From: Candidatus Poribacteria bacterium | GTDB taxonomy: Bacteria > Poribacteria > WGA-4E > PCPOR2b | Assembly (NCBI GenBank): GCA_022822005.1 | Contig: JAJECO010000023.1 | Location: forward strand, 29,904-93,903 | Reading direction: 5' to 3' | Length of the DNA: 64,000 bases | Shown: one piece after another, positions 1 through 64,000 of the stretch | Numbering within the stretch: position 1 is the first letter of the stretch | Layout: the number at the start of each line of letters is the position of its first letter | Translations under genes and position numbers: made by a program | The notes under the pieces: generated by a model | The model's input: only the letters and a program-made list of their open reading frames with translations | The model's database searches: none | What the model was told of the DNA's origin: nothing

Positions 1-1
1 G

Positions 2-403
2 GAACGCGAGGCGGATTTCTATCTGGTCGATAACGCTGGATTGAGGCACCGTTGCGAAGTGAAGTTGATGGGCAGAGGGAATCCAGAAAGTGCGGATGCC
101 GTACATGCCCGTAGCAGCCAAGTTTTTGTTGCGGATAAACTCTCCGACCTGCATAAAGCACAACTCGACGATTCAGACATCCAGTGGGTAGAGCTGCGAG
201 ATGAAAACGGTTACAAGCGGTTTGAGCAGGTCTTAACGGCGTTATCAATTCCTTGTCAACCCTTTGAAGGTGATATACAGTCAGCGTTAGATGAGATCTT
301 TCCAGTTATACTTTCCGACGATGTTCAATCTTCATCAACCCCTGGTATTACTCTTCAAGAGCGGAGTAGTGATGATTCGCAGCTGCTCGTGGACTTTGAA
401 TAA
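2..403 (+). CDS. C-terminal fragment of unknown protein; the 5' end lies outside the window
   Basis: Frame 2 is open from the window edge, with no stop upstream of the ORF-track start at 41. There is no recognisable motif. Confidence 0.35.
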   Translation, partial: EREADFYLVDNAGLRHRCEVKLMGRGNPESADAVHARSSQVFVADKLSDLHKAQLDDSDIQWVELRDENGYKRFEQVLTALSIPCQPFEGDIQSALDEIFPVILSDDVQSSSTPGITLQERSSDDSQLLVDFE

Positions 404-564
404 AATAAAGTGCACAGGGACGGTATCGCCCTAAGCAACTAGACGATCGCCTCCCCATTGTGATGGACGAGGTGACGCCGATTGAGACAGAGTTGAAACT
501 TCCACCCCTTGATGGTGGAACGCAGGAGAAAAGAGTAAATCATGAAATACAATAAGGAGCAAAA

Positions 565-1002
565 ATGAAAAGACTCGTTATCCTTGCATGTTCACAGCGC
601 AAGGTTCAAGGTAAGCGCGTAATGCCTGCGATGGACAGATATGATGGTCCTGCGTATAAGGTTGTGCGGAAGTGGCTGCGCACTATTCCTGATGCTCGGC
701 CCCACCATGATTTTCTCATTTTATCGGCGGAGTTCGGGCTGATTTCCGAGAGCCAGCGTATCCCTTACTATGACCGGCGCATGAGTGTCGAGCGGGCGAA
801 AGAACTGCATGAGGAAACCCTCTATACTCTCAAGCCCATTTTAAGCTCTGGCATCTATCGCGCCGTTTTTGTCTGCATGGGCAAGACCTATCGGGGTGCA
901 ATTGAAGGCGTCAATGCCTTTTTTCCTGACATACAATACTCTCACGGTAGGATTGGTATGCAGCTCTCTCAACTCCGCCAATTTTTGTATAAGGCGGAAT
1001 AA
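565..1002 (+). CDS. hypothetical protein with conserved-looking N-terminal LACSxxK...DRYDGPxY motif
   Basis: AAGGAG RBS 7 nt upstream of the ATG. AT-rich codon usage typical of the island. It is basic, small and has no TM segments. Confidence 0.5.
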   Translation: MKRLVILACSQRKVQGKRVMPAMDRYDGPAYKVVRKWLRTIPDARPHHDFLILSAEFGLISESQRIPYYDRRMSVERAKELHEETLYTLKPILSSGIYRAVFVCMGKTYRGAIEGVNAFFPDIQYSHGRIGMQLSQLRQFLYKAE

Positions 1003-1023
1003 TTACAATAGCGAGGTGAAAGT

Positions 1024-1440
1024 ATGGTTTCAGAGCAAGTAATTAGGCGAATTACCGGTAAAACTGGTTTGTATTATACCGCTTTCAAGTTGTCTGAGCG
1101 TGGTTGGAATGTGTTTCCTCAAGAGAACGGTCTATATAAGCCTAATATATTGGTCTGTGAGAGCCTAGACGGAAACCGAAAGATGTGCGTCCAAGTCAGG
1201 AGCTTTAAGGATCGAGATCCCGTTCAAATCAGCCAAGGGGGTCTGAAGTGCAATTATTGGGTTATGGTGCACGCCATAGCGTCTGGCAAACCAGAGGCTT
1301 ACATTCTGCCTATTGATGAAGTCAAAAAACATCTGAAGCACAACGCCGGTGGGAGTGCCGTATGGTTAAATGAGAAGTTTAAGTATTATGAAGACAATCA
1401 ATTCAAAGAAAAATGGGAACAAATAGGAAACGGCTTTTAA
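1024..1440 (+). CDS. putative Hjc-like PD-(D/E)xK-fold protein, catalytic residues apparently degenerate
   Basis: GAGGTGA RBS. The pattern G..(S)ER.....-NILV-...VQVRS resembles the Hjc-type nuclease core, but with N/Q/R at the usual D/E/K positions. Confidence 0.35.
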   Translation: MVSEQVIRRITGKTGLYYTAFKLSERGWNVFPQENGLYKPNILVCESLDGNRKMCVQVRSFKDRDPVQISQGGLKCNYWVMVHAIASGKPEAYILPIDEVKKHLKHNAGGSAVWLNEKFKYYEDNQFKEKWEQIGNGF

Positions 1441-1674
1441 TCAACCCAGTATAAATTTACACTTTTTCACGTGAAGCGATGTCCTTGTTGATTTTGTGTA
1501 AAGCGTTTAGGGCAAATGCTTGATAAAATATGTTATCAGACATTTTGAGGTCATTTTTGGGGAAAGAAAGAAAATAAGATCCAGTCATAGCAAGGATCTT
1601 AACAGTCTCAATGAGCAAAAAATATGTCCGATAATTGTAGCGGAGCGATTTTGAAGTAGAACAAGGAGAACAAT

Positions 1675-1965
1675 ATGGCAAATTTACATGGTTTACAACC
1701 TAAACAACTTGCTCGGATTGGTATGTTTTATCTTGAGGAAGCAATTTTAGATGTGTTGTTTGAAGCAGAAATGGGCAATCGGCAAGGATTAGGTCCTACA
1801 GAAATTAGCAAGAGGCTTGGCACTTTTCTGCCATGGTATAACCCCGGAGATCTTATCGTTGCCGGTTTTCTAATAAAACTCGAAAATCAAGGCTTAGTCG
1901 TGCATCCTAGGCGCGGTGATTGGAGACTATCCGAAAAGGGGCGTGAAAATCGCCGTCACGATTGA
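1675..1965 (+). CDS. small winged-helix DNA-binding protein
   Basis: AAGGAG RBS. A 96-aa protein with the segment ISKRLG...GFLIKLENQGLV, typical of a wHTH recognition helix and wing. Confidence 0.5.
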   Translation: MANLHGLQPKQLARIGMFYLEEAILDVLFEAEMGNRQGLGPTEISKRLGTFLPWYNPGDLIVAGFLIKLENQGLVVHPRRGDWRLSEKGRENRRHD

Positions 1966-1981
1966 TGAAGGGAGCGTCAAT

Positions 1982-2461
1982 ATGCGAACCGTCAGGGTTG
2001 AATGGGAGGGACCACTCTCTCTTGACAAAGTGAAAGAGTTAGACGACAGAGACGAGGACTGCGGTTTATACCAGATCTATGGTCGCCACATCATCTTCGG
2101 AGATGATTCCCTGCTCTACATTGGAATGACAACCTCGACTTTCAGGCGACGATTTATTGATGGCACCGAACCACACATATCGTGGCTAGTGGAGGAGGAG
2201 GGGGTGTCGGTTTATGTGGGTCGAATTGCGGAAGAAGATTATGAGCATGATCCGCCACATTGGTCAGATTGGGAGAATGTTCTCAAGGATGCTGAAGCAC
2301 TTACCATCAAATGGCACTCACCGCCATATAATTCACGCAACATTGAAACCTATAACGGTCAGCGCCTGGAAGTTGTGAATCTTGGTAGTTACGGTAGTTT
2401 ATGCAAAAAATACAGAAGTCGAGACCGTAAAAGGTGGGGGTGGTCAGGAGATTACGGTTAG
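1982..2461 (+). CDS. GIY-YIG nuclease-domain protein
   Basis: GLYQIYG...LLYIGMT...FRRRF matches the GIY-(10-15 aa)-YIG-Arg core. ATG at 1982 with a GAAGGGA RBS. A GTG at 1916 is an alternative start that would overlap the wHTH gene. Confidence 0.6.
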   Translation: MRTVRVEWEGPLSLDKVKELDDRDEDCGLYQIYGRHIIFGDDSLLYIGMTTSTFRRRFIDGTEPHISWLVEEEGVSVYVGRIAEEDYEHDPPHWSDWENVLKDAEALTIKWHSPPYNSRNIETYNGQRLEVVNLGSYGSLCKKYRSRDRKRWGWSGDYG

Positions 2462-2773
2462 TCTTTTGATTGTTTCCAAATGAAAGGGGGAATTAGCGAA
2501 TAAGAGCAGCATAGAATCAATAGGGAGGCACCATTGAGATAACGTAAGACAAAAGTTGTGTCGTCGGAAATTTGCTTTGCCTGTTTTAATGCCGAAACAT
2601 TAAGCGAATGTGCCGGTTCATTCCAGAAGGGTTTTAGAAATGCCGATGGCAATCCGAGACGTGAAAAGGTCACGATAAATATCCGAAGAATCCCGGATGA
2701 CGCCCTTGTTGCTATTCGGGAATTCTAGCCCAAAACCACGGCGACGTTGGACGGGTAGAGGAAGATTTGACAA

Positions 2774-3205
2774 ATGGATTCTATAAAAGACTTTATAACT
2801 GACTGGTCAATTATGGGAGCTATTCTAAAAATAGTAATAGTTGCTTCTCCATTCTTAATCAGACAAATAGCCAAACTTGTCAACCTCAGAAAAGACATGG
2901 AAGGACTCAAATTAATTATAGACGGGGACAAAAAGCAAATTGCTACTGACAGAGCAAATACTAAGGAAGATATGGAGTACGCTAAGAAATACAGGGACGA
3001 AGCTAGGGCAGATAAAATCGCAATTGAACAAATGAAAGAAGATATTACAAAAAAAGTAGAAGCCGTCAACAGTCAACTTTCTAGCGCCCGAAGCCGCGCA
3101 GAGCTTAGCTCCATAGGTGGTGAAACAGAAAGGGCTAGCAGAGAAAAACGGATAGAGTTAGAAAAGATCGCAGAGATAGTTAAGAAACACCTGAAGCCAT
3201 ATTAA
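2774..3205 (+). CDS. membrane-anchored coiled-coil protein
   Basis: N-terminal hydrophobic helix (WSIMGAILKIVIVASPFLI) followed by a Lys/Glu-rich coiled-coil. About 35% GC. Confidence 0.45.
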   Translation: MDSIKDFITDWSIMGAILKIVIVASPFLIRQIAKLVNLRKDMEGLKLIIDGDKKQIATDRANTKEDMEYAKKYRDEARADKIAIEQMKEDITKKVEAVNSQLSSARSRAELSSIGGETERASREKRIELEKIAEIVKKHLKPY

Positions 3206-3284
3206 AGATTGGAACTTTTCAAGAGGTGTTGTGGAATACTTTGAATATCGACGCATTTCAAAAAAATAAAAGGAGATTGCCATT

Positions 3285-4004
3285 ATGCAACTTGGAGACA
3301 TACCCGACTCAAACCTTCGCACTGTGATTGCCGTTCAACTTGAAGAGCAGGCAGTTAATGATTTAGCTGATGCGCGGGAATTAAATTTACAAGAGACTGG
3401 TATAAGCAAATTGGATGGACTTGAAAAGGCAAAGAAGTTGGTTGTTCTAAGAGCAGGCGGTAATTCTATCTCCGATTTGTCGCCTTTGAAAGAGTTAACC
3501 AATTTGAAGACTCTCGATTTTTGGGGGAATACGATAGAAAATATTTTACCTCTAAAAGGATTGAAAAATTTGCGTGGATTGTGGTTCCAGAACAATCAGA
3601 TAAAGGATTTGTCCCCTTTGGAGGACTTAATCAACCTAGAATATCTGAATCTTGAGGGCAATAAGATAAAACATATTACCTCTTTACAGGGGCTAACTAA
3701 TCTGAGGTGGCTATGGCTACAAAACAACTCAATAGAAGACATATCATCGCTTGCTGATATGGAAGGATTGGAGGGTTTGTGGCTTCAGGATAACTTGATA
3801 ACCAACATTGCGACTCTGAAGAGAATTTCCAAACTGACAAGGCTGGAGATTGACATAAATTCACTGTCAGATTTTGAATATCTAAAAGGACTAAGGAATA
3901 AGCATAGACTAGTGGTTGAGATAGAATCTCCAGTACCTTTGAGTTTCTTCGACGGTGACGGGCGAGGAGGCATCCTGAAAGTGGTTGTTAGGGAATATAA
4001 TTAG
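3285..4004 (+). CDS. leucine-rich-repeat (internalin-type) protein
   Basis: About eight 22-aa repeats of LxxLxxLxxLxLxxNxIxDIxxL. AAGGAG RBS. No signal peptide. Confidence 0.7.
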   Translation: MQLGDIPDSNLRTVIAVQLEEQAVNDLADARELNLQETGISKLDGLEKAKKLVVLRAGGNSISDLSPLKELTNLKTLDFWGNTIENILPLKGLKNLRGLWFQNNQIKDLSPLEDLINLEYLNLEGNKIKHITSLQGLTNLRWLWLQNNSIEDISSLADMEGLEGLWLQDNLITNIATLKRISKLTRLEIDINSLSDFEYLKGLRNKHRLVVEIESPVPLSFFDGDGRGGILKVVVREYN

Positions 4005-4106
4005 GGGTGTTATTTATAATTTTCAACGATTTACGGGCGATGGATTGGACATCTGACTGAACATCGGGGTAGTCCCTGTTTAATTCTGATCTTTCCGAGT
4101 TCGCCA

Positions 4107-5399
4107 ATGCAGCCCAGGAGATCCTCCTTGAGCACAACAACAACCAATAGCAGCGAACCAATCGGATACCGTGAACTGATTCGCGGCAACCGTAATTTTC
4201 GCCTGCTCTGGTTTGGACAGATTATCAGCCTCCTGGGGGATTGGTTCAACTTTGTCGCTTCCGCTTCGCTCATCGCAATACTCACCCAGTCCGGGTTCGC
4301 TGTCGGCAGCCTCTTCGTCGTCCGGATGCTCGCCCCATTCTTCATCAGTCCCATCGCTGGTGTGGTCGCCGACCGTTATAACCGCAAAAATATCCTCATC
4401 ATAACCGACCTAACGCGTGCTGTAGCCGCATTCGGTTTCCTCTTCGTCCGGAGCGCCGATCATGTCTGGCTCCTTTACGTTCTCACCGCCCTCCAACTCG
4501 GCATCAGCGGCTTCTTCTTCCCCACACGCAATGCAATTTTACCCGATATAGTTTCATCACAAGGGCTTGGTGCTGCCAACGCCTTAGGGTCCGCGACATG
4601 GTCGGTTATGCTCGCCGTGGGCGCTGCCATCGGCGGAATAGTGTCCGGCGCGTGGGGCATCTACCCCGCCTTTGTCATTGACGGCTTGACCTTTCTCCTC
4701 TCTGCTGCATTCATCATTCCCATTAAACTTGATGCGAAACCCGCCCCCGCGGCGTCGGACAAAACTATGGGGGCTGCCGTCACGGAGTACCTCGACGGTT
4801 TACGTTATCTGGGCAGGCATACCGATACACTGGTCGTCGCACTACATAAAGCCGCCAGCGCACTGGTGATGGGGTCAGGATCTCAGGTCGCAATGGTCGT
4901 CATCGCCAAAGATATCTTTGTAATTGGGGAAGGTGGGGGTATCAGTCTCGGTCTCATGCTTGGGATGGGCGGCATCGGAACAGGGATCGGTCCCATTATC
5001 GCTCGCCATTTCACCGGGGATCGGGATCGTCCGTTGCGGTATGCCATCATTTTGGGCTATCTGATGGGCGCTGTGGGACTGGCAATCGTCGCGCCGATGA
5101 TCCAATTCGGCTGGGTGCTTCTGGGTGTCACCCTCCGTGGAATTGGCGGGGGAATTATATGGGTGTTCTCAACACAACTCTTATTGCAGCTCGCCCCCAA
5201 TTCGGTGCGTGGCAGGGTTTTCTCCACCGACTATGCCCTTTTTACACTGATGAGCGCCATCGGTTCTGCGGCTGCGGGCGGGGCACTCGACGCCTCACTG
5301 AGCCTCCCTGCAATTTTCTGGTGGATGGCGGGTTTGACGGTGATCCCAGCGGTTCTCTGGGCGGCATGGCTGGGCGACAGAACCGAACACGAAACGTAA
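4107..5399 (+). CDS. MFS transporter
   Basis: 12 predicted TM segments. N-terminal FRLLWFGQ...LGDW motif of EntS/macrolide-efflux-like MFS transporters. Confidence 0.8.
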   Translation: MQPRRSSLSTTTTNSSEPIGYRELIRGNRNFRLLWFGQIISLLGDWFNFVASASLIAILTQSGFAVGSLFVVRMLAPFFISPIAGVVADRYNRKNILIITDLTRAVAAFGFLFVRSADHVWLLYVLTALQLGISGFFFPTRNAILPDIVSSQGLGAANALGSATWSVMLAVGAAIGGIVSGAWGIYPAFVIDGLTFLLSAAFIIPIKLDAKPAPAASDKTMGAAVTEYLDGLRYLGRHTDTLVVALHKAASALVMGSGSQVAMVVIAKDIFVIGEGGGISLGLMLGMGGIGTGIGPIIARHFTGDRDRPLRYAIILGYLMGAVGLAIVAPMIQFGWVLLGVTLRGIGGGIIWVFSTQLLLQLAPNSVRGRVFSTDYALFTLMSAIGSAAAGGALDASLSLPAIFWWMAGLTVIPAVLWAAWLGDRTEHET

Positions 5400-5411
5400 T
5401 GCGTGAAACAT

Positions 5412-5459
5412 AAAAACGAGAAGACGAGCTAAAGCCTTTGTCCCGTTATCTCGTTTTCT
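5412..5459. terminator. hairpin between convergent genes, possibly a bidirectional terminator
   Basis: AAAACGAGA....TCTCGTTTT inverted repeat between the MFS gene (+) and the isomerase gene (-). Confidence 0.3.
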
Positions 5460-5490
5460 ACTTCCTTGCGTCTTTGCGTTAAGATAGGTT

Positions 5491-6201
5491 TCACTGACCG
5501 AATCCGAGACTGCGGAGATGTGCGACCGCTTGCTTCATATCTCCGGGTGCCTGCATAATCCACGGTCCCTGAAAACCCACGTCTTCAAGAACCCCCTTGA
5601 CACCAGCGAAATCCACCGCCCCCGTACCCAGCGTTGGAAAATCCCATTCGTCAAAATTACCGCTGTGGTCCTTCAAATGGGCGCTCACAACATACTGTGC
5701 AATCTTTTTCAATTCCGTGACCGCATCCGCCCCATCCGTATAGAAACTGATATTCCCCGTATCGTAATTGATTCTTACATTCGGGTGGTCGGTAGCGTCC
5801 ATGGTTTTCAACGCAACCTCGGCATTATGCACCAGCGATGGATGCGTTTCAAGTGCGACAGTGATGCCACGCTGTGCCGCCTCATCACCCATCGTTTTCA
5901 GCCAATCGCAGACCTTTGGTCTCATTTCTTCATCGGCTTTGATGCTACTGAGTGCGAGATCTATGCCCATCTTGACCGCCGCATCAAACGCGTTTACCCA
6001 CGCCTGGCTCGCCGCCTCAGTGGCAACGGTATCCTCTTCGAGATATAACGCGGTCAATCCGATGGCTTGCAGCCCCTTCGCTTTGAGATCGGCCTGAAGT
6101 TCTTCGACCTTGTCAGGTTCAGGGGCACCGACTTGAACATATCGGATGCCGTGTTCTAAAAGCTCTGCACCGCCCCCTATATTTGCCAATACGTTTGCCA
6201 T
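5491..6201 (-). CDS. sugar phosphate isomerase/epimerase (xylose-isomerase-like TIM barrel)
   Basis: ALETHP and HLKD motifs. AAGGAG RBS. Confidence 0.75.
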   Translation of the reverse strand: MANVLANIGGGAELLEHGIRYVQVGAPEPDKVEELQADLKAKGLQAIGLTALYLEEDTVATEAASQAWVNAFDAAVKMGIDLALSSIKADEEMRPKVCDWLKTMGDEAAQRGITVALETHPSLVHNAEVALKTMDATDHPNVRINYDTGNISFYTDGADAVTELKKIAQYVVSAHLKDHSGNFDEWDFPTLGTGAVDFAGVKGVLEDVGFQGPWIMQAPGDMKQAVAHLRSLGFGQ

Positions 6202-6420
6202 ACCGACTCCTTTCTGCGCGGGTGAAACCGCGCTTCCGCTCTTCTCGACTTATGCACTTTGTGCGTGACTATGCACTATCTTACACCCTTGGCGGACGGA
6301 TCGCAAGCCGTTTGTTGAGTTGGTCTAAATTTTTTGCCCTTTTTTTCTAATCGTGCTATAATGTTTGCTCAATTGCCAGAGTCTTTTCCGCCGCTAAATG
6401 AGTGAGGAACGGTTTGCAAC

Positions 6421-7293
6421 ATGCTTAACGATTCACAAATCGCGACATTCAAAGAAGAAGGTTACCTGATTATTGAGAACCTCTTTACCGATGACGATCT
6501 GCGCCCCGTGAAGGACGAGTTCAGCACCGTTGTCGAACAGCAGGCACAGCAACTACATCAAGCTGGGCGGCTGAGCGATTTGTACAAAAACGAGTCATTT
6601 GAACAGCGTCTGGCAAAAATTGCTGCCGAAGCACCCGAAGCGACCTCCGCACTACAAACCCGTGCCCATAAAGACGAGGCATTCTTTCAGTTCCTGAAAC
6701 ACCCCAAAATTCTTGACCGGGTCGAGTCGCTGGTGGGTCCCGATATCCTGTGCCACCCCTCCTACAACATCCATCCACGCCTACCGGGAGGATATACCAC
6801 CCCGCATCAGGATGCCGGATTTTACCTGCCCGATGGCGATGAGACGTTGATTCTGGCATGCCTGATACCGCTCGTTGATACCACACCTGAAAATGGGTGT
6901 CTATGGGTCGCCCCACGCCGACATAAGGAAGGCGTTTTGCGCCATGTCTGGGGCGAGGATGGACTAAACATCTCCCCTGAAGAGCTCTCAGAAGAAGAAC
7001 GACAGCCAGTGCCTACAAAGGTAGGCAGCATGGTGATGTTTACCAGTATGACGCCGCACGGTTCGCGGGTTAATAATACAGATACCATCCGTTGGAGTAT
7101 GGATCTGCGCTACCAAGCACTGGGGAAGCCCACGGGACGTTGGTATGTCCCCGGCTTTGTCGCTCGGAGCCGCTCCAACCCTGAATTAGAAACACCGAAC
7201 TGCACGGCGTGGATTGCTGAAGTGGAACGCGTCGAGCAGAAGGCGAATAAATACCCCGAATGGCCACGCTACCGTTGGCCCCAGACATCATAG
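6421..7293 (+). CDS. phytanoyl-CoA dioxygenase (PhyH) family Fe(II)/2OG oxygenase
   Basis: N-terminal F..EGYL.I.N.F pattern, the HQD iron ligands and a distal His. Confidence 0.75.
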   Translation: MLNDSQIATFKEEGYLIIENLFTDDDLRPVKDEFSTVVEQQAQQLHQAGRLSDLYKNESFEQRLAKIAAEAPEATSALQTRAHKDEAFFQFLKHPKILDRVESLVGPDILCHPSYNIHPRLPGGYTTPHQDAGFYLPDGDETLILACLIPLVDTTPENGCLWVAPRRHKEGVLRHVWGEDGLNISPEELSEEERQPVPTKVGSMVMFTSMTPHGSRVNNTDTIRWSMDLRYQALGKPTGRWYVPGFVARSRSNPELETPNCTAWIAEVERVEQKANKYPEWPRYRWPQTS

Positions 7294-7345
7294 ATAACCC
7301 AAGCGCAACTGTGTAATTCGTAAACCTGTTCTAAGGATTTTCTCT

Positions 7346-8158
7346 ATGGTCCGAATCCCAATAACCATGTGCCACGGCATCAGGCATGACGGCGACTATC
7401 CATTGACCGCGGACCATCTCGACAGACTGGTGAAAATTGCTGCCGAACTGAACTTTGAATCCATCAATTACGATCAGCTTTTTCAATGGTTCCAAGAGGG
7501 AGAGGAGTTGCCGCATCGACCGATCATGTTTGACTTCGATCACCCTGTGAAGTCAATGCGTTATGAAATACATGATGTCCTGAACAAATACGGCTACGCT
7601 GGAAATCTGTTTGTCAATACCGGACCGGTAGATGAACTCTACGCCAAGCCTATGCCGTCGGATCTCGTCCGTGAGACTATGACCTGGGACGAGATGGGCC
7701 AGCTCATAGAAAGCGGTTGGCATATCGGGGCACATACGGTAACGCATCCGAACCTGTCTGAACTCTCCCTTGAGGATGCGTCCGGCGAAAAATTACGGGC
7801 GGAACTGGAGCGGTGCGATGAAACATTGAAAAAGCATCTCGGAATTACGCCAAAAGACTTCGCTTTTACAGGCACAAGTTGGAGCAGTATCGCAGAACGT
7901 GAAGTCTCAAAAAGATATCGGTTTGGCAGGCTCTGGATTGTGGGAACAGAATATCAAGTTGATGGCAAGAGGACGAGATACGCCGATCTCGTCGGGGTTG
8001 ATGGTCCCGACGAAGCGGACGGTGGACCGCCAATAGCGGCGCGTTATATCACAAAGGATTCGCCCCCTTATCGTCTGCCATCGATGGAAATTCAGAGATC
8101 CCTAATTTATGACACCGACGCGTTTCGCCGTTACCTTGAAGGCGCACTAAAGACTTAG
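7346..8158 (+). CDS. polysaccharide deacetylase (NodB-homology) family protein
   Basis: FDFDHP and GAHTVTHPNL motifs. Confidence 0.7.
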   Translation: MVRIPITMCHGIRHDGDYPLTADHLDRLVKIAAELNFESINYDQLFQWFQEGEELPHRPIMFDFDHPVKSMRYEIHDVLNKYGYAGNLFVNTGPVDELYAKPMPSDLVRETMTWDEMGQLIESGWHIGAHTVTHPNLSELSLEDASGEKLRAELERCDETLKKHLGITPKDFAFTGTSWSSIAEREVSKRYRFGRLWIVGTEYQVDGKRTRYADLVGVDGPDEADGGPPIAARYITKDSPPYRLPSMEIQRSLIYDTDAFRRYLEGALKT

Positions 8159-8176
8159 GCTTATGTAAAAAGAAAT

Positions 8177-8233
8177 AGGAGTTACGCACTTCAGATTGTA
8201 GCTGCCTGTTTCTTAATCCCGATTTATCGGGGA
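8177..8233. repeat. 57-bp repeat unit (copy 1 of 2), including the CCCGATTTATCGGG hairpin
   Basis: Nearly identical to 19727-19783. Confidence 0.7.
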
Positions 8234-8303
8234 TTTAAGGATTTTCAGGATAGAAACCGGAACGTGACATGGGACTATTTTAGAAAGGGACAGGGGGTAT
8301 TTA

Positions 8304-8380
8304 GCCCCAGCGGGGCGACATGTTTATAGCATACGGATAGCCCCATACCCCAAAGCCCCAGCGGGGCGACATGTGCCATT
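8304..8380. repeat. two direct copies of the 21-bp motif AGCCCCAGCGGGGCGACATGT
   Basis: Each copy contains a GCCCC-AGC-GGGGC hairpin. The copies are about 50 bp apart. Confidence 0.7.
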
Positions 8381-8506
8381 TGTCTGAATCGCAGATTGCT
8401 CTCTCACACGAAAGCGATTTATGTACACCCCTCAATTACTTGGACACTGCAAATCGGCGAGGTAGGCAAACCTCGACTACTAGGGTTAGAAAAATCTGGG
8501 CTATCA

Positions 8507-8600
8507 CCCGGTAGGTGCGGTTTTTAACCGCACTGAAGCGGCGCAGTTAGAAACAGCGCCTACCAAACATGACGAGCAAAAGTGTCTATTTGTTTTTAGA
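8507..8600. repeat. REP-like block (GTGCGGTT-TTT-AACCGCAC hairpin plus AAAGTGTCTATTTGTTTTTA), copy upstream of the SDR gene
   Basis: Direct repeat of 9425-9507. The pair flanks the SDR gene 8632-9399. Confidence 0.7.
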
Positions 8601-8631
8601 ATTCACTATAAATGTTAAAGGAAGTAAATAG

Positions 8632-9399
8632 ATGGCATCAATCGATTTTTCATTGATCGACAAGGTTGTTCTCGTAACCGGTGCAGGGAAAGGTATCGGC
8701 AAAGAGATTGCGCTCGCTTGTGCGGACGCCGGAGCCGACATCGTCGCAGGAAGCCGCACCGTCAGTGAAGTTGAACAGGTAGCGGAGGAGGTTCGCAAAG
8801 CAGGTCAACGCGCAGAAGCATGGCAACTGGACGTTGCGGACGTTTCAAGCATTGAGGGATTCATACAGAAGACGCTCGACACCTTTGGTAGAATTGATGT
8901 ACTAGTCAACAACGCCGGAGTCAACAAGGTCCAGCCCGCGCTTGATGTCACCGAAGAAGACTTCGATTATATCGTGGACGTAAACTTTAAGGGCACCTTC
9001 TTCATGAGCCAGATGACGGCGAAGTCGATGATTGAGAACGGTATTCGGGGACGTATCATCAACATCAGTTCGCAAGTCGGTGTTGTCGGCGGACCACTAC
9101 GAGCACCCTATAGCGGCGCGAAGGGCGCCGTTTGCCTACTCACCAAATCGTTAGCCGCGGAATGGGCAACGCACGGCATCACAGTCAACTCGGTCGCACC
9201 AACCGTCACCCGCACACCCCTTTCAGAAGGGGCACTGAAAAACCCCGAATTTCAGAAGATGGTAAACGAAAATGTTCTGATGGGGCGGATCGCAGAACCG
9301 GAAGAAATCGCAGCAGCGGTTATCTACCTCGCAAGCGATATAGCCGGCATGGTCACCGGACACACACATCTTGTCGATGGCGGATGGACTGCGGTTTGA
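8632..9399 (+). CDS. SDR-family oxidoreductase
   Basis: TGAGKGIG, NNAG and YSGAKGAV motifs. Confidence 0.85.
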   Translation: MASIDFSLIDKVVLVTGAGKGIGKEIALACADAGADIVAGSRTVSEVEQVAEEVRKAGQRAEAWQLDVADVSSIEGFIQKTLDTFGRIDVLVNNAGVNKVQPALDVTEEDFDYIVDVNFKGTFFMSQMTAKSMIENGIRGRIINISSQVGVVGGPLRAPYSGAKGAVCLLTKSLAAEWATHGITVNSVAPTVTRTPLSEGALKNPEFQKMVNENVLMGRIAEPEEIAAAVIYLASDIAGMVTGHTHLVDGGWTAV

Positions 9400-9424
9400 C
9401 GGCATGAATTATATTGCCCCCAGA

Positions 9425-9507
9425 CCCGGTAGGTGCGGTTTCTAACCGCACCGCCTCCCGTCGAGTCGGGACAGGACACGGGGGCGAAAGTGTTTATCTG
9501 TTTTTAT
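9425..9507. repeat. REP-like block, copy downstream of the SDR gene
   Basis: Same 8-bp-stem hairpin and AAAGTGTTTATCTGTTTTTA tail as 8507-8600. Confidence 0.7.
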
Positions 9508-9689
9508 GGTGAATTATAGAAATAAGTAAACATTACCCATAACTCCGACCTTTGAGAGGTTTCCAAAGTCCTCCTGACAAGAGAGGTTAGGGCGGTTACA
9601 AACACTTCCCCCCTGACAAGGGGGGCTAGGGGGGTTGGTTGTGCAGTAGGAATGTCTAAGTAATTGTAAAATCTACCATAGAATTCACC
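9508..9689. mobile_element. MITE-like element, about 182 bp, with imperfect terminal inverted repeats GGTGAATTATAG / CTATGGAATTCACC (full copy)
   Basis: Homologous copies at 11069-11190 and 19875-20042. No coding capacity. Confidence 0.55.
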
Positions 9690-9735
9690 ATAGTAAGGTT
9701 CGGATCAGGGGATCGGAATAGGAAGGGTAAGAAAC

Positions 9736-10599
9736 GTGAAAAAACTAACCTCAAACGGCATACTGCTAGACACGTCGCCACACGCATTCGGTGAGATGCG
9801 CGAATCAAACAATCTCCTTGACGACACCCCCGCCTTAAGGGACCGAATGGCGGAGGACGGCTATCTCCTACTCCGCGACTATTTGGATCTGGAGTGGGTC
9901 ATGGCCGCGCGGCGATCCGTGCTTGAGGTGTTAGCCGAACATGAGATGCTCGACGAAAACTATCCCCTCATGGAGGCGCAGGCAGCAAAGAGTGATCAAG
10001 AAACATTTCGATCTGCGATCGGCAGTCGCGCAGCGTTGGGAAAATTGCCTGCCGTGCAGAGGTTGGTGCATTCCGGCCGGATGATCGACTTCTACACCGC
10101 ATTCCTCGGCGGCGAGGTCAGATCCTTTGATTTCATCTGGATGCGCGTGATGGGTCCCGGCAGATCCAGTGCGCCGCACTACGACATTGTCTACATGGGA
10201 CGAGGCACCACGAACCTATACACCTCGTGGACGCCCTTAGGAGATGCTCCCTTGAGCGACGCCTCACTGATGGTACTTGAAAACTCCCACCGTCTGGAGG
10301 AGCTCAAATCAACCTACGGACAGATGGACGTCGACAAGAAAGGTAACTGGAAAAAATCGGGCGGGAGTTTCGGCAAAGACCCCGCAGCGATTCAGAAGGA
10401 ATTTGGAGGCCGTTGGCTCACAACAGACTTCCGCGCCGGAGATCTGCTGGTGTTCAGTATGTATACGATGCACTGCTCCCTCGACAATCGCTCGGATCGG
10501 ATTCGACTGTCTTCAGATACGCGCTACCAACTGGCATCGGAGCCGGTGGATGAGCGCTGGATCGGTGACAATCCAATCGCCCATTCAGTGCGAGAATAG
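9736..10599 (+). CDS. phytanoyl-CoA dioxygenase (PhyH) family protein
   Basis: PHYD...H 2-His-1-carboxylate pattern. GTG start with a GGAAGGG RBS. Confidence 0.65.
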   Translation: MKKLTSNGILLDTSPHAFGEMRESNNLLDDTPALRDRMAEDGYLLLRDYLDLEWVMAARRSVLEVLAEHEMLDENYPLMEAQAAKSDQETFRSAIGSRAALGKLPAVQRLVHSGRMIDFYTAFLGGEVRSFDFIWMRVMGPGRSSAPHYDIVYMGRGTTNLYTSWTPLGDAPLSDASLMVLENSHRLEELKSTYGQMDVDKKGNWKKSGGSFGKDPAAIQKEFGGRWLTTDFRAGDLLVFSMYTMHCSLDNRSDRIRLSSDTRYQLASEPVDERWIGDNPIAHSVRE

Positions 10600-10624
10600 G
10601 TGTGAGATTCTCAACTGAAAAGCT

Positions 10625-10831
10625 ATGAGCTACAAGCGACGCAACATTATCCAAGCACTCCGCGAATATGGCTTTGAAGTTCTGCGTGAAGGTAGACGAC
10701 ATACGATATATTCGCGTGGCGAGATAACAGTCCCTGTTCCGCGCCATCGTCAAATCACGCCAGCAACATCTCGAAGTATTGCAAGAATCATTGGTGTGCC
10801 TTGGCGAGAATTTGAATCCAAAATCTCATAA
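10625..10831 (+). CDS. hicA: type II toxin HicA (YcfA-like mRNA interferase)
   Basis: 68-aa protein with L.EYGFEV.REG..H...SRG.ITVP.PRH..I...T...I....G. Confidence 0.7.
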   Translation: MSYKRRNIIQALREYGFEVLREGRRHTIYSRGEITVPVPRHRQITPATSRSIARIIGVPWREFESKIS

Positions 10832-10843
10832 GGAGCATGAAAC

Positions 10844-11047
10844 ATGGAGTATTTTACAGTAGAGATTCAACGAGATGGGAATTTCTTTGTCGCTCAGTGC
10901 GTTGAGGAAGAATCCTGTTTCACGCAGGGAAAAACACTTCAGGAAACCATCCGTAATATGCGCGAAGTTTTAGAATTAATGTTAGATGTCAAGCATCCTC
11001 AACTAGAGGTGCACTTACGGCACGATGCAGTTGAGGTGTTTGCTTGA
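10844..11047 (+). CDS. hicB: antitoxin HicB (short UPF0150-type)
   Basis: 67-aa protein, Y.V.I.RDG.F.A.C.E...C.TQG.TLQET..N..E..EL. It starts 12 nt after the hicA stop. AAGGAG RBS. Confidence 0.65.
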   Translation: MEYFTVEIQRDGNFFVAQCVEEESCFTQGKTLQETIRNMREVLELMLDVKHPQLEVHLRHDAVEVFA

Positions 11048-11068
11048 AGATTTTCGTCAGGATATATA

Positions 11069-11190
11069 GTGAATTATAGAAATAAGTAGACATTAATAGT
11101 AGTAGGCACACTCCGTGTGCCGTAACTCGGCGAGCAAGGTCCGTGACTTGGTTCGCTCATCATGTCTAAGTAATTCTAAAATCTACCATA
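11069..11190. mobile_element. MITE-like element, shortened copy
   Basis: Shares the 5' GTGAATTATAGAAATAAGTAGACATTA and the 3' ATGTCTAAGTAATTCTAAAATCTACCATA with 9508-9689. Its interior holds the GGCACAC-TCC-GTGTGCC hairpin. Confidence 0.5.
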
Positions 11191-11261
11191 AAAACAACCT
11201 TGTGTAGAAAATATATCCTATCCAATAGGCAACAACTTTATAAATCAAGCAGGAGGTTATC

Positions 11262-11630
11262 ATGATCATACGAAACTGGCGTGATTCAATTCCCTATGTC
11301 GGGCATGAAAGCAAAATTATTTGGCCCATACTGACCCGCGCTGAGAACGAAAACGCTGATCCACCGGAAGTCGCGTGTCTGCAAGGACTGAGCAATTTCA
11401 CACGCCACGTCGTCCAAGGACGCATCACGACGGATTACCACGACCATCAAGACAAAGAACAGGTCTACTACTTTATCAAAGGGCGGGGCAAAATGTTGAT
11501 CGACGGTAAGGAATACCCAGTAACAGCGGGTGATGCCGTACATCTACCGCCCAAGACAAAGCACGGCGTCATCAATGACGGCGAAGATGAAATTGAGTAC
11601 CTGAACATCAGTGCGCCTGTTGAGCAGTAA
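11262..11630 (+). CDS. cupin-domain protein
   Basis: Cupin motifs in G...VYYF.KG.G........YPV..GDAVHLPP...HG..N. Confidence 0.7.
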   Translation: MIIRNWRDSIPYVGHESKIIWPILTRAENENADPPEVACLQGLSNFTRHVVQGRITTDYHDHQDKEQVYYFIKGRGKMLIDGKEYPVTAGDAVHLPPKTKHGVINDGEDEIEYLNISAPVEQ

Positions 11631-11674
11631 TTCAGGGACGCAATCCTCCTCTACATTCCAGCTAAGGAGTCTTT

Positions 11675-12481
11675 ATGATTAAACTCGGTATGTATGGATC
11701 CTATTTTGGCAAGGACGATCCAAAAACACTTCCCTACGTTGAAGATGTGATCGATTTCGCCTACGAGCTGAAGCTAGACGTCGTCGATTTCCGCGCCGAC
11801 GTGGGCTTTCGCTCACAGGACCTCGATTATCTGCGCGCTATCAAGATTAAATGCCTCAAAGCCGGACTCCCTATCGGCTATCTCGCAACCGGCGGCCATT
11901 TTGTGGGAACGGAAGATGAACTACAGGAGAAAATGGTTCGGTGCAAAGCAGATCTGGATACCGCCGTCTTCCTCGGCGCACCGATGGTAAGATCGTTCTG
12001 CGGTCCCACGCCGGAGACCGATGAAGGGCAAGCGCGGGAAGTTGAGTGTTTCCAAGAACTGTGTGATGCCGCCGCCGAAAAGGGTATCATCGTCGGTGTG
12101 CAGAACCATCCATGTACCGGCGACGGGGTCCTACAGCTGCTGCGTGAGACAGATCGCGAGAACTTTACCTTTATTCTGGATACCGGTCAGTGGGTGGGAT
12201 CTCCCTCACGGACCCAAGGTGTTCCCGATCCGGATATAGATACCTACCAATTCATGGAGCAGACCGCTCCCTACGCCTCGTATGTCCGTGCGAAAGTTTA
12301 TAAAGTGGATAGTGGACGTGAGGAGTGGTTAGACTATGAACGTATTGTTAAAATTTTGAAAGCAGCGAATTTTAATGGATGTATGTCCATCACATTTGAA
12401 GGCAAAGATGTCAACGAATGCGATGATAAAGAAACCTTCAGGCGAGCGGCTAAGTATCTACGTGAACTACTTGCCGCCTAG
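11675..12481 (+). CDS. sugar phosphate isomerase/epimerase (xylose-isomerase-like TIM barrel)
   Basis: GAPMVRSF and GVQNHP motifs. Paralogue of 22213-23013. Confidence 0.75.
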   Translation: MIKLGMYGSYFGKDDPKTLPYVEDVIDFAYELKLDVVDFRADVGFRSQDLDYLRAIKIKCLKAGLPIGYLATGGHFVGTEDELQEKMVRCKADLDTAVFLGAPMVRSFCGPTPETDEGQAREVECFQELCDAAAEKGIIVGVQNHPCTGDGVLQLLRETDRENFTFILDTGQWVGSPSRTQGVPDPDIDTYQFMEQTAPYASYVRAKVYKVDSGREEWLDYERIVKILKAANFNGCMSITFEGKDVNECDDKETFRRAAKYLRELLAA

Positions 12482-12567
12482 TCTTTTTGGATAAATCCGA
12501 TGCCGTTGCGCGAAGGAAGCCTTGCGCCTGCGGAATCGGAACACGATACACAATCAAGGAGATTATA

Positions 12568-13680
12568 ATGGCCGAAAATATTTACTCAAGATTGGGTGCA
12601 GTTCCAATTATCAACGCTGCGGGTAACTCCACCGCCATGGGTGGCTCAACCCCTACCCCAATAGTCAAACAGGCAATGGAAGAAGCGGAAGAATACTTTG
12701 TGGACATGGAAGAACTCCTCGAAAAATCTGGAGACCATATCGCTTCTCTGGTCGGCGCGGAGGCCGCTTATGTCACGGCAGGCTGCTACGCTGCCATGGT
12801 ACTGTCCACCGCTGCGTGTATGACCGGCAATGATCAGGAAAAAATGGATCAGCTTCCAGATACCACCGGCATGAAGGACGAGGTCGTCATCCAAGCAAAA
12901 CAGCGATACGGCTTTGATCGGGCTTACACCATACCGGGAAGCAAGCTGATAGAAGCGGGAGACGAAAGCGGGTGCACGGCAGAACAACTGGAAGCCGCAA
13001 TCGGTCCCCAGACCGCAGCCGTTATCCACTTTATTAGCCCAGATCCGGATGTCACTGTTGTCTCGCTCGAAGATACGGTCAGCATAGCACGTAAACATAA
13101 CGTGTACGTCATCGCCGACGCCGCTTCGCAGATCTTCCCAATCAATTATTTCAAGGACACCGCCACATCGGCAGACCTGGTCTGCTTCGGCGGCAAATAT
13201 GTCCACGGTCCCCACTCAGCTGGATTTGTGGCTGGCAAGAAGGACCTCATCCAAGCCGTCGCTGCCCACGGTTTCATCGGACCCCGTCCCTTGGGACGCG
13301 GGATGAAGATAGACCGACAGGAAATCATCGGACTCACCGTCGCCCTCGACCAATGGTTCACGATGGACCACGAGGAACGCTTCGACGAATATCGGCAAAA
13401 GTTCGCTGTCATTGAGCGAGCAATTGAAGGTGCGCCCGGCGTGGAAGAAACCAAGGAAGTTACCACGCAAAGGTATTGGGGCGTTGAACTCCACGTCGTC
13501 GTCAACGCGGCGGAGGCAGCACGTAGTGCACGTGAACTCATCGAAGATCTTGATGCTGGCGATCCCTGCATCAAAGTTGGCGGCGAAGGCGAAGATGCCG
13601 TCGTTATCCGGGTAGACAACTTAGAGGAAGGTGATGAACATACCATCGCCCAACGGTTGAGAGCCCTGCTCGCCGGTTAA
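12568..13680 (+). CDS. SelA-family (PF03841-like) PLP-dependent enzyme of the DgaE-like lyase type
   Basis: N-terminal NIYSRLG..PIINAAGN.T..GGS...P.V..AM..A...FVD...L..K.G as in D-glucosaminate-6-P ammonia-lyase-like proteins. AAGGAG RBS. It lacks the N-terminal domain of a true SelA. Confidence 0.55.
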   Translation: MAENIYSRLGAVPIINAAGNSTAMGGSTPTPIVKQAMEEAEEYFVDMEELLEKSGDHIASLVGAEAAYVTAGCYAAMVLSTAACMTGNDQEKMDQLPDTTGMKDEVVIQAKQRYGFDRAYTIPGSKLIEAGDESGCTAEQLEAAIGPQTAAVIHFISPDPDVTVVSLEDTVSIARKHNVYVIADAASQIFPINYFKDTATSADLVCFGGKYVHGPHSAGFVAGKKDLIQAVAAHGFIGPRPLGRGMKIDRQEIIGLTVALDQWFTMDHEERFDEYRQKFAVIERAIEGAPGVEETKEVTTQRYWGVELHVVVNAAEAARSARELIEDLDAGDPCIKVGGEGEDAVVIRVDNLEEGDEHTIAQRLRALLAG

Positions 13681-13703
13681 ATTCGGTTCCGGTTTAGGGT
13701 TCG

Positions 13704-13731
13704 TAGGGAACGCAGATCTGCGTTCCCTACC
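13704..13731. promoter_or_regulatory. perfect 28-bp palindrome GTAGGGAACGCAGATCTGCGTTCCCTAC (terminator hairpin or dimeric operator)
   Basis: Seen directly, 24 nt after the stop at 13680. Confidence 0.4.
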
Positions 13732-13790
13732 ACAAGATACACCCGACGACCCCGCACTCTCCTCAACAGATTATTAACAAACACGTACAG

Positions 13791-14693
13791 ATGGACAAGC
13801 AGTTCCCAACAGCAGCATGTGATCAAATTGCGACGGACTTTTGCGGGCGTATCGGCTTCTACATCGAAGACCTGACCACCGGAATAACGCACGAACACAA
13901 TGCGGATCAACGCTTTCCCACTGCAAGCGTCTGCAAAGTGCCAGTGATGATCGAACTGTTCCGTCAGGTTGAGAACGGTACACTTTCTCTTGACGACCGC
14001 CGTCGGCTGCAAGGAGACATCTCCACCCACGGGTCAGGGACGCTACAGCTGATGGAAGATGAGCCGGAGCTGACGCTACGCGACTATTGTCGGTTGATGA
14101 TCGGGGTCAGCGATAACATGGCGACCGACTTCCTCTTAGGGGTGGTTGGGTTGGAATCGGTCAACGCCACCTTGGATGCGATGGGATTCCCCAACACCCG
14201 GACCAGCACAACCCTGGGTCGCTATCACTACCGGATGTTCGGCATGGACGATGTCCCATGTAACCGAGCAAACGATGTGGTGCAGCAGGCACGGGCAGAG
14301 ACGCACGGCACTGACTTCGACAGCGTATCCTTCCAAGATTCTTTGGAAAACAACGTCGCCACCCCACGGGACATGGGGAGTATCCTAAAACAACTTCACG
14401 CCGGTCAAATCGTCAGTCCGCAGGCATCGGCGGTGATGATCGAGATGCTCAAACTCTGCAATGACCGCCGCATGATCGCCCGAGACTTAAACCGTGACAT
14501 CCCAATCGGTCACAAGATTGGATCAAGCGGGCGTATCAAGGGGGATGTCGGGCTTATCTTCCTTCCAACAGGTCCCCTTGTCGTCTCCGCGTTTGCACTT
14601 GCGAGCGATGATGGTGCCCGTGGGGATGAGGCGATTGCAGAGATCGCCCGGTTAGCAATGGAAACCTTCTCACCCGAAAGCATCGCTCAATAA
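13791..14693 (+). CDS. class A beta-lactamase-related serine hydrolase (cytoplasmic)
   Basis: SVCK (SxxK), SDN and KIGSSG (KTG-like) motifs. No signal peptide. Confidence 0.65.
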   Translation: MDKQFPTAACDQIATDFCGRIGFYIEDLTTGITHEHNADQRFPTASVCKVPVMIELFRQVENGTLSLDDRRRLQGDISTHGSGTLQLMEDEPELTLRDYCRLMIGVSDNMATDFLLGVVGLESVNATLDAMGFPNTRTSTTLGRYHYRMFGMDDVPCNRANDVVQQARAETHGTDFDSVSFQDSLENNVATPRDMGSILKQLHAGQIVSPQASAVMIEMLKLCNDRRMIARDLNRDIPIGHKIGSSGRIKGDVGLIFLPTGPLVVSAFALASDDGARGDEAIAEIARLAMETFSPESIAQ

Positions 14694-14717
14694 TTCTTTA
14701 TACCTTGCGTTTGTTTG

Positions 14718-14740
14718 TCCCGATGCTTTATCGGGAATAG
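14718..14740 (+). terminator. hairpin TCCCGAT-GCTTT-ATCGGGA
   Basis: Downstream of 13791-14693. Confidence 0.3.
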
Positions 14741-14779
14741 TATTCTATCAATATCTAAATTTCCTATGGAGGAAACAAA

Positions 14780-15373
14780 ATGGCAGAGATACACAGTTCT
14801 TGGCAACGCGATTTCGATGTATACGACAGACTCAACGCGCTCGGCATTGACCTCGGTACGAAAGCCGACGCAGTTTCCGATCCCCGCGGTCGACGTATCT
14901 GTAACCTCACCTTTACCCCGTCCGGTTTGGTATTCGCTTCGGGGACAGGTGCCGGAACGGGTCCGGTGACCAACGACGATCAAGATGTGGAAGATGGTTA
15001 CGATGCGGGTCGCGAGGCAGGCATCAGCCACATCCTCTCCCTGCACTGGGGATTGGAACCCTTCGGAAACTTGAACGATGTCTGGTATTGCGTCAAGTGT
15101 ATCGGGATGGTCAGCTCACACGGCGGCGGGTCTTTTACAAAATCGCCCCAAGTTGTGGACGGCTACACGAAGGCGTTTCATGATGTCTTTGGGGGACCGC
15201 TCTCCGAATCGGCTGACGATGGTATGGACTCCTCCCTATCCGGTTGGCACGCACGAAGTGCTGTGGCGGGTTATGATCTACCAGGAAACTGCAAGATCGA
15301 GCCTGAGATGATATTCCAAATCGATCCAGATTTGGCAATCAGAATCATCCGAGAACGCGGTCCACACATTTAA
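14780..15373 (+). CDS. RidA/YjgF-like family protein (long variant)
   Basis: C-terminal AR.AV....LP....EIE.I pattern. GGAGGA RBS. Confidence 0.4.
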   Translation: MAEIHSSWQRDFDVYDRLNALGIDLGTKADAVSDPRGRRICNLTFTPSGLVFASGTGAGTGPVTNDDQDVEDGYDAGREAGISHILSLHWGLEPFGNLNDVWYCVKCIGMVSSHGGGSFTKSPQVVDGYTKAFHDVFGGPLSESADDGMDSSLSGWHARSAVAGYDLPGNCKIEPEMIFQIDPDLAIRIIRERGPHI

Positions 15374-15404
15374 GTTCTGATTCATGTTAAGAAATCGTGC
15401 AGTA

Positions 15405-15438
15405 GAAACCGAGTTTTTTCGGAAAAACTCGGTTTCTC
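15405..15438 (+). terminator. 15-bp-stem hairpin AGAAACCGAGTTTTT-TCGG-AAAAACTCGGTTTCT
   Basis: A related hairpin is at 40403-40428. Confidence 0.45.
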
Positions 15439-15494
15439 TCCATATTTTGCACTTTCTTTACTACATGAACCTCCCGATTTAGTTTGGAGGCATT

Positions 15495-16388
15495 ATGTCC
15501 GTTCGTTTCGTCTTTTTGACTGACAGCCACTATTATCCCGACGCACCAAAGGATTACGGTGCGCCGAAGATGCTGACACAGAGTAAGACCGTCCTCGACG
15601 CGATTGTGCCAGCGGTCAATCCGATTAAACCTGAATTCATCGTTCACGGCGGCGACTTCCTCTGCGGTGGTAGTTCGTTTGACCTGCCGTGGGAAACCTA
15701 CCTGCAATCTATTGAGGACGTTGCAGTAACTTTCGACGGCTTTGAGGCACCGCTATACTGTGTCCCCGGCAACCACGACTCCGACGCACAACAGGGGTCT
15801 TTTGAAGCGTTCGCGGAGAAATTCGACATCCCCGAAACGCTCAAGGTCGTTGATGCCGCTCCACGCCTTCGTCTCGCGATCGCCAACATCTATCACCAAT
15901 GCGACCCAATCGAAGATGGCAGCGGCGTTTGGACCGATACCCTCGACAATGCCCTCCGTGAGGAAGCAAAAAAAGCCTATGACGAAGGGCACGCGATGCT
16001 GTTGTTTATCCATGCCTGGGCACTGCCAAGCCATGAAGAGGGAAAGGGAACCCTCGACGGTGCAAATCGGTTGTTGGAAACCGTGAGGGAGAGTCCTGCC
16101 ATCGTCGCGCTCTTCACGGGGCACCGGCATACCAACCGTATCCGGATGTACCGTGACTTCCTCACTGTTGACACCGCATGTTTGATCGGTTACCCGCTGG
16201 GGTTTCGGGAGGTCCAACTCCATGACGACGGATATTTCGAGACGCGATTTCACCAACTCCCACTACCAGCACTTATCCAAGAATCGTACGACAAATCCAG
16301 CCCTGAAACGAACAACGTCTGGTGTGGTGAAATCCATGATCGGAATACGGAAATCCTCATACCAAGACTGAAAGAAATTTGGCGTTAG
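15495..16388 (+). CDS. metallophosphoesterase (calcineurin-like)
   Basis: LTDSHY, GGDF and PGNHD motifs. Confidence 0.7.
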   Translation: MSVRFVFLTDSHYYPDAPKDYGAPKMLTQSKTVLDAIVPAVNPIKPEFIVHGGDFLCGGSSFDLPWETYLQSIEDVAVTFDGFEAPLYCVPGNHDSDAQQGSFEAFAEKFDIPETLKVVDAAPRLRLAIANIYHQCDPIEDGSGVWTDTLDNALREEAKKAYDEGHAMLLFIHAWALPSHEEGKGTLDGANRLLETVRESPAIVALFTGHRHTNRIRMYRDFLTVDTACLIGYPLGFREVQLHDDGYFETRFHQLPLPALIQESYDKSSPETNNVWCGEIHDRNTEILIPRLKEIWR

Positions 16389-16402
16389 AATAGGAGAAAC
16401 AG

Positions 16403-17095
16403 ATGAGAATCCTCGTCACCGGTGCTGCTGGGGCTGTTGGTTCGGCGGTCGTGAAAGGACTGAAAGACCAGTATTCGCTGCGTGGGTTTGACCGCGTACC
16501 GATGCCGGATATTGCAGAGGCGATTGTCGGGGATGTCGGTGACTTTGAGGCAGTACTCAAAGCCACCGAGGATATGGAGGCGGTGATCCACCTCGCGGGC
16601 AATCCCTCCGGCGGCGCACCGTGGGAAGATATCCTCCAGAATAACATCATCGGCACATACAACGTCTTTGAAGCCGCCCACCAAAACGGTGTCCGTCGGG
16701 TCGCCTTCGCCAGCCGCGCTGGGCTGCTCGCACCCTACCCAAAAGATATCATGCGGACGGTTGATATGACCCCTCGACCGGAGACCTACTATTCAATCAG
16801 CAAGGTCTTCGGAGAGAATCTGGGCTATATGTATTCAGCGCGGTTTGATATGGAATTTGTCTCAGTCCGGATCGGCAACTTCAAGCGAGACCGTGACCTT
16901 CCGGATCACCCCCATCAACTGAGCCACGGCGACGCAGCTCTCGTATTTGAGCGGGCAGTTACACAACCGGGGGTGAAGTTCGAGGTTGTGTTCGGCGTCT
17001 CAGACAGCACATGGGCACTCTACGACCTGGAACATGGGCGGCAGGTCATCGACTACCACCCACAGGATAAATCCGAGGCAGAACCAGAGATCTGA
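16403..17095 (+). CDS. NAD-dependent epimerase/dehydratase family protein
   Basis: N-terminal VTGAAGAVG Rossmann motif. Confidence 0.7.
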   Translation: MRILVTGAAGAVGSAVVKGLKDQYSLRGFDRVPMPDIAEAIVGDVGDFEAVLKATEDMEAVIHLAGNPSGGAPWEDILQNNIIGTYNVFEAAHQNGVRRVAFASRAGLLAPYPKDIMRTVDMTPRPETYYSISKVFGENLGYMYSARFDMEFVSVRIGNFKRDRDLPDHPHQLSHGDAALVFERAVTQPGVKFEVVFGVSDSTWALYDLEHGRQVIDYHPQDKSEAEPEI

Positions 17096-17127
17096 GAATC
17101 AATTGTAACGATACTTCAAGGAAAAGA

Positions 17128-18156
17128 ATGATGGACGTTCTTATTATCGGTGGCACACGATACATGGGTCGGATTGTTGTACAGCGGTTGCTTGAACGTG
17201 GGGACAAGGTCACCATCTTTTCCAGAGGGACCACCCGCCCCGAATGGTGGGAGCAGATTGAGCATATTCAGGGCGACCGTGAAGATCAGGCAGATTTTGC
17301 CGCAAAGCTGAATGGAAAATCCTTTGATGCGGTCATTGATACCCAAGCCTACGGTAAAGAAGACGTTGAATCTGCGATAGGAGCATTCAATGGAAACGTG
17401 GATCGTTACGTCATAGTCAGCACCGGATCGGTATACTTGGAAGGCGCGGTAGACTTCTCCAAGCACTGCACGTTCCAAGAGTCGGTCGTGGATTGGTCGT
17501 CAATTGATTATACCTACCCCGTAGGAGAAGACCCGTACGGCGTCGGCAAACGACACTGCGAAAAGTGGCTCCAAGAAAACAGCAAGGTTCCGTACACTAT
17601 CGTCCGTATTCCAGCGGTCATGGGCTGGGACGACCCGACCGGACGGATGTGGTGGTGGGTCCAACGGGCACTGGACGGACGCAGCGTGGTCATTCCGTCG
17701 GAGAACCGTGGACTGTTCCGCACCCTATATTCCGCCGATGCTGCAAAGGTTTTCATCCGTGTCCTTGATGTGCCAGAAACTGCTAACCAGACATATCACA
17801 TCGCCATGCAAGAGATAATGACCATAGAACGTTGGGCGGAACTGATTTGGAAGGCAGCAGGTCACGAACACCAGATTACCTACGTTCCAAACGAAATTAT
17901 CCAAAAACAGCCCCACCTGAACGACTACGCCCCGCCGATGAGCCGATCCGTTTCATACCTCTACAATCTGTCCAAAGCCGAGGGTGATTTCGGTTTCAAC
18001 ACCACACCTGTAGAGGAGTGGATTCAGACGACCGTAGACTGGTATCGTGAGCAGTACACAGGCGAAAATTCGGAAGGCTATGAATATAGGCAAGACGAGT
18101 TGAGGTTGGCAGCAAGATGGACAGAACAATTCGGTCAGTTCATTTCAGGCTTCTAA
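17128..18156 (+). CDS. NAD-dependent epimerase/dehydratase family protein
   Basis: IIGGTRYMG Rossmann motif. Confidence 0.7.
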   Translation: MMDVLIIGGTRYMGRIVVQRLLERGDKVTIFSRGTTRPEWWEQIEHIQGDREDQADFAAKLNGKSFDAVIDTQAYGKEDVESAIGAFNGNVDRYVIVSTGSVYLEGAVDFSKHCTFQESVVDWSSIDYTYPVGEDPYGVGKRHCEKWLQENSKVPYTIVRIPAVMGWDDPTGRMWWWVQRALDGRSVVIPSENRGLFRTLYSADAAKVFIRVLDVPETANQTYHIAMQEIMTIERWAELIWKAAGHEHQITYVPNEIIQKQPHLNDYAPPMSRSVSYLYNLSKAEGDFGFNTTPVEEWIQTTVDWYREQYTGENSEGYEYRQDELRLAARWTEQFGQFISGF

Positions 18157-18332
18157 GTCGATACCTCAACGCCTCGTAGCTTGTAGGGAGCAACGATCGT
18201 TGTTCCTCACCACATTAGGATTCAGGGAATTAACAAAACAAAGAACCCTCTCTCTCATTATCCTGTAAATCCTAAAATCCTGTAAATCCTGATTCAGACA
18301 GTTATCCTGATTTGACGTGGGGAGGCACCAAA

Positions 18333-19673
18333 ATGTCAAACGCCAACGCAAAACAAGCATTGTTCCACCGTGATTTGAGTTACAACTATCCTCTAATAGT
18401 GCGCGGAGAAGGGATCTATCTCTACGATGAAACGGGCAAACGTTACATCGATGGCGCCGCCGGTGCGAGCAATGTTACCTTGGGACACGGCCGCCAGCGT
18501 ATCGCGGAGGCGATGGCAGAACAGGGCAAAACGCTCGCCTACTGCTTCGCCACCCATTTTACGACCCAACCGGCACTCGATTTAGCGGATCGGGTCGCCA
18601 AAATAGCCCCCGGTGACCTGAACCACGCCTACTTCGTTTCAGGCGGTTCGGAGGGAATTGAAACCGCAATCAAGATCGCCCGGCAATACCATGTCCAGCG
18701 TGGGAACGGACAGAAGCACCAAGTCATTTCGCGTTGGCGCGGCTACCACGGTGCGACACTCGGCGCTTTGGGCGTCACAGGCACGCCGGGGATGCGCGAT
18801 CTTTACGCACCCCTGCTCCCCAATTTCCCCCACATCACGCCCTGCTACCCATACCGTTGCGCGTTTGCAGGGTGTGAGGGAAAGTGTAACCTCACCTGTG
18901 CCAACGAGTTAGAACAGATGATCTTGCAGACCGGTCCGGAGAACGTGGCGGCATTTGTGGCGGAACCGTTGGTGCTCGGAGGCGTTGCTGCCGCTATACC
19001 ACCCAAGGATTACTATCCGCTCGTCCGTGAAATCTGCGATAAATACGACGTCCTATTTATTGCAGATGAAATCATCACAGGCTTCGGGCGCAGCGGCAGA
19101 TATTTCGCCATCGAGCATTGGGACGTCCTCCCGGATATGATTGTCTTTGGAAAGGCAGCCAGCAGCGGCTACGCCCCTTTGAGCGGTGTGATTGTTCGGG
19201 ATAGTATTCGTGATACCTTCGCGGTGGGTGGCACGCCTTTTGCTCACGTCTTCACCTACGTCAATAATCCGATAGCAATGCGGGTTGGGCTGGAAGTACT
19301 AGACATCATCGAAGAGGAAGGGATCCTTGAGCATACCGTGGAGATGGGCGCGTACCTATTGGAAAAGGCAAGCGCGTTAGATGCCCATCCGAGCGTCGGC
19401 GAGATTCGAGGGCTTGGACTGATCCTCGGCATCGAATTGGTACGCGACAAAGATACGAAGGAACCGTTCCCCGCATCGCTTGGCGTACACAAACGTCTCA
19501 ACAAAATGTTGCTGGACAAGGGGCTGTCCATGGGAACCGGCGGCGGTACGGCGGATTGGGTGAACGGCGACGACCTGCGTTTTTATCCCCCGCTCATTAT
19601 CACGCGCAGCCAGATCGACGACGTAATTGCCATCATCAATGAGTGTTTAACCCAATTGGAATCGGAATTTTAA
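18333..19673 (+). CDS. class III (omega) aminotransferase
   Basis: AT-III fold motifs, including DEI.TGFGR.G. GGGGAGG RBS. Confidence 0.8.
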   Translation: MSNANAKQALFHRDLSYNYPLIVRGEGIYLYDETGKRYIDGAAGASNVTLGHGRQRIAEAMAEQGKTLAYCFATHFTTQPALDLADRVAKIAPGDLNHAYFVSGGSEGIETAIKIARQYHVQRGNGQKHQVISRWRGYHGATLGALGVTGTPGMRDLYAPLLPNFPHITPCYPYRCAFAGCEGKCNLTCANELEQMILQTGPENVAAFVAEPLVLGGVAAAIPPKDYYPLVREICDKYDVLFIADEIITGFGRSGRYFAIEHWDVLPDMIVFGKAASSGYAPLSGVIVRDSIRDTFAVGGTPFAHVFTYVNNPIAMRVGLEVLDIIEEEGILEHTVEMGAYLLEKASALDAHPSVGEIRGLGLILGIELVRDKDTKEPFPASLGVHKRLNKMLLDKGLSMGTGGGTADWVNGDDLRFYPPLIITRSQIDDVIAIINECLTQLESEF

Positions 19674-19726
19674 CGCAAAGTCGCAGAGTCGCAAAGAAAA
19701 GACCTTCTATAACAATAGGAGTTACG

Positions 19727-19875
19727 CACTTCAGATTGTAGTTGCCTGTTTCTTTATCCCGATTTATCGGGGATTCATCAGGCGTTAGCAACGGTGTTCA
19801 GTGGCGATGAATCGCCGAACTACTCCCTTGATGAGGGAGGGGGGTTGGTTTTGACCGTTCAACTGCGTAAGTCCT
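19727..19875. mobile_element. about 150-bp element with imperfect terminal inverted repeats AGGAGTTACGCACTTCAG / CAACTGCGTAAGTCCT
   Basis: Its 5' 57 bp are identical to 8177-8233. Confidence 0.45.
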
Positions 19876-20042
19876 AAATAAGTAGACATTTATCAATACT
19901 CCGACCCTCACGAAGTCGCCACAGTCCCCCTGATAAGTGGTACATCCCGCCTGTCCCGATTCATCGGGGATTTATCGGGGGAGGAATTTAGGGGGTTGGC
20001 TGTGCATCGGAACTATCTAAGTAATTCTAAAAACCATCATAA
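19875..20042. mobile_element. MITE-like element, third copy, lacking the 5' terminal inverted repeat
   Basis: Collinear with 9521-9689 (AAATAAGTAGACATT...ACTCCGACC...GGGGGTTGG.TGTGCA...CTAAGTAATTCTAAAA). Confidence 0.5.
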
Positions 20043-20106
20043 TATTTCTTCCTTGCGTCTTTGCCTCTTGGCGTCCTTGCGTTCCACATCTTCTCGCTCT
20101 GTGTTC

Positions 20107-20850
20107 TTACCCAAATAACGGGTTGGTCGTACCAAATGCGTCTACAGCTGTCCCTGTGACCGCTGAACTCACGTCCGACGATAGGAAAACGGCGAGCGCC
20201 GCTATCTCTTCCGGCAGCATCAGCTTCGGATTCTCATCCCTACCGCCGCTCCCAAATGCCTCGCGGAAACCCTCCGTGTCAACCCCACCGGGACAGATAC
20301 AGTTGACATCAATGCCGTGCTCTTTAACCTCGGCTGCAACGCTCTCCGTCAGACTGATCAGCGCGGCTTTCGTTACCCGATAGGCAGTGCGCCCCTTGCC
20401 CCCTTTGCGTCCGCCAATACTTGAGATATTGATGATTTTGCCGTATCGGTTTTTGATCATGCTTGGGAGGGCGAATTTCGTGAGCAACGCAGCAGCAGTC
20501 AGGTTCACATCCATCACCTGCCGCCACAAATCGGCGTCCAAGTCTACCAGATCTATAGGAGGATGGATGATGGCAGCGTTGTTGACCAAGATATCGACGC
20601 TCCCAAATTTCGCGGTCGTTTCATCTACAATGCGTCGGATATCCCGTTCAACCCCCAGATCCGCAGTCACCGCCAACCCCGCTGAACCCGCCGCTTCGAC
20701 CTGAGCAACCACCGCTTCAATTGCCACCGTCGTCCGGGCGGTAGCAACGACGTTGGCACCTTCCTGACCAAATGCGACTGCAATTGCCCTCCCGATCCCT
20801 TGGCTCGCACCGGTAACGACAGCCGTTCTATTATTAAGTTGTCCCATCAA
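20107..20850 (-). CDS. SDR-family oxidoreductase
   Basis: TGASQGIGRAIA and YRVTKAA motifs. AAGGAGA RBS. Confidence 0.85.
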   Translation of the reverse strand: MMGQLNNRTAVVTGASQGIGRAIAVAFGQEGANVVATARTTVAIEAVVAQVEAAGSAGLAVTADLGVERDIRRIVDETTAKFGSVDILVNNAAIIHPPIDLVDLDADLWRQVMDVNLTAAALLTKFALPSMIKNRYGKIINISSIGGRKGGKGRTAYRVTKAALISLTESVAAEVKEHGIDVNCICPGGVDTEGFREAFGSGGRDENPKLMLPEEIAALAVFLSSDVSSAVTGTAVDAFGTTNPLFG

Positions 20851-20998
20851 TCTCTCCTTTCAATATCGACTCATGTTAAAGAACCGTGCGATAGAAGGAA
20901 CAACGATCGTTGTTCCTTACTGCTATGAGTCTCGCAGGTCGGACCCCAATGAACCAATGAACTAATTACGTTTCACGCATCACGTTTTACGTTTCTTA

Positions 20999-21820
20999 CT
21001 ATCGCGCAGTCAAATCGTCCCCTAAGTCATCGGTATCGAACTCCCCTGCCTCCATGCAGACAGCCATCACAAGCATTTCCAAATCCGCCTGTGTGTGGTT
21101 GTAAATACCGTGCGATCCACCCAACCGGTTCGGGATGGCGTCACCCACATGTACCTCCTCCGTTTCGTCGTCCACCGTCATTCGACCGCTGCCCGCCATG
21201 ATGATGTACGTCTCCTCTATCGTATCGTGGCGGTGATACCCGACCGAGGCACCGGGTGGAACCACGCAGTGGGCAACAAACCCCCAATTTGTTCGGAAAT
21301 CCTGATGCCCCCACACCTGTCTTATCCCGACCAGTCCCTTTCCTTTATGAACGTTCGGAATAAAAGTCAGCAGATTGCGGTCAAGTCGCCCGACAGGAAG
21401 CCGATCAATCGCCTCCAACGGCGCGCCGACACGATCGTCCCCGAAGTCTGTGCAGTCATACCCACCGCCCGTATTCGCGACACAGAAATTCATGAACAGC
21501 GTCTCTTTGTCCGTATGGTTGTAGATGGCGTGGGATTCCCCTTTCCGGCAAGGGACAGTCGCACCCCCAACCACCTCCGCCGTTCGACCATTGTGGGTGA
21601 ACTGCGCGGCGTTGTCCAGAATTGTGAACATCTCCTCGCACTCATCGTGACGGTGATGACCAATCCCGCCTCCGGGTGCCAAAACCGCGTAATGAACAAA
21701 CCACCACGGCGTCTCAAAGGCGTCCTCACCCCAGAGACCCTTAATTAAAATATGCCCCGCCCCGCCATGAACATTTTCTGACACACTCAATTCCTCTCGA
21801 TTCACATGAGCAATCCGCAT
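20999..21820 (-). CDS. bicupin protein
   Basis: Two cupin barrels (HRHD...E). GGAGGGA RBS. Confidence 0.65.
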   Translation of the reverse strand: MRIAHVNREELSVSENVHGGAGHILIKGLWGEDAFETPWWFVHYAVLAPGGGIGHHRHDECEEMFTILDNAAQFTHNGRTAEVVGGATVPCRKGESHAIYNHTDKETLFMNFCVANTGGGYDCTDFGDDRVGAPLEAIDRLPVGRLDRNLLTFIPNVHKGKGLVGIRQVWGHQDFRTNWGFVAHCVVPPGASVGYHRHDTIEETYIIMAGSGRMTVDDETEEVHVGDAIPNRLGGSHGIYNHTQADLEMLVMAVCMEAGEFDTDDLGDDLTAR

Positions 21821-22124
21821 GACTATTTCTCCCTCCCTTATACTATACGCTATTTATTAACCCCGTTCGGCTTGGCTAGACATATCCAAGCCACACCGCA
21901 TCAGCGCAGTGGATTGGCAATCTACTGCGAGCGGTGAAACTAATGGAACGGTATCTTACCACGTCTGGAATCACAACTCAACACAATTGATACCTGTGGA
22001 TGACACAGCATCAAACCACCTGTGATGCGGGTACCAAGCAAAAAGTTTCCCAATCTAGGAGTACTGTAGGAGGGATCTCCGAATCCCGATATTAAATAGC
22101 CCTACTACCAACTTCCATTTGGAC

Positions 22125-22153
22125 TTGACGGAGCATTTTTTCTGTGCTAAACT
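22125..22153 (+). promoter_or_regulatory. sigma70-like promoter TTGACG-17-TAAACT, with upstream motifs at 22063-22103
   Basis: Seen in sequence. The same upstream motif architecture occurs at 39068-39222. Confidence 0.35.
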
Positions 22154-22212
22154 CGACACCAACACGAAAATTCAATATTGGAAATTCATCTTCTACATAC
22201 GGAGTATTTGCC

Positions 22213-23013
22213 ATGATGAAAATCGGTGCCATGTCTTTGAATGTCAGAGATACAACAGCCACCGCCTTTGCGCAAATCGTCTACGACCTCGGATACGACA
22301 TGATTGAGTTGCATTCGAGCGCGTTTGAGTCTACCGACATCGATTATCTGCGAACAGTCAAAAAAGACCTGATGCAGAAGGGGTTGCCCCTCGGATACAT
22401 CGGAATCAGCAACGATTTTGGCAGTCCGATTGAGGAGCATCCGGAACAGATTGCGTTAATCAAGAAATGGATTGATGTCGCAGATTTCATGAGTTGTCCA
22501 TTGGTCCGCGTCTTTGCCGCATACCTCCGGGAAGAGCACGAAGACGAAGAGGAACTCTGGCCCCCAATGATCGCTGGGTTCAAGGAAGTTGCGGAGTATG
22601 GCTACGAAAAAGGGATCCTCGTCGGTTTACAGAATCATAATCACAACAATGTCACCCGCACCGGCGATGATCTGCTGCGCGCCCTTCGTGAAACGGATCA
22701 CCCCTACTTCACACACATCGTTGATACCGGACAGTACGCCGGTTCGCCTGGCGCAAGTGGCCACAAGGGTTCGGCTCACCCAAATTACGATTGCTACGAT
22801 AGCATTGCAAAGACAGCACCTTATGCCGTGTACGCCCGTACAAAATTTTATCAAATAGACAGCGGCGTGGAGGAGTGGCTGGATTATCCACGCATCCTTG
22901 ATATCTTTCGCGGAATCGGTTATAACGGCTGCCTGTCGGTGGTCTACGAAGGCGAGTCCGATCGAGTGGAATCAATGCGGAAAGCTGTGAACTATCTTCG
23001 ATCGATTATGTGA
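22213..23013 (+). CDS. sugar phosphate isomerase/epimerase (xylose-isomerase-like TIM barrel)
   Basis: Paralogue of 11675-12481. Confidence 0.75.
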   Translation: MMKIGAMSLNVRDTTATAFAQIVYDLGYDMIELHSSAFESTDIDYLRTVKKDLMQKGLPLGYIGISNDFGSPIEEHPEQIALIKKWIDVADFMSCPLVRVFAAYLREEHEDEEELWPPMIAGFKEVAEYGYEKGILVGLQNHNHNNVTRTGDDLLRALRETDHPYFTHIVDTGQYAGSPGASGHKGSAHPNYDCYDSIAKTAPYAVYARTKFYQIDSGVEEWLDYPRILDIFRGIGYNGCLSVVYEGESDRVESMRKAVNYLRSIM

Positions 23014-23693
23014 AATATCAAATGAATCAGATTGTTGACCTGACAATGCCAATCGAAAACCACTTTCGGTGGCCCGTAGATCGGCAACTCAGAGAGGACT
23101 TCAACACAGGCAGCGCTTTTCAAGTGACCTGGGCTGGCTGGGCGGTCCATGGATTCACGCATGTTGATGCGCCGAGGCACATCGACCCCAACGGTGGGAC
23201 GACGAGCGATATCCCACTCGATCAGATTGTGGGCAGAGCCACAATTGTCGACCTCACTGGTATCGAGCCCAATTCGGCGATCACTGAAACCCAAGTCCGT
23301 AACGCCGGTGCGCACATCAGCCCGAGCGACATCGTCCTGCTGAAGACCTGTTGGGATCAAGTCGCCTCGCCAAAGACACCGGAATTCTGGACGACTGCCC
23401 CTTACATGACCCAACCGGCGTGCGAGTGGCTCCTATCACGTCAGATTAAAGCAATTGGTTATGATTTTCCACAAGATTATCCCATCCGAAAGCTGCTCGA
23501 CAAAGAGGTCGCACCGATTTCTGAATTTGTTACACATGACGTATTGCTTCGCAATGGCGTTATCATGATTGAATACCTCTGTAACCTACACCAATTAACG
23601 ACTCCCTACACCCAACTCTATGTACTCCCGTTGAAGATTCTGGAATCGGACGGAGCACCCGCTCGCGCGATTGCCGTTCAGCCTGAAAGGTAA
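23010..23693 (+). CDS. cyclase-family protein (kynurenine-formamidase-like)
   Basis: HxGTHxDxPxH-type motif (FTHVDAPRH). Confidence 0.6.
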   Translation: MKYQMNQIVDLTMPIENHFRWPVDRQLREDFNTGSAFQVTWAGWAVHGFTHVDAPRHIDPNGGTTSDIPLDQIVGRATIVDLTGIEPNSAITETQVRNAGAHISPSDIVLLKTCWDQVASPKTPEFWTTAPYMTQPACEWLLSRQIKAIGYDFPQDYPIRKLLDKEVAPISEFVTHDVLLRNGVIMIEYLCNLHQLTTPYTQLYVLPLKILESDGAPARAIAVQPER

Positions 23694-23754
23694 AAATACG
23701 TCATGGCTATCGCACACACGCTTACCTTGCAATCTCCATAGAGGTGCGCTGGAA

Positions 23755-25281
23755 ATGCAGAATATGGAATCACATTCACAATATTCCAATCGCCAAGACT
23801 TCGCACCGTGTAACACCTTGCATTTTCGTCCCGAAGGTGCACTCGTCGGGGACGCATCTTTCTACTGTCGGGAAGGCGAGTGCCACCTTTTCTATCTAAG
23901 CAAAAGAAAAGACGACCCGCCCAGACTTCCTCGCTGTGAACTCGACCACGCCGTGAGTACCGATCTCCTCCATTGGGAACTTCTACCACCAGCATTGCTG
24001 CCGGGGCAGCCGGGAGAGGCAGATGATGACGGAATAGGTGGGGTGGCGATAGTGCGCTCCGAGGGAAAGTACCAAATGTTCTACGCCGGCACTAACCCCC
24101 AAGTGATCTATCACGCCTCCAGCGACGACCTAATCAAGTGGGAGAAAGACGCGCCCCTGCGACCGATAATTGTTCCAGATACGCGTTGGTACGTTTCCCA
24201 CGATGCCCCTGTAGAAGACCCCTACCTACTGACAGCGTGGCGGGATCCGTTTCTGTTCTACGACGATGTAGGTGAGCAGTATGTGATGATCACTACCGCG
24301 CGGCTCAACCACGGACCGCTGTGGGAGCGGGGCTGTGTGGCTTGGACTGTTAGCAAAGACTTGAAAAACTGGGAGGTGAGACCACCTCTTTACAGTCCTT
24401 TCATTGGGGCAGCCCTTGAGGTTACAGAGATTTTTAAGATGGAGGAACGTTACTATCTGATATTCTGTCATGGGGAGACGAATACCACGCGCTACCGAGT
24501 CGCAGAGCGGCTGGAGGGTCCCTATCTCTGTCCTGAAGACGACGTTCTTCTGCCGAACTATATGTATGCACCTCGAACCGCTATGATGGGCGGTGGGCGT
24601 TACCTCATTCCCTGGGCTGCGGACCGTATCGGCGGTAACGATGACTATCAACCCGAATGGGGTGGAGAGGGATACGCTTGGGGCGGAGCACTGGGAACTC
24701 CCCAACACATTCGGACTCTACCGGATGGCGGGATCGGCCTGTTTTATCCAAGCATTGTTGACCGCTTGGCAGCCGAGCCGTTGCTCGGTCCGAGCGTATT
24801 GGAAGGGGTACAGTCGGAACGGGGTGAGTGGAAAGGGACATCAGGAAGACTCTCCGCTACCTCTTCACAGGGACTGGCACGGGGGATGCTCTCCGCCGGT
24901 GGAACAGATTTTATCCTCTCATGCGAGATAACGATGAAGCGAGGTGCGGCGACAGGCTTGATTCTCCGTGGGAATGAAACTGGCGAAGCGGGCTACTTCC
25001 TGCGCTTAGAGCCGGGACAGGGTGTCGTCTCGCTGTGGCGATACCCCCGACCATGGGTAATCTCTCGACCAATGGCGATGAAGATTACATCCGAGGTTAA
25101 TTATAATCGCCCGATGGCGTTAAAAGTCCTACTCCACAGACACATCTTAGACGTCTACCTAAATGACAGACTGGTAATTTCGCGTGCTGTTCACGACTAT
25201 AAGGAAGGACGTTTCGGGGTTTTTGTCGAGGATGCCGAGAGCGAATTTACCGCACTCAAAGCGAACGAGCTAAAGGAATGA
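23755..25281 (+). CDS. GH32-like (clan GH-J) beta-propeller glycoside hydrolase with C-terminal beta-sandwich
   Basis: HFRPEG...HLFY, WRDP and E-x-T-E motifs resemble the GH32 NDPNG, RDP and EC blocks. Confidence 0.45.
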   Translation: MQNMESHSQYSNRQDFAPCNTLHFRPEGALVGDASFYCREGECHLFYLSKRKDDPPRLPRCELDHAVSTDLLHWELLPPALLPGQPGEADDDGIGGVAIVRSEGKYQMFYAGTNPQVIYHASSDDLIKWEKDAPLRPIIVPDTRWYVSHDAPVEDPYLLTAWRDPFLFYDDVGEQYVMITTARLNHGPLWERGCVAWTVSKDLKNWEVRPPLYSPFIGAALEVTEIFKMEERYYLIFCHGETNTTRYRVAERLEGPYLCPEDDVLLPNYMYAPRTAMMGGGRYLIPWAADRIGGNDDYQPEWGGEGYAWGGALGTPQHIRTLPDGGIGLFYPSIVDRLAAEPLLGPSVLEGVQSERGEWKGTSGRLSATSSQGLARGMLSAGGTDFILSCEITMKRGAATGLILRGNETGEAGYFLRLEPGQGVVSLWRYPRPWVISRPMAMKITSEVNYNRPMALKVLLHRHILDVYLNDRLVISRAVHDYKEGRFGVFVEDAESEFTALKANELKE

Positions 25282-25336
25282 GTTTGGCGGACCGCCCTTC
25301 GTTTTCTCACATCTCATGACAAGGAGCAGAGATTCA

Positions 25337-26488
25337 ATGAAAATCACCGACATTAAACCGATCCCAGTACAGGTCGGACACAGAAATCAACTCGTGGTTA
25401 AAGTCGAAACAGACGAAGGGATTTACGGGTGGGGAGAATCCGGGGTATCCGGACGTGAACTGGCTGTCGTTGGTGCGATCCAACATTATCGCGAATTTCT
25501 CATTGGCCGCGATCCAATGCGCATTGGTGGACTCTGGCAGGAGATGTATCGGAGCCAGTATTTTGAGGGCGGACGTATCTTGACCGCCGCTATCGCCGCT
25601 ATTGACATCGCACTTTACGATATCGCAGGCAAGGCACTCGGTGTACCCGTCTACCAACTGCTCGGTGGGAAACAGCGCGATTTCGTTCCTTGCTTTGCCA
25701 CCACCTTTGCCCAATCACTTGAGGAGTTGATTGAAGATACCAATTTGCTGATCGAAAATGGTTGGAATGTCATCCGCACGGCACCAGTTCAAGACAGCGA
25801 TCCAACAATTTTTGAGCCACGGGAGTCAATCGCCATAACCGCCAGTCAGTTGACCCAACTTCGGGAAGCGGTCGGTCCCGCGCCCGTTCTGGGTATCGAT
25901 TACCACCATCGCTTGAGTGTCGCGGAAGCCGCATCTTTTTGCCAGCGCATGCCCAGCGGTACCCTCGACTTTCTCGAAGAACCGATTCGCGACCAGACGC
26001 CAGCGGCGTATGAATCTTTGCGCCAGATGGTTGATGTTCCGTTTGCAATCGGGGAAGAAATCTCCAGCAAATGGGACTTTTTGCCTTATCTGGAACGTGG
26101 AATTACCAACTTTGCCCGCATTGATGTCTGTAATGTCGGAGGACTAACGGAAGGGATGAAGGTGGCGAGTTTAGCGGAAACGCACTATATCGACCTAATG
26201 CCCCATAATCCGTTGGGCGCGATCTGCACGGCAGCCACAGTACACTTAGCCGCGGCGGTTCCCAACTTTGCTTGGTTAGAGGTACGAGTTTCACCAACGG
26301 AGGAGAGCGGATTTTACAACGAGGAAGTTTTCCCGATGCAGCCGAAACTTGAAGGGGATCGTTTCGTAGTGCCAGATACGCCGGGGCTTGGTGTTGAGTT
26401 CAATGAAGAGATAGCGGCAAATCAGACCTTTACATTCTGGGAGGCACCACACTGGAGGCGCCGCGATGGGTCTTACACCAACTGGTAG
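25337..26488 (+). CDS. enolase-superfamily dehydratase (D-galactonate / mannonate dehydratase-like)
   Basis: N-terminal MKITDIK...V.VETDEGIYGWGE capping domain. Confidence 0.75.
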   Translation: MKITDIKPIPVQVGHRNQLVVKVETDEGIYGWGESGVSGRELAVVGAIQHYREFLIGRDPMRIGGLWQEMYRSQYFEGGRILTAAIAAIDIALYDIAGKALGVPVYQLLGGKQRDFVPCFATTFAQSLEELIEDTNLLIENGWNVIRTAPVQDSDPTIFEPRESIAITASQLTQLREAVGPAPVLGIDYHHRLSVAEAASFCQRMPSGTLDFLEEPIRDQTPAAYESLRQMVDVPFAIGEEISSKWDFLPYLERGITNFARIDVCNVGGLTEGMKVASLAETHYIDLMPHNPLGAICTAATVHLAAAVPNFAWLEVRVSPTEESGFYNEEVFPMQPKLEGDRFVVPDTPGLGVEFNEEIAANQTFTFWEAPHWRRRDGSYTNW

Positions 26489-26535
26489 GTGAGACCGATG
26501 ACAACGACACTCGCCCATGAGAGGAGGAACTTGTG

Positions 26536-27426
26536 ATGTCAACCGACAACCAAGTCTCACATCAAACGGTTCGCTGGATCCACGTTACAGACCTGCAGTT
26601 GGGCTTGGGCAAGTCCGCCGGTAACGACAACGATACCATCGCCCGGAGTCTCATTGAGCAGATCGCGTCTGAAGAGGCGGATTTCGTCATCAATTCGGGT
26701 GATCTTATTCACGGTGCACACGCGGATCAGACGCTCGAAACGATCATGGAATACTGGTCGGACTATCAGATAACCGTAAAACCTCTCAAGGGGAAATCGC
26801 CCATTCTTTCTGCCCCAGGCAACCACGACATGACGCGTGAGGATAGGTCTATGGAGCGGTACTGCCGGGAAACAGGGAGAGCGGACCAGCCGCCGTATTA
26901 CGCAGCGACGATCCAAGGCGTGCATGTTGTATGTCTCGACGTCGTTTCATCTCTGCACCGGGGAGGTTTTCCCAAGGGATCTAAACAAGAGGTCTGGTTG
27001 AAGCAGGAACTGAACCGTTTACCTCAAGTCAGAGGTCTCATTGTGGTCGGTCATTATCCGATCTTTCTGTCTCCCGATTTTTACGGAAGGTTTTCGGATT
27101 CATCCCTACATTATGATGAACGTACCGGGCAAGAGGGAGTCCTGCTTCCCATCCTGCTCAAAGCTGGGGTCGATCTCTATCTTTGCGGGCATCTACACAC
27201 CTATGAACGGACACGGTATGACCAGTTGACCCAAGTGATGGCCGGTGCCTACGGGGTTGCCTACCCGGATCTGATGCCATATCAACCGAATCAGCACTGT
27301 CAGGCTCTGGACGAACGGCAGTGTTACGTCCGCTACACCCTCACCAAGGACGCTATCCACGCTGAGGCGATATCGCTACAAGGGGCGGTCGTGGACGCTT
27401 GGTCGCAGGCGCTTAATCGGGATTAG
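26536..27426 (+). CDS. metallophosphoesterase
   Basis: HVTDLQLG, GNHD and GHLH motifs. Confidence 0.65.
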   Translation: MSTDNQVSHQTVRWIHVTDLQLGLGKSAGNDNDTIARSLIEQIASEEADFVINSGDLIHGAHADQTLETIMEYWSDYQITVKPLKGKSPILSAPGNHDMTREDRSMERYCRETGRADQPPYYAATIQGVHVVCLDVVSSLHRGGFPKGSKQEVWLKQELNRLPQVRGLIVVGHYPIFLSPDFYGRFSDSSLHYDERTGQEGVLLPILLKAGVDLYLCGHLHTYERTRYDQLTQVMAGAYGVAYPDLMPYQPNQHCQALDERQCYVRYTLTKDAIHAEAISLQGAVVDAWSQALNRD

Positions 27427-27519
27427 CGGTGTAACAACATTATTCGACAATAAAACGAAAACCTATACTGTAGTTGCCCAATTCATTGGGCAACTACAGG
27501 TCATCAGGAGGACAACGTC

Positions 27520-28323
27520 ATGAATAATCTTGAACTGCAGCAATATCTGTTCGATATACAAGGCTACTTGGTTATTGAAAACGTCTTGAGTCCAGAAGAG
27601 CTTGCAACGCTCAACCAGTTGATCGACCAGCAAGAACTACCCACACCGGGAAAGGTTCAAAGATTTGGTAGCGCACCAGACGGATCAGGATTTCTCAATT
27701 GGGGAAAACCGTTTTGTGATCTTCTGACCCACGACGCGATTATGCCGATCCTCCGATTCCGGTTGGGCGACTCCTTCCGTCTCGATCGGATTTACGGCAT
27801 GTATATGCGTGACGGGATGCCAAGAGGACGACTCCACGCTGATTACGGTGCCACCTCGCCAACCTCCGGCGCGCAACCGGGAGAATACTTCCCTTTCCGC
27901 GATAATGTAATTACTAACGGATTTGTCGTGGTAACATGGGTTTTGTCCGACGCAGGTCCCGACCACGGTGGATTTTGCTGCATTCCCGGCAGCCACAAAA
28001 GCAACTTTAAGCTACCACCACAGATAGACGAATCCCCCGAAGATGCACCGTGTGTAATCATCCCAAATGCGCCAGCCGGTTCGGCAATTCTATTCACCGA
28101 AGCGCTGACCCACGGAACGGCAGCCTGGCGCGGCAAACACGAAAGACGGTCTTTGTTGTATAAATACTGTGTGTCACACATGGTATGGACCGCACGGCGC
28201 GTACAACTCCCGACAAATGTTGAACTGACCTCCCGTCAGGAGATTCTCTTCGGTACCCCCGGAGATCCGCTCCGTCACTTCCCATCGCTATTCGAAGGGT
28301 TTGAAAGCGAGCAGGTTGTATGA
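27520..28323 (+). CDS. phytanoyl-CoA dioxygenase (PhyH) family protein
   Basis: Third PhyH paralogue in the window. Confidence 0.7.
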   Translation: MNNLELQQYLFDIQGYLVIENVLSPEELATLNQLIDQQELPTPGKVQRFGSAPDGSGFLNWGKPFCDLLTHDAIMPILRFRLGDSFRLDRIYGMYMRDGMPRGRLHADYGATSPTSGAQPGEYFPFRDNVITNGFVVVTWVLSDAGPDHGGFCCIPGSHKSNFKLPPQIDESPEDAPCVIIPNAPAGSAILFTEALTHGTAAWRGKHERRSLLYKYCVSHMVWTARRVQLPTNVELTSRQEILFGTPGDPLRHFPSLFEGFESEQVV

Positions 28324-30017
28324 GCAAATCACTGGAATCCGCCCTACACAACTTGGTACGAGAACGGTTGGACACCTCGAATATCACCTATTGCGGGATA
28401 ACTAAAAATGGATACCAAATCCCCGTTCTCCTTCATAAGAGTGCCTACGATTTCAATGGAGATTGTTCTCGAATACTAATCATCGGAGGGATCAGCGGAA
28501 CTGATAGTGATGTCCAGCTATCCCTCGATGCAATTGAAACAATTACAATCCATTACAATAATTTCAACGCGCTGTCAATCAGCTATATTCCCTGTCTGGA
28601 CTACGACGCATACATAAGCAATCCACAGGCACCTCAAGCTGAAGGGACATTGACGCACGGATTCCCACCCAACGGAAACTACTTTTTTGACCCAGAAATA
28701 CCAGAGAGCAGATATATTTGGCGGTGGGTATCCTACCAAGCCCCTGATTTAGTGATTGAACTATCCCTTGCAGAATCAACCCGGATTGAATCCAACGAGG
28801 CTGCTCCCGCTTTCATCGCTGATACGGATACAGTGAGGTCCGTTTCGGATGATAGTCTAATCGGAGCATTGGGACGGAAACACGAGTCCAATCCGGGACC
28901 GATACCCGGAGTCAGAATCACAGGAACAAACACGCAAGTTCTATCAAAGACAGTCGAACTATTGCATAAAGCGGCAGATTCGAGAGGCACGGATCAACCT
29001 TCATCAAGCCATGCCGCAGCAGCAATCCGCAAACGGAGGGACCGAACCGCGCAGGAGGTAAGTGAGGCGTTAGCATCACAATTTGGGTATAAACTCGATT
29101 CCCCAATTAACTACATCCAAGGAGTCGGTGTGAGCGGCAGAATTCGATTGGCAGAACATAAGAATCAAGTAGTGCCTGATGATATCTTTCAGCTTGTTGA
29201 TCCCTACGTTGATAATCCCTCCACCAGTTTTGGCGATGCCCCCGGTTCCGCTTCACTTGCCGGGGCGGTATGGGCAGATGATCTGTTCCGAGTGACCGAA
29301 GACCCAAGATACAAAAATTATCTCTTAGATCTGACAGATCGGTTTGAATCCGACGGCTCAAATCCTCCTGCTCCAGCAGATCCAAAGTGGAGAACAGAAG
29401 ATATGTTCATGCTTGGATCGATGATGGGGAGGAGTTATACACTAACTCAGGAGGCGCAATATCTGGATATACTGACCAATTTCCTCGTCGAAATGGATAC
29501 ACAGCAGATTTCGGGACTGTTTTGGCATGATCGTGAAACCCCTTTTTACTGGGGCAGGGGAAACGGATTCGCCGTTCTGGGGCTTGCAGAGACATTGACC
29601 TATCTGCCGCAATCTCATCCCCTATACGCCGATACACTCTTGATGTATCAGAAATTGTTAAACGGGTTACTGCAATACCAGAACCCATCGGGTTGCTACC
29701 ACCAAGTCATTACCTTACCCAGTAGCTATCAAGAACTCACAAGCACCTGCATGATCGGCTACGGGATTGCCAGAGGGATTAAATTGGGATTGTTGGATCA
29801 ATCCTATCTCCCAACCCTAAAGTCTCTATGGAACGGAACCAAAGCGAGGATCACCGAAGCGGGCGATGTCGTTGATGGATGTACCGGGACAGGCGCGTTA
29901 GAGACGGAACAGGATTACATCGTTAGAGAGGCGCTGAGCGGCTATGATGACCGTACAGGGAGTTTGGCGTTATGGTTCGCTGTTGAGATGATGCAGTTGA
30001 TGCCATCATGGGCGTGA
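28320..30017 (+). CDS. GH88/GH105-family unsaturated glycuronyl hydrolase, with an N-terminal degenerate M14/AstE-like domain
   Basis: The C-terminal 260 aa match the unsaturated glucuronyl / rhamnogalacturonyl hydrolase fold. At the N-terminus, ILIIGGISGTDSD resembles the HxxE zinc motif with the His and Glu replaced. Confidence 0.55.
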   Translation: MSKSLESALHNLVRERLDTSNITYCGITKNGYQIPVLLHKSAYDFNGDCSRILIIGGISGTDSDVQLSLDAIETITIHYNNFNALSISYIPCLDYDAYISNPQAPQAEGTLTHGFPPNGNYFFDPEIPESRYIWRWVSYQAPDLVIELSLAESTRIESNEAAPAFIADTDTVRSVSDDSLIGALGRKHESNPGPIPGVRITGTNTQVLSKTVELLHKAADSRGTDQPSSSHAAAAIRKRRDRTAQEVSEALASQFGYKLDSPINYIQGVGVSGRIRLAEHKNQVVPDDIFQLVDPYVDNPSTSFGDAPGSASLAGAVWADDLFRVTEDPRYKNYLLDLTDRFESDGSNPPAPADPKWRTEDMFMLGSMMGRSYTLTQEAQYLDILTNFLVEMDTQQISGLFWHDRETPFYWGRGNGFAVLGLAETLTYLPQSHPLYADTLLMYQKLLNGLLQYQNPSGCYHQVITLPSSYQELTSTCMIGYGIARGIKLGLLDQSYLPTLKSLWNGTKARITEAGDVVDGCTGTGALETEQDYIVREALSGYDDRTGSLALWFAVEMMQLMPSWA

Positions 30018-30106
30018 AGGATAGTAGGGCTATTATACTCAAAAGATTTTCCCACTGCATTATCGCTTATGGCAAGAAAACAGTTCACAACCAAGGAGGC
30101 AAACCG

Positions 30107-30589
30107 ATGCAAAGATTGAACCGAGTCATTGTTTGGGTAATTGTGTTGTTTCTTCAGCAGCAATTACTCGTTCAGGTATTTGCCGCTCAACCGGAGCGGA
30201 TTACCTCGAAAGAACTTAAGCACTTATTAGATGCCAAAGAGAAGGTAATTCTGGTTGATGTGCGTGGCCAGATTAATTACCACCTCGGACACATCCCCGG
30301 AGCGGTTTCGATGCCATTTCCAGATGGCATTGAAACGAGACATCAAACACTTCCCGCCGAAGGGCTAATTGTTTTATACTGAAGCTGACCGGCGGAAGCC
30401 ACAAGTGCCGGTGCGGCACAAATGTTAATAGAGGAGTTTGGTTTTCCCCCGGAGCGGGTAAAAGTGCTCCAAGGGGGTTTTCCCGCATGGAGAGACGCGG
30501 GCTTTCCAGTCGAAGTTACGGCAGCGGTCCAATCAAAAGAAAAACGCTTCGTCCTGTGGGGACAGATTAAATCAAACAGTCGAAGGTGA
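30107..30589 (+). CDS. signal-peptide rhodanese-domain protein with two in-frame TGA codons at the catalytic loop (candidate selenoprotein or pseudogene)
   Basis: A single frame reads MQRLNRVIVWVIVLF...GLIVLY-TGA-S-TGA-PAEATSAGAAQML...LQGGFPAW. TGA codons at 30380-30382 and 30386-30388. The second TGA aligns with the catalytic Cys of CxxGxRS. A CCGGC...GCCGG hairpin follows at 30389-30411. Confidence 0.5.
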
Positions 30590-30601
30590 CACACAATCCA
30601 A

Positions 30602-32107
30602 ATGAACGAATATGATCTAACCATCATCGGTGGAGGAAGCGCAGGACTTGTCCTAGCGGTAGCGGGTGCAAAGCTAGGAAAAAAAACCGCTCTCGTCGAA
30701 AAGCACCGCTTGGGAGGCGACTGCCTCTGGACAGGGTGCGTCCCCTCGAAAGCCCTCCTCAAATCAGCAAAGATCGCTCATTACATCAAAGAAGCCGAAA
30801 AATACGGTGTCCTCACGAAAGACGCTCAAGTGGATTTTGCACGCGTCATGGCGTATGTCCGCAGCACCCAACACACCATCGAGCAAGAACATGATAACCC
30901 TGAACGATTCCGCGAAATGGGAGTAAACATCATCTTTGGGGAAGGGCATTTCGAGTCGCCAAGGACCTTTGTGGTGCAAGATGCAGAGAACGACCAAACC
31001 CTTACGCTCAAAAGCAAAAAATTTGTCATCACAACCGGCTCCCGTCCAACCGCACCCGATATCCCCGGAATGGATTCGGGCGATTATCTGGACAGCGAAA
31101 ATGTCTGGGAATTAGACGAACTGCCTGAAAGATTATTGGTAATAGGCGCGGGGCCCATCGGGATTGAACTCGGACAGGCATTTCACCGTCTGGGCGCGAA
31201 AGTGACAATTGTGCAACGCAGCGATCGAATTTTAACGAAAGAGGATACCGAAGTCTCAGAGAAAATGCTGGGTTACCTTCAGGAAAATGGGGTTGAAATC
31301 CTCTTAAATACCAACCCCGTTCAGATTGATCGGATCAATGCCCCGCATAACAACGAACTTAATCCGGATATAGCGGTCTGGGGATCGCAAAATACCGACC
31401 CATCAGATGAGTATCATGTCAAACTCAAGGCAGCCGACACGGGGAACAAGCGCGAAATCACCGTCAATCGGACCCTGATTGCAGCAGGACGGACACCAAA
31501 CATCGAAGGATTAGGACTGGAAGAAATTGGCGTCAAGATCGGAAAAAGAGGGATCGAAGTCAACAACAAGCTGCAAACAACCGTCAAAAATATTTATGCC
31601 GCTGGCGATGTGGTCGGACATTACCTTTTTACCCATGTTGCAGCGTTTCAAGCAACGCAGATCGTCCGGAATATCTTCTTCCCCGGTTCCAGCGCGATAA
31701 ACTATTCTGTTGTCCCTTGGACAACCTTCTCCGATCCAGAGGTCGCTCGGTGCGGCTTGACTGAAGAGGAAGCACGCGAGAAACATGGAGATGTCGATGT
31801 TTTCAGAGTGGACCTACACGATGTCGATCGCGCAGTCGCCGAAGGAGAGACCAAAGGATTCATCAAAGTCATTGCAACCCGTTGGAAGGGTAAAATCTTG
31901 GGCGTCCACCTAGTTGGACCGAGCGCGGGAGAGGTTATCCACGAGTTCGTCTTGGCGATGAATGCGGACCTCCCCCTGCGGAAGTTGGCGGGAATCATTC
32001 ACGTCTATCCAACCTTTTCGAGCATTGTCTGGCGGGTTGCCGGAAAATGGCTTGCCGAAGGCACCCTAATCCAAACACTACGCGGGATGCTTCGGAAAGG
32101 AAATTAA
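30602..32107 (+). CDS. class I FAD-dependent pyridine nucleotide-disulfide oxidoreductase (dihydrolipoyl dehydrogenase family)
   Basis: GGGSAG FAD motif, GGDCLWTGCVPSK redox disulfide and C-terminal HVYPT. Confidence 0.8.
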   Translation: MNEYDLTIIGGGSAGLVLAVAGAKLGKKTALVEKHRLGGDCLWTGCVPSKALLKSAKIAHYIKEAEKYGVLTKDAQVDFARVMAYVRSTQHTIEQEHDNPERFREMGVNIIFGEGHFESPRTFVVQDAENDQTLTLKSKKFVITTGSRPTAPDIPGMDSGDYLDSENVWELDELPERLLVIGAGPIGIELGQAFHRLGAKVTIVQRSDRILTKEDTEVSEKMLGYLQENGVEILLNTNPVQIDRINAPHNNELNPDIAVWGSQNTDPSDEYHVKLKAADTGNKREITVNRTLIAAGRTPNIEGLGLEEIGVKIGKRGIEVNNKLQTTVKNIYAAGDVVGHYLFTHVAAFQATQIVRNIFFPGSSAINYSVVPWTTFSDPEVARCGLTEEEAREKHGDVDVFRVDLHDVDRAVAEGETKGFIKVIATRWKGKILGVHLVGPSAGEVIHEFVLAMNADLPLRKLAGIIHVYPTFSSIVWRVAGKWLAEGTLIQTLRGMLRKGN

Positions 32108-32171
32108 CTTTCGGTTGTTACTTTGCGGCAATCGTGATATAATTTGTTCAAGCAATTAGGAGGAATGGTAA

Positions 32172-32675
32172 ATGAGATTCAATATATGGACATCAAGCGC
32201 GATCGTGCTGATTAGCTTCGCACTTATAAGTGCTATCGGTTGCGAATCATCCGACCACGATGAAGATAGAGAACATGACGCAATCGGCGAACGGACAGGG
32301 CATCTGCCCAGTCACGCAGAGGGCGGCGGCGAAGGGGAAGAGTCCGGGGGTGAGTTTACTAAAGACCAAACTTACGACCACGTGCGAAACGGTGTGCGGT
32401 TAGAAATCGTCTATGACGCAGCAACGAATGCCTTCGTTGGAACGGTAGAAAACACGACGAACCAAACCGTGTCCAGAGTGCGCGTTGAAGTTCACCTATC
32501 TAACGGAATAGAACTGGGACCCACGACACCGACCGACCTTGTTCCCGGTCAAAAGGTAACTGTTGAGCTCAGTGCAGCAGGACAGGACTTTAATAAATGG
32601 TCTGCCCATCCAGAGACTGGCTCAAGTGAACACGGCGGAGCGGAGCAACACGACGAAGACGGAGAACATGACTGA
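32172..32675 (+). CDS. lipoprotein with His/Asp/Glu-rich N- and C-terminal tails (candidate metal-binding protein)
   Basis: ISAIGC lipobox. Tails read HDEDREHD...HAEGGGEGEE and EHGGAEQHDEDGEHD. Confidence 0.5.
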   Translation: MRFNIWTSSAIVLISFALISAIGCESSDHDEDREHDAIGERTGHLPSHAEGGGEGEESGGEFTKDQTYDHVRNGVRLEIVYDAATNAFVGTVENTTNQTVSRVRVEVHLSNGIELGPTTPTDLVPGQKVTVELSAAGQDFNKWSAHPETGSSEHGGAEQHDEDGEHD

Positions 32676-32732
32676 AATGTTCCGTCCAGAGATGACAAAA
32701 ACTTACACGACGAAAGGAGGAAATTAAGAGAT

Positions 32733-33800
32733 ATGGATGCAAGCATTCAACCGATTTTGGAGAAGGTATTAGCCGGTGAACGCCTTGATTTTGATGACGG
32801 GCTGACCCTTTTCAAAAGTCATGACCTCTTATCAATCGGCGCGGCTGCTGATACAATCCGACAACGAAAGCACCCAGAAGGACACATCACCTATATCGTT
32901 GATCGCAATATCAACTACACCAACTGGTGCTATGTCGATTGTGACTTTTGCGCCTTCTACCGCCACAAAACCGATCCCGATGCGTACGTGATGTCCAAAG
33001 AGGAGTTGGGGAACAAAATCCAAGAGACGATAGATCTCGGCGGCGTACTTATCCTTATGCAGGGTGGATTACACCCCAAACTGAAACTGGATTGGTACGA
33101 AGACCTCCTCCAGTGGATCAAAGCAAACTATAAAATCCATATTCACGGCTTCTCCCCACCAGAGCTTGATTGGTTCGCCAAAATTAATAGACTCTCCCTC
33201 AAAGAGACCTTAATCCGTCTGCGCGATGCCGGTTTAGATTCTATTCCCGGTGGCGGAGCGGAGATCCTGACCGACCACGCCCGCGACGAAATCAGCCCCA
33301 AAAAATGCACATCAGACGAATGGCTGGAAGTGATGCGGCAGGGACATTATGTGGGGCTCCGTTCAAGCGCAACCATGATGTACGGACATGTCGAAAGCTA
33401 CGGTGAGCGTGTAGAACATCTCCTCCGCCTGCGAGAACTACAAGACGAAACCGGCGGCTTCACAGCCTTCATCTGCTGGTCACTGCAACCCAAGCACACA
33501 CGCCTCGAACATATTGCACCCGCAGGTAGCTTTGAATACCTCAAAACCCTCGCGATCTCCCGACTCATGCTTGACAACTTCGACAACTTCCAATCGTCAT
33601 GGGTCACCCAAGGACCAAAGATCGGTCAAATGTCGCTCAAGTTTGGAGCAAACGATATGGGCGGCACAATGATCGAGGAGAATGTTGTTAGCAAGGCAGG
33701 AACGGTCTACTGTATGCCCATCGAAGAAATCGAGCGCACCATCTCTGAGTTAGGGTTCGTTCCGAAACAACGGAATTTCTTCTACGAGACCATCAACTAA
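32733..33800 (+). CDS. radical-SAM enzyme of the MqnC/MqnE/CofH family (futalosine-pathway type)
   Basis: NINYTNWCYVDCDFCAF matches the CxxxCxxC motif and family context. Confidence 0.6.
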   Translation: MDASIQPILEKVLAGERLDFDDGLTLFKSHDLLSIGAAADTIRQRKHPEGHITYIVDRNINYTNWCYVDCDFCAFYRHKTDPDAYVMSKEELGNKIQETIDLGGVLILMQGGLHPKLKLDWYEDLLQWIKANYKIHIHGFSPPELDWFAKINRLSLKETLIRLRDAGLDSIPGGGAEILTDHARDEISPKKCTSDEWLEVMRQGHYVGLRSSATMMYGHVESYGERVEHLLRLRELQDETGGFTAFICWSLQPKHTRLEHIAPAGSFEYLKTLAISRLMLDNFDNFQSSWVTQGPKIGQMSLKFGANDMGGTMIEENVVSKAGTVYCMPIEEIERTISELGFVPKQRNFFYETIN

Positions 33801-34852
33801 TGCCCCTGATTCCTGCCACCCACCTCAGAACCATCAGCATCAATATCTTCACCGCCATAGGTCTCAAACCGGACAAAGCCCAAACGATTGCCAATCTGCT
33901 TATTGAGTCCAATCTCGCCGGACACGATTCACACGGTGTTCTGCGCTTGCCGCAGTATGTCGTGAGCATCCAGAATAAGGCAATCGATCCAGACGTGGAG
34001 ATTGAGATTGTCGGCGAAACCCCTTCCAGTGCGGTCATTGATGGGCATAGAGGGTTGGGACAATTCATCGCCACCCAAGCGATGGAAGTCGCCATTGCAA
34101 AAGCGAAAGCACACACCATCAGCACTGTCAATGTCTACAACTGCAACCACATCGGGCGGCTTGCTGATTATGTGAAGATAGCTGCCGATGCGAAGATGAT
34201 CGGCTTGCTGTTTCTTAACGGCCATGGCGGGGATCACGGCGTTGCACCGTGGGGCGGCACCGATCGGCGACTCAGCACCAATCCCTTTGCGTGCGCACTA
34301 CCTACAGGGAAGGACAGTCCGATGGTCATTGATCTCACCACCAGCATCGTTGCTGGCGGAAAGATTCGGGCATATCGCAGCCGCGGCGAACCTTTACCGG
34401 AAGGTTGGATCCTCGACGCCAATGGTAATCCAAGCACCGACCCCAACGCATATCTTGAACATCCGCAAGGTCCGCTACTTCCATTCGGCGACATCGTGGG
34501 TCACAAAGGGTACGGGTTGAGCATGTTGACGGATATTCTCGCCGGCGCGATGTGCGAAGCCGGTTGCAGCCGATCATCATCACCCGGTGCCGGAAACGCC
34601 TTCCTTATCATCGTTATCGACATTGAGAAATTCACAGAGATTGCAGATTTTGAAACGCACGTTGCACAGCTGATAGATTTCGTCAAAGCCTCTCCAACTG
34701 CCCCCGGTTTCGATGAAATCTCGATCCCCGGTGAACGTTCTGCACGCACCCGTCAACAACGATTGGCAGACGGCATCCCGCTCGATGATACAACATGGGA
34801 ACGTCTCGTCGAAACCGCCCAAAGCGTTGGGGTTTCCGTTGAGCACGATTAG
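33800..34852 (+). CDS. Ldh_2-family (malate/L-lactate/sulfolactate dehydrogenase type 2) oxidoreductase
   Basis: HD.HGVLRLP..V and GHRGLGQF motifs. Confidence 0.65.
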   Translation: MPLIPATHLRTISINIFTAIGLKPDKAQTIANLLIESNLAGHDSHGVLRLPQYVVSIQNKAIDPDVEIEIVGETPSSAVIDGHRGLGQFIATQAMEVAIAKAKAHTISTVNVYNCNHIGRLADYVKIAADAKMIGLLFLNGHGGDHGVAPWGGTDRRLSTNPFACALPTGKDSPMVIDLTTSIVAGGKIRAYRSRGEPLPEGWILDANGNPSTDPNAYLEHPQGPLLPFGDIVGHKGYGLSMLTDILAGAMCEAGCSRSSSPGAGNAFLIIVIDIEKFTEIADFETHVAQLIDFVKASPTAPGFDEISIPGERSARTRQQRLADGIPLDDTTWERLVETAQSVGVSVEHD

Positions 34853-35568
34853 GCAAACCGACGCATATCCTCATTGGCGTAAGCCGCCACCGCTGCATTC
34901 GCTTCCCGCCTCGCTTTCAACCTTTCGACAACTTGCTCCAACCGTTCCGATGGAATTGTACACGTCATTTCATCCGGCGGCATCCCTGTCCGCACCCTAC
35001 TCAACATACACCCCGTGCTAATCGCGAGTTTCCCCTGCTCTTTCGAGATCGGGATGATGTGGCACTGCGGTTTGCCGACGAAAACCGTATCACTAAACCC
35101 GTCGTGGATAACCATCGCCTGAAAACCGTTTACTTTCAAAAGTATCACATCAGGGTCAACGGACGTATCCGCTAAAGGTCCATAAGTGATGTGGCTTGGA
35201 CGGTCATTTACAAATGGTAGCTGCATCGCTTCTTCGGGAGACACCCATCCCACCTCCACGATGGCACCGACATCTCCGTTATTCATAACATCTTCCAACG
35301 TTTTCAACCCGTGTGTGACACTCCCAACGCTACAGTTATAGTGGTCTTCGGGCACTGTCGTAAATGTCTGATCCGTCGCATCCTTCCAAAAGACGCATCC
35401 CGCTGGGACCTTGCCGCTGCGACCGTCGGGCGTTGGTGCTGGCACCTCACCTTCATGTGTTGACACATCTTGAGGAGCTTCGTCAGAAAATGTGATGGCA
35501 ATAGGGGTGTGCTTCAAGCCCAACTCCCTATCTAACTGTTCCGCTAATAATTTCCAATTTTTGGTCAT
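34849..35568 (-). CDS. DUF169-family protein
   Basis: Start taken at MTKNWKLL. The upstream 100 aa of the track ORF are low-complexity and unlikely to be coding. Confidence 0.5.
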   Translation of the reverse strand: MTKNWKLLAEQLDRELGLKHTPIAITFSDEAPQDVSTHEGEVPAPTPDGRSGKVPAGCVFWKDATDQTFTTVPEDHYNCSVGSVTHGLKTLEDVMNNGDVGAIVEVGWVSPEEAMQLPFVNDRPSHITYGPLADTSVDPDVILLKVNGFQAMVIHDGFSDTVFVGKPQCHIIPISKEQGKLAISTGCMLSRVRTGMPPDEMTCTIPSERLEQVVERLKARREANAAVAAYANEDMRRFA

Positions 35569-35656
35569 TGTAAAGCCTATCCTTTCGTTTGATATACTGT
35601 CACCTTCCATGCTAGTTATGAAGCTGTGAAGGAACCTCCATCTGCTCTTCTGTGCA

Positions 35657-36046
35657 TTACTCGGAACCCTTGCCACCGATAACGATAAGAAACCCGCTGT
35701 CTTCGCTGGCATAGACAGCGTGTAGGATGTCAGCCGTGAAGGTAACCGCCTCACCTTGTCCCAACGCAATCTTCTCAGCACTCGTCGTAAATATGATGTT
35801 TCCGCTAAGCGCGATAACGGTGGCGGCGGTAGGTGCCTGATGATCTTCAAGCGTAGTTCCCGCTTTGAGGGCAACCAACACGATGGTCAATTCATCTCCA
35901 TGTGCCAGCGTTAATGAGGCACGCCCTGACGTAGCAGATGCCGCTTCTTCCATTAGTTTTTCCGCCATTGACATAAGCGGAAATCCCTTAGTCATTGATA
36001 CGTTTAGATCAACAGGTCTGTAGGGGCGTTCATATGATGCGTTCAT
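35657..36046 (-). CDS. cupin-domain protein
   Basis: Small beta-barrel pattern. GGAGG RBS. Confidence 0.5.
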   Translation of the reverse strand: MNASYERPYRPVDLNVSMTKGFPLMSMAEKLMEEAASATSGRASLTLAHGDELTIVLVALKAGTTLEDHQAPTAATVIALSGNIIFTTSAEKIALGQGEAVTFTADILHAVYASEDSGFLIVIGGKGSE

Positions 36047-36106
36047 TGTAAAGCCTCCGTGGATAACATGCTACGTTCAATAGACTCCCTTCCGTCTATT
36101 CGTCGT

Positions 36107-38824
36107 TTATATTTTAGGTTTGGCGCGTTTCTCCAAGATGAGTTGCGTACGATCCTCTCGTACCAACATATCGAAGAAATGTTTCGCTGCGAGATAATCT
36201 TCGGGTGGTATAATTGCCTCCTTGATAGTGAAGCTAATTTCGTACTGAATCTGATCTCCCTCCAGTTTGTACTGGCGTTCCACACCGGCAAACCGACTTT
36301 CTAAACGAAGATCTTTCGGGAAGGTTGCCTTCCACCCCTCCGGCAGAGTAATCCGGATTGTTTTTTTCATCTGCATCGGGTAGCTCAGATCAAGCGGGTG
36401 TTGACGTTCAACCGCCGCAAAAATCTCTGCATAATCCGAAAACTCATCGCTCGGCATCGGAAACACCAAACCGTTGCCAACTAACTCGACATAATTCTCA
36501 GCAGTAAAAGCAACGTTGAGTCGCACCGGAACGTTGAGATCCGCCAGATCAGATATCTGTACCGAATCAACCCGGACGCCGGGAAATTGCTTACTAAGCC
36601 CAACGGCAAGGGTATCTTTCCATGCGCTCGGCGATACCGGTTTATATTCTAACCGCGCCTCAATATTGTACTGCCCAAGTGTGTCAATCTGCATACTCCC
36701 TTGAACCGTCCCGTCTTCTGCCAATGTGACCACTGTGTCAACGATCAATCGATTAGATTCAGGTGTAGAGACGGGAATATCAACAAATTCACCTCGATCG
36801 TCTCGGATAACAAACCCTTTTCGCCCTCGATTCCGTGCGGGAAGATCGCCATAGCTACAGGTATCGGCCGTCGGATCGAGCCAAATATAGTCGCCATCAG
36901 CGCGGGGGATCGCAGCAATCAGATGGCTAAACTGTCCGAGCGAGGGAAGTTCCAAATCAACGCGCTGATACGGCGCGGGACTCAGCATGGCTGGAAACGC
37001 CTCAATACCAACGACATCAAGCATCGTAATCATCAATGTAGTTTTGTCCTTGCAATCACCGTATCGGACACTGAGTACCTCATCCGCCGGCGTGGGTTGA
37101 AATGCCCCCTGCCCCAACTCGATTCCCACATAACGAATCTGCGATGCCACAAAGTGGTATATCGCCCGAATCTTGTCATCCGTTGTGAGAAGATCCGCGG
37201 TAATGTCCTCGACCGTTTTCTCAATCGCTTGGTCAACCGTGTATCGGTCTTTTGCAATGTCTCTGTACCAACTATAAACGGCGTCCCAAGATTCTACAGA
37301 CGAGTAACTCAAGCGTGGTACAATATCGTTGGTCGCCGGCATATTGTACTCCCTCTTAAGCGCGGGTGTTTCGCCATGGGTCCAGAGATACGTGCTGGTC
37401 TCCTCTTCTTGTAATATCTGGGGATCGAGCCGGCAATGGATCGCTTTCCACCTGAAGTTCGTCCCTTTGGGGACATGCAACGCATATGCAGATTGCAAGA
37501 TCGGATCTGTGGATTGAAAGCTAAAACCGCCCCAAAACCATGAGGTGCTCCCGACCGACTCCGCCCCCGCATCCTCAAGCGTGACCTGATACTCAATACA
37601 CACCCCCGGCTTGAGGGCAGGCATTGAGATGACTCGCCACATCGAATCAGAATAAAGGTTGTAGGAGAGCAATCCCGGCGGGGTGACATCATTGAACGCC
37701 TCCTCCGGTGGTTCAACAACAGCACCATCGGGGGTGATAGTTCGTGCAACGTTGACCGTGATATGTTGTGCAGTAGGCGTATGCGGAATCGCGATGTCAT
37801 CGTAGTTTTGCGCCCCCCGCTCCGTTAAAATCTTGACCACCTGATGTGTGGTGTAACGGGATTTCCCTGCTGGAGTAACTTCGTGACTAAACTGGTTGAG
37901 TAGGATGATCGCGTCAGCGTGGGGATAATCAACTCTATTAGGCGCAGCGGCGATGATTTCCTGGATGTCGATGTCAATTAAATCTACAGGCGCGAGGTCA
38001 ACGACCATCGGTCCAGATCGATCTAACTGTGCAAGTGCCTGGAGGCGTGTTGGGGCGAGGAGATTCTGGGGATCTATCTCCAGAATTTTATGGTACTGAA
38101 GCTGCGCTTCGTAGTAACGTCCATGATCCTCGTAGAGAGAAGCAAGGCTTTGATGTGCCCATACGTCCGTCGGGAAAAGCCGGATAGACTCTCTAAACTC
38201 GGCGATAGCTTCCCCGATGTCGCCTTTTTCCCAGTAAATCAAGCCGAGATAGTTATGCAGATTCCTGCTATCAGGTCGTGCAGCCTTTGGATCAACCTCT
38301 ATTGCCTTTCGCAAAGTCCGTTCAGCGTCGTCGAGTCGACCGAGCTGCTTGTAAGTCAAACCGAGATGGTTAAGAGCGTATAGGTTCTGTGGATCAACCT
38401 CCAAAGTATCCTCGTAAACCTGTGACGCAGCATTATAGTTGTTCAATTGCTCATAGATGTAGCCCAAAGAATTCCGTGCATCCATATTTTTGGGATCGAG
38501 CGTTACTGTCGCGACAAAGGCATCTCTCGCTTTTTCATATTCCTCCTGTTGGAAGAGGAGCTTCGCAATCTGGAATTGGATCTGGCTTGCATTCGGCTTA
38601 ATTACCATCGCAGCCCGATACGCTTCAAGCGCATCTTTCAAGTCTCCATCTTGAAGCGCCAAATTTCCAGCCTCGACCTGTTCGCGCCACGCTCTATTTC
38701 GTTCGATCAGTGGATCGACGATTACCTTTTCGGCGGGCTGACTTCGATGGAAGAATGAACAACCACTCAGCAGCAACAGAATAGCGATCAACGAAGCACT
38801 TGCCTTAAAATGTCGAATTGTCAC
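36107..38824 (-). CDS. TPR-repeat lipoprotein with DUF3857 and a transglutaminase-like cysteine-protease domain
   Basis: LLSGC lipobox, about 8 TPRs, YGDCKDKTTLMITML transglutaminase core. GTG start with an AAGGAGA RBS. Confidence 0.7.
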   Translation of the reverse strand: MTIRHFKASASLIAILLLLSGCSFFHRSQPAEKVIVDPLIERNRAWREQVEAGNLALQDGDLKDALEAYRAAMVIKPNASQIQFQIAKLLFQQEEYEKARDAFVATVTLDPKNMDARNSLGYIYEQLNNYNAASQVYEDTLEVDPQNLYALNHLGLTYKQLGRLDDAERTLRKAIEVDPKAARPDSRNLHNYLGLIYWEKGDIGEAIAEFRESIRLFPTDVWAHQSLASLYEDHGRYYEAQLQYHKILEIDPQNLLAPTRLQALAQLDRSGPMVVDLAPVDLIDIDIQEIIAAAPNRVDYPHADAIILLNQFSHEVTPAGKSRYTTHQVVKILTERGAQNYDDIAIPHTPTAQHITVNVARTITPDGAVVEPPEEAFNDVTPPGLLSYNLYSDSMWRVISMPALKPGVCIEYQVTLEDAGAESVGSTSWFWGGFSFQSTDPILQSAYALHVPKGTNFRWKAIHCRLDPQILQEEETSTYLWTHGETPALKREYNMPATNDIVPRLSYSSVESWDAVYSWYRDIAKDRYTVDQAIEKTVEDITADLLTTDDKIRAIYHFVASQIRYVGIELGQGAFQPTPADEVLSVRYGDCKDKTTLMITMLDVVGIEAFPAMLSPAPYQRVDLELPSLGQFSHLIAAIPRADGDYIWLDPTADTCSYGDLPARNRGRKGFVIRDDRGEFVDIPVSTPESNRLIVDTVVTLAEDGTVQGSMQIDTLGQYNIEARLEYKPVSPSAWKDTLAVGLSKQFPGVRVDSVQISDLADLNVPVRLNVAFTAENYVELVGNGLVFPMPSDEFSDYAEIFAAVERQHPLDLSYPMQMKKTIRITLPEGWKATFPKDLRLESRFAGVERQYKLEGDQIQYEISFTIKEAIIPPEDYLAAKHFFDMLVREDRTQLILEKRAKPKI

Positions 38825-39193
38825 GATTATTCTCCTTACGTTTCACGCATCACGTTTCACTTCAAGATGTAACTGGCTTTTCAACGCATCAATATCAGCA
38901 GTTTCGTCGGGTTCGAGCCAGCGAGAAATCCATTGCACCGTTATCCTCCATGTTCGCGTAATTCAGAAATTAGCACCTTGCCCTATATGAGTTCACCCAT
39001 AAGTCTATCAAAAAGTTGCCTCAACATCAACGATATTCATGTAAGTGCACTAGGGTCATTTAGTTTTACTGTAGGAGGGATCTCCGAATCCCGACATCTC
39101 ACTGTAGGCGTGATCTCCCGGTTGTACCTTTTCAAACAAAATGGTTGAAAAGCCGAAAACTGAATAGCCCTAATGTAAGTGCACCGTTGCTTC

Positions 39194-39222
39194 TTGAGGC
39201 GGTCGCGGCGTTTTGGTATAAT
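39194..39222 (+). promoter_or_regulatory. sigma70-like promoter TTGAGG-17-TATAAT, with upstream motifs at 39068-39171
   Basis: Seen in sequence. Confidence 0.4.
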
Positions 39223-39273
39223 GATAGACAGCACTTTGAAGTGACGAATCGAGCGAAAAGGACGGAAGGACGA

Positions 39274-40287
39274 ATGAACGAATCGCGTTATGTTGTTGAT
39301 CGGACTGAGGTCGGTGGTATTGAGACTTATATCTTACGCGATAATACCACCAAAGCGGAGGCGCGGATCGCGACGAGCCTGGGAAATAACTGTTACTGCT
39401 TGGGTATCCCCGTCAATGGTGAATGGATAGACCTAATAGACCCACCACCCGATTTGGAAACGCTAAAAAACGAACCAACAAGGTACGGCAACCCAATTCT
39501 GTTCCCGTTTCCGAACAGAATCCGCGGTGGAAAATTCAGCTTTGAAGGAAAGGAATACACCTTCGACAAAGCACCGGGGACCCCCAACTCCATCCACGGA
39601 CTCTTATTGAACCAACCCTATCAGGTTAAAAGTATTGATACAGCGGACAGCGCTTCAATCGCCTGCCGCCTAAATTCGCGGGAATTTCCAGAGATTATGC
39701 GTCAGTATCCACTACCGTTTGAGATTCGAATCACGCATACGCTCAAAGCAACCACCCTGACGCTGGATATCAATATCAGGAACACCGGCGATAGCAACAT
39801 GCCCATGGGATTTGGCAGCCACCCCTATTTTCGTGTGCCGTTATCATCAAAATCTACGGCTGAACGATGCCTAATTACCGTACCAGCTTCAAAGCGTTGG
39901 GAATTGGAGGAACTTCTGCCGACAGGTGAGATCTCCAATTTGGAAGAAGATGCGGACTTCCGATCCGGGAAGCCGCTTGCGGGGAAACAGTTCGACGATG
40001 TCTTGACCGGTGTCATCCTGTCAGACGACGTGAGTCGCTGCGTCATTGATGACCAAGACGCAAAAGTCCGTATGACCTTAGAATCCGATGCACAGTTTCG
40101 AGAGCTGGTCGTCTATACCCCGCCGGGTCGCCCATCAATCTGTTTTGAACCGTACACCTGCCCAACAGATGCAATTAACCTCCAAGCAAGGGATATTGAT
40201 GCCGGCATCATCGTCCTTGAGCCGGGGGCAGTGTTTTCCGGTACAATCCGAATTATCGCAGAAGGAACGGAGCTTGAGGTTCGCTAA
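39274..40287 (+). CDS. aldose 1-epimerase (mutarotase-like) family protein
   Basis: NPILFPFPNRI..G.F and H-containing mutarotase blocks. Confidence 0.6.
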   Translation: MNESRYVVDRTEVGGIETYILRDNTTKAEARIATSLGNNCYCLGIPVNGEWIDLIDPPPDLETLKNEPTRYGNPILFPFPNRIRGGKFSFEGKEYTFDKAPGTPNSIHGLLLNQPYQVKSIDTADSASIACRLNSREFPEIMRQYPLPFEIRITHTLKATTLTLDINIRNTGDSNMPMGFGSHPYFRVPLSSKSTAERCLITVPASKRWELEELLPTGEISNLEEDADFRSGKPLAGKQFDDVLTGVILSDDVSRCVIDDQDAKVRMTLESDAQFRELVVYTPPGRPSICFEPYTCPTDAINLQARDIDAGIIVLEPGAVFSGTIRIIAEGTELEVR

Positions 40288-40586
40288 GTATATAAGTTTG
40301 CTCATTTCCAATGATTAAACCTAAAAATCAACTCTTAGGTAACGTTTTTCGTTTAAGATTATAACTACACGACTACTCATTAATGCAACATAATTGGTAT
40401 TTGAAACCGAGTTTTTCTGAAAAACTCGCTCTCCCCGTATGATGTCGCAATACGATCCAAGTTATTTTTGCGGGAGCTAAACTAATAGTTTAACTCTAAC
40501 GAATTTAGATTTGTACGCTACTCGCCTGCGCCTGTATCCTTTAGACATAGAATCCATTTTCAATAAATAGCAACAGGGATTATTCT

Positions 40587-40958
40587 ATGCTCTTTGGCGA
40601 TAGCGATGCAATGAGAACCATTCAGAGGACGATTCACCAACTCCGCAACAACGATACCACCTCGGTTTTAATTACCGGGGAAACCGGTGTCGGGAAGGAA
40701 TGGGAGTTCTCACATAAAGTGATAGGTGGTGGCCATGTCCATGACGCGACAGAGGGTAATGCAGGGTCTCCTATAACAATTCCGAGTGGTGGGTCTCGCT
40801 CATATGGCAAATTGATACGGACAGGCGTGGAGCACTTACCGGAGGATGAGCAGTATATCATAAAAGCGTATACTGCAGTTCGGATAAACCCTCCACAAGG
40901 AGCGCAGCTTTTCGCCGAAGGTGAGGATGACGGCGAAGAGTTTTCCTTTTGGCGATAA
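40587..40958 (+). pseudogene. remnant of the AAA+ domain of a sigma54-dependent activator
   Basis: AMRTI...SVLITGETGVGKE matches the start of the sigma54-interaction domain and then diverges. No upstream receiver domain and no downstream HTH. Confidence 0.3.
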
Positions 40959-41094
40959 AGTGTAATTCATACACAACACCGGCTGAACGCTGATGTGGGA
41001 CGTGACTGTCCCTATGCTTGTTTTAATCAGCCAAATAAACCTCAAGGGGAGTGAATTCAGCTCCCCTTGAGTGATCACAAAAAGGAGGTTTCTG

Positions 41095-42063
41095 ATGCGC
41101 CTCTCATCAATGGTTTTCATCGCGCTTCCCACCCTCAGCCTAATGTTTATTTCCCTTGCTAGTGGAAAGATTGTTTTTCAATCGAGCTACCACGGTAATC
41201 CAGATATTTATACCATGAGCAGCTACGGTCACAACCTGCGGCGGTTGACATTCAAGCTTGGTCCAGAGACCGCGCCCGCTTGGTCTCCAAACGGCCGTCT
41301 GATTGCATTCAGACGAGTACATAGTATGGAAGATTTGGAGATCTATGTGATGAACGCGGACGGGAGCAATCAGCGGAATGTGACCAATCATCCCGCTTTG
41401 GATAGCAGCCCAAGTTGGTCGCCAGATGGTAGGATTGGATTTACAAGCAGTCGTGATGGGGCATGGAACATCTATGTTATGGATGCGGATGGGGGCAACG
41501 TCACACCGCTAACCCATCATAAAAAGGGGGAAGGGTTTGCCGCTTCAACGAATTGGTCGCCAGATGGGGAAGAAATTGCTTTTGAACAAGTCAAAGATGA
41601 CCACGGTAGAGAAGTCTATATCATGAAAGTAGCGAACGGAGCACAGCGGCGATTGACCGACTCTGAGCCTGGGTTCGTTAATTTTGATCCTAAGTGGTCG
41701 CCAGATGGGAAACGAATTCTGTATTATGTTGCTATAAACGCCCGGGTAGATGATGCCCATCTGATGATAATCGATAAAGATGGGAAACATCCTGAAAAAG
41801 TTCCGTTGCCGGAGTGGGATCTGAATTCAGGTCATAGTTGGTCTCCCTCTGGGAGGGAGATTCTCTTTTCAGGTCGTGAAGAAGGTGGGAACTGGGAAAT
41901 CTATCGGTTTCACCTCAAGACACATGAATTGACTAACCTGACGAACCGTCTCGGCGCAGATAGCGGTGCTGACTGGTGGAATAGCAATCTGCCCGTCGAA
42001 CCGAAGAATTTGCATATCACACGCTGGGGAAATGTCAAATCAGAGGAGCGGTTTGACAAGTAA
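41095..42063 (+). CDS. TolB-like WD40/PD40 beta-propeller protein with signal peptide
   Basis: Repeated WSPDG..I.F blocks. AAGGAGG RBS. Confidence 0.7.
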   Translation: MRLSSMVFIALPTLSLMFISLASGKIVFQSSYHGNPDIYTMSSYGHNLRRLTFKLGPETAPAWSPNGRLIAFRRVHSMEDLEIYVMNADGSNQRNVTNHPALDSSPSWSPDGRIGFTSSRDGAWNIYVMDADGGNVTPLTHHKKGEGFAASTNWSPDGEEIAFEQVKDDHGREVYIMKVANGAQRRLTDSEPGFVNFDPKWSPDGKRILYYVAINARVDDAHLMIIDKDGKHPEKVPLPEWDLNSGHSWSPSGREILFSGREEGGNWEIYRFHLKTHELTNLTNRLGADSGADWWNSNLPVEPKNLHITRWGNVKSEERFDK

Positions 42064-42136
42064 GAAAGAGCAATCGGTAATTGCGGTATCACGCCCTTTT
42101 TCACAGGTATGATACCGCTTTTTTGTGCTCATAAAT

Positions 42137-43321
42137 CTATTTCTTCACAAACTGCTTCCCCGGCAACTGCTGAACAACCCCTTTCAACTCAAGCATGACC
42201 AGTAACGAAGAAACCTTTCCAATCGGCAGCTGCGTCACCCGCGTAATCTCATCAATATGGACGCTATCGGCCTCCATTGCCGATAGCACAGTCTGTTCAT
42301 CGGGAGTTAGATTGAGGTTTGCCTTCGGTTGAGAGGTGGGGGTCAATCTTTTTTCGATCGGTTGAGGACGGACGACCTTGGCAGGTCGTTTTAAGGAAGG
42401 TGGTTGACGGGTTGATTCGGAGGATTCCCCTCCCAAGGTCTGCGCGTAGTCCGGCAACGCATCAAGCAGGTCATCAACGCTGTTAATCAACGTCGCCCCT
42501 TGATTGATAAGGGAATGGGTGCCTCGTGACACATTGGAAAAGATTTGCCCCGGTATTGCAAACACCTCGCGTCCCTGTTCAGCAGCATGGCGCGCGGTAA
42601 TGAGCGAACCGCTTCGCTCAGACGCCTCAACAACAAGCGTGCCTGATGCCAAGCCACTAATCACCCGATTGCGGCGGGGAAAGTTTGTTCCACGGGGCGG
42701 CATCGTCATCGGAAATTCAGAAATCAACGCTCCAGATTTGATAATATCTTCTGCAAGCGCACGATTCGTTTCCGGATAGATAATACTCAACCCACAGCCG
42801 AACACAGCAATCGTATCACCACCGGCTTCAAGAGCTCCACGATGCACACAGGTATCAATGCCGCGAGCAAACCCGCTCACGACAGTTACACCACGCGCAG
42901 CGAGTTGATGGCTCAACTGCTGGCTGGTCGTTTTGCCATATTCGGTCGGGCTACGCGATCCAACAATTGCGATGCTTAATGTATCAGGTAGGGGAAATTT
43001 GCCGATGACATAAAGCAATGCGGGCGGGTCATCAATCTGCTTAAGGAGCGGTGGGTAAGCGTCATCGCTGATAGTTACGATGTGGCATTGGTGCTGCTGA
43101 ATCAGCTCAAGTTCCTGCGCGAGGGGAGCACGTGATCTGCCATCAATCAACTGTTCCCGAATATCGGGAGTCAGCCCATCGACTTGGGCTAACTCCTCCG
43201 ATGTCGCAGCAACCGATCTCTCCGCTGATCCAAAAGCCGCTAACAGGCGTCGGATGGTATAATTCCCGATACCCGGAATAAGATTGAGGTGAATCAGATT
43301 TTTCGTCTCAGCGGCTAACAT
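42137..43321 (-). CDS. dprA: DNA-processing protein DprA (Smf)
   Basis: Rossmann-like G.A.GID...H..AL and C-terminal wH domain. Confidence 0.8.
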   Translation of the reverse strand: MLAAETKNLIHLNLIPGIGNYTIRRLLAAFGSAERSVAATSEELAQVDGLTPDIREQLIDGRSRAPLAQELELIQQHQCHIVTISDDAYPPLLKQIDDPPALLYVIGKFPLPDTLSIAIVGSRSPTEYGKTTSQQLSHQLAARGVTVVSGFARGIDTCVHRGALEAGGDTIAVFGCGLSIIYPETNRALAEDIIKSGALISEFPMTMPPRGTNFPRRNRVISGLASGTLVVEASERSGSLITARHAAEQGREVFAIPGQIFSNVSRGTHSLINQGATLINSVDDLLDALPDYAQTLGGESSESTRQPPSLKRPAKVVRPQPIEKRLTPTSQPKANLNLTPDEQTVLSAMEADSVHIDEITRVTQLPIGKVSSLLVMLELKGVVQQLPGKQFVKK

Positions 43322-43333
43322 AACCTGTGAATC

Positions 43334-43939
43334 TCACTGACTTGCTGCCGGTTCCGCGCCCATTGCTGTTTCTTCGGGCGGTAAGGCATAGTACACCTGA
43401 ATATCACGAATCGGCTTAAAAATGTCAACCTCTGCGCCGCCTTCGCCTCTCGTTCTACGTTTCTGACCACCCACACGTCGGGATTCCCACTTCTTAGGAA
43501 CCTTCAAACGCAAGGCTTGAGTATGGATCGGTTCCGGCAGCTGAAGTTTGTATTGATCTTGAAAGTGATTCTTGACACTTCTAATCGTTTTCCACTTTCC
43601 AGACTCATCTGTAACTTGGACTTCAAAGAATTCAAGTTTCCCTTTATCTGCTACCACAATAATGCGCTGAACGGGCTGCGGTTTTGCCCATTTAAGCGTC
43701 GCCTGCGTGAAGTTCTCTTCTTCTTCTTGATCTGCCTTGGTAAGCATCGTTTGTTTCTCAATAATGAGCCTCGACGTTTCCCCAACGGAGAACGCATTGT
43801 CATCATTCAACTTTGGATCCTGACAATCCGCAAACGGGGCAATGTTCCTACTCCACTGAATCGGAGGCCCACTTGGACCCAAACACCCCAGCGTGGAAAC
43901 CAACCCCATTATTAAAAAAGTTATTGCTATAAAACGCAT
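43334..43939 (-). CDS. secreted lipoprotein, discoidin (F5/8 type C)-like
   Basis: LGCLG lipobox. Paralogue of 44023-44637. Confidence 0.4.
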   Translation of the reverse strand: MRFIAITFLIMGLVSTLGCLGPSGPPIQWSRNIAPFADCQDPKLNDDNAFSVGETSRLIIEKQTMLTKADQEEEENFTQATLKWAKPQPVQRIIVVADKGKLEFFEVQVTDESGKWKTIRSVKNHFQDQYKLQLPEPIHTQALRLKVPKKWESRRVGGQKRRTRGEGGAEVDIFKPIRDIQVYYALPPEETAMGAEPAASQ

Positions 43940-44022
43940 ATCTTGCCTCCTTTATTTTAAGTGAATAAAAAGTAGAACGTGAAGCGTGATAATCCACAGA
44001 TCACGTCTTACCCCTATGTATC

Positions 44023-44637
44023 CTACTTCAACAGTTGATCCAGCTCTGCGTCGCTCTGATCCTCCGACTCCTCTGCTTCCGCTGCGTCCGCTAATGTCAC
44101 CGACTGATAGCCATATAACTCAATTTCGTAGATCTTGGCTGCCGCACGACGATTTCCGCTTGCCCAAAAGTTCCGTCTCCGTTGACCTCGACGAAGTGCC
44201 GCATCGTCTGTAGTACCTAACACACGGATGCGGATCTTGTCAGTTGGAAATGGTGCATTCACAGACAAGTCAATCGGATTCACCGCAACATTGTTAACCT
44301 CTTTGATGATTTCCCAATCCTCGCTCCCCTTATCCGCATATACGGTGAATTTCTTCAAATTGTCTGAGTGAATTACAACTCGGCGAATCACCTTCCTATC
44401 CGGGAGCAGGACGACTGCCTGTGATGTTGGCGCGGGACCGAAGGTGTCCTGCGTACCTTCACGAAACGCTGTTTCCCCAAATGTTCTGATGTTTCCATCA
44501 ATCATCTTTGCATTCGTCGCCCGTACCCCTGTCATTGAGGCATAATTTTCGCTCCACTCCTGTTTGGCAACTATTCCACAACCGAGCAAAAATAGAAAAC
44601 AAAGACAGATGGACAATAGTCCTAAATAACGATCCAT
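44023..44637 (-). CDS. secreted lipoprotein, discoidin (F5/8 type C)-like, with an acidic C-terminal tail
   Basis: LLGCG lipobox. MIDGN..T.GET... and YEIELYGY blocks. Confidence 0.45.
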   Translation of the reverse strand: MDRYLGLLSICLCFLFLLGCGIVAKQEWSENYASMTGVRATNAKMIDGNIRTFGETAFREGTQDTFGPAPTSQAVVLLPDRKVIRRVVIHSDNLKKFTVYADKGSEDWEIIKEVNNVAVNPIDLSVNAPFPTDKIRIRVLGTTDDAALRRGQRRRNFWASGNRRAAAKIYEIELYGYQSVTLADAAEAEESEDQSDAELDQLLK

Positions 44638-44748
44638 CGCTATACCCCCGAAAAAACAGTGCGTAATACTTAATGCGTAAGGTGTTCACATAGCCTAACT
44701 TGATGAGATTCCGATAAATCAATACTTGTTTTTTCTCACTCTCAGTTT

Positions 44749-46212
44749 TTACCCTTTCGCCCCTTTGAGAATCCGCCAAGTTGTTCCGCCCCGACTATCC
44801 TGGAGTTCAATGTTGAGCTGCTCTAACTGATCGCGTATTTTATCCGCTGTATCCCAATCCTTGCGTTCCCTCGCATCCTCACGAACCTCCAGAATAAGAT
44901 TCATCAGTTCCTCTGTCAAAGCTGCATGTGCATCACTGGCAACTTCTTCCTCAGTGTATATGCCAAGTACACTGCAAACCTCAACCAAACTCCGATACGC
45001 TTGACTTAGGACACTTCTCCTCTCCTCCGAAGCAGTATTGTCGGTTGCCGCAAGAAACTGATTCACTTCGCCCACGAACTTGAAAATCGTTCCCAACGCC
45101 CCAGCGGTATTAAAATCTTCATCCATCGTAGCTTCAAAGTCGTCGCGCATCGTGTTGATAGATTCGAGCAAACGTACCGCTTCGGCGTCGTTTAACCCTT
45201 CAAGCGCATCCCCAGCCACGTCTCGGTACGGTCCGAGGGCATCAATACAGTTATTCAACCGTCGAACAGCGCTGCTCGATTCTTTCAGGCTTGTTGGATT
45301 ATAATCCAATGGATGGCGATACTGCGCGGAAATCAGAAAATGACGAATCGCTTCAGGCGCGTATTGCTGCACGGCATCGTGGACAAAGATGAAATTGCTC
45401 TCTGATTTACCCATCCGTCGTCCATCAATCTGCAAGAATGCCACATGCATCCAATATCGGACAAAGGCTTTTCCGGTCGCTACTTCGCTCTGGGCAATCT
45501 CATTTTCATGATGTGGAAATATGAGATCATGTCCGCCAGTGTGAATATCAATCGTTTCATCGAGGTGTTTCATCGCCATGGCAGAACATTCGATATGCCA
45601 ACCCGGTCTGCCCTTGCTCCAAGGACTATCCCACCACGGTTCCCCCGCTTTAGACTTTTTCCATAGATCGAAATCCCGCGGATCTTCCTTGCGCTCATCA
45701 ACCTCAACACGAGCGCCAGCAAGCAAATCCTCCGGTTTACGATGGGAGAGCTTTCCGTATTCGGCAAAGTGGTTGACGCGATAATATACGTCTCCATCAA
45801 TCTCATAAGCTGCCTGCTTGTCAATCAACGTCTGAATCAGGGAAATTATCTCCGAAATATGCTCAGTCGCTCTCGGATGAACGTCCGCTGAACGGATGCC
45901 CAGTTTACTTGAGTCCTCAAAATAGGCATCCACATATTTCTGAGCTAATTGACAACAATCAATCCCTTGCTCATTTGCACGATTGATAATCTTATCATCA
46001 ATATCCGTCAGATTTTGAACCAACGTGACGGTGTAATTCTTATATTCGAGATAGCGACGAACAATGTCAGAAACCAAAAACGTGCGAGCGTTACCGATGT
46101 GAAAGTAATCGTAGACAGTGGGCCCGCAACTGTACATAAGGACTTTTCCCTCATGTAACGGCACAAATTCTTCCAACTGCCTTGTGAGGGAATTATAAAT
46201 CTTTAATGCCAT
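44749..46212 (-). CDS. cysS: cysteine--tRNA ligase
   Basis: HIGNARTF (HIGH) and RMGKS (KMSKS) motifs, with zinc-binding Cys residues. Confidence 0.9.
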   Translation of the reverse strand: MALKIYNSLTRQLEEFVPLHEGKVLMYSCGPTVYDYFHIGNARTFLVSDIVRRYLEYKNYTVTLVQNLTDIDDKIINRANEQGIDCCQLAQKYVDAYFEDSSKLGIRSADVHPRATEHISEIISLIQTLIDKQAAYEIDGDVYYRVNHFAEYGKLSHRKPEDLLAGARVEVDERKEDPRDFDLWKKSKAGEPWWDSPWSKGRPGWHIECSAMAMKHLDETIDIHTGGHDLIFPHHENEIAQSEVATGKAFVRYWMHVAFLQIDGRRMGKSESNFIFVHDAVQQYAPEAIRHFLISAQYRHPLDYNPTSLKESSSAVRRLNNCIDALGPYRDVAGDALEGLNDAEAVRLLESINTMRDDFEATMDEDFNTAGALGTIFKFVGEVNQFLAATDNTASEERRSVLSQAYRSLVEVCSVLGIYTEEEVASDAHAALTEELMNLILEVREDARERKDWDTADKIRDQLEQLNIELQDSRGGTTWRILKGAKG

Positions 46213-46252
46213 CAGTTCTCTTTCTTATTTAGGACAGAGGTATTACTAACAT

Positions 46253-46726
46253 CTATCTTAATTCGGTGAGGCAGACAATAGCTTCAGCAGCAGCAGCTCT
46301 TCCTTCGCCAATGAAACCAAGTCCTTCCGACGTTGTCGCTTTGACATTAACCCGATTCCTTGAAATACCCAATGTCTCAGCAAGACACTGACGCATTGAA
46401 GGGATATGAGGTGCCAGCTTTGGCCGTTCCATAATCACCGTGCTGTCCACATTCTGAATTGTATAATCCGAAGAAATTAACGTCTTTACCTTACCGAGCA
46501 AGATTAGGCTATCAATCCCAGCATACGCCGCATCCGTATCGGGAAAATGTTGACCTATGTCACCTAGACCTGCTGCCCCAAGTATTGCATCGCAAATGGC
46601 ATGGGTTAGCACATCTGCATCAGAATGTCCAATCAAACCCAACTCGTATGGGATTGTTACCCCGCCGAGTATCAATTTATGATTTTCTCCCAATCGGTGA
46701 ACATCGTAACCAATTCCTACACGCAT
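46253..46726 (-). CDS. ispF: 2-C-methyl-D-erythritol 2,4-cyclodiphosphate synthase
   Basis: GIGYDVHRL and GHSDADVL motifs. Confidence 0.9.
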
Positions 46727-46767
46727 GGTAGTTTATAGACCTATAAGTGCCTATGATCTCCGACGCT

Positions 46768-47478
46768 TTATCTGTTGTTAATTAATGTCTTAGCAACAGC
46801 CAGATCTTCCGGGGTCGTAATCTTCAGATTGCTATAACTCCCCATGACACACTTCACTTTGAGTCCAAGCTGCTCGACCAGTGCTGCGTCATCTGTCAAC
46901 TGAATCTGTTCTCGACGCGCATGTTGGTGGGCTTCAATCAATACATCCCTCCGAAATACCTGCGGCGTCTGTACCGCCCAAAGCTGGCTCCGATCCGGTG
47001 TATCAACGACAAATTCATCCCTATCAGTGATCTTGATGGTATCCTTGACAGGGACCGCCGTAACTGCTGCCCCGCAATCTGCTGCCGCTTCGAGACAGGT
47101 AAAAATGATTTCATCGGTCACAAAGGGACGAACTCCATCATGGACGATGACGAAATCCGTATCATGCGGGAGCGCTTTTAATCCGTTGAAAACAGAATCT
47201 TGGCGCGTTTCACCACCGGGGACGAGTCCACCAACCTTTTGGAAGCCGTACGGCTCAATCACAACAGATCGGCAAGCGTCAAAGTCCGTTTCACCGACAA
47301 TCACGAAGATAGCATCGATAACAACGCTTCGATCAAATACGCCAATCGTATGCGCGAGGATCGGTCTGTCAAGAAGCTCCAAGTACGGCTTCTTAGTAGG
47401 ATGATGCCCCATCCGGCTTCCGTGGCCAGCTGCGGGAATAAGAACGCACGTCCTCTGGTTCATCAGTGTCCATTTCAT
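46768..47478 (-). CDS. ispD: 2-C-methyl-D-erythritol 4-phosphate cytidylyltransferase
   Basis: VLIPAAGHGSRMG motif. The start may be the internal Met at 47463; the gene overlaps the yacL 3' end. Confidence 0.85.
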   Translation of the reverse strand: MKWTLMNQRTCVLIPAAGHGSRMGHHPTKKPYLELLDRPILAHTIGVFDRSVVIDAIFVIVGETDFDACRSVVIEPYGFQKVGGLVPGGETRQDSVFNGLKALPHDTDFVIVHDGVRPFVTDEIIFTCLEAAADCGAAVTAVPVKDTIKITDRDEFVVDTPDRSQLWAVQTPQVFRRDVLIEAHQHARREQIQLTDDAALVEQLGLKVKCVMGSYSNLKITTPEDLAVAKTLINNR

Positions 47479-48442
47479 CAGTCTTCGTACGCGTAAAAAT
47501 CATCCGACCAGCGGTTGTTTGCAATGTTTGGGTGACAATCGCATCAATTGTCTGCCCAACATATTGCCTACCATACTCAACAATGACCATGGTCCCATCA
47601 TCAAGATATCCAACGCCTTGGTTCGGTTCTTTGCCTTCGCGAAGCACACGCACCTGAATAACCTCGCCAGCAACGACGACCGGACGAACGGAATTCGCAA
47701 GCTCGTTGATGTTGAGCACCGTCACACCCTGAAGCTCAGCCACCTTATTCAAGTTGAAATCATTAGTAATAATCTTCGCCCCAATCTCTTGAGCGAGATG
47801 AATCAACTTGGCGTCCACTTCCGGCACTTCGGGAAAATCCTCTTCAGTCACATCAACATCAATGTCAGGATTGTTTTGCATCAAACGTAAAATCTCAAAA
47901 CCACGTCGCCCTTTGTTACGACGAAGTAGATCAGAAGAATCCGCGATATGTTGCAATTCATTTAAGACAAACCGAGGAATCACAAACACACCATCAATGA
48001 ACCCTGTTTGGCAAATATCCAAAATCCGCCCATCGATAATCACACTTGTATCTAAGACCTTAATCGTTGGAGACTTCGATTGTATCCCGTGTGTGGTAAG
48101 GGAAAACAGTGCAAAAGCATCTCGTCTGCGATAGACAATCATTGTCCCTACATAGCCGCATGAAAGAACGATGCTTGCCGTTAATATCGGGTTAATCATA
48201 CCAGTTGATGCTCGAATAATATAAATAATAAGACTGGCTACAATCAAACCGAACGTTAGTCCAGCGAAGCAGGCGAAGAAATCCCGTAACAGTGGTCGCG
48301 GAATTGATGTTTCAATTCCCACCAAAATGATAGTAGCAAAAAAACCGATAGCACTTCCTGTGATACCACTGATAACAAACCCCAGCGCTGCACCAATTAA
48401 TGCAAAAGCAATGCGGATAATCCAAATTTGCACCCGAGCCAC
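47393..48442 (-). CDS. yacL: PIN/TRAM-domain membrane protein YacL-like
   Basis: N-terminal TM helices, a PIN domain (VLDTSVIIDGRI) and a C-terminal TRAM domain. GTG start. Confidence 0.7.
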   Translation of the reverse strand: MARVQIWIIRIAFALIGAALGFVISGITGSAIGFFATIILVGIETSIPRPLLRDFFACFAGLTFGLIVASLIIYIIRASTGMINPILTASIVLSCGYVGTMIVYRRRDAFALFSLTTHGIQSKSPTIKVLDTSVIIDGRILDICQTGFIDGVFVIPRFVLNELQHIADSSDLLRRNKGRRGFEILRLMQNNPDIDVDVTEEDFPEVPEVDAKLIHLAQEIGAKIITNDFNLNKVAELQGVTVLNINELANSVRPVVVAGEVIQVRVLREGKEPNQGVGYLDDGTMVIVEYGRQYVGQTIDAIVTQTLQTTAGRMIFTRTKTDEMDTDEPEDVRSYSRSWPRKPDGASSY

Positions 48443-48450
48443 CCCCTTTC

Positions 48451-49809
48451 TTATAGTAGTGCACTTAGTGCACCGTAAAGATCTTTGACACCGACCAAGT
48501 CAATGTCTTCGTTCAACTCTAAGCCTTTACGATTGGACTCGGGGAAAACCGCGCGATTAAAACCTAACTTTGCGGCTTCCAATAGCCGTTTCTCAATATG
48601 CGCAACGGCACGAACTTCTCCACCTAAACCAACTTCACCAATGACAACAGTCCGTGCATCAATCGGTATATCTCGGTGACTCGATGTTATCGCGATCGCA
48701 GCACCTAAGTCAATACCCGGCTCATCAACGCGCATTCCACCTGTAATATTGACAAATACATCCGAGTCACCAATGTCAAGCCCGATCCGTTTCTGCAAGA
48801 CTGCAATCAACAACGCAATCCGTTGCCGATCTACCCCAGCTGCCGTGTTGCGGGGAAAACCGAAGTTTGCAGGAGAAACCAACGCCTGAAGTTCCAGCAA
48901 TAACGGACGAGTGCCCTCAATACTCGATACCACCACTGATCCGGAGGTGTTCTCCTGTCTCTCACTGATAAACAACTCTGATGGATTCTTAACCTCAACA
49001 AGACCGCGACCTAACATCTCGAAAATCCCGATTTCGTTAGTTGAGCCAAACCGATTTTTTACAGAACGCAAGACACGGTAGATATGCTGTTTCTCCCCCT
49101 CAAAATAGAGGACAGTATCAACCATGTGTTCCAAAACACGGGGACCCGCCAGAGAACCCTCCTTAGTTACGTGCCCGACGAGGATGATTGGGATACCTTT
49201 ACTTTTAGCAATAACTAATAATTGCGCTGCGCTCTCACGAACCTGCGTTACGCTACCCGGAGCAGATTGTAATCCGGGGAGGTAAACCGCTTGAATAGAG
49301 TCAATAACAACCATACGAGGGTTGAGTTGTGTTATATGTGATTCAATCTCCTCTAAGTTATTCTCACACAGCACATATAGCAAATCAGAGGTGATGCCAA
49401 GTCGGTTCGCCCGCAGCTTTGTTTGGGCAACTGATTCCTCCCCCGACACATACAGCACTCCTCCACAAGCGCGACTTAACGCATCGCTCACCTGTAGCAG
49501 TATCGTCGATTTACCAATTCCGGGATCGCCACCGATTAACACCACAGACCCCGGTACAATCCCACCACCAAGGACTCGATCAAATTCGCCAATCCCCGTG
49601 ACTTGTCTGTCCGATTCACTCGCACTAACCCGCGTAATGGGCGCCGGATCGCTCGCAGGCTGCGCTACGAGTCTGGCATGCGTAGAAGATGTCTCCGCAA
49701 TATCTTCAACGAAAGTGTTCCAATTATCGCACTCCGGACAACGACCAAGCCATCTAATGGAGGAATGACCACATTCCTGACAAACAAACTGTCGACTCTC
49801 TTTTGCCAT
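48451..49809 (-). CDS. radA: DNA repair protein RadA (Sms)
   Basis: C4 zinc finger (CQECGH...CPEC), a RecA-like Walker A (GDPGIGKST) and a Lon-like C-terminal domain. Confidence 0.9.
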   Translation of the reverse strand: MAKESRQFVCQECGHSSIRWLGRCPECDNWNTFVEDIAETSSTHARLVAQPASDPAPITRVSASESDRQVTGIGEFDRVLGGGIVPGSVVLIGGDPGIGKSTILLQVSDALSRACGGVLYVSGEESVAQTKLRANRLGITSDLLYVLCENNLEEIESHITQLNPRMVVIDSIQAVYLPGLQSAPGSVTQVRESAAQLLVIAKSKGIPIILVGHVTKEGSLAGPRVLEHMVDTVLYFEGEKQHIYRVLRSVKNRFGSTNEIGIFEMLGRGLVEVKNPSELFISERQENTSGSVVVSSIEGTRPLLLELQALVSPANFGFPRNTAAGVDRQRIALLIAVLQKRIGLDIGDSDVFVNITGGMRVDEPGIDLGAAIAITSSHRDIPIDARTVVIGEVGLGGEVRAVAHIEKRLLEAAKLGFNRAVFPESNRKGLELNEDIDLVGVKDLYGALSALL

Positions 49810-49840
49810 TTAAGGTATTCCTCCCAGCACCGAATCCAGT

Positions 49841-51409
49841 CTACCAGTTTCTCGACAAAAACCGCAGACCTGCTGTATAGCGGATATCACCCGATGTCAG
49901 ATCTTCCGCGCCGATAATAATCTGTCCGTACGGAAAAAACCGCCACGCTACCTCCGCACCAAGTTCTGGACTTTTGCTGGTCAACTGTGTACCTTCGATG
50001 GTAATACCAAGTTTCCGAGAGAGCAACCATACATCAAAACCCACGCCAACTTTTGACCGCATAAACCCAGCGCGCCCTCGTAGATTACCCGTGAAGTCAT
50101 AACCGTATTGGAAGTCCAACTTGATCTCCTCTTCACGAGTTCCGAGACCCAATCGGTATCGCTGGTTATCTCCGGCAAACAGTAACACACCCAACTCGTT
50201 GTGCAGGCTCTCCTCAAGGCTTAAATACCTGAGTTCGTAATCCCAACCGAATTCAGGTAGCTTGAACTGTTCCGAACTCCGATCTAACGTCCGAGAAAGA
50301 TCCTGAAACGCGAGCATTGTCTCGTCAACCGTTTTCACCGTACTACGCACTTCATTTAGCGTATCCGGGTTATTCAACAACTGAGCGATGCTGCCTTCCC
50401 CATGCTGCGCGGTATGAAGCAACTGGTCCACACTGCTTCGCAGTCCATCCAACTCGTTAGTCGCATTGGTGAGGCTTTCGAGCAGCTGGTCAACTTTCGG
50501 CTTTTCAGTCGCAATGACCGCCTTACTTTGGGCAATCAAATCCGAAATGCCAGCGGTCAATTCGGCGAGATCTTCATCTAACTGCTGAGACAACTGGCGA
50601 AAATTCGTGGCGCTTGTTTGTAAGTCAACGATTATCTGTTCGACAGGAGATGAGTTGCGATCTACCAAATCAAGGACAGCTCGATTAATATCGCCAACCT
50701 GACTGCTGATTAGTAAAACATCGTTTTCTAATCTATCCATCAGCCGATTGAACCGTTTATAGGTTTGCGCCAGACGAAAGTCGTTCTCCTGTGCAATACG
50801 ATTCAGATTCCTTACAGATTCATTCGTAGCTCCAACTATCTCCGTTAAAGCGCGGCTCGTTTGCTCAATGAGTGCCCGCATCTCCACAATACTCGAACTG
50901 ATGTTCTCTTGATTCGAGCTCATAAACTGGTTTGCGGATTCGAGAAATTGCGTGCCTTGCCTAACAATGTGATCTGCCTGCGCAGCCAGTTCTGAGAGGT
51001 CGAGTGGATCTTGCCCCGTCAGTGGAAGATCAGTCGGCTTTAAATTCGGATTTCCAACGGGCCCATTAGTTAAATGGATATACGCTTCTCCGACAAAACC
51101 GATAACACCAACTTTTACCCGACAATTTTGCCGGAGCCTTTGAAATGCATCTTTGACCCGCATCTGAACCTCAACGCGAGTCCCATCTTTGTTCAGTTCA
51201 ATACCCGTGACTTTGCCGACCTGTACGCCAGCCAGTTGAACCTTCGCACCAACGCGCAGGTCTCCAGCATTATTGAAGTTAACCCGTAACAACTCGCCGC
51301 TCGCACTCCAAGGAGAGTTAGCGGCATTCACTATCAAAATCACAAGGAGAACAATGCCAACGATGAAAACAAGCCCCACCTTGAGCTGCACACTCCACGA
51401 CCCCATCAA
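49841..51409 (-). CDS. MCE/MlaD-domain protein with a long coiled-coil and a C-terminal extension
   Basis: N-terminal TM plus an Mce domain (GLVFIVG...GAKVQLAGVQVGKV), then about 250 aa of coiled-coil, then 120 aa rich in beta-strand-like alternation. Confidence 0.7.
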   Translation of the reverse strand: MMGSWSVQLKVGLVFIVGIVLLVILIVNAANSPWSASGELLRVNFNNAGDLRVGAKVQLAGVQVGKVTGIELNKDGTRVEVQMRVKDAFQRLRQNCRVKVGVIGFVGEAYIHLTNGPVGNPNLKPTDLPLTGQDPLDLSELAAQADHIVRQGTQFLESANQFMSSNQENISSSIVEMRALIEQTSRALTEIVGATNESVRNLNRIAQENDFRLAQTYKRFNRLMDRLENDVLLISSQVGDINRAVLDLVDRNSSPVEQIIVDLQTSATNFRQLSQQLDEDLAELTAGISDLIAQSKAVIATEKPKVDQLLESLTNATNELDGLRSSVDQLLHTAQHGEGSIAQLLNNPDTLNEVRSTVKTVDETMLAFQDLSRTLDRSSEQFKLPEFGWDYELRYLSLEESLHNELGVLLFAGDNQRYRLGLGTREEEIKLDFQYGYDFTGNLRGRAGFMRSKVGVGFDVWLLSRKLGITIEGTQLTSKSPELGAEVAWRFFPYGQIIIGAEDLTSGDIRYTAGLRFLSRNW

Positions 51410-51427
51410 TCACCTCATCTACCATCA

Positions 51428-52192
51428 TCAATTATGATGATGGTTTTCATTAGCAATAAATTGCTGCAAAACCGGGTTATCAATCTTCCAAATTTCATCT
51501 GGGGTCCCGTGGGCAATCACCTTACCTTGGTGTATCATTGCCATCCTTGTGCCGACCGAAAACGCGCTATCCATATCGTGTGTAACAACAACAGAAGTGA
51601 CCTGCAACTTCTGGTGCAGGTCGCGGATGAGTCGATTGATTTCCAAAGCTGTAATCGGATCTAACCCTGTCGTCGGCTCATCGTATAGTATCACCTCCGG
51701 ACTGCATGCAATAGCGCGGGCAAGTCCGACCCGTTTTCGCATACCTCCACTGAGCTCTGCCGGTCTCAGGTGTTGGGTACCATCAAGTTGGACTAAATGT
51801 AGCTTTTCCTCTACAATGTCGTCAATCTCACGTTTCTTGAGTTTCATGTGCTGGGAAACCATGAACGCAACATTTTCCCCAACAGTCATAGAGTCAAAAA
51901 GGGCCGCCGATTGGAAAAGCATACCCAGCTTTCGGCGCGTACGGTTCAAGCCTTTTCGTTTGAGCGCCGTGATATCTTCACCATCAATCCAGATTTGCCC
52001 CTGGTCCGGCTTAATTAATCCGGTAATCAGTTTGAGCAGGACGCTCTTCCCACACCCACTTTGCCCCATAATGACCAAGGTTTCACCGCGCGGAATGTAA
52101 AGCTCAAGCCCGGTGAGAACCTCTTTGTTTTCAAAGTCTTTCCAAAGATTTTCAATCCAAATCATTTGACTTACGGCAGAGTCACGGCACAA
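51428..52192 (-). CDS. ABC transporter ATP-binding protein (MlaF-like)
   Basis: Walker A GQSGCGKS, LSGGM signature and Walker B. Confidence 0.85.
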   Translation of the reverse strand: MCRDSAVSQMIWIENLWKDFENKEVLTGLELYIPRGETLVIMGQSGCGKSVLLKLITGLIKPDQGQIWIDGEDITALKRKGLNRTRRKLGMLFQSAALFDSMTVGENVAFMVSQHMKLKKREIDDIVEEKLHLVQLDGTQHLRPAELSGGMRKRVGLARAIACSPEVILYDEPTTGLDPITALEINRLIRDLHQKLQVTSVVVTHDMDSAFSVGTRMAMIHQGKVIAHGTPDEIWKIDNPVLQQFIANENHHHN

Positions 52193-52247
52193 CTGAATAA
52201 AAAGTATAACACTGACAACCCTCGCGCACTTTATTCCGTTCCGCCGG

Positions 52248-53108
52248 CTATTGCAACCCCCAAATCGTATAAAGCAGATGGTTCAAAAAAGCATCCAGAG
52301 CCAAAATAGTAATCAACGACGTCACCGCTGCACCTGTTGTGGATTTGCCGACCCCTTCGGCACCGCCCGCCGAGGAGATTGTGAACCCTTTGTAACAACC
52401 AATCGAAGCAATCGCCATCCCAAACGCGGACGCTTTAACAAGACTAATAACAATGCTGTCAATAAATAAAGTGTCTTGGACCAGCTTGAGAAAGAATAGA
52501 CCGTTCATATCAAACAGGGAAATAGATGCGAGATAGCCCCCAGCAATCCCGCAGACAATCGCAAAAAGGGTCAAAATCGGCAGCATAATCGCACAAGCAA
52601 GAAAACGGGGAACCACAAGGTACTTGACCGGATTAGTTGCCATAACCTCGAGGGCATCTATCTGTTCAGTCACCTTCATGGTACCCAGTTCCGCCGTAAT
52701 TGACGCGCCGATCCGACCGGCAAGCACAAAAGCTGTTACCATCGGTCCCAGTTCTTTGACAACAGACACACCGACAAATTGGCCCAGCGTCCCCTCCGCG
52801 GAAATCTGTTTCAGTTGGTGGTAGCCCTGTGTTGCCAATACCATGCCGGTAAAGATCCCGGAAACCAACACAACTGGTATCGAATTGACGCCAATCAAAA
52901 ACAACTGATGAACCAGCAATCTAAGTTGAAATGGACGCCTAAAAGCTAACGACCAAGTCTCCCACACCAGCATAGTTGCGCTGCCAAGCCCAGATAGCCA
53001 GTTCAAAGCTTTATCACCAAAAAAAGCGATTATGCGGACTAAAGGGCTACGTGAATCGTATAATACCTGACGTCGGAGAGGAGATTGGTCATTCATAGAG
53101 GGACACAC
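52248..53108 (-). CDS. ABC transporter permease (MlaE-like)
   Basis: MlaE-type multi-TM topology. Confidence 0.85.
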   Translation of the reverse strand: MCPSMNDQSPLRRQVLYDSRSPLVRIIAFFGDKALNWLSGLGSATMLVWETWSLAFRRPFQLRLLVHQLFLIGVNSIPVVLVSGIFTGMVLATQGYHQLKQISAEGTLGQFVGVSVVKELGPMVTAFVLAGRIGASITAELGTMKVTEQIDALEVMATNPVKYLVVPRFLACAIMLPILTLFAIVCGIAGGYLASISLFDMNGLFFLKLVQDTLFIDSIVISLVKASAFGMAIASIGCYKGFTISSAGGAEGVGKSTTGAAVTSLITILALDAFLNHLLYTIWGLQ

Positions 53109-53167
53109 GGGATCAAGGTCGCAAAAAACTTAAGGAGGCCTGCATACGAGGCGTAACTACCCTGTCC

Positions 53168-54502
53168 CTACTGATAGGACATGTTAGCAAATCGCATCTG
53201 CGTTTTGTTGAATTCTAATCTGACTGTGCCTGTTGGTCCGTTGCGCTGTTTTTTGATAAGCAGATCGGCAGTTCCTTGATCATCCGCAGCTTCATCATAG
53301 TAGTCTTCTCGATATAAGAAGGCAACCAAATCCGCATCCTGCTCGATCGCTCCAGATTCTCGCAGATCAGATAATAACGGCCGTTTATCCGGACGTTTCT
53401 CAACCTCACGACTCAGTTGGGAGCACGCAATGATCGGTGTATCCAGTTCCCAAGCGAGGGTCTTGAGCGCACGTGAAATATCAGAAATCTCTTCTACCCG
53501 CCCGGTATATCGACCCGAACCACTCAGCAGCTGCAAATAATCAACGATAATTACCGCGAGGTCTTCGTGTTCGCCTTTCAAGCGCCGACCTTCCGCTCGC
53601 AGCATCTGTACAGTGACACCCCTCGTATCATTAATAAAAATAGGCACAGACATTAAACTGCCAGCAGCCTGTGACAACCCTGGCCAATCCTCCTCTGTCA
53701 AGTTTCCAGTACGAAGATGACCAAAGTTAATTTGGGCTTCAGCAGCCAACATCCGTAATAGCACCTGCTGCGTCGGCATCTCAAGGCTGAATATCGCAAC
53801 CGGCAGCTGCTGCTCAATGGCGATATTCTGAGCCATATTCAGCACTAACGTACTTTTGCCCATGCTGGGTCGCGCCGCAATGATAATTAAATCGCCACGC
53901 TGTAATCCAGAGGTCATTAAATCAAAATCGGTAAAGCCCGTCGGTACACCAATAAACTGCTCGCGCTTATGGGACAGCTCTTCGATCTCTCCCAACGTCT
54001 CCTTGATAATAGAACCAACCGATACAAATCCTTTGTCATTATCCGCTTGACCGAGGTGAAAAATTCCCTCTTGGGCTTGATCCAGAACCTCCCGAAGCTC
54101 TTGTTCCTGATCACGCGCTAGATTGCTGATCTGCTCCCCTGTCTGCACCAGCTGCCGGCGCGTCGATTTCTCCCAAACAATCTGGGCATAAAATTCAGCA
54201 CTTTCCGTTTCGACAATCCGGGCTTGTAGGTCATAAAGATACAAGTCCCCCCCCGATCGATTGAGCTCGTTTTTCCTTTCAAGCTCATCTGACACAAGGA
54301 GCGCGTCCACCCTGTTATGGCGCTCATAAACTGCGAGAATCGCTGCATAAATGAGCTGATGATCTGTAGTAAAAAAAACCTCTGGAGTATGACCGAGAAT
54401 AGCAAGCACACGGGGAATCACCGCACTATCTACCATCATTGACCCAAGCACAGCTTGTTCCGATTCCCTGTCGTGAAGGGCTTCCGTAGTTTTGGTATTC
54501 AT
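53168..54502 (-). CDS. dnaB: replicative DNA helicase
   Basis: DnaB N-terminal domain plus the RecA-like Walker A GARPSMGKST. Confidence 0.9.
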   Translation of the reverse strand: MNTKTTEALHDRESEQAVLGSMMVDSAVIPRVLAILGHTPEVFFTTDHQLIYAAILAVYERHNRVDALLVSDELERKNELNRSGGDLYLYDLQARIVETESAEFYAQIVWEKSTRRQLVQTGEQISNLARDQEQELREVLDQAQEGIFHLGQADNDKGFVSVGSIIKETLGEIEELSHKREQFIGVPTGFTDFDLMTSGLQRGDLIIIAARPSMGKSTLVLNMAQNIAIEQQLPVAIFSLEMPTQQVLLRMLAAEAQINFGHLRTGNLTEEDWPGLSQAAGSLMSVPIFINDTRGVTVQMLRAEGRRLKGEHEDLAVIIVDYLQLLSGSGRYTGRVEEISDISRALKTLAWELDTPIIACSQLSREVEKRPDKRPLLSDLRESGAIEQDADLVAFLYREDYYDEAADDQGTADLLIKKQRNGPTGTVRLEFNKTQMRFANMSYQ

Positions 54503-54541
54503 CGCTCAATCCCGGAGTTTATGACCGGTGGAGTCTGTCCG

Positions 54542-54994
54542 TTAAGATGACTCTTCACGAACCACAACAACCTGAATATCTGCTGCAACGTCAGCGTGGA
54601 AACGGATGGGTACTGTGAAAACACCCAGTTCCCGGATCGGTTCCTCTAGTTCAATATTCCGCCGATCCACTTCAATATCCTGGCTAGCGAGCGCGTCTGC
54701 AATATCCATCGAGGTAATAGATCCAAATAATCGATCATTTTCCCCGGCGCGCCTTTGAATGGTACAAGTTACTTCTGCAATACGACCTGCGAGCTCCTCA
54801 GCCCTGACTCTCGCTTTTTCGCCTTGGGCTGCTAGCAATTGCCGCTCATGCTCAAGCATCCGTCGGTTCTTCTCTGTTGCTCGAACCGCAAGTTGCATGG
54901 GGATGAGGTAGTTACGTGCATAACCATTAGCAACTGTTAAAATGTCCCCCTCATCTCCAAGTGTTTCAACCCTTTTTTTAAGGATAACTTCCAT
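54542..54994 (-). CDS. rplI: 50S ribosomal protein L9
   Basis: MEVILKKRVETLGDEGDILTVANGYARNYLIP. Confidence 0.9.
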   Translation of the reverse strand: MEVILKKRVETLGDEGDILTVANGYARNYLIPMQLAVRATEKNRRMLEHERQLLAAQGEKARVRAEELAGRIAEVTCTIQRRAGENDRLFGSITSMDIADALASQDIEVDRRNIELEEPIRELGVFTVPIRFHADVAADIQVVVVREESS

Positions 54995-55081
54995 AACATG
55001 CCTCTCAATTTTTACGACTCAGAATTTCTACAATACGAGTCCGAAAATCATGGTGCGTAGTTTCCCACCTACAAAAATGAT

Positions 55082-55369
55082 CTACTGTTGTGTTGTAAAA
55101 GGCACTAAGGCAATGTTACGCGCACGTTTGATCGCCCGCGTCACGTGCCTCTGATGCTTCGCACAGTTTCCCGAAACCCGTCGTGGCAAAAGTTTACCGC
55201 GATCCGTCATAAAACCTCTGAGTATTTCAGTACTCTTATAATCAATGAAATCTACCTTATCCATGCAAAATCGACACCGCTTGCGACGACCCCGGCGAAA
55301 CGGAGCATCACGGTTATCTCTAAAATTGTCACGGTTATCTCTTGTATCTCTTCGTTGGTCCCTTGCCAC
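55082..55369 (-). CDS. rpsR: 30S ribosomal protein S18 (with N-terminal basic extension)
   Basis: C.FC...V..IDYK....L..F....GKILPRR..G.CAK.QR.V..AIKRAR. Confidence 0.85.
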
Positions 55370-55467
55370 GATTCCAGTCCTCCAATTTGTAATACAGAAG
55401 AAAAGCGGGCATCAACTGCGCCCGCTTTTCGTTCTTAGTGTTCGTTAAGTTTATGTAGCGGTTGATC

Positions 55468-55917
55468 TCAGAAAGGAATGTCGTCGTCAGTCGCAGACGA
55501 TCCCTCTTCCCCCGAAAATTCGGCTGATGGGGCAGCTGACGCGGGTGACGCTTGATCGTAACCCCCACCACCGTCACCATCTTGACGACCACCTACAAAT
55601 TCAAACCGATCAACCATAACGCTATGTTTACTCCGCCTTTGACCATCATCGGTTTCCCATGATTGGAGTCTCAGACGACCTTCAACCAATATGGGACGCC
55701 CCTTCTGAAAGTACTCGTTGATAACCTCAGCTGTTCTTCCAAAAGCATCAAGATCCACAAAACAAACGTCTTCTTTCCTCTCACCGGACTGACGATCGTT
55801 GTAAACATGACTGACAGCGAGCCCAACTCTTGCCACCGCTGTTCCGCTCGGAAGATACTGTAATTCTGGATCACGGGTGAGATTTCCCATGAGTATGACC
55901 TTGTTGTAACTTGCCAT
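55468..55917 (-). CDS. ssb: single-stranded DNA-binding protein
   Basis: MASYNKVILMGNLTRDPELQY OB fold and the acidic C-terminal DDDIPF. Confidence 0.9.
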   Translation of the reverse strand: MASYNKVILMGNLTRDPELQYLPSGTAVARVGLAVSHVYNDRQSGERKEDVCFVDLDAFGRTAEVINEYFQKGRPILVEGRLRLQSWETDDGQRRSKHSVMVDRFEFVGGRQDGDGGGGYDQASPASAAPSAEFSGEEGSSATDDDIPF

Positions 55918-55976
55918 GATTCTTATCTCCTTAATAATCTATCTGATGCTGTGCTCCATCTACCGTGTCACTAACA

Positions 55977-56387
55977 TCAAATGTATTCATCACCTTTATC
56001 TTCATCTTCGCTCTCAATATCTTCAAAAGGACTAGCATCTGTCGAGTCACCTTCTTCTTCCTGTGATGCCGGCGTATGGCTCGGAGTAAGTGCGGCTAGA
56101 TCCCCTTCAAATTGAACAACCATGTGCTTGATAATCCGTTCCGTAATCCGATAGTGACCATTCAGTTGAGCTACAAATTCAGGGCCACTTTCAAACACGA
56201 TAAGCACATAATGGCCTTCGCCGTGCTGCTTAACTGCATAAGCCAGCTTTCTCTTCCCCCAAGGATCTACCTTTAGAACCTTACCCCCACCAGATTCAAT
56301 AGCCGTCTTGACACCTTCAGTAACGTCGTTTGTTTGACTCTCATCTAAATCTGGATTAATAATAAAAATAGTTTCGTAATGACGCAA
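55977..56387 (-). CDS. rpsF: 30S ribosomal protein S6 (acidic C-terminal tail)
   Basis: MRHYETIFIINPDL. Confidence 0.9.
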   Translation of the reverse strand: MRHYETIFIINPDLDESQTNDVTEGVKTAIESGGGKVLKVDPWGKRKLAYAVKQHGEGHYVLIVFESGPEFVAQLNGHYRITERIIKHMVVQFEGDLAALTPSHTPASQEEEGDSTDASPFEDIESEDEDKGDEYI

Positions 56388-56819
56388 AGCTTTCGTACCT
56401 CCCTTTGGACGAATGGCTCCAATCTAAATTTTGACTGATATTTACGCGCGGAGGATCAACCTCCCCACATCCCTCATAACAATTTACAATCAGTCACCTA
56501 TGGAGCAGAGATTCATTAAATTATACCATAATCCACTCGCTTTATCAACCGTTTTTAGATGGACGCAGAAATATGTAACAAAGTTTCTCATAAAGCAAGA
56601 TCCCATCGGAACAGATGCGAAAATGGCAGCCGATTCCTGTGGACAACATCGGTTTTGTTGACTAAAATTTGTCGAAATGAATTGTCCTCGTGTTAAGACG
56701 TATTTCTGCACTATCTCGTTGAAACTTGCCCCTAATTGGAAAGGCTCTGCTTTTTCGCAGCACCGGGACAGAAGACTGGTATCCCACTGGGGTGATGTTG
56801 ATCCAAAGGAGTAAGGATA

Positions 56820-57890
56820 ATGTTATCCAAAATCTATCTCTGCCTTGGCGTCGGAACTCTGCTCATTGCTACCCTCGGTTGCCAGCCCCAAACGTTGCAA
56901 AGTCCGCTCTTTGAACCGCCTCCAGAACTCATCAACTTCGCCCTCCTCAGCGAGGGGGCAGCCGCTGCTGCCTCACAACACCTCCCCAATCACCTACCCG
57001 AAGAGGTCATTGATGGGGACACCTCTTCAGAAACGTGGGATGAAGGTAGCGGTTGGGAGTGTACCTTGGAACATCTGCGCACATCAGATATAAATAGGCG
57101 ACCGTTTGTACGAATCGACCTTTCCGAGCCCATCGATATCCGACGAATTGTTATGTACACAATCGATTCCGAAAAATATCCTGCTATAAAGTACGGCCTC
57201 AAAGACTACCGCATCGAATATTGGCACGGAACAGGCTGGGGGTTGATTCCAACAGGCGATACGAAAGACAGACAGTATACAGCGAGGGATAACACCAAAG
57301 GGAAAAGAGTCCACGACATTCGCGGTAAACTGTTTGCTAGACACATCCGCCTTGTGCCTGTATCCACAAATGACACAGAACGAATTTATCAGTATATGTC
57401 GCGGGAAAAACCTGTCTATGAAGTGAAAGGACGGGCGCGGGTCATGGAATTAGAGGTATGGGGATACCCAATAACAACCGGTCAGACAGCGCAAAAGTTG
57501 GCACAAGCACTCGCACCACAGGCAGAGGTTCCACCAAGTGACGAGGAATTGATCAAGATGGTGTTAAAGCAATATGAGGAAGGATACGACAACGCAGATC
57601 TTGAGAAAGTCATGTCTTGCTTCTCGCTGAACTATAATTCCAATGGGCGGACATACAGTGATATCCGGGCAAGAGCTGCCGATTTTCTCGAAATGCATCA
57701 CCAGATCAACATGACGCTAACAGAAATCAACAGCCACCGGAATGTCATTGATGATACTGTTGTCGTCAATGGAATCTATACACTCCAGTATACACCGAAA
57801 GACAAAGGAAAAGCCAAACAGACTTCTGGTGCCCTTTCGTTGGTTTTAACAAACATGGAGGAGGGGTGGAAAATTATCCGCGCGAATTAA
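56820..57890 (+). CDS. lipoprotein with a discoidin (F5/8 type C) domain and a C-terminal NTF2/SnoaL-like domain
   Basis: LGC lipobox. VIDGDTSSETW...ARHIRLV...ELEVWGY discoidin signature. Confidence 0.5.
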   Translation: MLSKIYLCLGVGTLLIATLGCQPQTLQSPLFEPPPELINFALLSEGAAAAASQHLPNHLPEEVIDGDTSSETWDEGSGWECTLEHLRTSDINRRPFVRIDLSEPIDIRRIVMYTIDSEKYPAIKYGLKDYRIEYWHGTGWGLIPTGDTKDRQYTARDNTKGKRVHDIRGKLFARHIRLVPVSTNDTERIYQYMSREKPVYEVKGRARVMELEVWGYPITTGQTAQKLAQALAPQAEVPPSDEELIKMVLKQYEEGYDNADLEKVMSCFSLNYNSNGRTYSDIRARAADFLEMHHQINMTLTEINSHRNVIDDTVVVNGIYTLQYTPKDKGKAKQTSGALSLVLTNMEEGWKIIRAN

Positions 57891-57944
57891 CCAACATAAG
57901 CACTATCACAATCTTGTTATATCATTCTGGCTCACGAATCCCTG

Positions 57945-59201
57945 TCATTGGCTGGCGTATTCACCCGCTCGGTATACATTAAGGACATCGTCAACCGAAA
58001 GGGTGTCGGGGAACCACGAAACAATTTTACACAGCACCTCATCCAGCAACGCATCAGGACAAGAAGCCCCCGCGGTCAAGATAATGTCAACGGGCCTGTC
58101 ATCAGAAGAACTTATCGGAAGCCAATCGGTCGTTTCGCACACAACTTTTGCATGAATGTCCCAGTGACGGATAGACCGGGGTGATTCAATCTCCCCGGCG
58201 TCGCGGACGAAGTACGTCGGCATTTTAGCCTCACACAACTCGACAAGGTGGCTCGTGTTGGAGGAATTGTACCCGCCCACCACCAAGGCTAAGTCGCCAC
58301 GATCTTCGATGAGAGTGAGCGTCGCATCCTGATTTTCTTTGGTAGCGTAGCAGAGCGTATCCTTGGTATCGGCAAAATGTTCGTCAATATATTCCTCGCC
58401 GTAGCGATCTACCATCGCCTGCCGAAGCAGGTCTGCGATCGCCTGTGTCTCGGTCGCTAACATCGTCGTTTGATTGACAACACCGATACGTTTCAGGTCA
58501 CGGTCCGGCTCAAATCCGGGCGAATAACTATCCGCGAAATACTCCAAGAAAAACTCCCGACCAGCCTCTCCGCATATCACCTTAGCAAGGTTTTTCGCTT
58601 CAACCAGATTCAGCACAACCACCACGGGTGCGCCCGATTTCGCATGAGAGAATGTCGCGCGTGTTTCCTCGTGGTAGCGTTTGCCGTGTACCACGATTGT
58701 GTAATCTTGCCTGCCAATTTCCTCACTTTTTTTCCACACCTTCTCCACAAAGGGACAGGTCGTGTTGTAAGCGTAGGGATTGATGCCACGCTCATTCAGT
58801 TTAGCCTGTATTTCCAGCGTCGTCCCAAAGGCAGGTACAATAACTACATCGGCGGGCATTAATTCATCGAAAGGAATCAATTGCTTCCCAGACGTTTCGC
58901 AGAGGAATCGTACACCTCGTTCGCGAAGATCCGTATTGACATGAGGGTTATGAATCATCTCAGATAGCAGGAAGATTCGCTTATCCGGATTCTCCTCCAG
59001 TGCCCGGTAGGCAATTTCGATTGCGTTCTCCACCCCGTAGCAAAATCCAAAGTGACGTGCAATCTTGAAACGCACCGGACCAAAGTCCAAGACAGAAGGG
59101 GCAAGGTCGCGTTTGCGAGGATCTGTCACCCGGCGGGCTTGTTTCACAACAGAAATGATAGGGCTGCGGTAGAAAAGAGGGACGTTAAATTCTCTCGGCA
59201 T
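57945..59201 (-). CDS. ispH: 4-hydroxy-3-methylbut-2-enyl diphosphate reductase, with N- and C-terminal extensions
   Basis: FGFCYGVENAI and the conserved Cys/His/Glu positions of LytB. Confidence 0.85.
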   Translation of the reverse strand: MPREFNVPLFYRSPIISVVKQARRVTDPRKRDLAPSVLDFGPVRFKIARHFGFCYGVENAIEIAYRALEENPDKRIFLLSEMIHNPHVNTDLRERGVRFLCETSGKQLIPFDELMPADVVIVPAFGTTLEIQAKLNERGINPYAYNTTCPFVEKVWKKSEEIGRQDYTIVVHGKRYHEETRATFSHAKSGAPVVVVLNLVEAKNLAKVICGEAGREFFLEYFADSYSPGFEPDRDLKRIGVVNQTTMLATETQAIADLLRQAMVDRYGEEYIDEHFADTKDTLCYATKENQDATLTLIEDRGDLALVVGGYNSSNTSHLVELCEAKMPTYFVRDAGEIESPRSIRHWDIHAKVVCETTDWLPISSSDDRPVDIILTAGASCPDALLDEVLCKIVSWFPDTLSVDDVLNVYRAGEYASQ

Positions 59202-59244
59202 TGATCGAAGTTCTCACGGTGGGCTGCTTGGGTCAAGGCTTCTG

Positions 59245-59781
59245 CTACTTGTCGGGTATATCCATTTCAATTGGACCTGGGACGAACCTAGGAGGGAGTT
59301 CTATTGTGTCAGTAGGTTTATGATCTGGGATCACATCACGGCGAATGTCAATTATATAGCTTCCCTCTAACGCCATCGCTTGATCAAGAAATTTACGTGA
59401 TAGAACTCCTTCACCTTTGATAGAATAGACATCGGCAAGCAAGTAGTGTGCCTCAACGAAACTCGGGTCAATCTGAACAGCTTTTTTAAATGCTACAATG
59501 GCTTCGTCAACCTTATCTTGCTCTAAGTAGGAAGCCCCAATATTCCTATATATTTTTGCGCGGGGCTCAACTTGGATTGTCTCTTTGAATTCCACAGGGA
59601 ACCTGTCGAGTTCACTCAGTTCAAAGTGGGAAACTCCAGGATTTTTATACACTTCTGTGGAGTCTCGCCTGAAGGCAACCGCTTCTTTTTCCTCCTCTAT
59701 CTGATTACGACCCATCTGTAGATTACAAGCAAACAGAAAACAAGAGATCCCAACAAAAAAAACAATAAACAATGCTTTCAT
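59245..59781 (-). CDS. TPR-repeat lipoprotein
   Basis: FLFAC lipobox and 3 TPR motifs. Confidence 0.5.
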   Translation of the reverse strand: MKALFIVFFVGISCFLFACNLQMGRNQIEEEKEAVAFRRDSTEVYKNPGVSHFELSELDRFPVEFKETIQVEPRAKIYRNIGASYLEQDKVDEAIVAFKKAVQIDPSFVEAHYLLADVYSIKGEGVLSRKFLDQAMALEGSYIIDIRRDVIPDHKPTDTIELPPRFVPGPIEMDIPDK

Positions 59782-59796
59782 TTCGTCGCCTCCCTG

Positions 59797-60804
59797 TCAT
59801 TCGCTAAAGACCTCCGTAATCTCGTCTGTCTCAAAAATAGGGAGTGGGCCACGTTGGCTATTCACCTCTAGCCAGCGACCACCCTCCGGCGGTAATAACT
59901 GACCGATGATTTTGCAAGGAATATTGTGTCCGGCAATCGCCGATACAATCTCATCGCTTTTCGTGGGATCCGCCACAATCAGCAATGCACCAGAGGAGAT
60001 AACCCCTAACGGATTCAGATCTAACTCATTACACAGCTGCCGCGTCTCCTCGGATATGAGTAGTTTATCCTGCCAGACAACCACCCCCAAGTTCGCAGCG
60101 TGTGCAACCTCATGGATGGCTGTCGCAACGCCGCCCTCAGTTGGATCGTGCATTGCATGGACGCCGCCGATTCCAGCAGCAATCAGTGCTTCCTCCAGCA
60201 CCGAAATTCCCGGTGAGGTCAAATAGTCCTTCGCCCGGCTAAGAAAAGCGGGGGAAAACTTTTCCAACAGATCCAACTCACACTCGCGGGCGATGATTGA
60301 CGTGGCTTCAATGCCAAGGCCCTTTGTCAATATTAGATCATCCCCTACCTGCGCCCCCGATGAAAGGATTAGCTTGTCTTTCGCAACTTCACCGAGCATT
60401 TGCCCAATAACAATTGGGCGATCTAAACCGTAAGTAACCTCAGTATGTCCACCACACAGCGTAATATTGAAATGGTCGCATGCAGCGTTAATCTGTTCCA
60501 TAATCCGGCGCACCGATTCTTCGGTCGTTCGGTTTTCCGGCAGAAGTATTGTCGTCAATAGCCATTTTGGAACGGCCCCCATCGTTGCAATATCGTTGCT
60601 GTTAACGCAGATGAGATACCATCCAATCTCATCAGTTGCAAAGGTAATAGGATCTGTCTTAGCAACCAAATATGACTCACCAAAGTCTATTACAGCAGCG
60701 TCCTCCCCAATTTGCGGACCAACAATGACGCGAGTATCCCGATCCGGCTGAGGTAAAAGCCGCTCCAACAGATCAATCTTAAGTTTTCCGAGGGGCAACA
60801 CCAT
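59797..60804 (-). CDS. AIR-synthase-related (PurM/HypE-like) protein
   Basis: GEDAAVI...DEIGWYLICVNSNDIATMGAVP has HypE-like spacing. There is no C-terminal PRIC cysteine and no N-terminal GCGCK of SelD. Confidence 0.5.
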   Translation of the reverse strand: MVLPLGKLKIDLLERLLPQPDRDTRVIVGPQIGEDAAVIDFGESYLVAKTDPITFATDEIGWYLICVNSNDIATMGAVPKWLLTTILLPENRTTEESVRRIMEQINAACDHFNITLCGGHTEVTYGLDRPIVIGQMLGEVAKDKLILSSGAQVGDDLILTKGLGIEATSIIARECELDLLEKFSPAFLSRAKDYLTSPGISVLEEALIAAGIGGVHAMHDPTEGGVATAIHEVAHAANLGVVVWQDKLLISEETRQLCNELDLNPLGVISSGALLIVADPTKSDEIVSAIAGHNIPCKIIGQLLPPEGGRWLEVNSQRGPLPIFETDEITEVFSE

Positions 60805-61197
60805 TGGTGTGAATCCTGTTAAGCAGTGAGGATTTTTCGACCTCTCGCACGCCGTTGAGAGAGAATCTTTCGACCATGCCGCGTAGACATCCGTTTCCGA
60901 AAACCAAACTTATTTTTGCGTTTGCGACGATGGGGTTGATATGTACGCTTCATCAGCACCTGCTCCTAACTAATTTAAATTTTCAAGCAATCAAATCAAA
61001 ACGAGGGAATGATAGTCTATCAGGTTACGATTTGTCAAGCCTTTTCCCTCAAGTAGATAGGATTTTCGGCTTGCGTTTATACCATGTTTCATGATATACT
61101 AAAGTAGGTTCACCTAAGGGAAGAAACTAATTTTAATTCCCTCCGGACTATGGCTGACAGCCTTGGCGATTCCCGTGTTTCTTTTAGGTGAAGAATT

Positions 61198-61228
61198 TGT
61201 GGATAACTTGTGGATAACTTGTGGATAA
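61198..61228. promoter_or_regulatory. three tandem DnaA boxes (TGTGGATAA, the reverse complement of TTATCCACA) upstream of dnaA
   Basis: Perfect 9-mers spaced 11 bp apart, flanked by AT-rich sequence at 60960-61150. Confidence 0.6.
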
Positions 61229-61349
61229 CTTGTGAGTAGACTACACGGTTTTCGCACCTAATGCGCTGTCAATTGCTCTTTTACCTCAATTAATTGCTAT
61301 ATCGCTTAATTTTCCCTCAAGGGACCCTTCAATTATAGGAATTACTACG

Positions 61350-62711
61350 ATGCGGTATACCCCAGATCAAATCTGGTCGAAAATTCTGTCCGAGTTAGGC
61401 GACACCATTCGTGAAGATGTCTATCTGCGTCAAGCTAAACCAATGGCACTCACAGAAAATGAACTAACAGTTTCAGTTCCAAGTGTGTATACACAGGATC
61501 AAATTGCCAGTCGTTTTCTTCCCGATATCAACAGTCTCCTAGAGAAGCAAATCGGCGCAAGTTGCCGACTCAAAATCATTGCTGCACAACCAGACGGAAA
61601 AAGACAGCCTGAACCTTCAGTCTCATCTGCCCCGTCCGCCGCTCCTGAAGCCACCTCTGAAACAGCCCCTGAAACCGAGACAACCCTTAACCCCGAATAT
61701 ACGTTCGACCGGTTTGTAGTAGGAACAGGCAACCGTTTAAGCCATGCCGCATCACTGGCTGTGGCGGAAAATCCAGGGAAAATTTATAACCCGCTCTTCA
61801 TCTATGGCGGCGTTGGATTGGGTAAGACGCACCTTCTGCACGCGATTGGCAACCGGATCCAAGCGGTTCATTCCAAGCAGAAAGTACTCTATATATCTTC
61901 CGAAACCTTTATGAATGAATACATCGACTCTATCATCACTCGTACAACGGCATTTGATTTCCGAAGCAAATATCGGACGGTCGATGTACTCCTTATTGAT
62001 GATATTCAGTTTTTACAACGTAAGGAGGGCACTCAGGAAGAATTTTTCCATACTTTTAATGAGCTTCATCAAAATTCAAACCATATTGTAATGACAAGCG
62101 ACCGACCACCAAAAAACCTTGAAACGGTTGAAGAGCGCCTACGCTCCCGGTTTGAGTGGGGAATGGTTGCAGACATCAGTCCCCCACAATTTGAAACACG
62201 GATCGCTATCCTTCGCCAGAAGTGTGAAGACCAAAACTTGGAAAATGTTCCCGACTCCGTTTTAAGCTATATTGCCGAAGTAATTCAAACAAATATTCGA
62301 GACCTAGAAGGATCGCTTATCCGGGTTGCCGCAGAAGCAAGCCTTTTCAACGAGGAGTTGACAGTCAATTTTGCTCAGAATGTGTTAGATAATGTCGCGA
62401 CACCGCCTCCCCGAATTAATTCTACAGCCATCACAGCAGAAGATATCCAAAAAGCGGTGGCGGCCTATTTTCGACTCAAAATCAGTGACCTTAAATCCTC
62501 TACACGCACAAAAGCGGTTGTTGTTCCCCGACAAATTGCCATGTATCTTTGCCGCCAACTAACCAGCCTCTCCCTAATGGAAATTGCCGCTGCTTTCGGT
62601 AGGCAAGATCATACAACTATTTTACACGCTAACAACCGAATTGAAGAGAGTATCCGAACAGATGCAGAGCTTTACCAAACAATTAACTTTTTAATCGAAG
62701 ATATTCAATAA
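61350..62711 (+). CDS. dnaA: chromosomal replication initiator protein DnaA
   Basis: Walker A GGVGLGKTHL, sensor motifs and the C-terminal DnaA-box-binding HTH. Confidence 0.95.
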   Translation: MRYTPDQIWSKILSELGDTIREDVYLRQAKPMALTENELTVSVPSVYTQDQIASRFLPDINSLLEKQIGASCRLKIIAAQPDGKRQPEPSVSSAPSAAPEATSETAPETETTLNPEYTFDRFVVGTGNRLSHAASLAVAENPGKIYNPLFIYGGVGLGKTHLLHAIGNRIQAVHSKQKVLYISSETFMNEYIDSIITRTTAFDFRSKYRTVDVLLIDDIQFLQRKEGTQEEFFHTFNELHQNSNHIVMTSDRPPKNLETVEERLRSRFEWGMVADISPPQFETRIAILRQKCEDQNLENVPDSVLSYIAEVIQTNIRDLEGSLIRVAAEASLFNEELTVNFAQNVLDNVATPPPRINSTAITAEDIQKAVAAYFRLKISDLKSSTRTKAVVVPRQIAMYLCRQLTSLSLMEIAAAFGRQDHTTILHANNRIEESIRTDAELYQTINFLIEDIQ

Positions 62712-62737
62712 TGGAAACATATTCCTTAAATTGTAAA

Positions 62738-62910
62738 TGTGGATAACTTGTGGATAACTCTGTGGATAACTTGTGGATAGTCTGTGGATTGTTGTGGATA
62801 AATATTGGTCTGTGGACAGATTGTGGATAACTTCACAAGTTATCCACAATCTGTCCACAGGCTTCCAGCCAGTCATGGCGCGGGTTTAGCCCAGTTATCC
62901 ACATATCCAC
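62738..62910. promoter_or_regulatory. oriC DnaA-box cluster (about 11 boxes, including a head-to-head palindromic pair), followed by an AT-rich unwinding element
   Basis: TGTGGATAA x8 head-to-tail at about 11-bp phasing (62738-62830). GTGGATAACTT-CAC-AAGTTATCCAC palindrome at 62823-62848. AT-rich 62919-63000. Confidence 0.75.
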
Positions 62911-63045
62911 ATCCCCTACTACTACTATTAAGTATATATAAATTAATAGATTAAAGAGTAGATAAGGAGTATATAATCACAATTTGTCAAAAAGTATTTA
63001 TGAAGATTTAACTTTGAAACCATAATTTTCTTTAGGAGAAAAAAG

Positions 63046-64000
63046 ATGCAATTGATTTTCACAAAAGAAGATCTGTTTAGATGTATCCAAGTATTACAAG
63101 GTGTAGCTGCTGGAAGGAATACCCTTCCAATATTATCGAATGTCCTAATTCGCGCAACAAATGGACAAATCGAAATTGCAGCTACTGATCTTGAAGTTAG
63201 TATCCAAACCGTCGTTCCCGGTACTATCATTGATGAAGGTACCATTACTGTATCGGCAAGAAAGCTGTCTGAGATTGTACGTGAGTTGCCAGACCAAGAG
63301 ATAAGACTGGCAACAACGGCGAATGATCGAATCGAAATTACCTGTGGAGAAGGCGTTTACAAAATTATCGGACTTCCTGATGATGAGTTTCCAGAACTCC
63401 CTTCAATTACTGGAGCGTTCTTTACAATTGATGGAGAATTGCTCTGTTCGATGATTGAGAAAACCGAGTTCTCTGCTTCTACTGAGGAAACGCGGTATTT
63501 CTTAAATGGGCTTTATTTAGATTTAACACCTGAAATCACCCAAATTGTTGCAACCGACGGACGACGGCTTGCTGTCGCATCAAGTGATACACTCATGCCA
63601 CCTCCAGAGGAACCGATAGGGGTTATCGTTCCACTCAAGGCGGTCCGAGAGATCTCCAAGACCTTTGCGGAATCCGCAGAGGTTAAAGTTTCCTTGCTAG
63701 AAAATCAGATTATTTTCGCTGATGATGACTCTACGTTGACCTCTCGGTTGGTCGAGGGAGAATATCCTAAGTACCAGCAGATTATCCCTAGCGATAATGA
63801 GATTCATCTGACACTTAATGTCGACAAAATGCTGGGCGGGTTGAGGCGAGTAGCACTGTTATCTAACCCAAAGACCTACTCAATTCGTTTGGATATTCAA
63901 GACGGCAAAGTAAGAATCTCTGCCAAGACACCCGAGCTTGGAGAGGCGTATGAAACGGTAGATGTTACAGGCGGTGAAGGGGAGATTCAGATCGCTTTTG
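63046..64000 (+). CDS. dnaN: DNA polymerase III beta sliding clamp (3' end outside window)
   Basis: MQLIFTKEDL...LPILSNVLI...ATDLEV N-terminal domain. GGAGAAAAAAG RBS. Confidence 0.9.
   Translation, partial: MQLIFTKEDLFRCIQVLQGVAAGRNTLPILSNVLIRATNGQIEIAATDLEVSIQTVVPGTIIDEGTITVSARKLSEIVRELPDQEIRLATTANDRIEITCGEGVYKIIGLPDDEFPELPSITGAFFTIDGELLCSMIEKTEFSASTEETRYFLNGLYLDLTPEITQIVATDGRRLAVASSDTLMPPPEEPIGVIVPLKAVREISKTFAESAEVKVSLLENQIIFADDDSTLTSRLVEGEYPKYQQIIPSDNEIHLTLNVDKMLGGLRRVALLSNPKTYSIRLDIQDGKVRISAKTPELGEAYETVDVTGGEGEIQIAF

What the first reader, a model, noticed from the sequence alone, without database searches (positions are those of the whole stretch)
404..4030. AT-rich block of six small same-strand genes of unknown function (candidate accessory or defence island)
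The region is about 40% GC against 55% or more for its neighbours. It encodes a small Cys-Ser-motif protein, an Hjc-like PD-(D/E)xK-fold protein, a 96-aa wHTH protein, a GIY-YIG nuclease-domain protein, a TM coiled-coil protein and an LRR protein. All have strong RBSs and short spacers. This composition, a nuclease domain plus a DNA-binding protein plus a sensor-like repeat protein plus a membrane protein, is typical of phage-defence or mobile islands. I recognise none of it as a described system. The left boundary is outside the window, and the partial ORF at 2-403 may belong to it.
Basis: partly seen in the sequence, partly recalled or inferred. Interest (0 to 1): 0.65.

Follow-up and report, generated by a model that had tools for sequence, protein, structure and literature searches.

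The report
Mosaic defence island in a sponge symbiont
The AT-rich six-gene block is not one system but the strain-variable cargo of a chromosomal hot spot in a probable Poribacteria (sponge-symbiont) genome, built from three independent two-gene modules of uncharacterised, mostly nuclease-related proteins.

Summary
The six same-strand genes with Shine-Dalgarno sites are real. The GC contrast is real but overstated: 42.6% against 49.9% for the rest of the window. Two of the "spacers" hold gene remnants, and a third holds a conserved 128-bp element.

Comparison with relatives shows a hot spot between a hydantoinase gene and the MFS gene at 4107. In related strains the same site carries TIR, GmrSD-HNH, KwaA, AAA_15/21 or IS630 genes instead.

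The block breaks into independent units.
- **REase.** A CfrBI-type restriction enzyme lies at the left edge.
- **Module A.** DUF6884 is paired with a 138-aa protein of PD-(D/E)xK fold. The pair is adjacent in at least five different contexts and in both gene orders. The 138-aa protein has N..QxR where its wider family has D..QxK.
- **Module B.** A 96-aa protein (a winged helix remains unshown) precedes a GIY-YIG nuclease. Next to it lies a relic of a gene that, in one relative, follows a methyltransferase.
- **Module C.** A membrane-anchored, highly charged protein is paired with an LRR protein. This pair recurs at three loci.

No module matches a described defence system. The only system-level hit is DUF6884 to the PADLOC candidate PDC-M57A.

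Verdict: the "defence or accessory island" reading is supported. The "one six-gene system" reading is not. The functions remain inferred.

The parts
2..403 (+). C-terminal 133 codons of a CfrBI-type type II restriction endonuclease. The gene starts left of the window.
   Evidence: PADLOC REase_II 6.7e-23. 92% nt identity to a 330-aa gene in L019 that matches RE_CfrBI at 1.7e-26.
412..531 (+). Relic of the 3' end of a 278/283-aa gene. In relatives that gene lies directly upstream of DUF6884 (L173-L178) or upstream of the REase (L019).
   Evidence: tblastn: 75% identity to the last 40 residues of the L019 283-aa protein. blastn: window 411-1634 matches L173 5385-6612 at 89%.
565..1002 (+). DUF6884 protein (145 aa), a YaaA/DpdC-like putative DNA-binding, base-flipping enzyme. 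First gene of module A.
   Evidence: PF21818 at 35.7 bits, above its cut-off of 30. PADLOC PDC-M57A 2.4e-8 and weak DpdC hits. CSQRK and LSAEFG motifs present. phrog_5935 2.2e-14.
1024..1440 (+). 138-aa PD-(D/E)xK-fold protein with a non-canonical N41..Q57-x-R59 motif. Second gene of module A.
1514..1641 (+). Conserved 128-bp junction element: ATGTCCGATAA-N5-6-TTATCGGACAT, then about 75 nt, then ATGTCCGATAAC. The window's own copy has a degenerate 5' half. Homology to strains with other cargo ends at its 3' end.
   Evidence: Alignments. nhmmer found 18 distinct copies in other fetched loci, all on the coding strand. Homology breakpoints at window 1634-1655 in five of six strains, and at 1558 in L174. 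No Rfam hit and no covariation.
1675..1965 (+). 96-aa small protein, possibly a winged helix. First gene of module B.
   Evidence: Weak Mrr_N hit, E 0.0076. Homologues at 47-74% identity lie 16 nt upstream of the GIY gene in L009, L010 and L020 and just upstream of the GIY match in L072. No PDB sequence match.
1982..2461 (+). 159-aa GIY-YIG-fold nuclease. Second gene of module B.
2480..2725 (+). Pseudogene relic: the last 82 codons of a 221-aa gene. In L020 that gene follows wHTH, GIY and an N6_N4 methyltransferase.
   Evidence: tblastn: 79% identity to residues 140-221 of the L020 221-aa protein. The L020 methyltransferase matches PF01555 at 1e-40.
2774..3205 (+). 143-aa protein with one N-terminal TM segment and a highly charged remainder. 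First gene of module C.
   Evidence: Kyte-Doolittle 2.02 for residues 11-29; 38% charged residues. Only 2 homologues besides itself, and both are followed by the LRR gene.
3285..4004 (+). 239-aa LRR protein with 22-residue internalin-type repeats and no strongly hydrophobic N-terminal segment. Second gene of module C.
   Evidence: LRR_4 5e-29. 73% aa identity in L090 and 82% nt identity in L091, each directly after the TM-protein homologue.
4037..4106 (.). Right junction of the variable region with the conserved core. The MFS gene is at 4107-5399.
   Evidence: blastn homology to L174 and L177 resumes at 4037, and to L173 and L178 at 4076-4085. GC rises from 0.40 to 0.55 here.

Best explanation
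The block is the cargo of a chromosomal integration hot spot, a defence or accessory island, in a genome most likely of Candidatus Poribacteria, a sponge symbiont. It is a mosaic of small cassettes that are gained, lost and decayed independently. It is not a six-gene machine.

Shown:
- The core flanks are conserved: PhyH, hydantoinase, a 120-aa gene and a 278-aa gene on the left; MFS, AP-endonuclease and PhyH on the right.
- The content between those flanks is strain-specific.
- Recombination scars are present: two gene relics, and a 128-bp element at which homology between strains stops.
- There are three co-inherited gene pairs.

Inferred mechanisms:
- **Module A.** DUF6884 is a YaaA/DpdC-like DNA binder with a CxxxK/LSAxxG pocket that Pfam's curators predict to flip a base. 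I propose it recognises or chemically alters a base in DNA. The 138-aa Hjc/I-Ssp6803I-like partner would act as an oligomeric DNA-binding subunit, probably non-catalytic or atypical, because its family's D and K are replaced by N and R.
- **Module B.** The GIY-YIG protein keeps the residues expected for catalysis. It occurs alone in many genomes without being lethal, so it is more likely a modification-dependent or nicking nuclease than a classical restriction enzyme. The 96-aa protein would be its regulator or DNA-targeting partner.
- **Module C.** I propose the N-terminal TM segment tethers the charged protein to the membrane and that it works with the LRR protein in protein recognition. That could be host interaction, as proposed for eukaryote-like repeat proteins of sponge symbionts, or sensing of an invader's protein.

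The confidence of 0.6 is for the whole statement. The mosaic hot-spot part alone I put at about 0.85. That the modules act in defence I put at about 0.5. The specific mechanisms are below 0.3 each.
For: **Hot spot.**
- The identical 138-aa protein P0280 lies on 24 contigs. The 10 places shown share the same left flank, and six different cargos reach the same MFS gene.
- The alternative cargo matches PADLOC PDC-S35 (1e-67) and PDC-S15 (1.9e-27), and Pfam GmrSD_N, HNH, KwaA and AAA_15/21.
- GC is low across the island in the relatives as well, at 0.40-0.475 against 0.52-0.54 for the flank.

**Organism.**
- The closest GIY and REase loci are in Candidatus Poribacteria MAGs.
- An MFS cluster member lies on a contig whose length equals that of a Poribacteria chromosome.

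**Pairing.**
- The 138-aa gene and DUF6884 are adjacent in L002, L003/L004, L005, L007 and the window-type locus. Both gene orders occur, and the genes overlap by 11 nt in L002-L004.
- TM plus LRR is adjacent in the window, L090 and L091.
- The 96-aa gene plus GIY is adjacent in the window, L009, L010, L020 and L072.

**Folds and motifs:**

**Decay and turnover.**
- Two gene relics lie in the window.
- GIY is truncated in L173.
- DUF6884 carries a nonsense codon in L177.

**Phage origin unlikely.** The GIY family has 2 hits in 2.9 million viral contigs. DUF6884 and GIY have no match in GenBank phages.
Against: - No module matches a described defence system. PADLOC gives only PDC-M57A for DUF6884 and nothing for the other five proteins.
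- No experiment exists, and the organism is uncultivated.
- The 138-aa protein lacks the acidic and lysine residues of the canonical motif, so a nuclease role for it is doubtful.
- DUF6884 relatives on plasmids sit among genes annotated as SprT-like, thermonuclease and ParA proteins. That would fit DNA repair or anti-restriction as well as defence.
- Relatives of the 138-aa protein below about 50% identity are not next to DUF6884, so the pairing is clade-specific.
- LRR proteins are very common in sponge symbionts and need not have anything to do with defence (PMC4850255).
- One GIY clade sits at a fixed core position in 8 Poribacteria genome loci, which suggests a housekeeping-like role for part of the family.
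Confidence: 0.6

Rival explanations
1. All six genes form one multi-component defence system made of a sensor, a DNA binder, nucleases and a membrane effector.
For: The genes share a strand and a low GC content, and each has its own Shine-Dalgarno site. The mix of domains resembles known multi-gene systems.
Against: No other fetched locus carries more than two of the six together, apart from the identical Logan contig. Relatives at the same site keep DUF6884 and the 138-aa gene but replace the rest. Gene relics and a junction element separate the modules.
Confidence: 0.03
2. The block is a graveyard of selfish or decayed elements: homing-endonuclease-like genes and remnants of restriction-modification cassettes with little present function.
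For: - The best structural match of the 138-aa protein is a homing endonuclease, and GIY-YIG is a classical homing-endonuclease fold.
- Two pseudogene relics lie in the window.
- The methyltransferase that follows GIY in L020 is missing here.
- GIY is truncated in L173 and DUF6884 carries a nonsense codon in L177.
- The 138-aa protein has a degenerate catalytic motif.
Against: - All six ORFs are intact and keep their Shine-Dalgarno sites.
- DUF6884 and the 138-aa protein are about 80% identical at the protein level across five contexts, with their adjacency kept despite an inverted gene order.
- The GIY residues expected for catalysis are invariant in 51 homologues.
- No intron or intein context was seen.
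Confidence: 0.22
3. The 128-bp element is the recombination site of an integron-like cassette-exchange system, and the genes are its cassettes.
For: - The element is bounded by 11-nt inverted and direct repeats.
- All copies found lie in the same orientation, each closely followed by a different gene wherever a downstream start was examined.
- Homology between strains ends exactly at its 3' end.
- L174 and L176 carry a second copy inside their variable region.
Against: - No integrase lies in the window or in L173-L178.
- The repeats do not fit the attC core consensus (my reading of the sequence).
- Only one copy lies in this window, although it holds three modules.
- The element could equally be a shared terminator hairpin plus promoter or operator, with homologous recombination between copies.
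Confidence: 0.12
4. Module A is not a defence module. It is a DNA-repair or anti-restriction function of mobile elements.
For: - A DUF6884 member (YfjM) was pulled down on abasic and RNA-base lesions, according to Pfam's curators (PMC11701544).
- Plasmid homologues lie beside genes annotated as SprT-like, thermonuclease and ParA proteins.
- In L002-L004 the pair sits beside ParA, and in L002 also beside ParB_N.
- There is a PHROG match.
Against: - Here the pair sits at the edge of a chromosomal defence hot spot, next to a restriction enzyme.
- The PADLOC authors list a DUF6884 model as a defence candidate.
- No homologue was found in GenBank phages or IMG/VR.
Confidence: 0.2

Closest known systems
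Defence islands at chromosomal integration hot spots (conserved core flanks, strain-variable defence cargo)
   Same: Core flanks are conserved. At least six alternative cargos occupy one site, and they include TIR, GmrSD, KwaA and AAA_15/21 genes and an REase. GC is low, and transposase and gene relics are present.
   Different: No integrase or tRNA marks the site. The cargo of this window matches no described system. A conserved 128-bp element marks the junction.
PADLOC candidate PDC-M57 (model PDC-M57A) and Pfam DUF6884; distantly YaaA and DpdC of the dpd DNA-modification cluster
   Same: The first gene matches PDC-M57A (2.4e-8) and PF21818 above its threshold, and it matches DpdC and YaaA weakly. 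It carries the CxxxK and LSAxxG motifs.
   Different: No neighbour matches any other PDC-M57 model. No DpdA (TGT) or DpdB gene lies in the window. The partner here is a small PD-(D/E)xK-fold protein that is absent from PADLOC and Pfam.
Small PD-(D/E)xK nucleases: I-Ssp6803I, Hjc, NhoI/Eco15I and the nuclease domain of SPARDA
   Different: No sequence similarity is detectable. The canonical D..(D/E)xK motif is N..QxR here and D..QxK in the wider family. There is no intron context, and the protein is paired with DUF6884.
GIY-YIG restriction and defence nucleases (R.Eco29kI, T4 EndoII, PD-T4-3)
   Same: GIY-YIG fold with conserved Tyr, Arg, Glu and Asn. The protein is small and sits in a defence island. 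In L020 it lies next to an N6_N4 methyltransferase.
Eukaryote-like LRR proteins of sponge symbionts; internalin-type LRR
   Same: 22-residue LRR_4 repeats, and the best NCBIfam matches are internalins. Enrichment of LRR proteins in sponge symbionts is documented (PMC4850255).
   Different: The protein is only 239 aa, has no signal peptide or anchoring domain, and scores far below the internalin cut-offs (100 against 1600 bits). It is encoded as a pair with a TM protein.

Membership tests
Defence island / integration hot spot | The same core genes flank the site in related genomes | tested here: met
   PhyH, hydantoinase, a 120-aa gene and a 278-aa gene lie on the left in L173-L178. MFS, AP_endonuc_2 and PhyH lie on the right where the locus reaches that far. 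L091 shares the right flank.
Defence island / integration hot spot | Content between the flanks varies between strains and is enriched in defence genes | tested here: met
   At least six alternative cargos. They match PDC-S35 TIR 1e-67 and PDC-S15 1.9e-27, and include GmrSD_N-HNH, KwaA, AAA_15/21, EcoRI methylase and a CfrBI-type REase.
Defence island / integration hot spot | The genes protect against phage or plasmids | not testable with these tools
   Needs heterologous expression and challenge.
DUF6884 (PF21818) | Profile score above Pfam's gathering cut-off, and CxxxK plus LSAxxG motifs | tested here: met
   35.7 bits against a cut-off of 30. C9-S-Q-R-K13 and L72-S-A-E-F-G77 are present. 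The motifs are described in PMC11701544.
PADLOC candidate system PDC-M57 | All component genes are present together | tested here: inconclusive
   Component A matches at 2.4e-8. No neighbouring protein matches any other PDC-M57 model at E up to 1. The composition of PDC-M57 could not be looked up.
dpd (7-deazaguanine DNA modification) cluster | DpdA (TGT-like) and DpdB (ParB-like) accompany the DpdC-like protein | tested here: not met
   Only weak DpdC hits (2.2e-4). There is no TGT or ParB gene in the block. L002 has a ParB_N gene beside its copy.
PD-(D/E)xK nuclease superfamily (138-aa protein) | The alpha-beta-beta-beta-alpha-beta core fold | tested here: met
PD-(D/E)xK nuclease superfamily (138-aa protein) | Catalytic D..(D/E)xK residues on strands 2 and 3 | tested here: not met
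   The window protein has N41, Q57 and R59. In 74 family members the same columns are D in 57, Q in 58 and K in 56. N41 always occurs together with R59.
GIY-YIG nuclease superfamily | GIY..YIG motifs with conserved Arg, Glu and Asn, and the GIY-YIG fold | tested here: met
Type II restriction-modification system (96-aa protein, GIY, methyltransferase) | A cognate DNA methyltransferase is encoded next to the nuclease | tested here: not met
   There is no methyltransferase in window 1-4100. Only a relic remains of the gene that follows the methyltransferase in L020. GIY homologues stand alone in many genomes.
Integron cassette array | An IntI-type tyrosine recombinase lies next to the array, and attC sites follow each cassette | tested here: not met
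   No integrase homologue lies in the window or in L173-L178. There is one element copy for three modules. The repeats do not fit RYYYAAC/GTTRRRY (my reading of the sequence).
Toxin-antitoxin pair (module A) | Loss of one partner is not tolerated | tested here: not met
   L177 carries a nonsense codon in DUF6884 with the 138-aa gene intact. A 46%-identical relative (P0110) occurs without DUF6884.
Internalins (NCBIfam) | Score above the family cut-off | tested here: not met
   100 bits against a cut-off of 1600 for InlA. Only the LRR region matches.

The most novel reading that the evidence does not exclude
Two readings are not excluded.

(a) DUF6884 plus the small nuclease-fold protein with a degenerate active site is a new two-gene DNA-surveillance system. 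In it a base-flipping enzyme, not a canonical nuclease, would do the recognition or the damage.

(b) The 128-bp element, bounded by ATGTCCGATAA repeats, is the exchange site or shared control region of a previously undescribed cassette system that shuffles defence genes in Poribacteria.
Probability: 0.15. Interest if true: 0.7.

Novelty: new variant of a known kind. Interest (0 to 1): 0.42.

Why it matters
Sponge symbionts are uncultivated. They are known to be rich in defence genes and in eukaryote-like repeat proteins, but almost none of these genes has been characterised.

This locus gives a cleanly delimited hot spot with many natural cargo variants. It also yields three compact two-gene modules that are small enough to synthesise and test in E. 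coli.

Module A would give a first functional context for DUF6884, a family that Pfam's curators predict to flip bases in DNA. The junction element could explain how cassettes are exchanged.

If none of this holds, the locus is one more ordinary defence island.

Tried and rejected
- **Profile searches.** I searched all six proteins against NCBIfam and PHROGs. Only DUF6884 and LRR gave informative hits.
- **PDB sequence searches.** Profiles of the 138-aa family and the GIY family, and the 96-aa protein alone, found nothing.
- **Fusion of the 96-aa protein to GIY.** The 250-275-aa GIY homologues carry C-terminal extensions, not an N-terminal 96-aa domain.
- **DUF6884 beside the wider 138-aa family.** Among 80 metagenome loci, the neighbours of the D..QxK clade show no recurrent family and no DUF6884 motifs. 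P0110 also lacks a DUF6884 neighbour.
- **138-aa-family proteins beside plasmid DUF6884 genes.** None was found.
- **RNA reading of the element and spacers.** Rfam gave no match reaching a family's gathering score, and RNAalifold found no compensatory pair.
- **Promoter and terminator scan.** It gave no more sites than shuffled sequence.
- **Integrase search.** No integrase lies in the window or in L173-L178.
- **Viral collections.** The element and DUF6884 are absent. GIY has 2 distant hits.
- **Source contig.** It could not be retrieved beyond 125 nt left of the window, so the left flank is inferred from relatives.
- **Tool limits.** The first alignment of the 138-aa family was too divergent for the locus search. 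The afdb50 fold library was unavailable.

Full report
**1. Observation**

Six + strand ORFs lie at 565-1002, 1024-1440, 1675-1965, 1982-2461, 2774-3205 and 3285-4004. Each has an AGGAG-like Shine-Dalgarno site.

GC of 404-4030 is 42.6%. Same-size windows elsewhere in the 64 kb average 49.9% (sd 2.3, minimum 43.5). The next 4 kb is 53%. The block is therefore the most AT-rich stretch of its size in the window, but the contrast is about 7-10 points, not 15.

The spacers are 161, 21, 234, 16, 312, 79 and 102 nt, so "short spacers" holds only within pairs.

**2. Identity of the proteins**

- **ORF 2-403.** This is the C-terminus of a CfrBI-type type II restriction endonuclease (PADLOC REase_II 6.7e-23). 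It is 92% identical at the nucleotide level to a full 330-aa RE_CfrBI gene in locus L019.
- **Gene 1 (565-1002).** It is a DUF6884 protein. It scores 35.7 bits against PF21818, above the cut-off of 30. It matches PADLOC PDC-M57A at 2.4e-8 and hits DpdC and YaaA weakly. It has the CxxxK and LSAxxG motifs. Pfam's curators link these motifs to a putative base-flipping pocket in a YaaA-like DNA-binding fold (PMC11701544).
- **Gene 3 (1675-1965).** This 96-aa protein has only a weak Mrr_N hit.
- **Gene 5 (2774-3205).** It has one hydrophobic segment at residues 11-29. The rest of the protein is 38% charged.
- **Gene 6 (3285-4004).** It is an LRR_4 protein (5e-29) with 22-residue repeats and no strongly hydrophobic N-terminal segment.

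**3. Comparative context**

The decisive result is. A protein more than 90% identical to gene 2 lies on 24 contigs. The 10 places shown have one architecture: PhyH, PhyH, hydantoinase, a 120-aa gene, a 278-aa gene, DUF6884, the 138-aa gene, a variable segment, then MFS, AP_endonuc_2 and PhyH. The right-hand part matches window 4107-8158.

The variable segment differs between assemblies:
- L173 has an IS630 transposase.
- L174 has a 374-aa gene plus AAA_15/21.
- L175 and L176 have a TIR gene (PADLOC PDC-S35, 1e-67), an EcoRI methylase, GmrSD_N-HNH, a phage-tube-like gene and FRG-TPR.
- L177 has the same set plus KwaA.
- L178 has GIY plus a PDC-S15-like 581-aa gene.

blastn maps window 411-1645 to these loci at 89% identity. 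Homology resumes at 4037-4085.

In L019, a Poribacteria chromosome, the order is hydantoinase, a 117-aa gene, a 283-aa gene, the CfrBI REase, the element, an HSDR_N-like gene, GIY and then IS3. DUF6884 and the 138-aa gene are absent there.

L091 carries a shortened TM-protein gene, the LRR gene and then MFS and the rest, in synteny at 82-88% identity.

The closest loci for GIY and the REase are all Candidatus Poribacteria MAGs. I therefore infer that the source is a Poribacteria genome.

**4. Modules**

- **Module A (DUF6884 plus the 138-aa gene).** The two genes are adjacent in the window-type locus, with DUF6884 first and a 21-nt spacer. They are also adjacent in L002, L003/L004, L005 and L007, with the 138-aa gene first and an 11-nt overlap in L002-L004. 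Those neighbours include ParA, ParB_N, an RRXRR HNH gene, CBASS, type ISP R-M and transposases. Both proteins stay about 78-81% identical. Keeping adjacency through a change of gene order argues for a functional link.
  - The link is clade-specific. P0110 (46% identity, also N/R type) lacks a DUF6884 neighbour.
  - Eighty loci of the D..QxK clade show no recurrent neighbour.
  - Plasmid DUF6884 genes have other neighbours.
  - L177 has a nonsense codon in DUF6884 beside an intact 138-aa gene, so the pair is not an addiction module.
- **Module B (the 96-aa gene plus GIY).** The two are adjacent in the window, L009, L010, L020 and L072. GIY also follows an HSDR_N-like gene in L011, L012 and L019. 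It stands alone directly after the element in L178. It also sits alone between the H+-PPase and biotin carboxylase genes in 8 Poribacteria genome loci.
  - In L020 the order is 96-aa gene, GIY, an N6_N4 methyltransferase (1e-40), a 221-aa gene and FRG-TPR.
  - Window 2480-2725 encodes the last 82 residues of that 221-aa protein at 79% identity.
  - The window therefore carries a deleted version of that cassette.
- **Module C (TM protein plus LRR).** The TM protein has only two homologues besides itself. Both are followed within 15 nt by the LRR gene (L090 and L091). In both, methyltransferase fragments lie upstream.

**5. The junction element**

Window 1514-1641 is a 128-bp element. Its layout is ATGTCCGATAA, 5-6 nt, TTATCGGACAT, about 75 conserved nt, then ATGTCCGATAAC. 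The window's own copy has a degenerate 5' half.

nhmmer finds 18 distinct copies in other fetched loci. All lie on the coding strand. Where the downstream start was examined, each lies 25-45 nt upstream of the Shine-Dalgarno site or start codon of a different gene.

Homology between the window and five of the six strains L173-L178 stops at its 3' end. In L174 it stops inside the element.

The element has no Rfam match and no compensatory substitutions. Its 5' hairpin folds at -10 to -15 kcal/mol in most copies, but is degenerate in the window's copy at -7.2. No integrase is nearby, and the element is absent from IMG/VR.

It may be a shared terminator plus promoter or operator that also serves as a substrate for homologous exchange. 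It may instead be a true recombination site. I could not decide between these.

**6. Mechanism (inferred)**

The locus is a defence or accessory hot spot whose cargo turns over by recombination at or near the element. Deletions then leave gene relics behind.

- **Module A.** A DUF6884 enzyme that binds DNA and may flip a base works with a small oligomeric protein of nuclease fold. That partner is probably non-catalytic or atypical.
- **Module B.** An active GIY-YIG nuclease is tolerated without a cognate methylase. It is therefore more likely modification-dependent or a nickase. The small upstream protein would be its regulator or targeting partner.
- **Module C.** A membrane-anchored charged protein is paired with a cytoplasmic LRR protein. 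It could be a host-interaction protein of the kind enriched in sponge symbionts (PMC4850255) or a protein sensor.

**7. Comparison and novelty**

The island type is well known. None of the three modules matches a described system. PADLOC gives only PDC-M57A on one gene.

I rate the finding as a new variant of a known kind and of moderate interest. Module A and the junction element are the parts worth following up.

Noticed in passing
window 10625-11047: A HicA toxin gene (PF07927, 1.3e-8) is followed by a UPF0150/HicB-like gene (3.4e-4). They lie in a second low-GC patch (GC 0.40-0.44 at 10.6-11.4 kb).
   Followed up: partly
window 61350-64000: dnaA lies at 61350-62711 (Bac_DnaA 3.9e-70). It is followed by about 1.3 kb of 42% GC DNA with no long ORF, which is probably oriC. 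The island therefore lies about 57 kb from the replication origin.
   Followed up: partly
window 8160-8630: This intergenic region carries short repeats (AGCCCCAGCGGGGCGACATGT twice, at 8303 and 8354). It has 73-95% blastn matches scattered in many unrelated Poribacteria loci (L002, L004, L008, L010-L014, L017, L026). It looks like a dispersed REP- or MITE-like repeat.
   Followed up: no
L008, L015-L018, L021, L023, L025 (about 6001-6450 in each): One clade of the GIY-YIG family (52-64% identity to the window protein) sits at a fixed core position between the H+-pyrophosphatase and biotin carboxylase genes in 8 Poribacteria genome loci. That suggests a domesticated or housekeeping-like copy.
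   Followed up: partly
L177 about 5640-5650; L173 6628-6874: There is decay within the hot spot. DUF6884 carries a CGA-to-TGA nonsense codon in L177, with the 138-aa gene intact. In L173 the GIY gene is reduced to a 70-aa remnant fused to the same 221-aa-gene relic seen in the window.
   Followed up: yes
L002 16426-18589: A second, longer DUF6884 protein (210 aa, 43% identity, with a C-terminal extension shared with an Aulosira plasmid protein) lies directly upstream of a HerA/DUF87 ATPase (PADLOC HerA 5.3e-32). This is a different DUF6884-containing candidate module.
   Followed up: partly
L063 5524-6986: In another Poribacteria chromosome, a 138-aa-family protein (31% identity), a GIY-family protein (36%), the 128-bp element and a second small GIY-YIG gene (PF01541, 1.4e-7) lie in a row. 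Small nuclease-fold genes seem to cluster around the element.
   Followed up: partly

What the first reader, a model, noticed from the sequence alone, without database searches (positions are those of the whole stretch)
1675..2461. wHTH protein immediately followed by a small GIY-YIG nuclease-domain protein
The 160-aa GIY-YIG protein has an intact GLY-x15-YIG-x8-R core, but it lacks the large DNA-binding extensions of homing endonucleases and the UvrC context. A short wHTH gene sits 17 nt upstream; a GTG at 1916 would even overlap it. This reads as a two-gene module, either a regulator or specificity factor plus nuclease, or an anti-toxin/toxin-like arrangement.
Basis: partly seen in the sequence, partly recalled or inferred. 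Interest (0 to 1): 0.5.

Follow-up and report, generated by a model that had tools for sequence, protein, structure and literature searches.

The report
Small regulator plus swappable nuclease gene
In a defence-gene hot spot of a sponge-symbiont (Poribacteria) genome, a small DNA-binding protein gene is followed by a compact nuclease gene; the pairing recurs, but each gene is also found with other partners or alone, so this is most likely a regulator in front of an exchangeable defence nuclease, not a toxin-antitoxin pair.

Summary
Both genes are real. The wHTH gene is 1675-1965 (96 aa) and the GIY-YIG gene is 1982-2461 (159 aa). They are 16 nt apart and each has a Shine-Dalgarno site. All five GIY-YIG catalytic positions are invariant across the family, and the predicted fold matches R.Eco29kI, T4 EndoII, UvrC and I-TevI.

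The pairing recurs. In 8 of 14 distinct wHTH contexts, all from Poribacteria, this GIY gene lies directly downstream. It is not obligate. Close wHTH relatives instead precede an HNH nuclease, an HsdR_N nuclease, a PLD nuclease, an FRG protein or a complete C5-methylase/HaeII system. The GIY gene also follows other genes, and in seven genomes it stands alone between housekeeping genes. wHTH phylogeny does not track the partner.

A conserved ~120-bp leader with three GTCCGATAA copies precedes these operons, whatever gene comes first. The locus is a chromosomal hot spot upstream of an orthologous MFS gene.

Best reading (0.45): a controller-like regulator ahead of a self-sufficient defence nuclease. 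A split modification-dependent restriction enzyme is the main rival. A toxin-antitoxin arrangement is unlikely.

The parts
1518..1646 (+). Conserved non-coding leader of the operon. It runs from a degenerate hairpin or palindrome, through an ~85-bp conserved core, to a second GTCCGATAA site.
   Evidence: 75-84% identical to the stretch upstream of the first gene in L001-L004, L010, L011, L017, L054, L081, L089, L091-L093, L095 and L098-L102, whatever that first gene is. The reading frame is not preserved: there are 1-, 2- and 12-nt indels. No Rfam match.
1518..1541 (.). First palindrome (arms 1518-1526 GCTTGATAA and 1533-1541 TTATCAGAC). This is a degenerate copy of GTCCGATAA-N5-6-TTATCGGAC, followed by ATTTT.
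   Evidence: Predicted folding energy is -8.4 kcal/mol here, against about -15 in relatives.
1579..1591 (+). Nearly invariant core ATCCAGTCATAGC of the leader.
   Evidence: Alignment and sequences.
1626..1645 (.). Third GTCCGATAA copy (1626-1634) with a degenerate right arm TAGCGGAG (1638-1645). In most leaders where wHTH is the first gene this is a full hairpin, GTCCGATA-N4-TATCGGAC, followed by GTGATTTTGAA.
1675..1965 (+). wHTH gene (96 aa). Member of a small family seen only in Poribacteria (30 clusters).
   Evidence: Pfam gives only a weak Mrr_N hit (E=0.0076).
1966..1981 (+). Standard junction and ribosome-binding site (TGAAGGGAGCGTCAAT). It is shared by GIY genes whatever lies upstream, and by wHTH genes that follow another gene.
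1982..2461 (+). GIY-YIG nuclease gene (159 aa). Catalytic positions are Y30/Y33, Y46, R57, E105 and N117.
2481..2735 (+). Remnant of the 3' end of a gene (56 codons, 2558-2728) that in L011 is a 221-aa ORF following an N6/N4 DNA methylase. It marks a past deletion next to the GIY gene.
   Evidence: 90% DNA identity to L011 8097-8351. 87.5% aa identity over 56 residues. Pfam on the L011 neighbours.
1..403 (+). Context: C-terminal part of a type II restriction endonuclease (CfrBI-like). It is orthologous to the 330-aa gene upstream of the leader in L003 and L010.
   Evidence: PADLOC REase_II E=6.7e-23. 92% and 71% aa identity to L010 and L003.
565..1440 (+). Context: DUF6884/PDC-M57A-like gene (565-1002) and an unknown 138-aa gene (1024-1440). 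In this window they lie between the restriction gene and the leader.
   Evidence: A homologue of the 138-aa gene lies directly upstream of the GIY gene in L054.
4107..5399 (+). Context: MFS transporter gene marking the downstream edge of the hot spot.
   Evidence: 87-89% aa identity to the MFS gene downstream of the wHTH+HNH, wHTH+GIY and wHTH+FRG islands in L082, L093 and L098-L101.

Best explanation
The pair is two adjacent cassettes of one operon in a Poribacteria defence-gene hot spot. A conserved ~120-bp leader carries the promoter region. The first gene encodes a small winged-helix DNA-binding protein. I infer that it acts as a controller-type transcription regulator of the operon, limiting or timing expression, possibly by binding the repeated GTCCGATAA sites of the leader. 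The second gene encodes a compact, self-sufficient one-metal GIY-YIG DNA endonuclease (Tyr30/33, Tyr46, Arg57, Glu105, Asn117) that serves as an exchangeable defence effector.

Shown: both genes, both folds, the conserved catalytic residues, the recurring adjacency, the conserved leader and junctions, the exchange of partners, and the hot-spot location among restriction-modification genes and defence-candidate genes.

Inferred: that the wHTH regulates transcription, what it binds, and that the nuclease acts on foreign DNA.

For: 2. Position. The wHTH sits 0-19 nt upstream of a nuclease or restriction gene in 12 of 14 contexts; in a thirteenth (L104) the PLD nuclease follows after a 208-nt gap. 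Eight are GIY-YIG; the others are HNH, HsdR_N, FRG/PDC-S15 and a complete M.C5+R.HaeII system. The last needs no extra specificity subunit. This is the position controller proteins hold in R-M systems (PMC2175313, PMC6237814). Regulators such as BrxR and RptR likewise head diverse defence islands (PMC9122601, PMC12255303).

3. No co-divergence. wHTHs with GIY partners are intermingled in the tree with those that have other partners. For example, L086 (HsdR_N) groups with L011 (GIY), and L091 (M+R) groups with L095 (GIY). GIY proteins 80-94% identical to the window's follow either a wHTH or an HSDR_N gene.

4. Leader. A conserved leader with three copies of one 9-mer lies upstream of the operon in 10 of 14 wHTH contexts. 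The second site is a complete palindrome in most leaders where wHTH is the first gene, and in only one of the others.

5. The GIY gene is self-sufficient. It stands alone with intact catalytic residues between H+-PPase and accC in seven Poribacteria genomes. It is also a stand-alone 145-190-aa protein in most of 1,225 representative clusters across many phyla.
Against: No binding site has been demonstrated.

The same leader also heads operons that lack a wHTH (L002, L003, L004, L010, L017, L054). Regulation there would have to work in trans.

The GTCCGATAA palindromes have variable spacers (4-8 nt). They usually sit just after stop codons, between an A-run and a T-run. That looks more like terminator or cassette-boundary hairpins than operators for a dimer.

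In L089 and L093 the wHTH is the second gene of the operon.

A nuclease that stands unregulated in other genomes does not obviously need a controller.

The winged-helix fold is too generic to separate a regulator from a DNA-targeting subunit.
Confidence: 0.45

Rival explanations
1. Split modification-dependent (type IV-like) restriction enzyme. The wHTH would be a separate DNA- or modification-reading subunit that recruits or licenses whichever small nuclease is encoded next to it.
For: The partner set is GIY-YIG, HNH, PD-(D/E)XK (HsdR_N) and PLD. These are the same four nuclease folds found covalently fused to winged-helix 6mA sensors in characterised type IV enzymes: wH-GIY-YIG Ahi29725I/Apa233I, wH-HNH, PD-(D/E)XK-wH and PLD-wH (PMC11037411). 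The genes are tightly coupled, with a 16-19 nt gap or overlapping stop and start. There is a weak Pfam hit to the Mrr N-terminal winged helix (E=0.0076). At 159 aa the nuclease has little room for its own DNA-recognition domain, and some relatives carry ~100-aa C-terminal extensions instead.
Against: One wHTH lineage (60-77% identical) would have to dock onto four unrelated nuclease folds, plus an FRG protein. There is no co-divergence with partner type. It also directly precedes a complete methylase+HaeII system. The GIY gene works without it in many genomes. A family profile finds no similarity to DpnI or any other solved winged-helix sensor, and the top structural matches are repressors. 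No wHTH-GIY fusion was found among the N-terminally extended members inspected from the best 150 of the 1,225 representatives.
Confidence: 0.2
2. Independent neighbours. wHTH and GIY would be separate cassettes that often end up adjacent because both belong to the same shuffling pool of Poribacteria defence-island genes. They would share a promoter but no functional dependence.
For: Both genes are exchanged freely. Standard junction sequences flank the wHTH gene, and it appears precisely inserted or deleted between HSDR_N and GIY genes: compare L089/L093 with L003/L010. The same chromosomal hot spot holds different cargo in different strains. Many other cassettes end in the same hairpin.
Against: 8 of 14 wHTH contexts have this one family directly downstream, in one orientation, with a nearly identical junction. 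That is more than expected from random shuffling among the many cassette types seen. The wHTH is almost always directly followed by a nuclease or restriction gene, or an FRG/PDC-S15 defence-candidate gene, never by a housekeeping gene, except in the most distant homologue (L088).
Confidence: 0.25
3. Toxin-antitoxin or immunity pair. The GIY nuclease would be a toxin and the wHTH its neutralising antitoxin, possibly also acting as autorepressor.
For: A small DNA-binding protein gene sits immediately upstream of a small nuclease gene in one operon, in a mobile-looking region.
Against: GIY genes with all catalytic residues intact occur without any wHTH within 6 kb in 17 of 20 Poribacteria loci from representative genomes, and in every non-Poribacteria locus. 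Seven of these lie between housekeeping genes. The wHTH pairs with many unrelated proteins. There are no hits to defence or TA models.
Confidence: 0.05

Closest known systems
Controller (C) proteins of type II restriction-modification systems (e.g. C.PvuII, C.AhdI, C.Kpn2I)
   Same: A small DNA-binding protein is encoded immediately upstream of, and co-transcribed with, a nuclease gene. Repeated sites lie in the upstream region. In L091/L092 the wHTH directly precedes a methylase and a HaeII-type endonuclease.
   Different: C proteins are Xre-type helix-turn-helix proteins with defined C-boxes. This protein is a winged helix with no sequence similarity to them. Its binding site is not known. 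Most of its partners are solitary nucleases with no methylase.
Defence-island regulators BrxR/CapW (wHTH-WYL) and RptR
   Same: One regulator family is found at the head of many different defence systems and islands. RptR binds three repeats in the island promoter (PMC9122601, PMC12255303).
   Different: This protein has no WYL sensor domain and no sequence similarity to these regulators. RptR has a different fold. This family is seen only in Poribacteria.
Winged-helix fusion endonucleases (wH-GIY-YIG Ahi29725I/Apa233I, wH-HNH, PD-(D/E)XK-wH DpnI-like, PLD-wH): 6mA-dependent type IV restriction (PMC11037411)
   Same: A winged helix is combined with the same four nuclease folds, with wH N-terminal to GIY-YIG.
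   Different: Here the two are separate polypeptides. The same wHTH lineage serves all partners. No similarity to the DpnI-type winged helix was detected. Modification sensing is untested.
CMoRE / PD-T4-3, a single-gene GIY-YIG defence nuclease specific for 5hmC DNA (PMC12923530)
   Different: [quoted passage not shown] This protein has GLYQIY (tyrosines three apart), is 159 aa and has no sensing domain. It gave no hit to any PADLOC model.
R.Eco29kI / R.Hpy188I-type GIY-YIG restriction endonucleases and T4 EndoII
   Different: Sequence identity is 14-21% with no sequence-level hit. There is no consistently linked methylase.

Membership tests
GIY-YIG nuclease superfamily | GIY motif tyrosine and YIG motif tyrosine on adjacent beta-strands | tested here: met
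   Y30/Y33 in GLYQIYG and Y46 in LLYIG. Y33, Y46 and G48 are invariant in 35 sequences. Strands 28-36 and 40-50 appear in the model.
GIY-YIG nuclease superfamily | Conserved Arg after YIG, plus catalytic Glu and metal-binding Asn | tested here: met
   R57, E105 and N117 are invariant. Spacings are typical: Y46 to R57 is 11 residues, and E105 to N117 is 12.
GIY-YIG nuclease superfamily | GIY-YIG alpha/beta fold | tested here: met
GIY-YIG nuclease superfamily | Pfam PF01541 match above the gathering score | tested here: not met
   17.6 bits against 22.6 (E=0.005), over the full profile length. 13 of 35 relatives hit it, best E=8.7e-5. This is a divergent subfamily not captured by the current model.
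GIY-YIG nuclease superfamily | Metal-dependent DNA cleavage | not testable with these tools
   Needs a biochemical assay.
Winged helix-turn-helix DNA-binding proteins | Three-helix bundle with a beta-hairpin wing | tested here: met
Mrr N-terminal domain (PF14338) | Pfam match above the gathering score | tested here: not met
   16.8 bits against 29.5, covering the wing region only (67-91). One relative carries a precomputed PF14338 hit.
R-M controller (C) proteins | Xre-type HTH (HTH_3) fold and C-box operator | tested here: not met
   The fold is a winged helix, and there is no HTH_3 hit. The repeats upstream are of a different kind, and binding is untested.
R-M controller (C) proteins | Gene immediately upstream of, and co-oriented with, a restriction nuclease gene | tested here: met
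   12 of 14 contexts.
Type II toxin-antitoxin pair | Toxin gene is not maintained without its cognate antitoxin gene | tested here: not met
   Intact GIY genes lack a wHTH in most loci.
wH-nuclease fusion type IV restriction enzymes | Winged helix and nuclease in one polypeptide | tested here: not met
   They are separate genes. Long GIY variants carry C-terminal extensions, not a wHTH. No such fusion was found among the extended representatives.
wH-nuclease fusion type IV restriction enzymes | Winged helix that reads 6mA or another modification | not testable with these tools
   No sequence similarity to DpnI. Needs binding assays with modified DNA.
CMoRE / PD-T4-3 | [quoted passage not shown] | tested here: not met
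   The motif is GLYQIY and there is no second domain. No PADLOC hit.

The most novel reading that the evidence does not exclude
Poribacteria may have a plug-and-play restriction platform. It would comprise a conserved leader, standard ribosome-binding junctions and a small free-standing winged-helix DNA reader. This would be a split, combinatorial counterpart of the fused winged-helix type IV restriction enzymes, with island-specific GTCCGATAA hairpins and junctions providing the homology for cassette exchange.
Probability: 0.15. Interest if true: 0.7.

Novelty: new variant of a known kind. Interest (0 to 1): 0.4.

Why it matters
The GIY-YIG protein belongs to a sizeable family with no description, no Pfam family and no solved structure. 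It has about 1,200 representative clusters at 50% identity, mostly 145-190-aa stand-alone proteins across many phyla.

In Poribacteria this nuclease has been drawn into a modular set of defence cassettes. The set shares a leader, shared junctions and a lineage-specific winged-helix protein, and it occupies a recurring chromosomal hot spot. If the winged helix is a controller, it adds a new and very small regulator family to the short list known to govern defence islands. If it is a trans-acting DNA reader, it shows that winged-helix-guided restriction can be assembled from separate parts.

Either way, the locus gives concrete, testable parts for studying defence in sponge symbionts, which cannot yet be cultured.

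Tried and rejected
- **Sequence searches for the two proteins.** NCBIfam, PHROGs, PADLOC and the PDB (single sequence and profile) gave nothing significant for either protein.
- **Rfam.** A scan of 1-5000 found nothing relevant to the leader.
- **Promoter scan.** No sigma-70 consensus on the + strand of the leader.
- **Conserved neighbours.** All-against-all clustering of neighbours across 80 loci found none outside local synteny.
- **Integron-like reading of the hairpins.** A tyrosine recombinase lies near the array only in L089. No relative of it is in the window or, apart from one weak, distant hit (L060), in any other locus. The hairpin does not fit attC core sites. Rejected.
- **Coding potential of the leader's minus-strand ORF (1457-1681).** Rejected because indels break the frame.
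- **Metagenome scan for the leader core (ATCCAGTCATAGCNNGG).** None carried the rest of the leader, a wHTH or a GIY gene, so these were chance matches. That used the only metagenome scan.
- **Phages and viral contigs.** No GIY relative in 50,697 phage records. Only 2 distant relatives in 2.9 million viral contigs. No leader in viral contigs. It is therefore not a phage homing-endonuclease family.
- **Plasmids.** Nine Bacillus plasmids carry distant relatives, in variable accessory regions.
- **Rosetta-stone fusions.** N-terminally extended family members carry GNAT, unannotated or sigma-70-r4-like regions. None resembles the wHTH.
- **AlphaFold database fold search.** Not available on the machine.
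- **GTG 1916 as start.** Rejected.

Full report
**What is there.**
The window carries, on the + strand, a 96-aa ORF (1675-1965) and a 159-aa ORF (1982-2461). They are separated by 16 nt, and each has a good Shine-Dalgarno site (AAGGAG 1663-1668; GAAGGGAG 1967-1974).

The alternative GTG at 1916 is not supported. Homologues start MR(T/S)VRV at the ATG, and the sequence just before it is a conserved ribosome-binding junction.

**The nuclease.**
Curated libraries barely see it. Pfam GIY-YIG scores E=0.005, below its cut-off, though over the full profile. NCBIfam, PHROGs, PADLOC and PDB sequence searches found nothing.

A homologue search found 103 clusters, none annotated. A profile search of 1.84 billion representatives found 1,225 at E<=0.001 and 778 at E<=1e-10. 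Most are stand-alone proteins of 145-190 aa.

In an alignment of 35 diverse members, G28, Y33, G34, H36, Y46, G48, R57, E105, H112, P114, Y116 and N117 are invariant. These include every canonical GIY-YIG catalytic position. 13 of the 35 reach Pfam GIY-YIG at E<=0.1.

The family is cellular rather than viral. There is no hit in 50,697 phage records and only two distant hits in 2.9 million viral contigs. A few relatives lie on large Bacillus plasmids in variable accessory regions.

**The upstream protein.**

The family is small, with 30 clusters. Members whose source organism is named are from Candidatus Poribacteria. One member is 100% identical to the window protein. The GIY gene's closest genomic relatives are also in Poribacteria genomes. 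The window is therefore from a poribacterium, a sponge symbiont.

**Is it a module?**
I examined 14 distinct wHTH contexts.
- **GIY gene directly downstream (8 contexts):** the window, L001, L011, L063, L089/90, L093/94, L095 and L102/103. The junction is nearly identical in these.
- **Other partners:** an HNH nuclease (L081-85), an 89-aa HsdR_N nuclease (L086/87), a C5 methylase plus HaeII-type endonuclease (L091/92, where the GIY gene lies upstream instead), an FRG or FRG-TPR protein matching PDC-S15 (L098-101), and a PLD-type protein after a 208-nt gap (L104).
- **No related partner:** L088, the most distant homologue.

From the GIY side, only 3 of 20 Poribacteria loci from representative genomes have the wHTH. 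Others have an HSDR_N-domain gene (some with DUF4268, matching PDC-S11), a TPR gene or an unknown gene upstream. In seven genomes the GIY gene stands alone between H+-pyrophosphatase and biotin carboxylase. In one it follows seryl-tRNA synthetase. Outside Poribacteria no neighbour is conserved.

A neighbour-joining tree of the wHTH proteins mixes the partner types. GIY proteins 80-94% identical to the window's have different upstream genes. The adjacency is therefore frequent and ordered, but neither gene depends on the other.

**The surroundings.**
A ~120-bp non-coding leader (window 1518-1646) is 75-84% identical across loci whose first gene differs. It has three parts:
- a palindrome, GTCCGATAA-N5-6-TTATCGGAC, followed by ATTTT;
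- a core with the nearly invariant ATCCAGTCATAGC, a variable 14-nt spacer and AGTCTCAATAAGCAAAAAATAT;
- a third GTCCGATAA copy.

In most leaders where wHTH is the first gene, that third copy is itself a full hairpin followed by GTGATTTTGAA. The window's two hairpins are degenerate.

The full operon, seen in L089 and L093, is leader, HSDR_N gene, wHTH, GIY. The window lacks the first gene, and L002, L003 and L010 lack the wHTH. The junction TGAAAGGAGYGTCAAT-ATG precedes both wHTH and GIY genes, so the wHTH looks precisely inserted or deleted.

The GTCCGATAA hairpin recurs after the stop codons of many other cassettes in these islands. There are 54 exact 9-mers in 0.97 Mb against about 7 expected. 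Loops are 4-8 nt, with an A-run before and a T-run after. In the 64-kb window it occurs exactly only once. It is therefore specific to these islands, not genome-wide.

The island sits at a chromosomal hot spot. The MFS gene at 4107-5399 is 87-89% identical to the MFS gene downstream of wHTH+HNH, wHTH+GIY and wHTH+FRG islands in other strains.

The neighbouring genes fit a defence island:
- a CfrBI-like restriction gene at 1-403, shared with L003 and L010;
- a DUF6884/PDC-M57A-like gene;
- an unknown 138-aa gene, whose homologue directly precedes the GIY gene in L054;
- a remnant of a restriction-modification-linked gene at 2481-2735.

**Mechanism.**
My preferred reading (0.45) is that the wHTH is a controller-type regulator at the head of an operon whose last gene is an exchangeable, self-sufficient GIY-YIG defence nuclease. 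Four observations support this:
- its fold class;
- its fixed position just upstream of nuclease or restriction genes, including a complete R-M system;
- its indifference to partner identity;
- the repeated sites in a conserved leader.

Known analogues are R-M controller proteins and the defence-island regulators BrxR and RptR.

Four observations weaken it:
- the leader also heads operons without a wHTH;
- the palindromes look more like terminator or boundary hairpins than operators;
- the wHTH is sometimes the second gene;
- the nuclease stands unregulated elsewhere.

The main functional rival (0.2) is a split type IV-like enzyme. The partner folds match the four nuclease folds that are fused to winged-helix 6mA sensors in characterised enzymes (PMC11037411). 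Against this, one wHTH lineage would have to dock onto unrelated folds without co-divergence. No fusion or DpnI-like similarity was found either.

Simple co-residence of independent cassettes gets 0.25. A toxin-antitoxin pair gets 0.05, because intact GIY genes are widely maintained alone.

**Verdict.**

The GIY protein is a new, divergent member of a known superfamily. The arrangement is a lineage-specific variant of the regulator-plus-defence-effector theme, and the shared leader, junction and hairpin architecture deserves follow-up. Interest is moderate (0.4).

Noticed in passing
window 1518-1541 and 1626-1645; L001-L017, L054, L063, L081-L103 at many sites: An island-specific hairpin, GTCCGATAA-N4-8-TTATCGGA(C/T), flanked by an A-run and a T-run. 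It sits just after the stop codons of many unrelated cassettes in Poribacteria defence islands (54 exact 9-mers in 0.97 Mb against about 7 expected). Only one exact copy occurs in the 64-kb window. It could be a shared terminator, a cassette-boundary repeat or a protein-binding site.
   Followed up: partly
window 1966-1981; L002, L003, L010, L089, L091, L093 junctions: The junction TGAAAGGAGYGTCAAT-ATG precedes both wHTH and GIY genes whatever lies upstream. The wHTH gene therefore appears precisely inserted or deleted between the HSDR_N-type gene and the GIY gene. The repeat could provide homology for cassette exchange.
   Followed up: partly
window 1579-1615 (minus strand): The leader alternates conserved, variable 14-16 nt and conserved segments. 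Read on the minus strand, this fits a promoter: TTGAGA, 16 nt, TATGAC, with a TG extension. That would drive a short divergent or antisense transcript ending at the first hairpin. The promoter scan did not call it because its last base is C.
   Followed up: no
window 2481-2735: A remnant (56 codons, 87.5% aa identity) of the 3' end of a 221-aa gene. In L011 that gene follows an N6/N4 DNA methylase just downstream of the GIY gene. A restriction-modification pair seems to have been deleted here.
   Followed up: partly
window 565-1440; L054 5524-5922; L092 30-434: A DUF6884/PDC-M57A-like gene followed by an unknown 138-aa gene. Homologues of the 138-aa gene occur in other GIY islands, once directly upstream of the GIY gene. 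It is another member of the cassette pool.
   Followed up: partly
window 4107-5399 and L082, L093, L098-L101: An orthologous MFS transporter gene (87-89% aa identity) marks the downstream edge of a strain-variable island. Hydantoinase genes mark the upstream side in L098-L101.
   Followed up: partly
window 2774-4004: A 143-aa coiled-coil-like protein with no family hit and a 239-aa leucine-rich-repeat protein lie between the GIY gene and the MFS gene. Their role in the island is unknown.
   Followed up: no
L091, L092: Two ~70-kb contigs named with a '_c' suffix, possibly circular, carry leader, TPR gene, GIY, wHTH, M.C5 and R.HaeII in that order. Here the GIY gene is upstream of the wHTH.
   Followed up: no
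GIY protein residues 20-27 and 68-73; alignment A1: There are conserved acidic stretches: DDxDED just before the GIY motif and a WLxEEEG loop. The second recalls the inhibitory acidic loop described for CMoRE. The resemblance is untested.
   Followed up: no
P0011, P0033, P0057, P0063 and others; L010, L011, L102: About a fifth of close GIY relatives carry one of two unrelated ~100-aa C-terminal extensions with no family hit. These may be built-in DNA-recognition domains.
   Followed up: no
L001 6580-7506; L004 2075-2467; L054 6651-6986: Other GIY-YIG-type genes (a PF01541 hit, a T5orf172/MUG113 hit and a 111-aa GIY-YIG) lie directly downstream of this GIY gene in several islands. In L054 one of them is preceded by its own copy of the leader.
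   Followed up: partly

What the first reader, a model, noticed from the sequence alone, without database searches (positions are those of the whole stretch)
9508..9689. MITE-like repeat family in three copies (9508-9689, 11069-11190, 19875-20042)
Copy 1 is 182 bp, with imperfect terminal inverted repeats GGTGAATTATAG... / ...CTATGGAATTCACC and no ORF. Copy 2 keeps both ends but has a replaced interior. Copy 3 keeps the collinear interior and the 3' end but lacks the 5' repeat. All three lie in intergenic spacers of the metabolic region. One abuts the hicAB pair.
Basis: seen in the sequence. Interest (0 to 1): 0.5.

Follow-up and report, generated by a model that had tools for sequence, protein, structure and literature searches.

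The report
Poribacteria MITE family with TA duplication
The three repeats are copies of a small, non-coding mobile DNA element (a MITE) scattered by the hundred through genomes of sponge-symbiont Poribacteria; it is a previously undescribed family of an ordinary, well-known kind.

Summary
The repeat is real and the MITE reading holds. All three copies share a 5' end TA|TGGTGAATTAKAGAAATAAGTAGACAT and a 3' end ATGTCTAAGTAATTSTAAAATCTACCA|TA (about 28-nt imperfect terminal inverted repeats). All labelled ones are Candidatus Poribacteria, from 27 assemblies, so local duplication is refuted. Of 121 ends, 96 are complete 99-260 bp elements (modes about 134 and 200 bp). None lies inside an ORF and there is no orientation bias. 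Paralogous and orthologous empty sites carry one TA (or TG) where filled sites carry TA...TA, so the target duplication is 2 bp. It sits in a palindromic A-W-Y-TA-R-W-T target, the IS630/Tc1-mariner signature. Relatives have 54-80 nt spacers in this operon; the window has 336-662 nt of nested elements.

- Copy 1 is 9507-9678.
- Its supposed 3' repeat (GAATTCACC) is the end of an older, reversed copy into which copy 1 inserted.
- The window holds five copies, not three.

No autonomous partner or transposase was found. There is no Rfam match, no covariation and no promoter match. Verdict: new member of a known kind, of modest interest.

The parts
9507..9678 (+). Copy 1: a complete 172-bp element. 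The 5' repeat is TGGTGAATTATAGAAATAAGTAAACAT and the 3' repeat is ATGTCTAAGTAATTGTAAAATCTACCA. The interior holds two tandem GC-rich hairpin modules.
   Evidence: It is absent from the orthologous site in L067 and L128-L130.
9505..9506 (.). Left TA of the duplicated target of copy 1. The right TA is at 9679-9680.
   Evidence: The sequence reads GTTTATCTGTTTT-TA-[copy 1]-TA-GAATTCACCATA. The uninterrupted paralogue at 8590-8610 reads TTGTTTT-TA-GAATTCACTATA.
9412..9690 (-). Older minus-strand copy (subfamily B; 5' repeat TGGTGAATTC-TA-AAAACAGATAAACAC). It is interrupted by copy 1 at the TA inside its own terminal repeat. Its 3' repeat is mostly deleted in the window. Its flanking TAs are at 9410-9411 and 9691-9692.
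   Evidence: L067 carries the intact ortholog, TATAGTGGATATTAGAATTAATGAGACAC...AAATTCACCATA. L128-L130 have an empty 54-nt spacer, GAAT-TG-GCAAGTCGGGATCAGG.
11067..11188 (+). Copy 2: a complete 122-bp element of a subfamily with a different interior (GTAGGCACACTCCGTGTGCC...CGAGCAAGGTCCGTGACTTGGTTCGCTC). Its flanking TAs are at 11065-11066 and 11189-11190. It starts 18 nt downstream of the HicB-like ORF.
   Evidence: The same subfamily occurs in L038, L039, L048, L063, L075, L076 and L104. As RNA it folds at -37.5 kcal/mol, z -4.5. It is absent, together with hicAB, from L067 and L128-L130.
19877..20039 (+). Copy 3: a 5'-truncated, diverged copy. The outer 13 nt of the 5' repeat are missing. 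The 3' end is CTATCTAAGTAATTCTAAAAACCATCA, followed by TA at 20040-20041. Its truncated end abuts another TA-flanked repeat (19716-19874).
   Evidence: An orthologous, also 5'-truncated copy is in L072.
8434..8608 (-). Fifth copy (subfamily B, minus strand). Its 5' repeat TAGTGAATTCTAAAAACAAATAGACAC reads downward from 8608, with a flanking TA at 8609-8610. Its 3' repeat is cut after GTGTCCAAGTAATT by a fragment of a different repeat family (8236-8433).
   Evidence: (families D3, D8).

Best explanation
This is a non-autonomous DNA transposon, a MITE family restricted, as far as was sampled, to Candidatus Poribacteria.

Anatomy. An element is 99-260 bp and non-coding. It is bounded by about 28-nt imperfect terminal inverted repeats, TGGTGAATTAGAGAAATAAGTAGACAT ... 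ATGTCTAAGTAATTCTAAAATCTACCA. The interior varies and is built from GC-rich hairpin modules.

Proposed mechanism. A DDE transposase supplied in trans binds the two terminal repeats and cuts the element out. It reinserts the element at a TA dinucleotide inside an AT-rich palindromic site (A-W-Y-TA-R-W-T), and repair duplicates the TA. This is the behaviour of IS630/Tc1-mariner transposons and of their MITEs.

Shown here:
- the dispersed multi-copy family and its sharp ends;
- the conserved terminal repeats;
- the TA duplication and the target preference;
- insertion polymorphism between related genomes;
- nesting in other copies and other repeats;
- strictly intergenic location.

Inferred:
- the cut-and-paste chemistry;
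- that the transposase is of IS630 type;
- that the family is still active.

The confidence of 0.85 is for the MITE reading. The IS630-type partner alone I would put at about 0.6.

In this window the elements have inflated three spacers of a sugar or secondary-metabolite operon from 54-80 nt to 336-662 nt. If transcribed they would form long hairpins. Any effect on expression is untested.
For: - Chance is excluded: 0.00 and 0.02 matches to the end blocks are expected in the window.
All labelled hits are Poribacteria, from 27 assemblies, with up to 20 3' ends in one assembly.
- Tiles carry about 30 extra copies per Mb, which suggests on the order of 200 copies per 6.5-Mb genome.
- Of 121 3' ends, 100 have a recognisable 5' block upstream, and 96 of them form elements of 99-260 nt. 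Flanks diverge exactly at TA|TGG and CCA|TA.
- Flank logo: A65/96, W92/96, Y87/96 before the TA; R111/121, W113/121, T86/121 after it.
- In 17 of 18 paralogous empty-site matches there is a single TA (12) or TG (5) where filled sites have TA...TA.
- Copy 1 is inserted at the TA inside the repeat of an older copy, with an uninterrupted paralogue 900 bp away.
- Orthologous spacers in L128-L130 are empty and have one T-G at the junction.
- L067, about 90% identical in DNA, lacks copies 1 and 2 but has two copies that the window lacks.
- Copies at unrelated loci of one genome are 99-100% identical.
- None of 96 copies lies inside an ORF of 100 aa or more. Orientation relative to flanking genes is 50 versus 41 and 33 versus 26, so there is no bias.
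- At least five unrelated interiors share the same ends.
- These traits match the published definition of bacterial MITEs (PMC2229807).
Against: - No autonomous element with these ends was found. Across 888 kb of Poribacteria DNA the only uninterrupted pair of ends 0.6-3.5 kb apart encloses a foreign IS nested in a MITE.
- The window encodes no transposase among the 20 ORFs scanned.
- The one IS630-type element seen in Poribacteria (L043) has unrelated ends.
- TA is present at both ends of nearly every copy, so the duplication rests on empty-site comparison. The orthologous empty sites have TG, not TA, and lie in genomes only about 86% identical in protein.
- One attempted orthologous comparison (L067 site A) does not give a clean TA empty site.
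- A 2-bp TA duplication is typical of IS630 but not exclusive to it.
- Transposition itself was not observed.
Confidence: 0.85

Rival explanations
1. Local duplication: the similarity reflects segmental duplication of spacer DNA within this gene cluster, not a mobile family.
For: Three copies lie within 11 kb. Other short repeats (families D5 and D8) are shared between the same spacers.
Against: More than 100 copies lie at unrelated loci in 27 assemblies. Similarity stops exactly at the element ends. Orthologous spacers in relatives are empty.
Confidence: 0.01
2. A structured non-coding RNA or cis-regulatory RNA family: the conserved ends pair to close a functional hairpin, such as a processing site, a terminator or an sRNA gene.
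For: As RNA the elements fold far better than shuffles: -37.5 kcal/mol (z -4.5) and -55.8 kcal/mol (z -6.3). Many copies sit 10-70 nt upstream of start codons. Correia elements of Neisseria have secondary roles of this kind (PMC2229807).
Against: - There is no Rfam match at gathering or at E<=1, apart from one chance hit.
- None of 33 predicted pairs shows a compensatory change in 32 copies.
- The seven mismatches between the two ends are conserved rather than repaired.
- There is no orientation bias relative to genes.
- There is no promoter-like site and no terminator-like site on the element strand. The only terminator-like hit in an element is on the opposite strand of copy 1's interior.
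- A hairpin fold is expected for any element with inverted repeats.
- This reading does not explain the TA duplication.
Confidence: 0.05
3. A REP/BIME-type or IS200/IS605-type palindromic element, mobilised by a RAYT or TnpA(Y1) single-strand transposase rather than by a DDE enzyme.
For: The elements are intergenic, highly repeated, rich in GC hairpins and nested in clusters. The interior modules (for example CCCCCTGATAAGGGGG and CCCGGTAGGTGCGGTTTCTAACCGCACC) look REP-like.
Against: Those systems use sub-terminal hairpins, have no long terminal inverted repeats and make no target duplication. Here there are about 28-nt terminal repeats and a TA duplication. Both orientations are equally frequent. 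The REP-like modules are cargo: they differ between subfamilies that share the same ends.
Confidence: 0.04
4. A true MITE whose partner is not IS630-like. It could be a member of another family that can make 2-bp duplications (for example some IS5-group elements, from general knowledge), or an unrecognised or extinct transposase, as for Correia elements.
For: No partner was found. The only IS630 element seen has unrelated ends. For most bacterial MITEs no matching IS was found or looked for (PMC2229807).
Against: A strict TA duplication with a palindromic AT-rich target is the hallmark of IS630/Tc1-mariner (general knowledge). Near-identical copies argue for a living source of transposase.
Confidence: 0.25

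Closest known systems
Correia / NEMIS elements of Neisseria
   Same: Both are about 100-155 bp and non-coding, with terminal inverted repeats of about 24-26 nt and TA at both termini from a TA target duplication. Both occur in the hundreds per genome and are intergenic. Size variants differ by an internal block, transcripts fold into long hairpins, and no cognate transposase is known (PMC2229807; compare).
   Different: The phylum and the end sequences are different. The interior is far more modular (at least five unrelated interiors, nested hairpin modules, up to 260 bp). Neither the IHF site nor the promoter and RNase III functions described for Correia were tested. No sigma-70-like site was found.
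RUP of Streptococcus pneumoniae (mobilised by IS630-Spn1)
   Same: It is a small (107 bp) intergenic MITE that inserts at TA and tends to land in other mobile elements (PMC2229807). Copy 1 likewise sits in another copy, and many copies sit in other repeats.
   Different: RUP has short (9 bp) terminal repeats that match a known IS630 element. Here the repeats are about 28 nt and no matching IS was found.
Stowaway-type MITEs / Tc1-mariner transposons of eukaryotes; Nezha of cyanobacteria
   Same: They share the TA duplication, terminal inverted repeats and a preference for palindromic AT-rich sites around the TA (general knowledge; Nezha is cited in PMC10969869). The target found here is A-W-Y-TA-R-W-T.
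   Different: The hosts and sequences differ. Partners are known for those families. Details of Nezha were recalled from memory and not checked.
REP/BIME and cyanobacterial small dispersed repeats
   Same: Short GC-rich palindromic units are nested inside one another and inside larger MITE-like hosts. This resembles the interior modules here.
   Different: Those units lack long terminal repeats and a TA duplication. In this family they are cargo and do not define the element.

Membership tests
Bacterial MITE (generic) | Small (under about 300 bp) and non-coding | tested here: met
   Elements are 99-260 bp with modes at 133-135 and about 200 bp. None has an ORF of its own.
Bacterial MITE (generic) | Terminal inverted repeats | tested here: met
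   The consensus ends match at 21 of 28 positions. Each end is 72-100% conserved per position over 96 copies.
Bacterial MITE (generic) | Target-site duplication shown by filled versus empty sites | tested here: met
   In 17 of 18 paralogous empty sites there is one TA or TG against TA...TA in filled sites. Copy 1 is nested at a TA. Orthologous spacers are empty. One comparison was unclean.
Bacterial MITE (generic) | Many dispersed copies, with insertion polymorphism between relatives | tested here: met
   At least 111 stretches in 27 assemblies. The window and L067 differ at four sites.
Bacterial MITE (generic) | An autonomous element with matching terminal repeats | tested here: inconclusive
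   None was found in 888 kb of loci or in the window. Whole genomes could not be scanned a second time.
IS630 / Tc1-mariner-derived MITE | 2-bp TA duplication at a TA target | tested here: met
IS630 / Tc1-mariner-derived MITE | Terminal repeats similar to those of an IS630-family element encoding a DDE_3-type transposase | tested here: not met
   The only IS630-type element found (L043:754-2008, ends CTAGTACTCAGTCAAATAAAT) has unrelated ends. Sampling was small, so I describe the element as working like an IS630-type MITE and do not file it as a proven derivative.
Correia/NEMIS | Sequence homology to the Neisseria Correia repeat, plus an IHF site | not tested
   No reference sequence was available in the tools. 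The different phylum makes membership unlikely. The resemblance is in how it works, not in membership.
REP/BIME (RAYT) or IS200/IS605 palindromic elements | No terminal inverted repeats, no target duplication, sub-terminal hairpins, strand-specific insertion | tested here: not met
   Long terminal repeats and a TA duplication are present, and both orientations occur equally.
Structured RNA family (Rfam) | A match to a curated covariance model, or covariation that supports a structure | tested here: not met
   There are no gathering-score hits, and only a chance hit at E=0.91. No pair of 33 covaries.

The most novel reading that the evidence does not exclude
The family may be a currently active, phylum-restricted MITE that is exchanged among co-resident sponge symbionts. 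It would act as a vehicle that picks up and spreads unrelated GC-rich hairpin modules, mobilised by a transposase that is not a recognisable IS630 partner.

Observations consistent with this:
- Some 138-bp copies are 100% identical at non-orthologous loci of different species.
- Some orthologous sites carry different subtypes.
- A 66-nt module occurs in both orientations at the same internal position.

On this reading, the load of nested elements inside operons would have regulatory consequences through hairpins in polycistronic RNA.
Probability: 0.15. Interest if true: 0.5.

Novelty: new member of a known kind. Interest (0 to 1): 0.3.

Why it matters
Poribacteria are uncultivated sponge symbionts known only from single-cell and metagenome assemblies. 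A full-text search found no paper that mentions MITEs in them. A family with roughly 200 copies per genome matters in four practical ways.

- It will break short-read assemblies.
- It gives ready-made markers for strain typing and for dating lineage splits. In this window there are insertions shared with relatives, private to this genome, and nested in older copies.
- It shows how compact operons in these genomes become inflated by nested mobile DNA.
- It points to an unidentified transposase activity in the phylum.

None of this changes what is known about how MITEs work.

Tried and rejected
1. Cognate transposase. I looked for pairs of family ends 0.6-3.5 kb apart in all loci. Only L059 was uninterrupted, and it is a MITE split by a foreign IS with its own ends and a 463-aa transposase.
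   - A generic search for long inverted repeats 0.7-2.6 kb apart found other IS elements but none with these ends.
   - tblastn with the L043 IS630 ORFs found no further IS630 genes.
   - Unpaired 5' ends turned out to be a subfamily with a divergent 3' end.
   - Pfam on 20 window ORFs found no transposase.
2. Orientation-specific function (promoter or 5'-UTR element). Many copies precede start codons, but counts are symmetric (50 versus 41; 33 versus 26), so I rejected it. The promoter scan found nothing in the elements.
3. RNA family. Rfam at the gathering and E-value thresholds, and RNAalifold covariation, were all negative.
4. Metagenome scan with the PhyH protein, to get close orthologous empty sites. 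It returned only distant or fragmentary relatives.
5. Viral contigs: no hits.
6. L067 sites A and B as clean empty sites for the two L067-specific copies. The spacers are too diverged or rearranged to read a duplication.
7. A fuzzy-regex empty-site search timed out. I replaced it with exact 8+8-nt flank matching.
8. Copy 3's missing 5' end as a simple insertion of the neighbouring TA-flanked repeat. The flanks do not reconstruct the terminal repeat, so it is a truncation.

Full report
**Observation.**

- The 5' block is (TA)TGGTGAATTATAGAAATAAGTARACAT. It is present in copies 1 and 2. Copy 3 keeps only AATAAGTAGACAT.
- The 3' block is ATGTCTAAGTAATTSTAAAATCTACCA(TA). It is present in all three copies, though diverged in copy 3.

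A degenerate 3' pattern occurs 3 times in the window against 0.00 expected from shuffles. The 5' pattern occurs twice against 0.02 expected.

**Is it a dispersed family?**

All labelled hits are Candidatus Poribacteria; one is labelled only 'uncultured bacterium'. They come from 27 assemblies, with up to 20 3' ends in one assembly despite the truncation.

The window itself is poribacterial.
- Its operon is about 90% identical in DNA to L067, L072 and L002.
- Its PhyH protein is 85-87% identical to proteins from a Geodia barretti assembly and from ENA sponge metagenomes.

Profile searches of the 8-kb tiles find about 30 extra copies per Mb beyond the copy that seeded each tile. That suggests on the order of 200 copies per 6.5-Mb genome, as a rough extrapolation.

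**Anatomy.**

Of 121 3' ends, 100 have a recognisable 5' block upstream, and 96 of these form elements of 99-260 nt. The modes are 133-135 nt and about 200 nt. Flanking sequence diverges exactly outside TA|TGG... and ...CCA|TA.

The consensus ends, TATGGTGAATTAGAGAAATAAGTAGACA and the reverse complement TATGGTAGATTTTAGAATTACTTAGACA, match at 21 of 28 positions. The seven mismatches are conserved in most copies (70-94 of 96 at each position), so the asymmetry belongs to the family.

The interior is modular. At least five unrelated interiors share the same ends. Copy 2 belongs to a subfamily also seen in L038, L039, L048, L063, L075, L076 and L104. GC-rich hairpin modules are duplicated or nested within one another.

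A second end-variant, subfamily B, has the 5' end TGGTGAATTCTAAAAATAAATAGACAC and the 3' end GTGTCTCATTAATTCTAATATCCACTA.

**Target and duplication.**

The flanks give A-W-Y before the left TA and R-W-T after the right TA, which is a palindromic AT-rich site. TA is nearly invariant on both sides, so the duplication had to be shown with empty sites. Three lines of evidence agree.

1. Many copies sit inside other repeated sequences. I matched 8 nt of left flank and 8 nt of right flank against all fetched DNA. Of 18 matches, 17 had exactly one TA (12) or TG (5) where the filled site has TA...TA.
2. Copy 1 reads GTTTATCTGTTTT-TA-[TGGTG...CTACCA]-TA-GAATTCACCATA. The flanks together are the reverse complement of a subfamily-B 5' end. 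An uninterrupted paralogue lies at 8590-8610, TTGTTTT-TA-GAATTCACTATA. Copy 1 therefore inserted at the TA inside the terminal repeat of an older minus-strand copy.
3. Orthologous loci L128-L130 have a 54-nt SDR-PhyH spacer reading GAAT-TG-GCAAGTCGGGATCAGG. The window and L067 read GAAT-TA-[older copy]-TA-GTAAGGTTCGGATCAGG.

One attempted comparison (L067 site A) was not clean.

**Mobility.**

- L067, about 90% identical in DNA, shares the older copy but lacks copy 1 and copy 2. It carries two copies around the beta-lactamase-like gene that the window lacks.
- Copy 3 is shared, in truncated form, with L072.
- In L129 and L130 the operon is compact, with spacers of 80, 54 and 62 nt. In the window the same spacers are 474, 336 and 662 nt. 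They are filled with this family, two other repeat families, and hicAB.
- Copies at unrelated loci of one genome reach 100% identity, for example L051/L074 and L088/L103.

These insertions are of different ages, and the near-identical copies argue for recent activity.

**Function tests.**

- All 96 complete copies are intergenic.
- Many 3' ends lie just upstream of start codons, so I tested for orientation bias and found none. The 3' end faces a gene start in 50 cases and the 5' end in 41. Within co-directional gene pairs, 33 copies share the genes' direction and 26 oppose it.
- There is no sigma-70-like site and no terminator-like site on the element strand. One terminator-like hit lies on the opposite strand of copy 1's interior.
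- There is no Rfam match.
- As RNA the elements fold well: z -4.5 and -6.3. As single-stranded DNA copy 1 scores z -0.5. This is expected from inverted repeats. None of 33 consensus pairs shows a compensatory change in 32 copies.

Nothing points to a selected RNA or regulatory role. An incidental effect of hairpins inside the operon transcript is possible and untested.

**Transposase.**

- There is none in the window among the 20 ORFs scanned.
- Across 888 kb of poribacterial loci, the only uninterrupted pair of family ends 0.6-3.5 kb apart is L059. There a 1.5-kb foreign IS, with its own ends and a 463-aa transposase, is nested in a MITE.
- Poribacteria do carry an IS630-type element, L043:754-2008, with HTH and DDE ORFs and CTAG-type ends. 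Its ends are unrelated to this family.

The partner remains unidentified.

**Comparison with known systems.**

The traits match the published description of bacterial MITEs: under about 200 bp, non-coding, terminal inverted repeats, 5'-TA-3' termini, target duplication and long stem-loop transcripts (PMC2229807).
- The closest analogues in behaviour are Correia/NEMIS of Neisseria (24-26-nt repeats, TA duplication, size variants, no known transposase) and RUP of pneumococcus (TA target, linked to IS630-Spn1, tends to land in other mobile elements).
- A strict TA duplication in a palindromic AT-rich target is the signature of IS630/Tc1-mariner. This point rests on general knowledge.
- I file the element as a MITE, for which every defining feature that could be tested was met. 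It works like an IS630-type MITE. Derivation from an IS630 element is not shown.
- No paper in the searchable library links Poribacteria with MITEs.

**Verdict.**

This is a new family of a familiar kind. It is useful for annotation, assembly and strain typing of Poribacteria and does not alter the mechanism known for MITEs. Interest 0.3.

Noticed in passing
window 61187-61237, 61350-62711, 62727-62839: dnaA (Pfam Bac_DnaA, DnaA_N, Bac_DnaA_C) is flanked on both sides by arrays of TGTGGATAAC, which look like DnaA boxes. The window probably contains the chromosomal replication origin.
   Followed up: partly
window 8236-8433; L046 (nested); L030:945-2091; L050:423-1730: A second repeat family has ends GAGGGGTGTTCATAA / TTATGAGCATCCCTC and contains AGCCCCAGCGGGGCGACATGT hairpins. 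The window holds a left-truncated fragment that cuts the 3' repeat of the 8434-8608 copy. The 1.15-1.3 kb versions in L030 and L050 carry a 344-aa ORF and may be the autonomous form.
   Followed up: partly
window 19716-19874 and 8176-8235: A third TA-flanked repeat family has ends GGAGTTACGCACTTCAGATTG / CGTTCAACTGCGTAAGTCC. Its end motif occurs 35 times in 21 of the fetched sources. One copy abuts the truncated 5' end of copy 3.
   Followed up: partly
L006, L024, L049, L090, L100 and others; L055 (about 3840-3990 on the + strand): A 66-nt GC-rich insert sits at one position in the central hairpin of the MITE, in either orientation: CCCCCTGA-ACCCCTCTGATAAGAGGGG... versus its reverse complement. 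The module AAGTCCCCCTGA...GGGGGATTTAGGGGGTT also occurs inside a family-3 element. Either the loop between the inverted arms flips, or the module is a still smaller mobile unit.
   Followed up: partly
window 10600-11261 versus L067, L128-L130: The hicA/hicB-like pair together with copy 2 is a roughly 600-bp insertion into a PhyH-cupin spacer that is 62 nt long in three relatives. L067 has unrelated repeats at the same place. The HicB-like ORF matches UPF0150 only below Pfam's cut-off.
   Followed up: partly
L088, L103 (OZ252032) versus L098 (OZ244950); L003:6436-6572 versus L098:2192-2329; L006 versus L056: Some 138-bp copies are 100% identical at non-orthologous loci of different species. Some sites that share a flank carry different subtypes or interiors (133 versus 134 nt type; 200 versus 192 nt). 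This could reflect horizontal exchange, gene conversion or repeated hits at hot spots. It is unexplained.
   Followed up: no
L059 (about 4346-5938); L043:754-2008; L067: A 1.6-kb IS (ends GCTTACTATTACCCACAAG, 463-aa transposase) is nested inside a MITE copy. A 1255-bp IS630-type element has HTH and DDE ORFs in different frames. In L067, two MITE copies flank the beta-lactamase-like gene whose ortholog in the window (13791-14693) has none.
   Followed up: partly
window 22053-22092, 39058-39097; 20966-20990, 38836-38860: There are further dispersed short repeats. CTGTAGGAGGGATCTCCGAATCCCGA has 13 matches in 11 sources and is often next to MITE insertion sites. TTACGTTTCACGCATCACGTTT is also seen in the flanks of L063 and L104. 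Their nature is unknown.
   Followed up: no
window 7346-19673 versus L129, L130: The operon (polysaccharide deacetylase, SDR, PhyH, cupin, AP_endonuc_2/xylose-isomerase-like, aminotransferases, beta-lactamase-like) keeps its gene order across Poribacteria. Spacers are 54-80 nt in relatives but 336-662 nt in the window, owing to nested repeats.
   Followed up: yes
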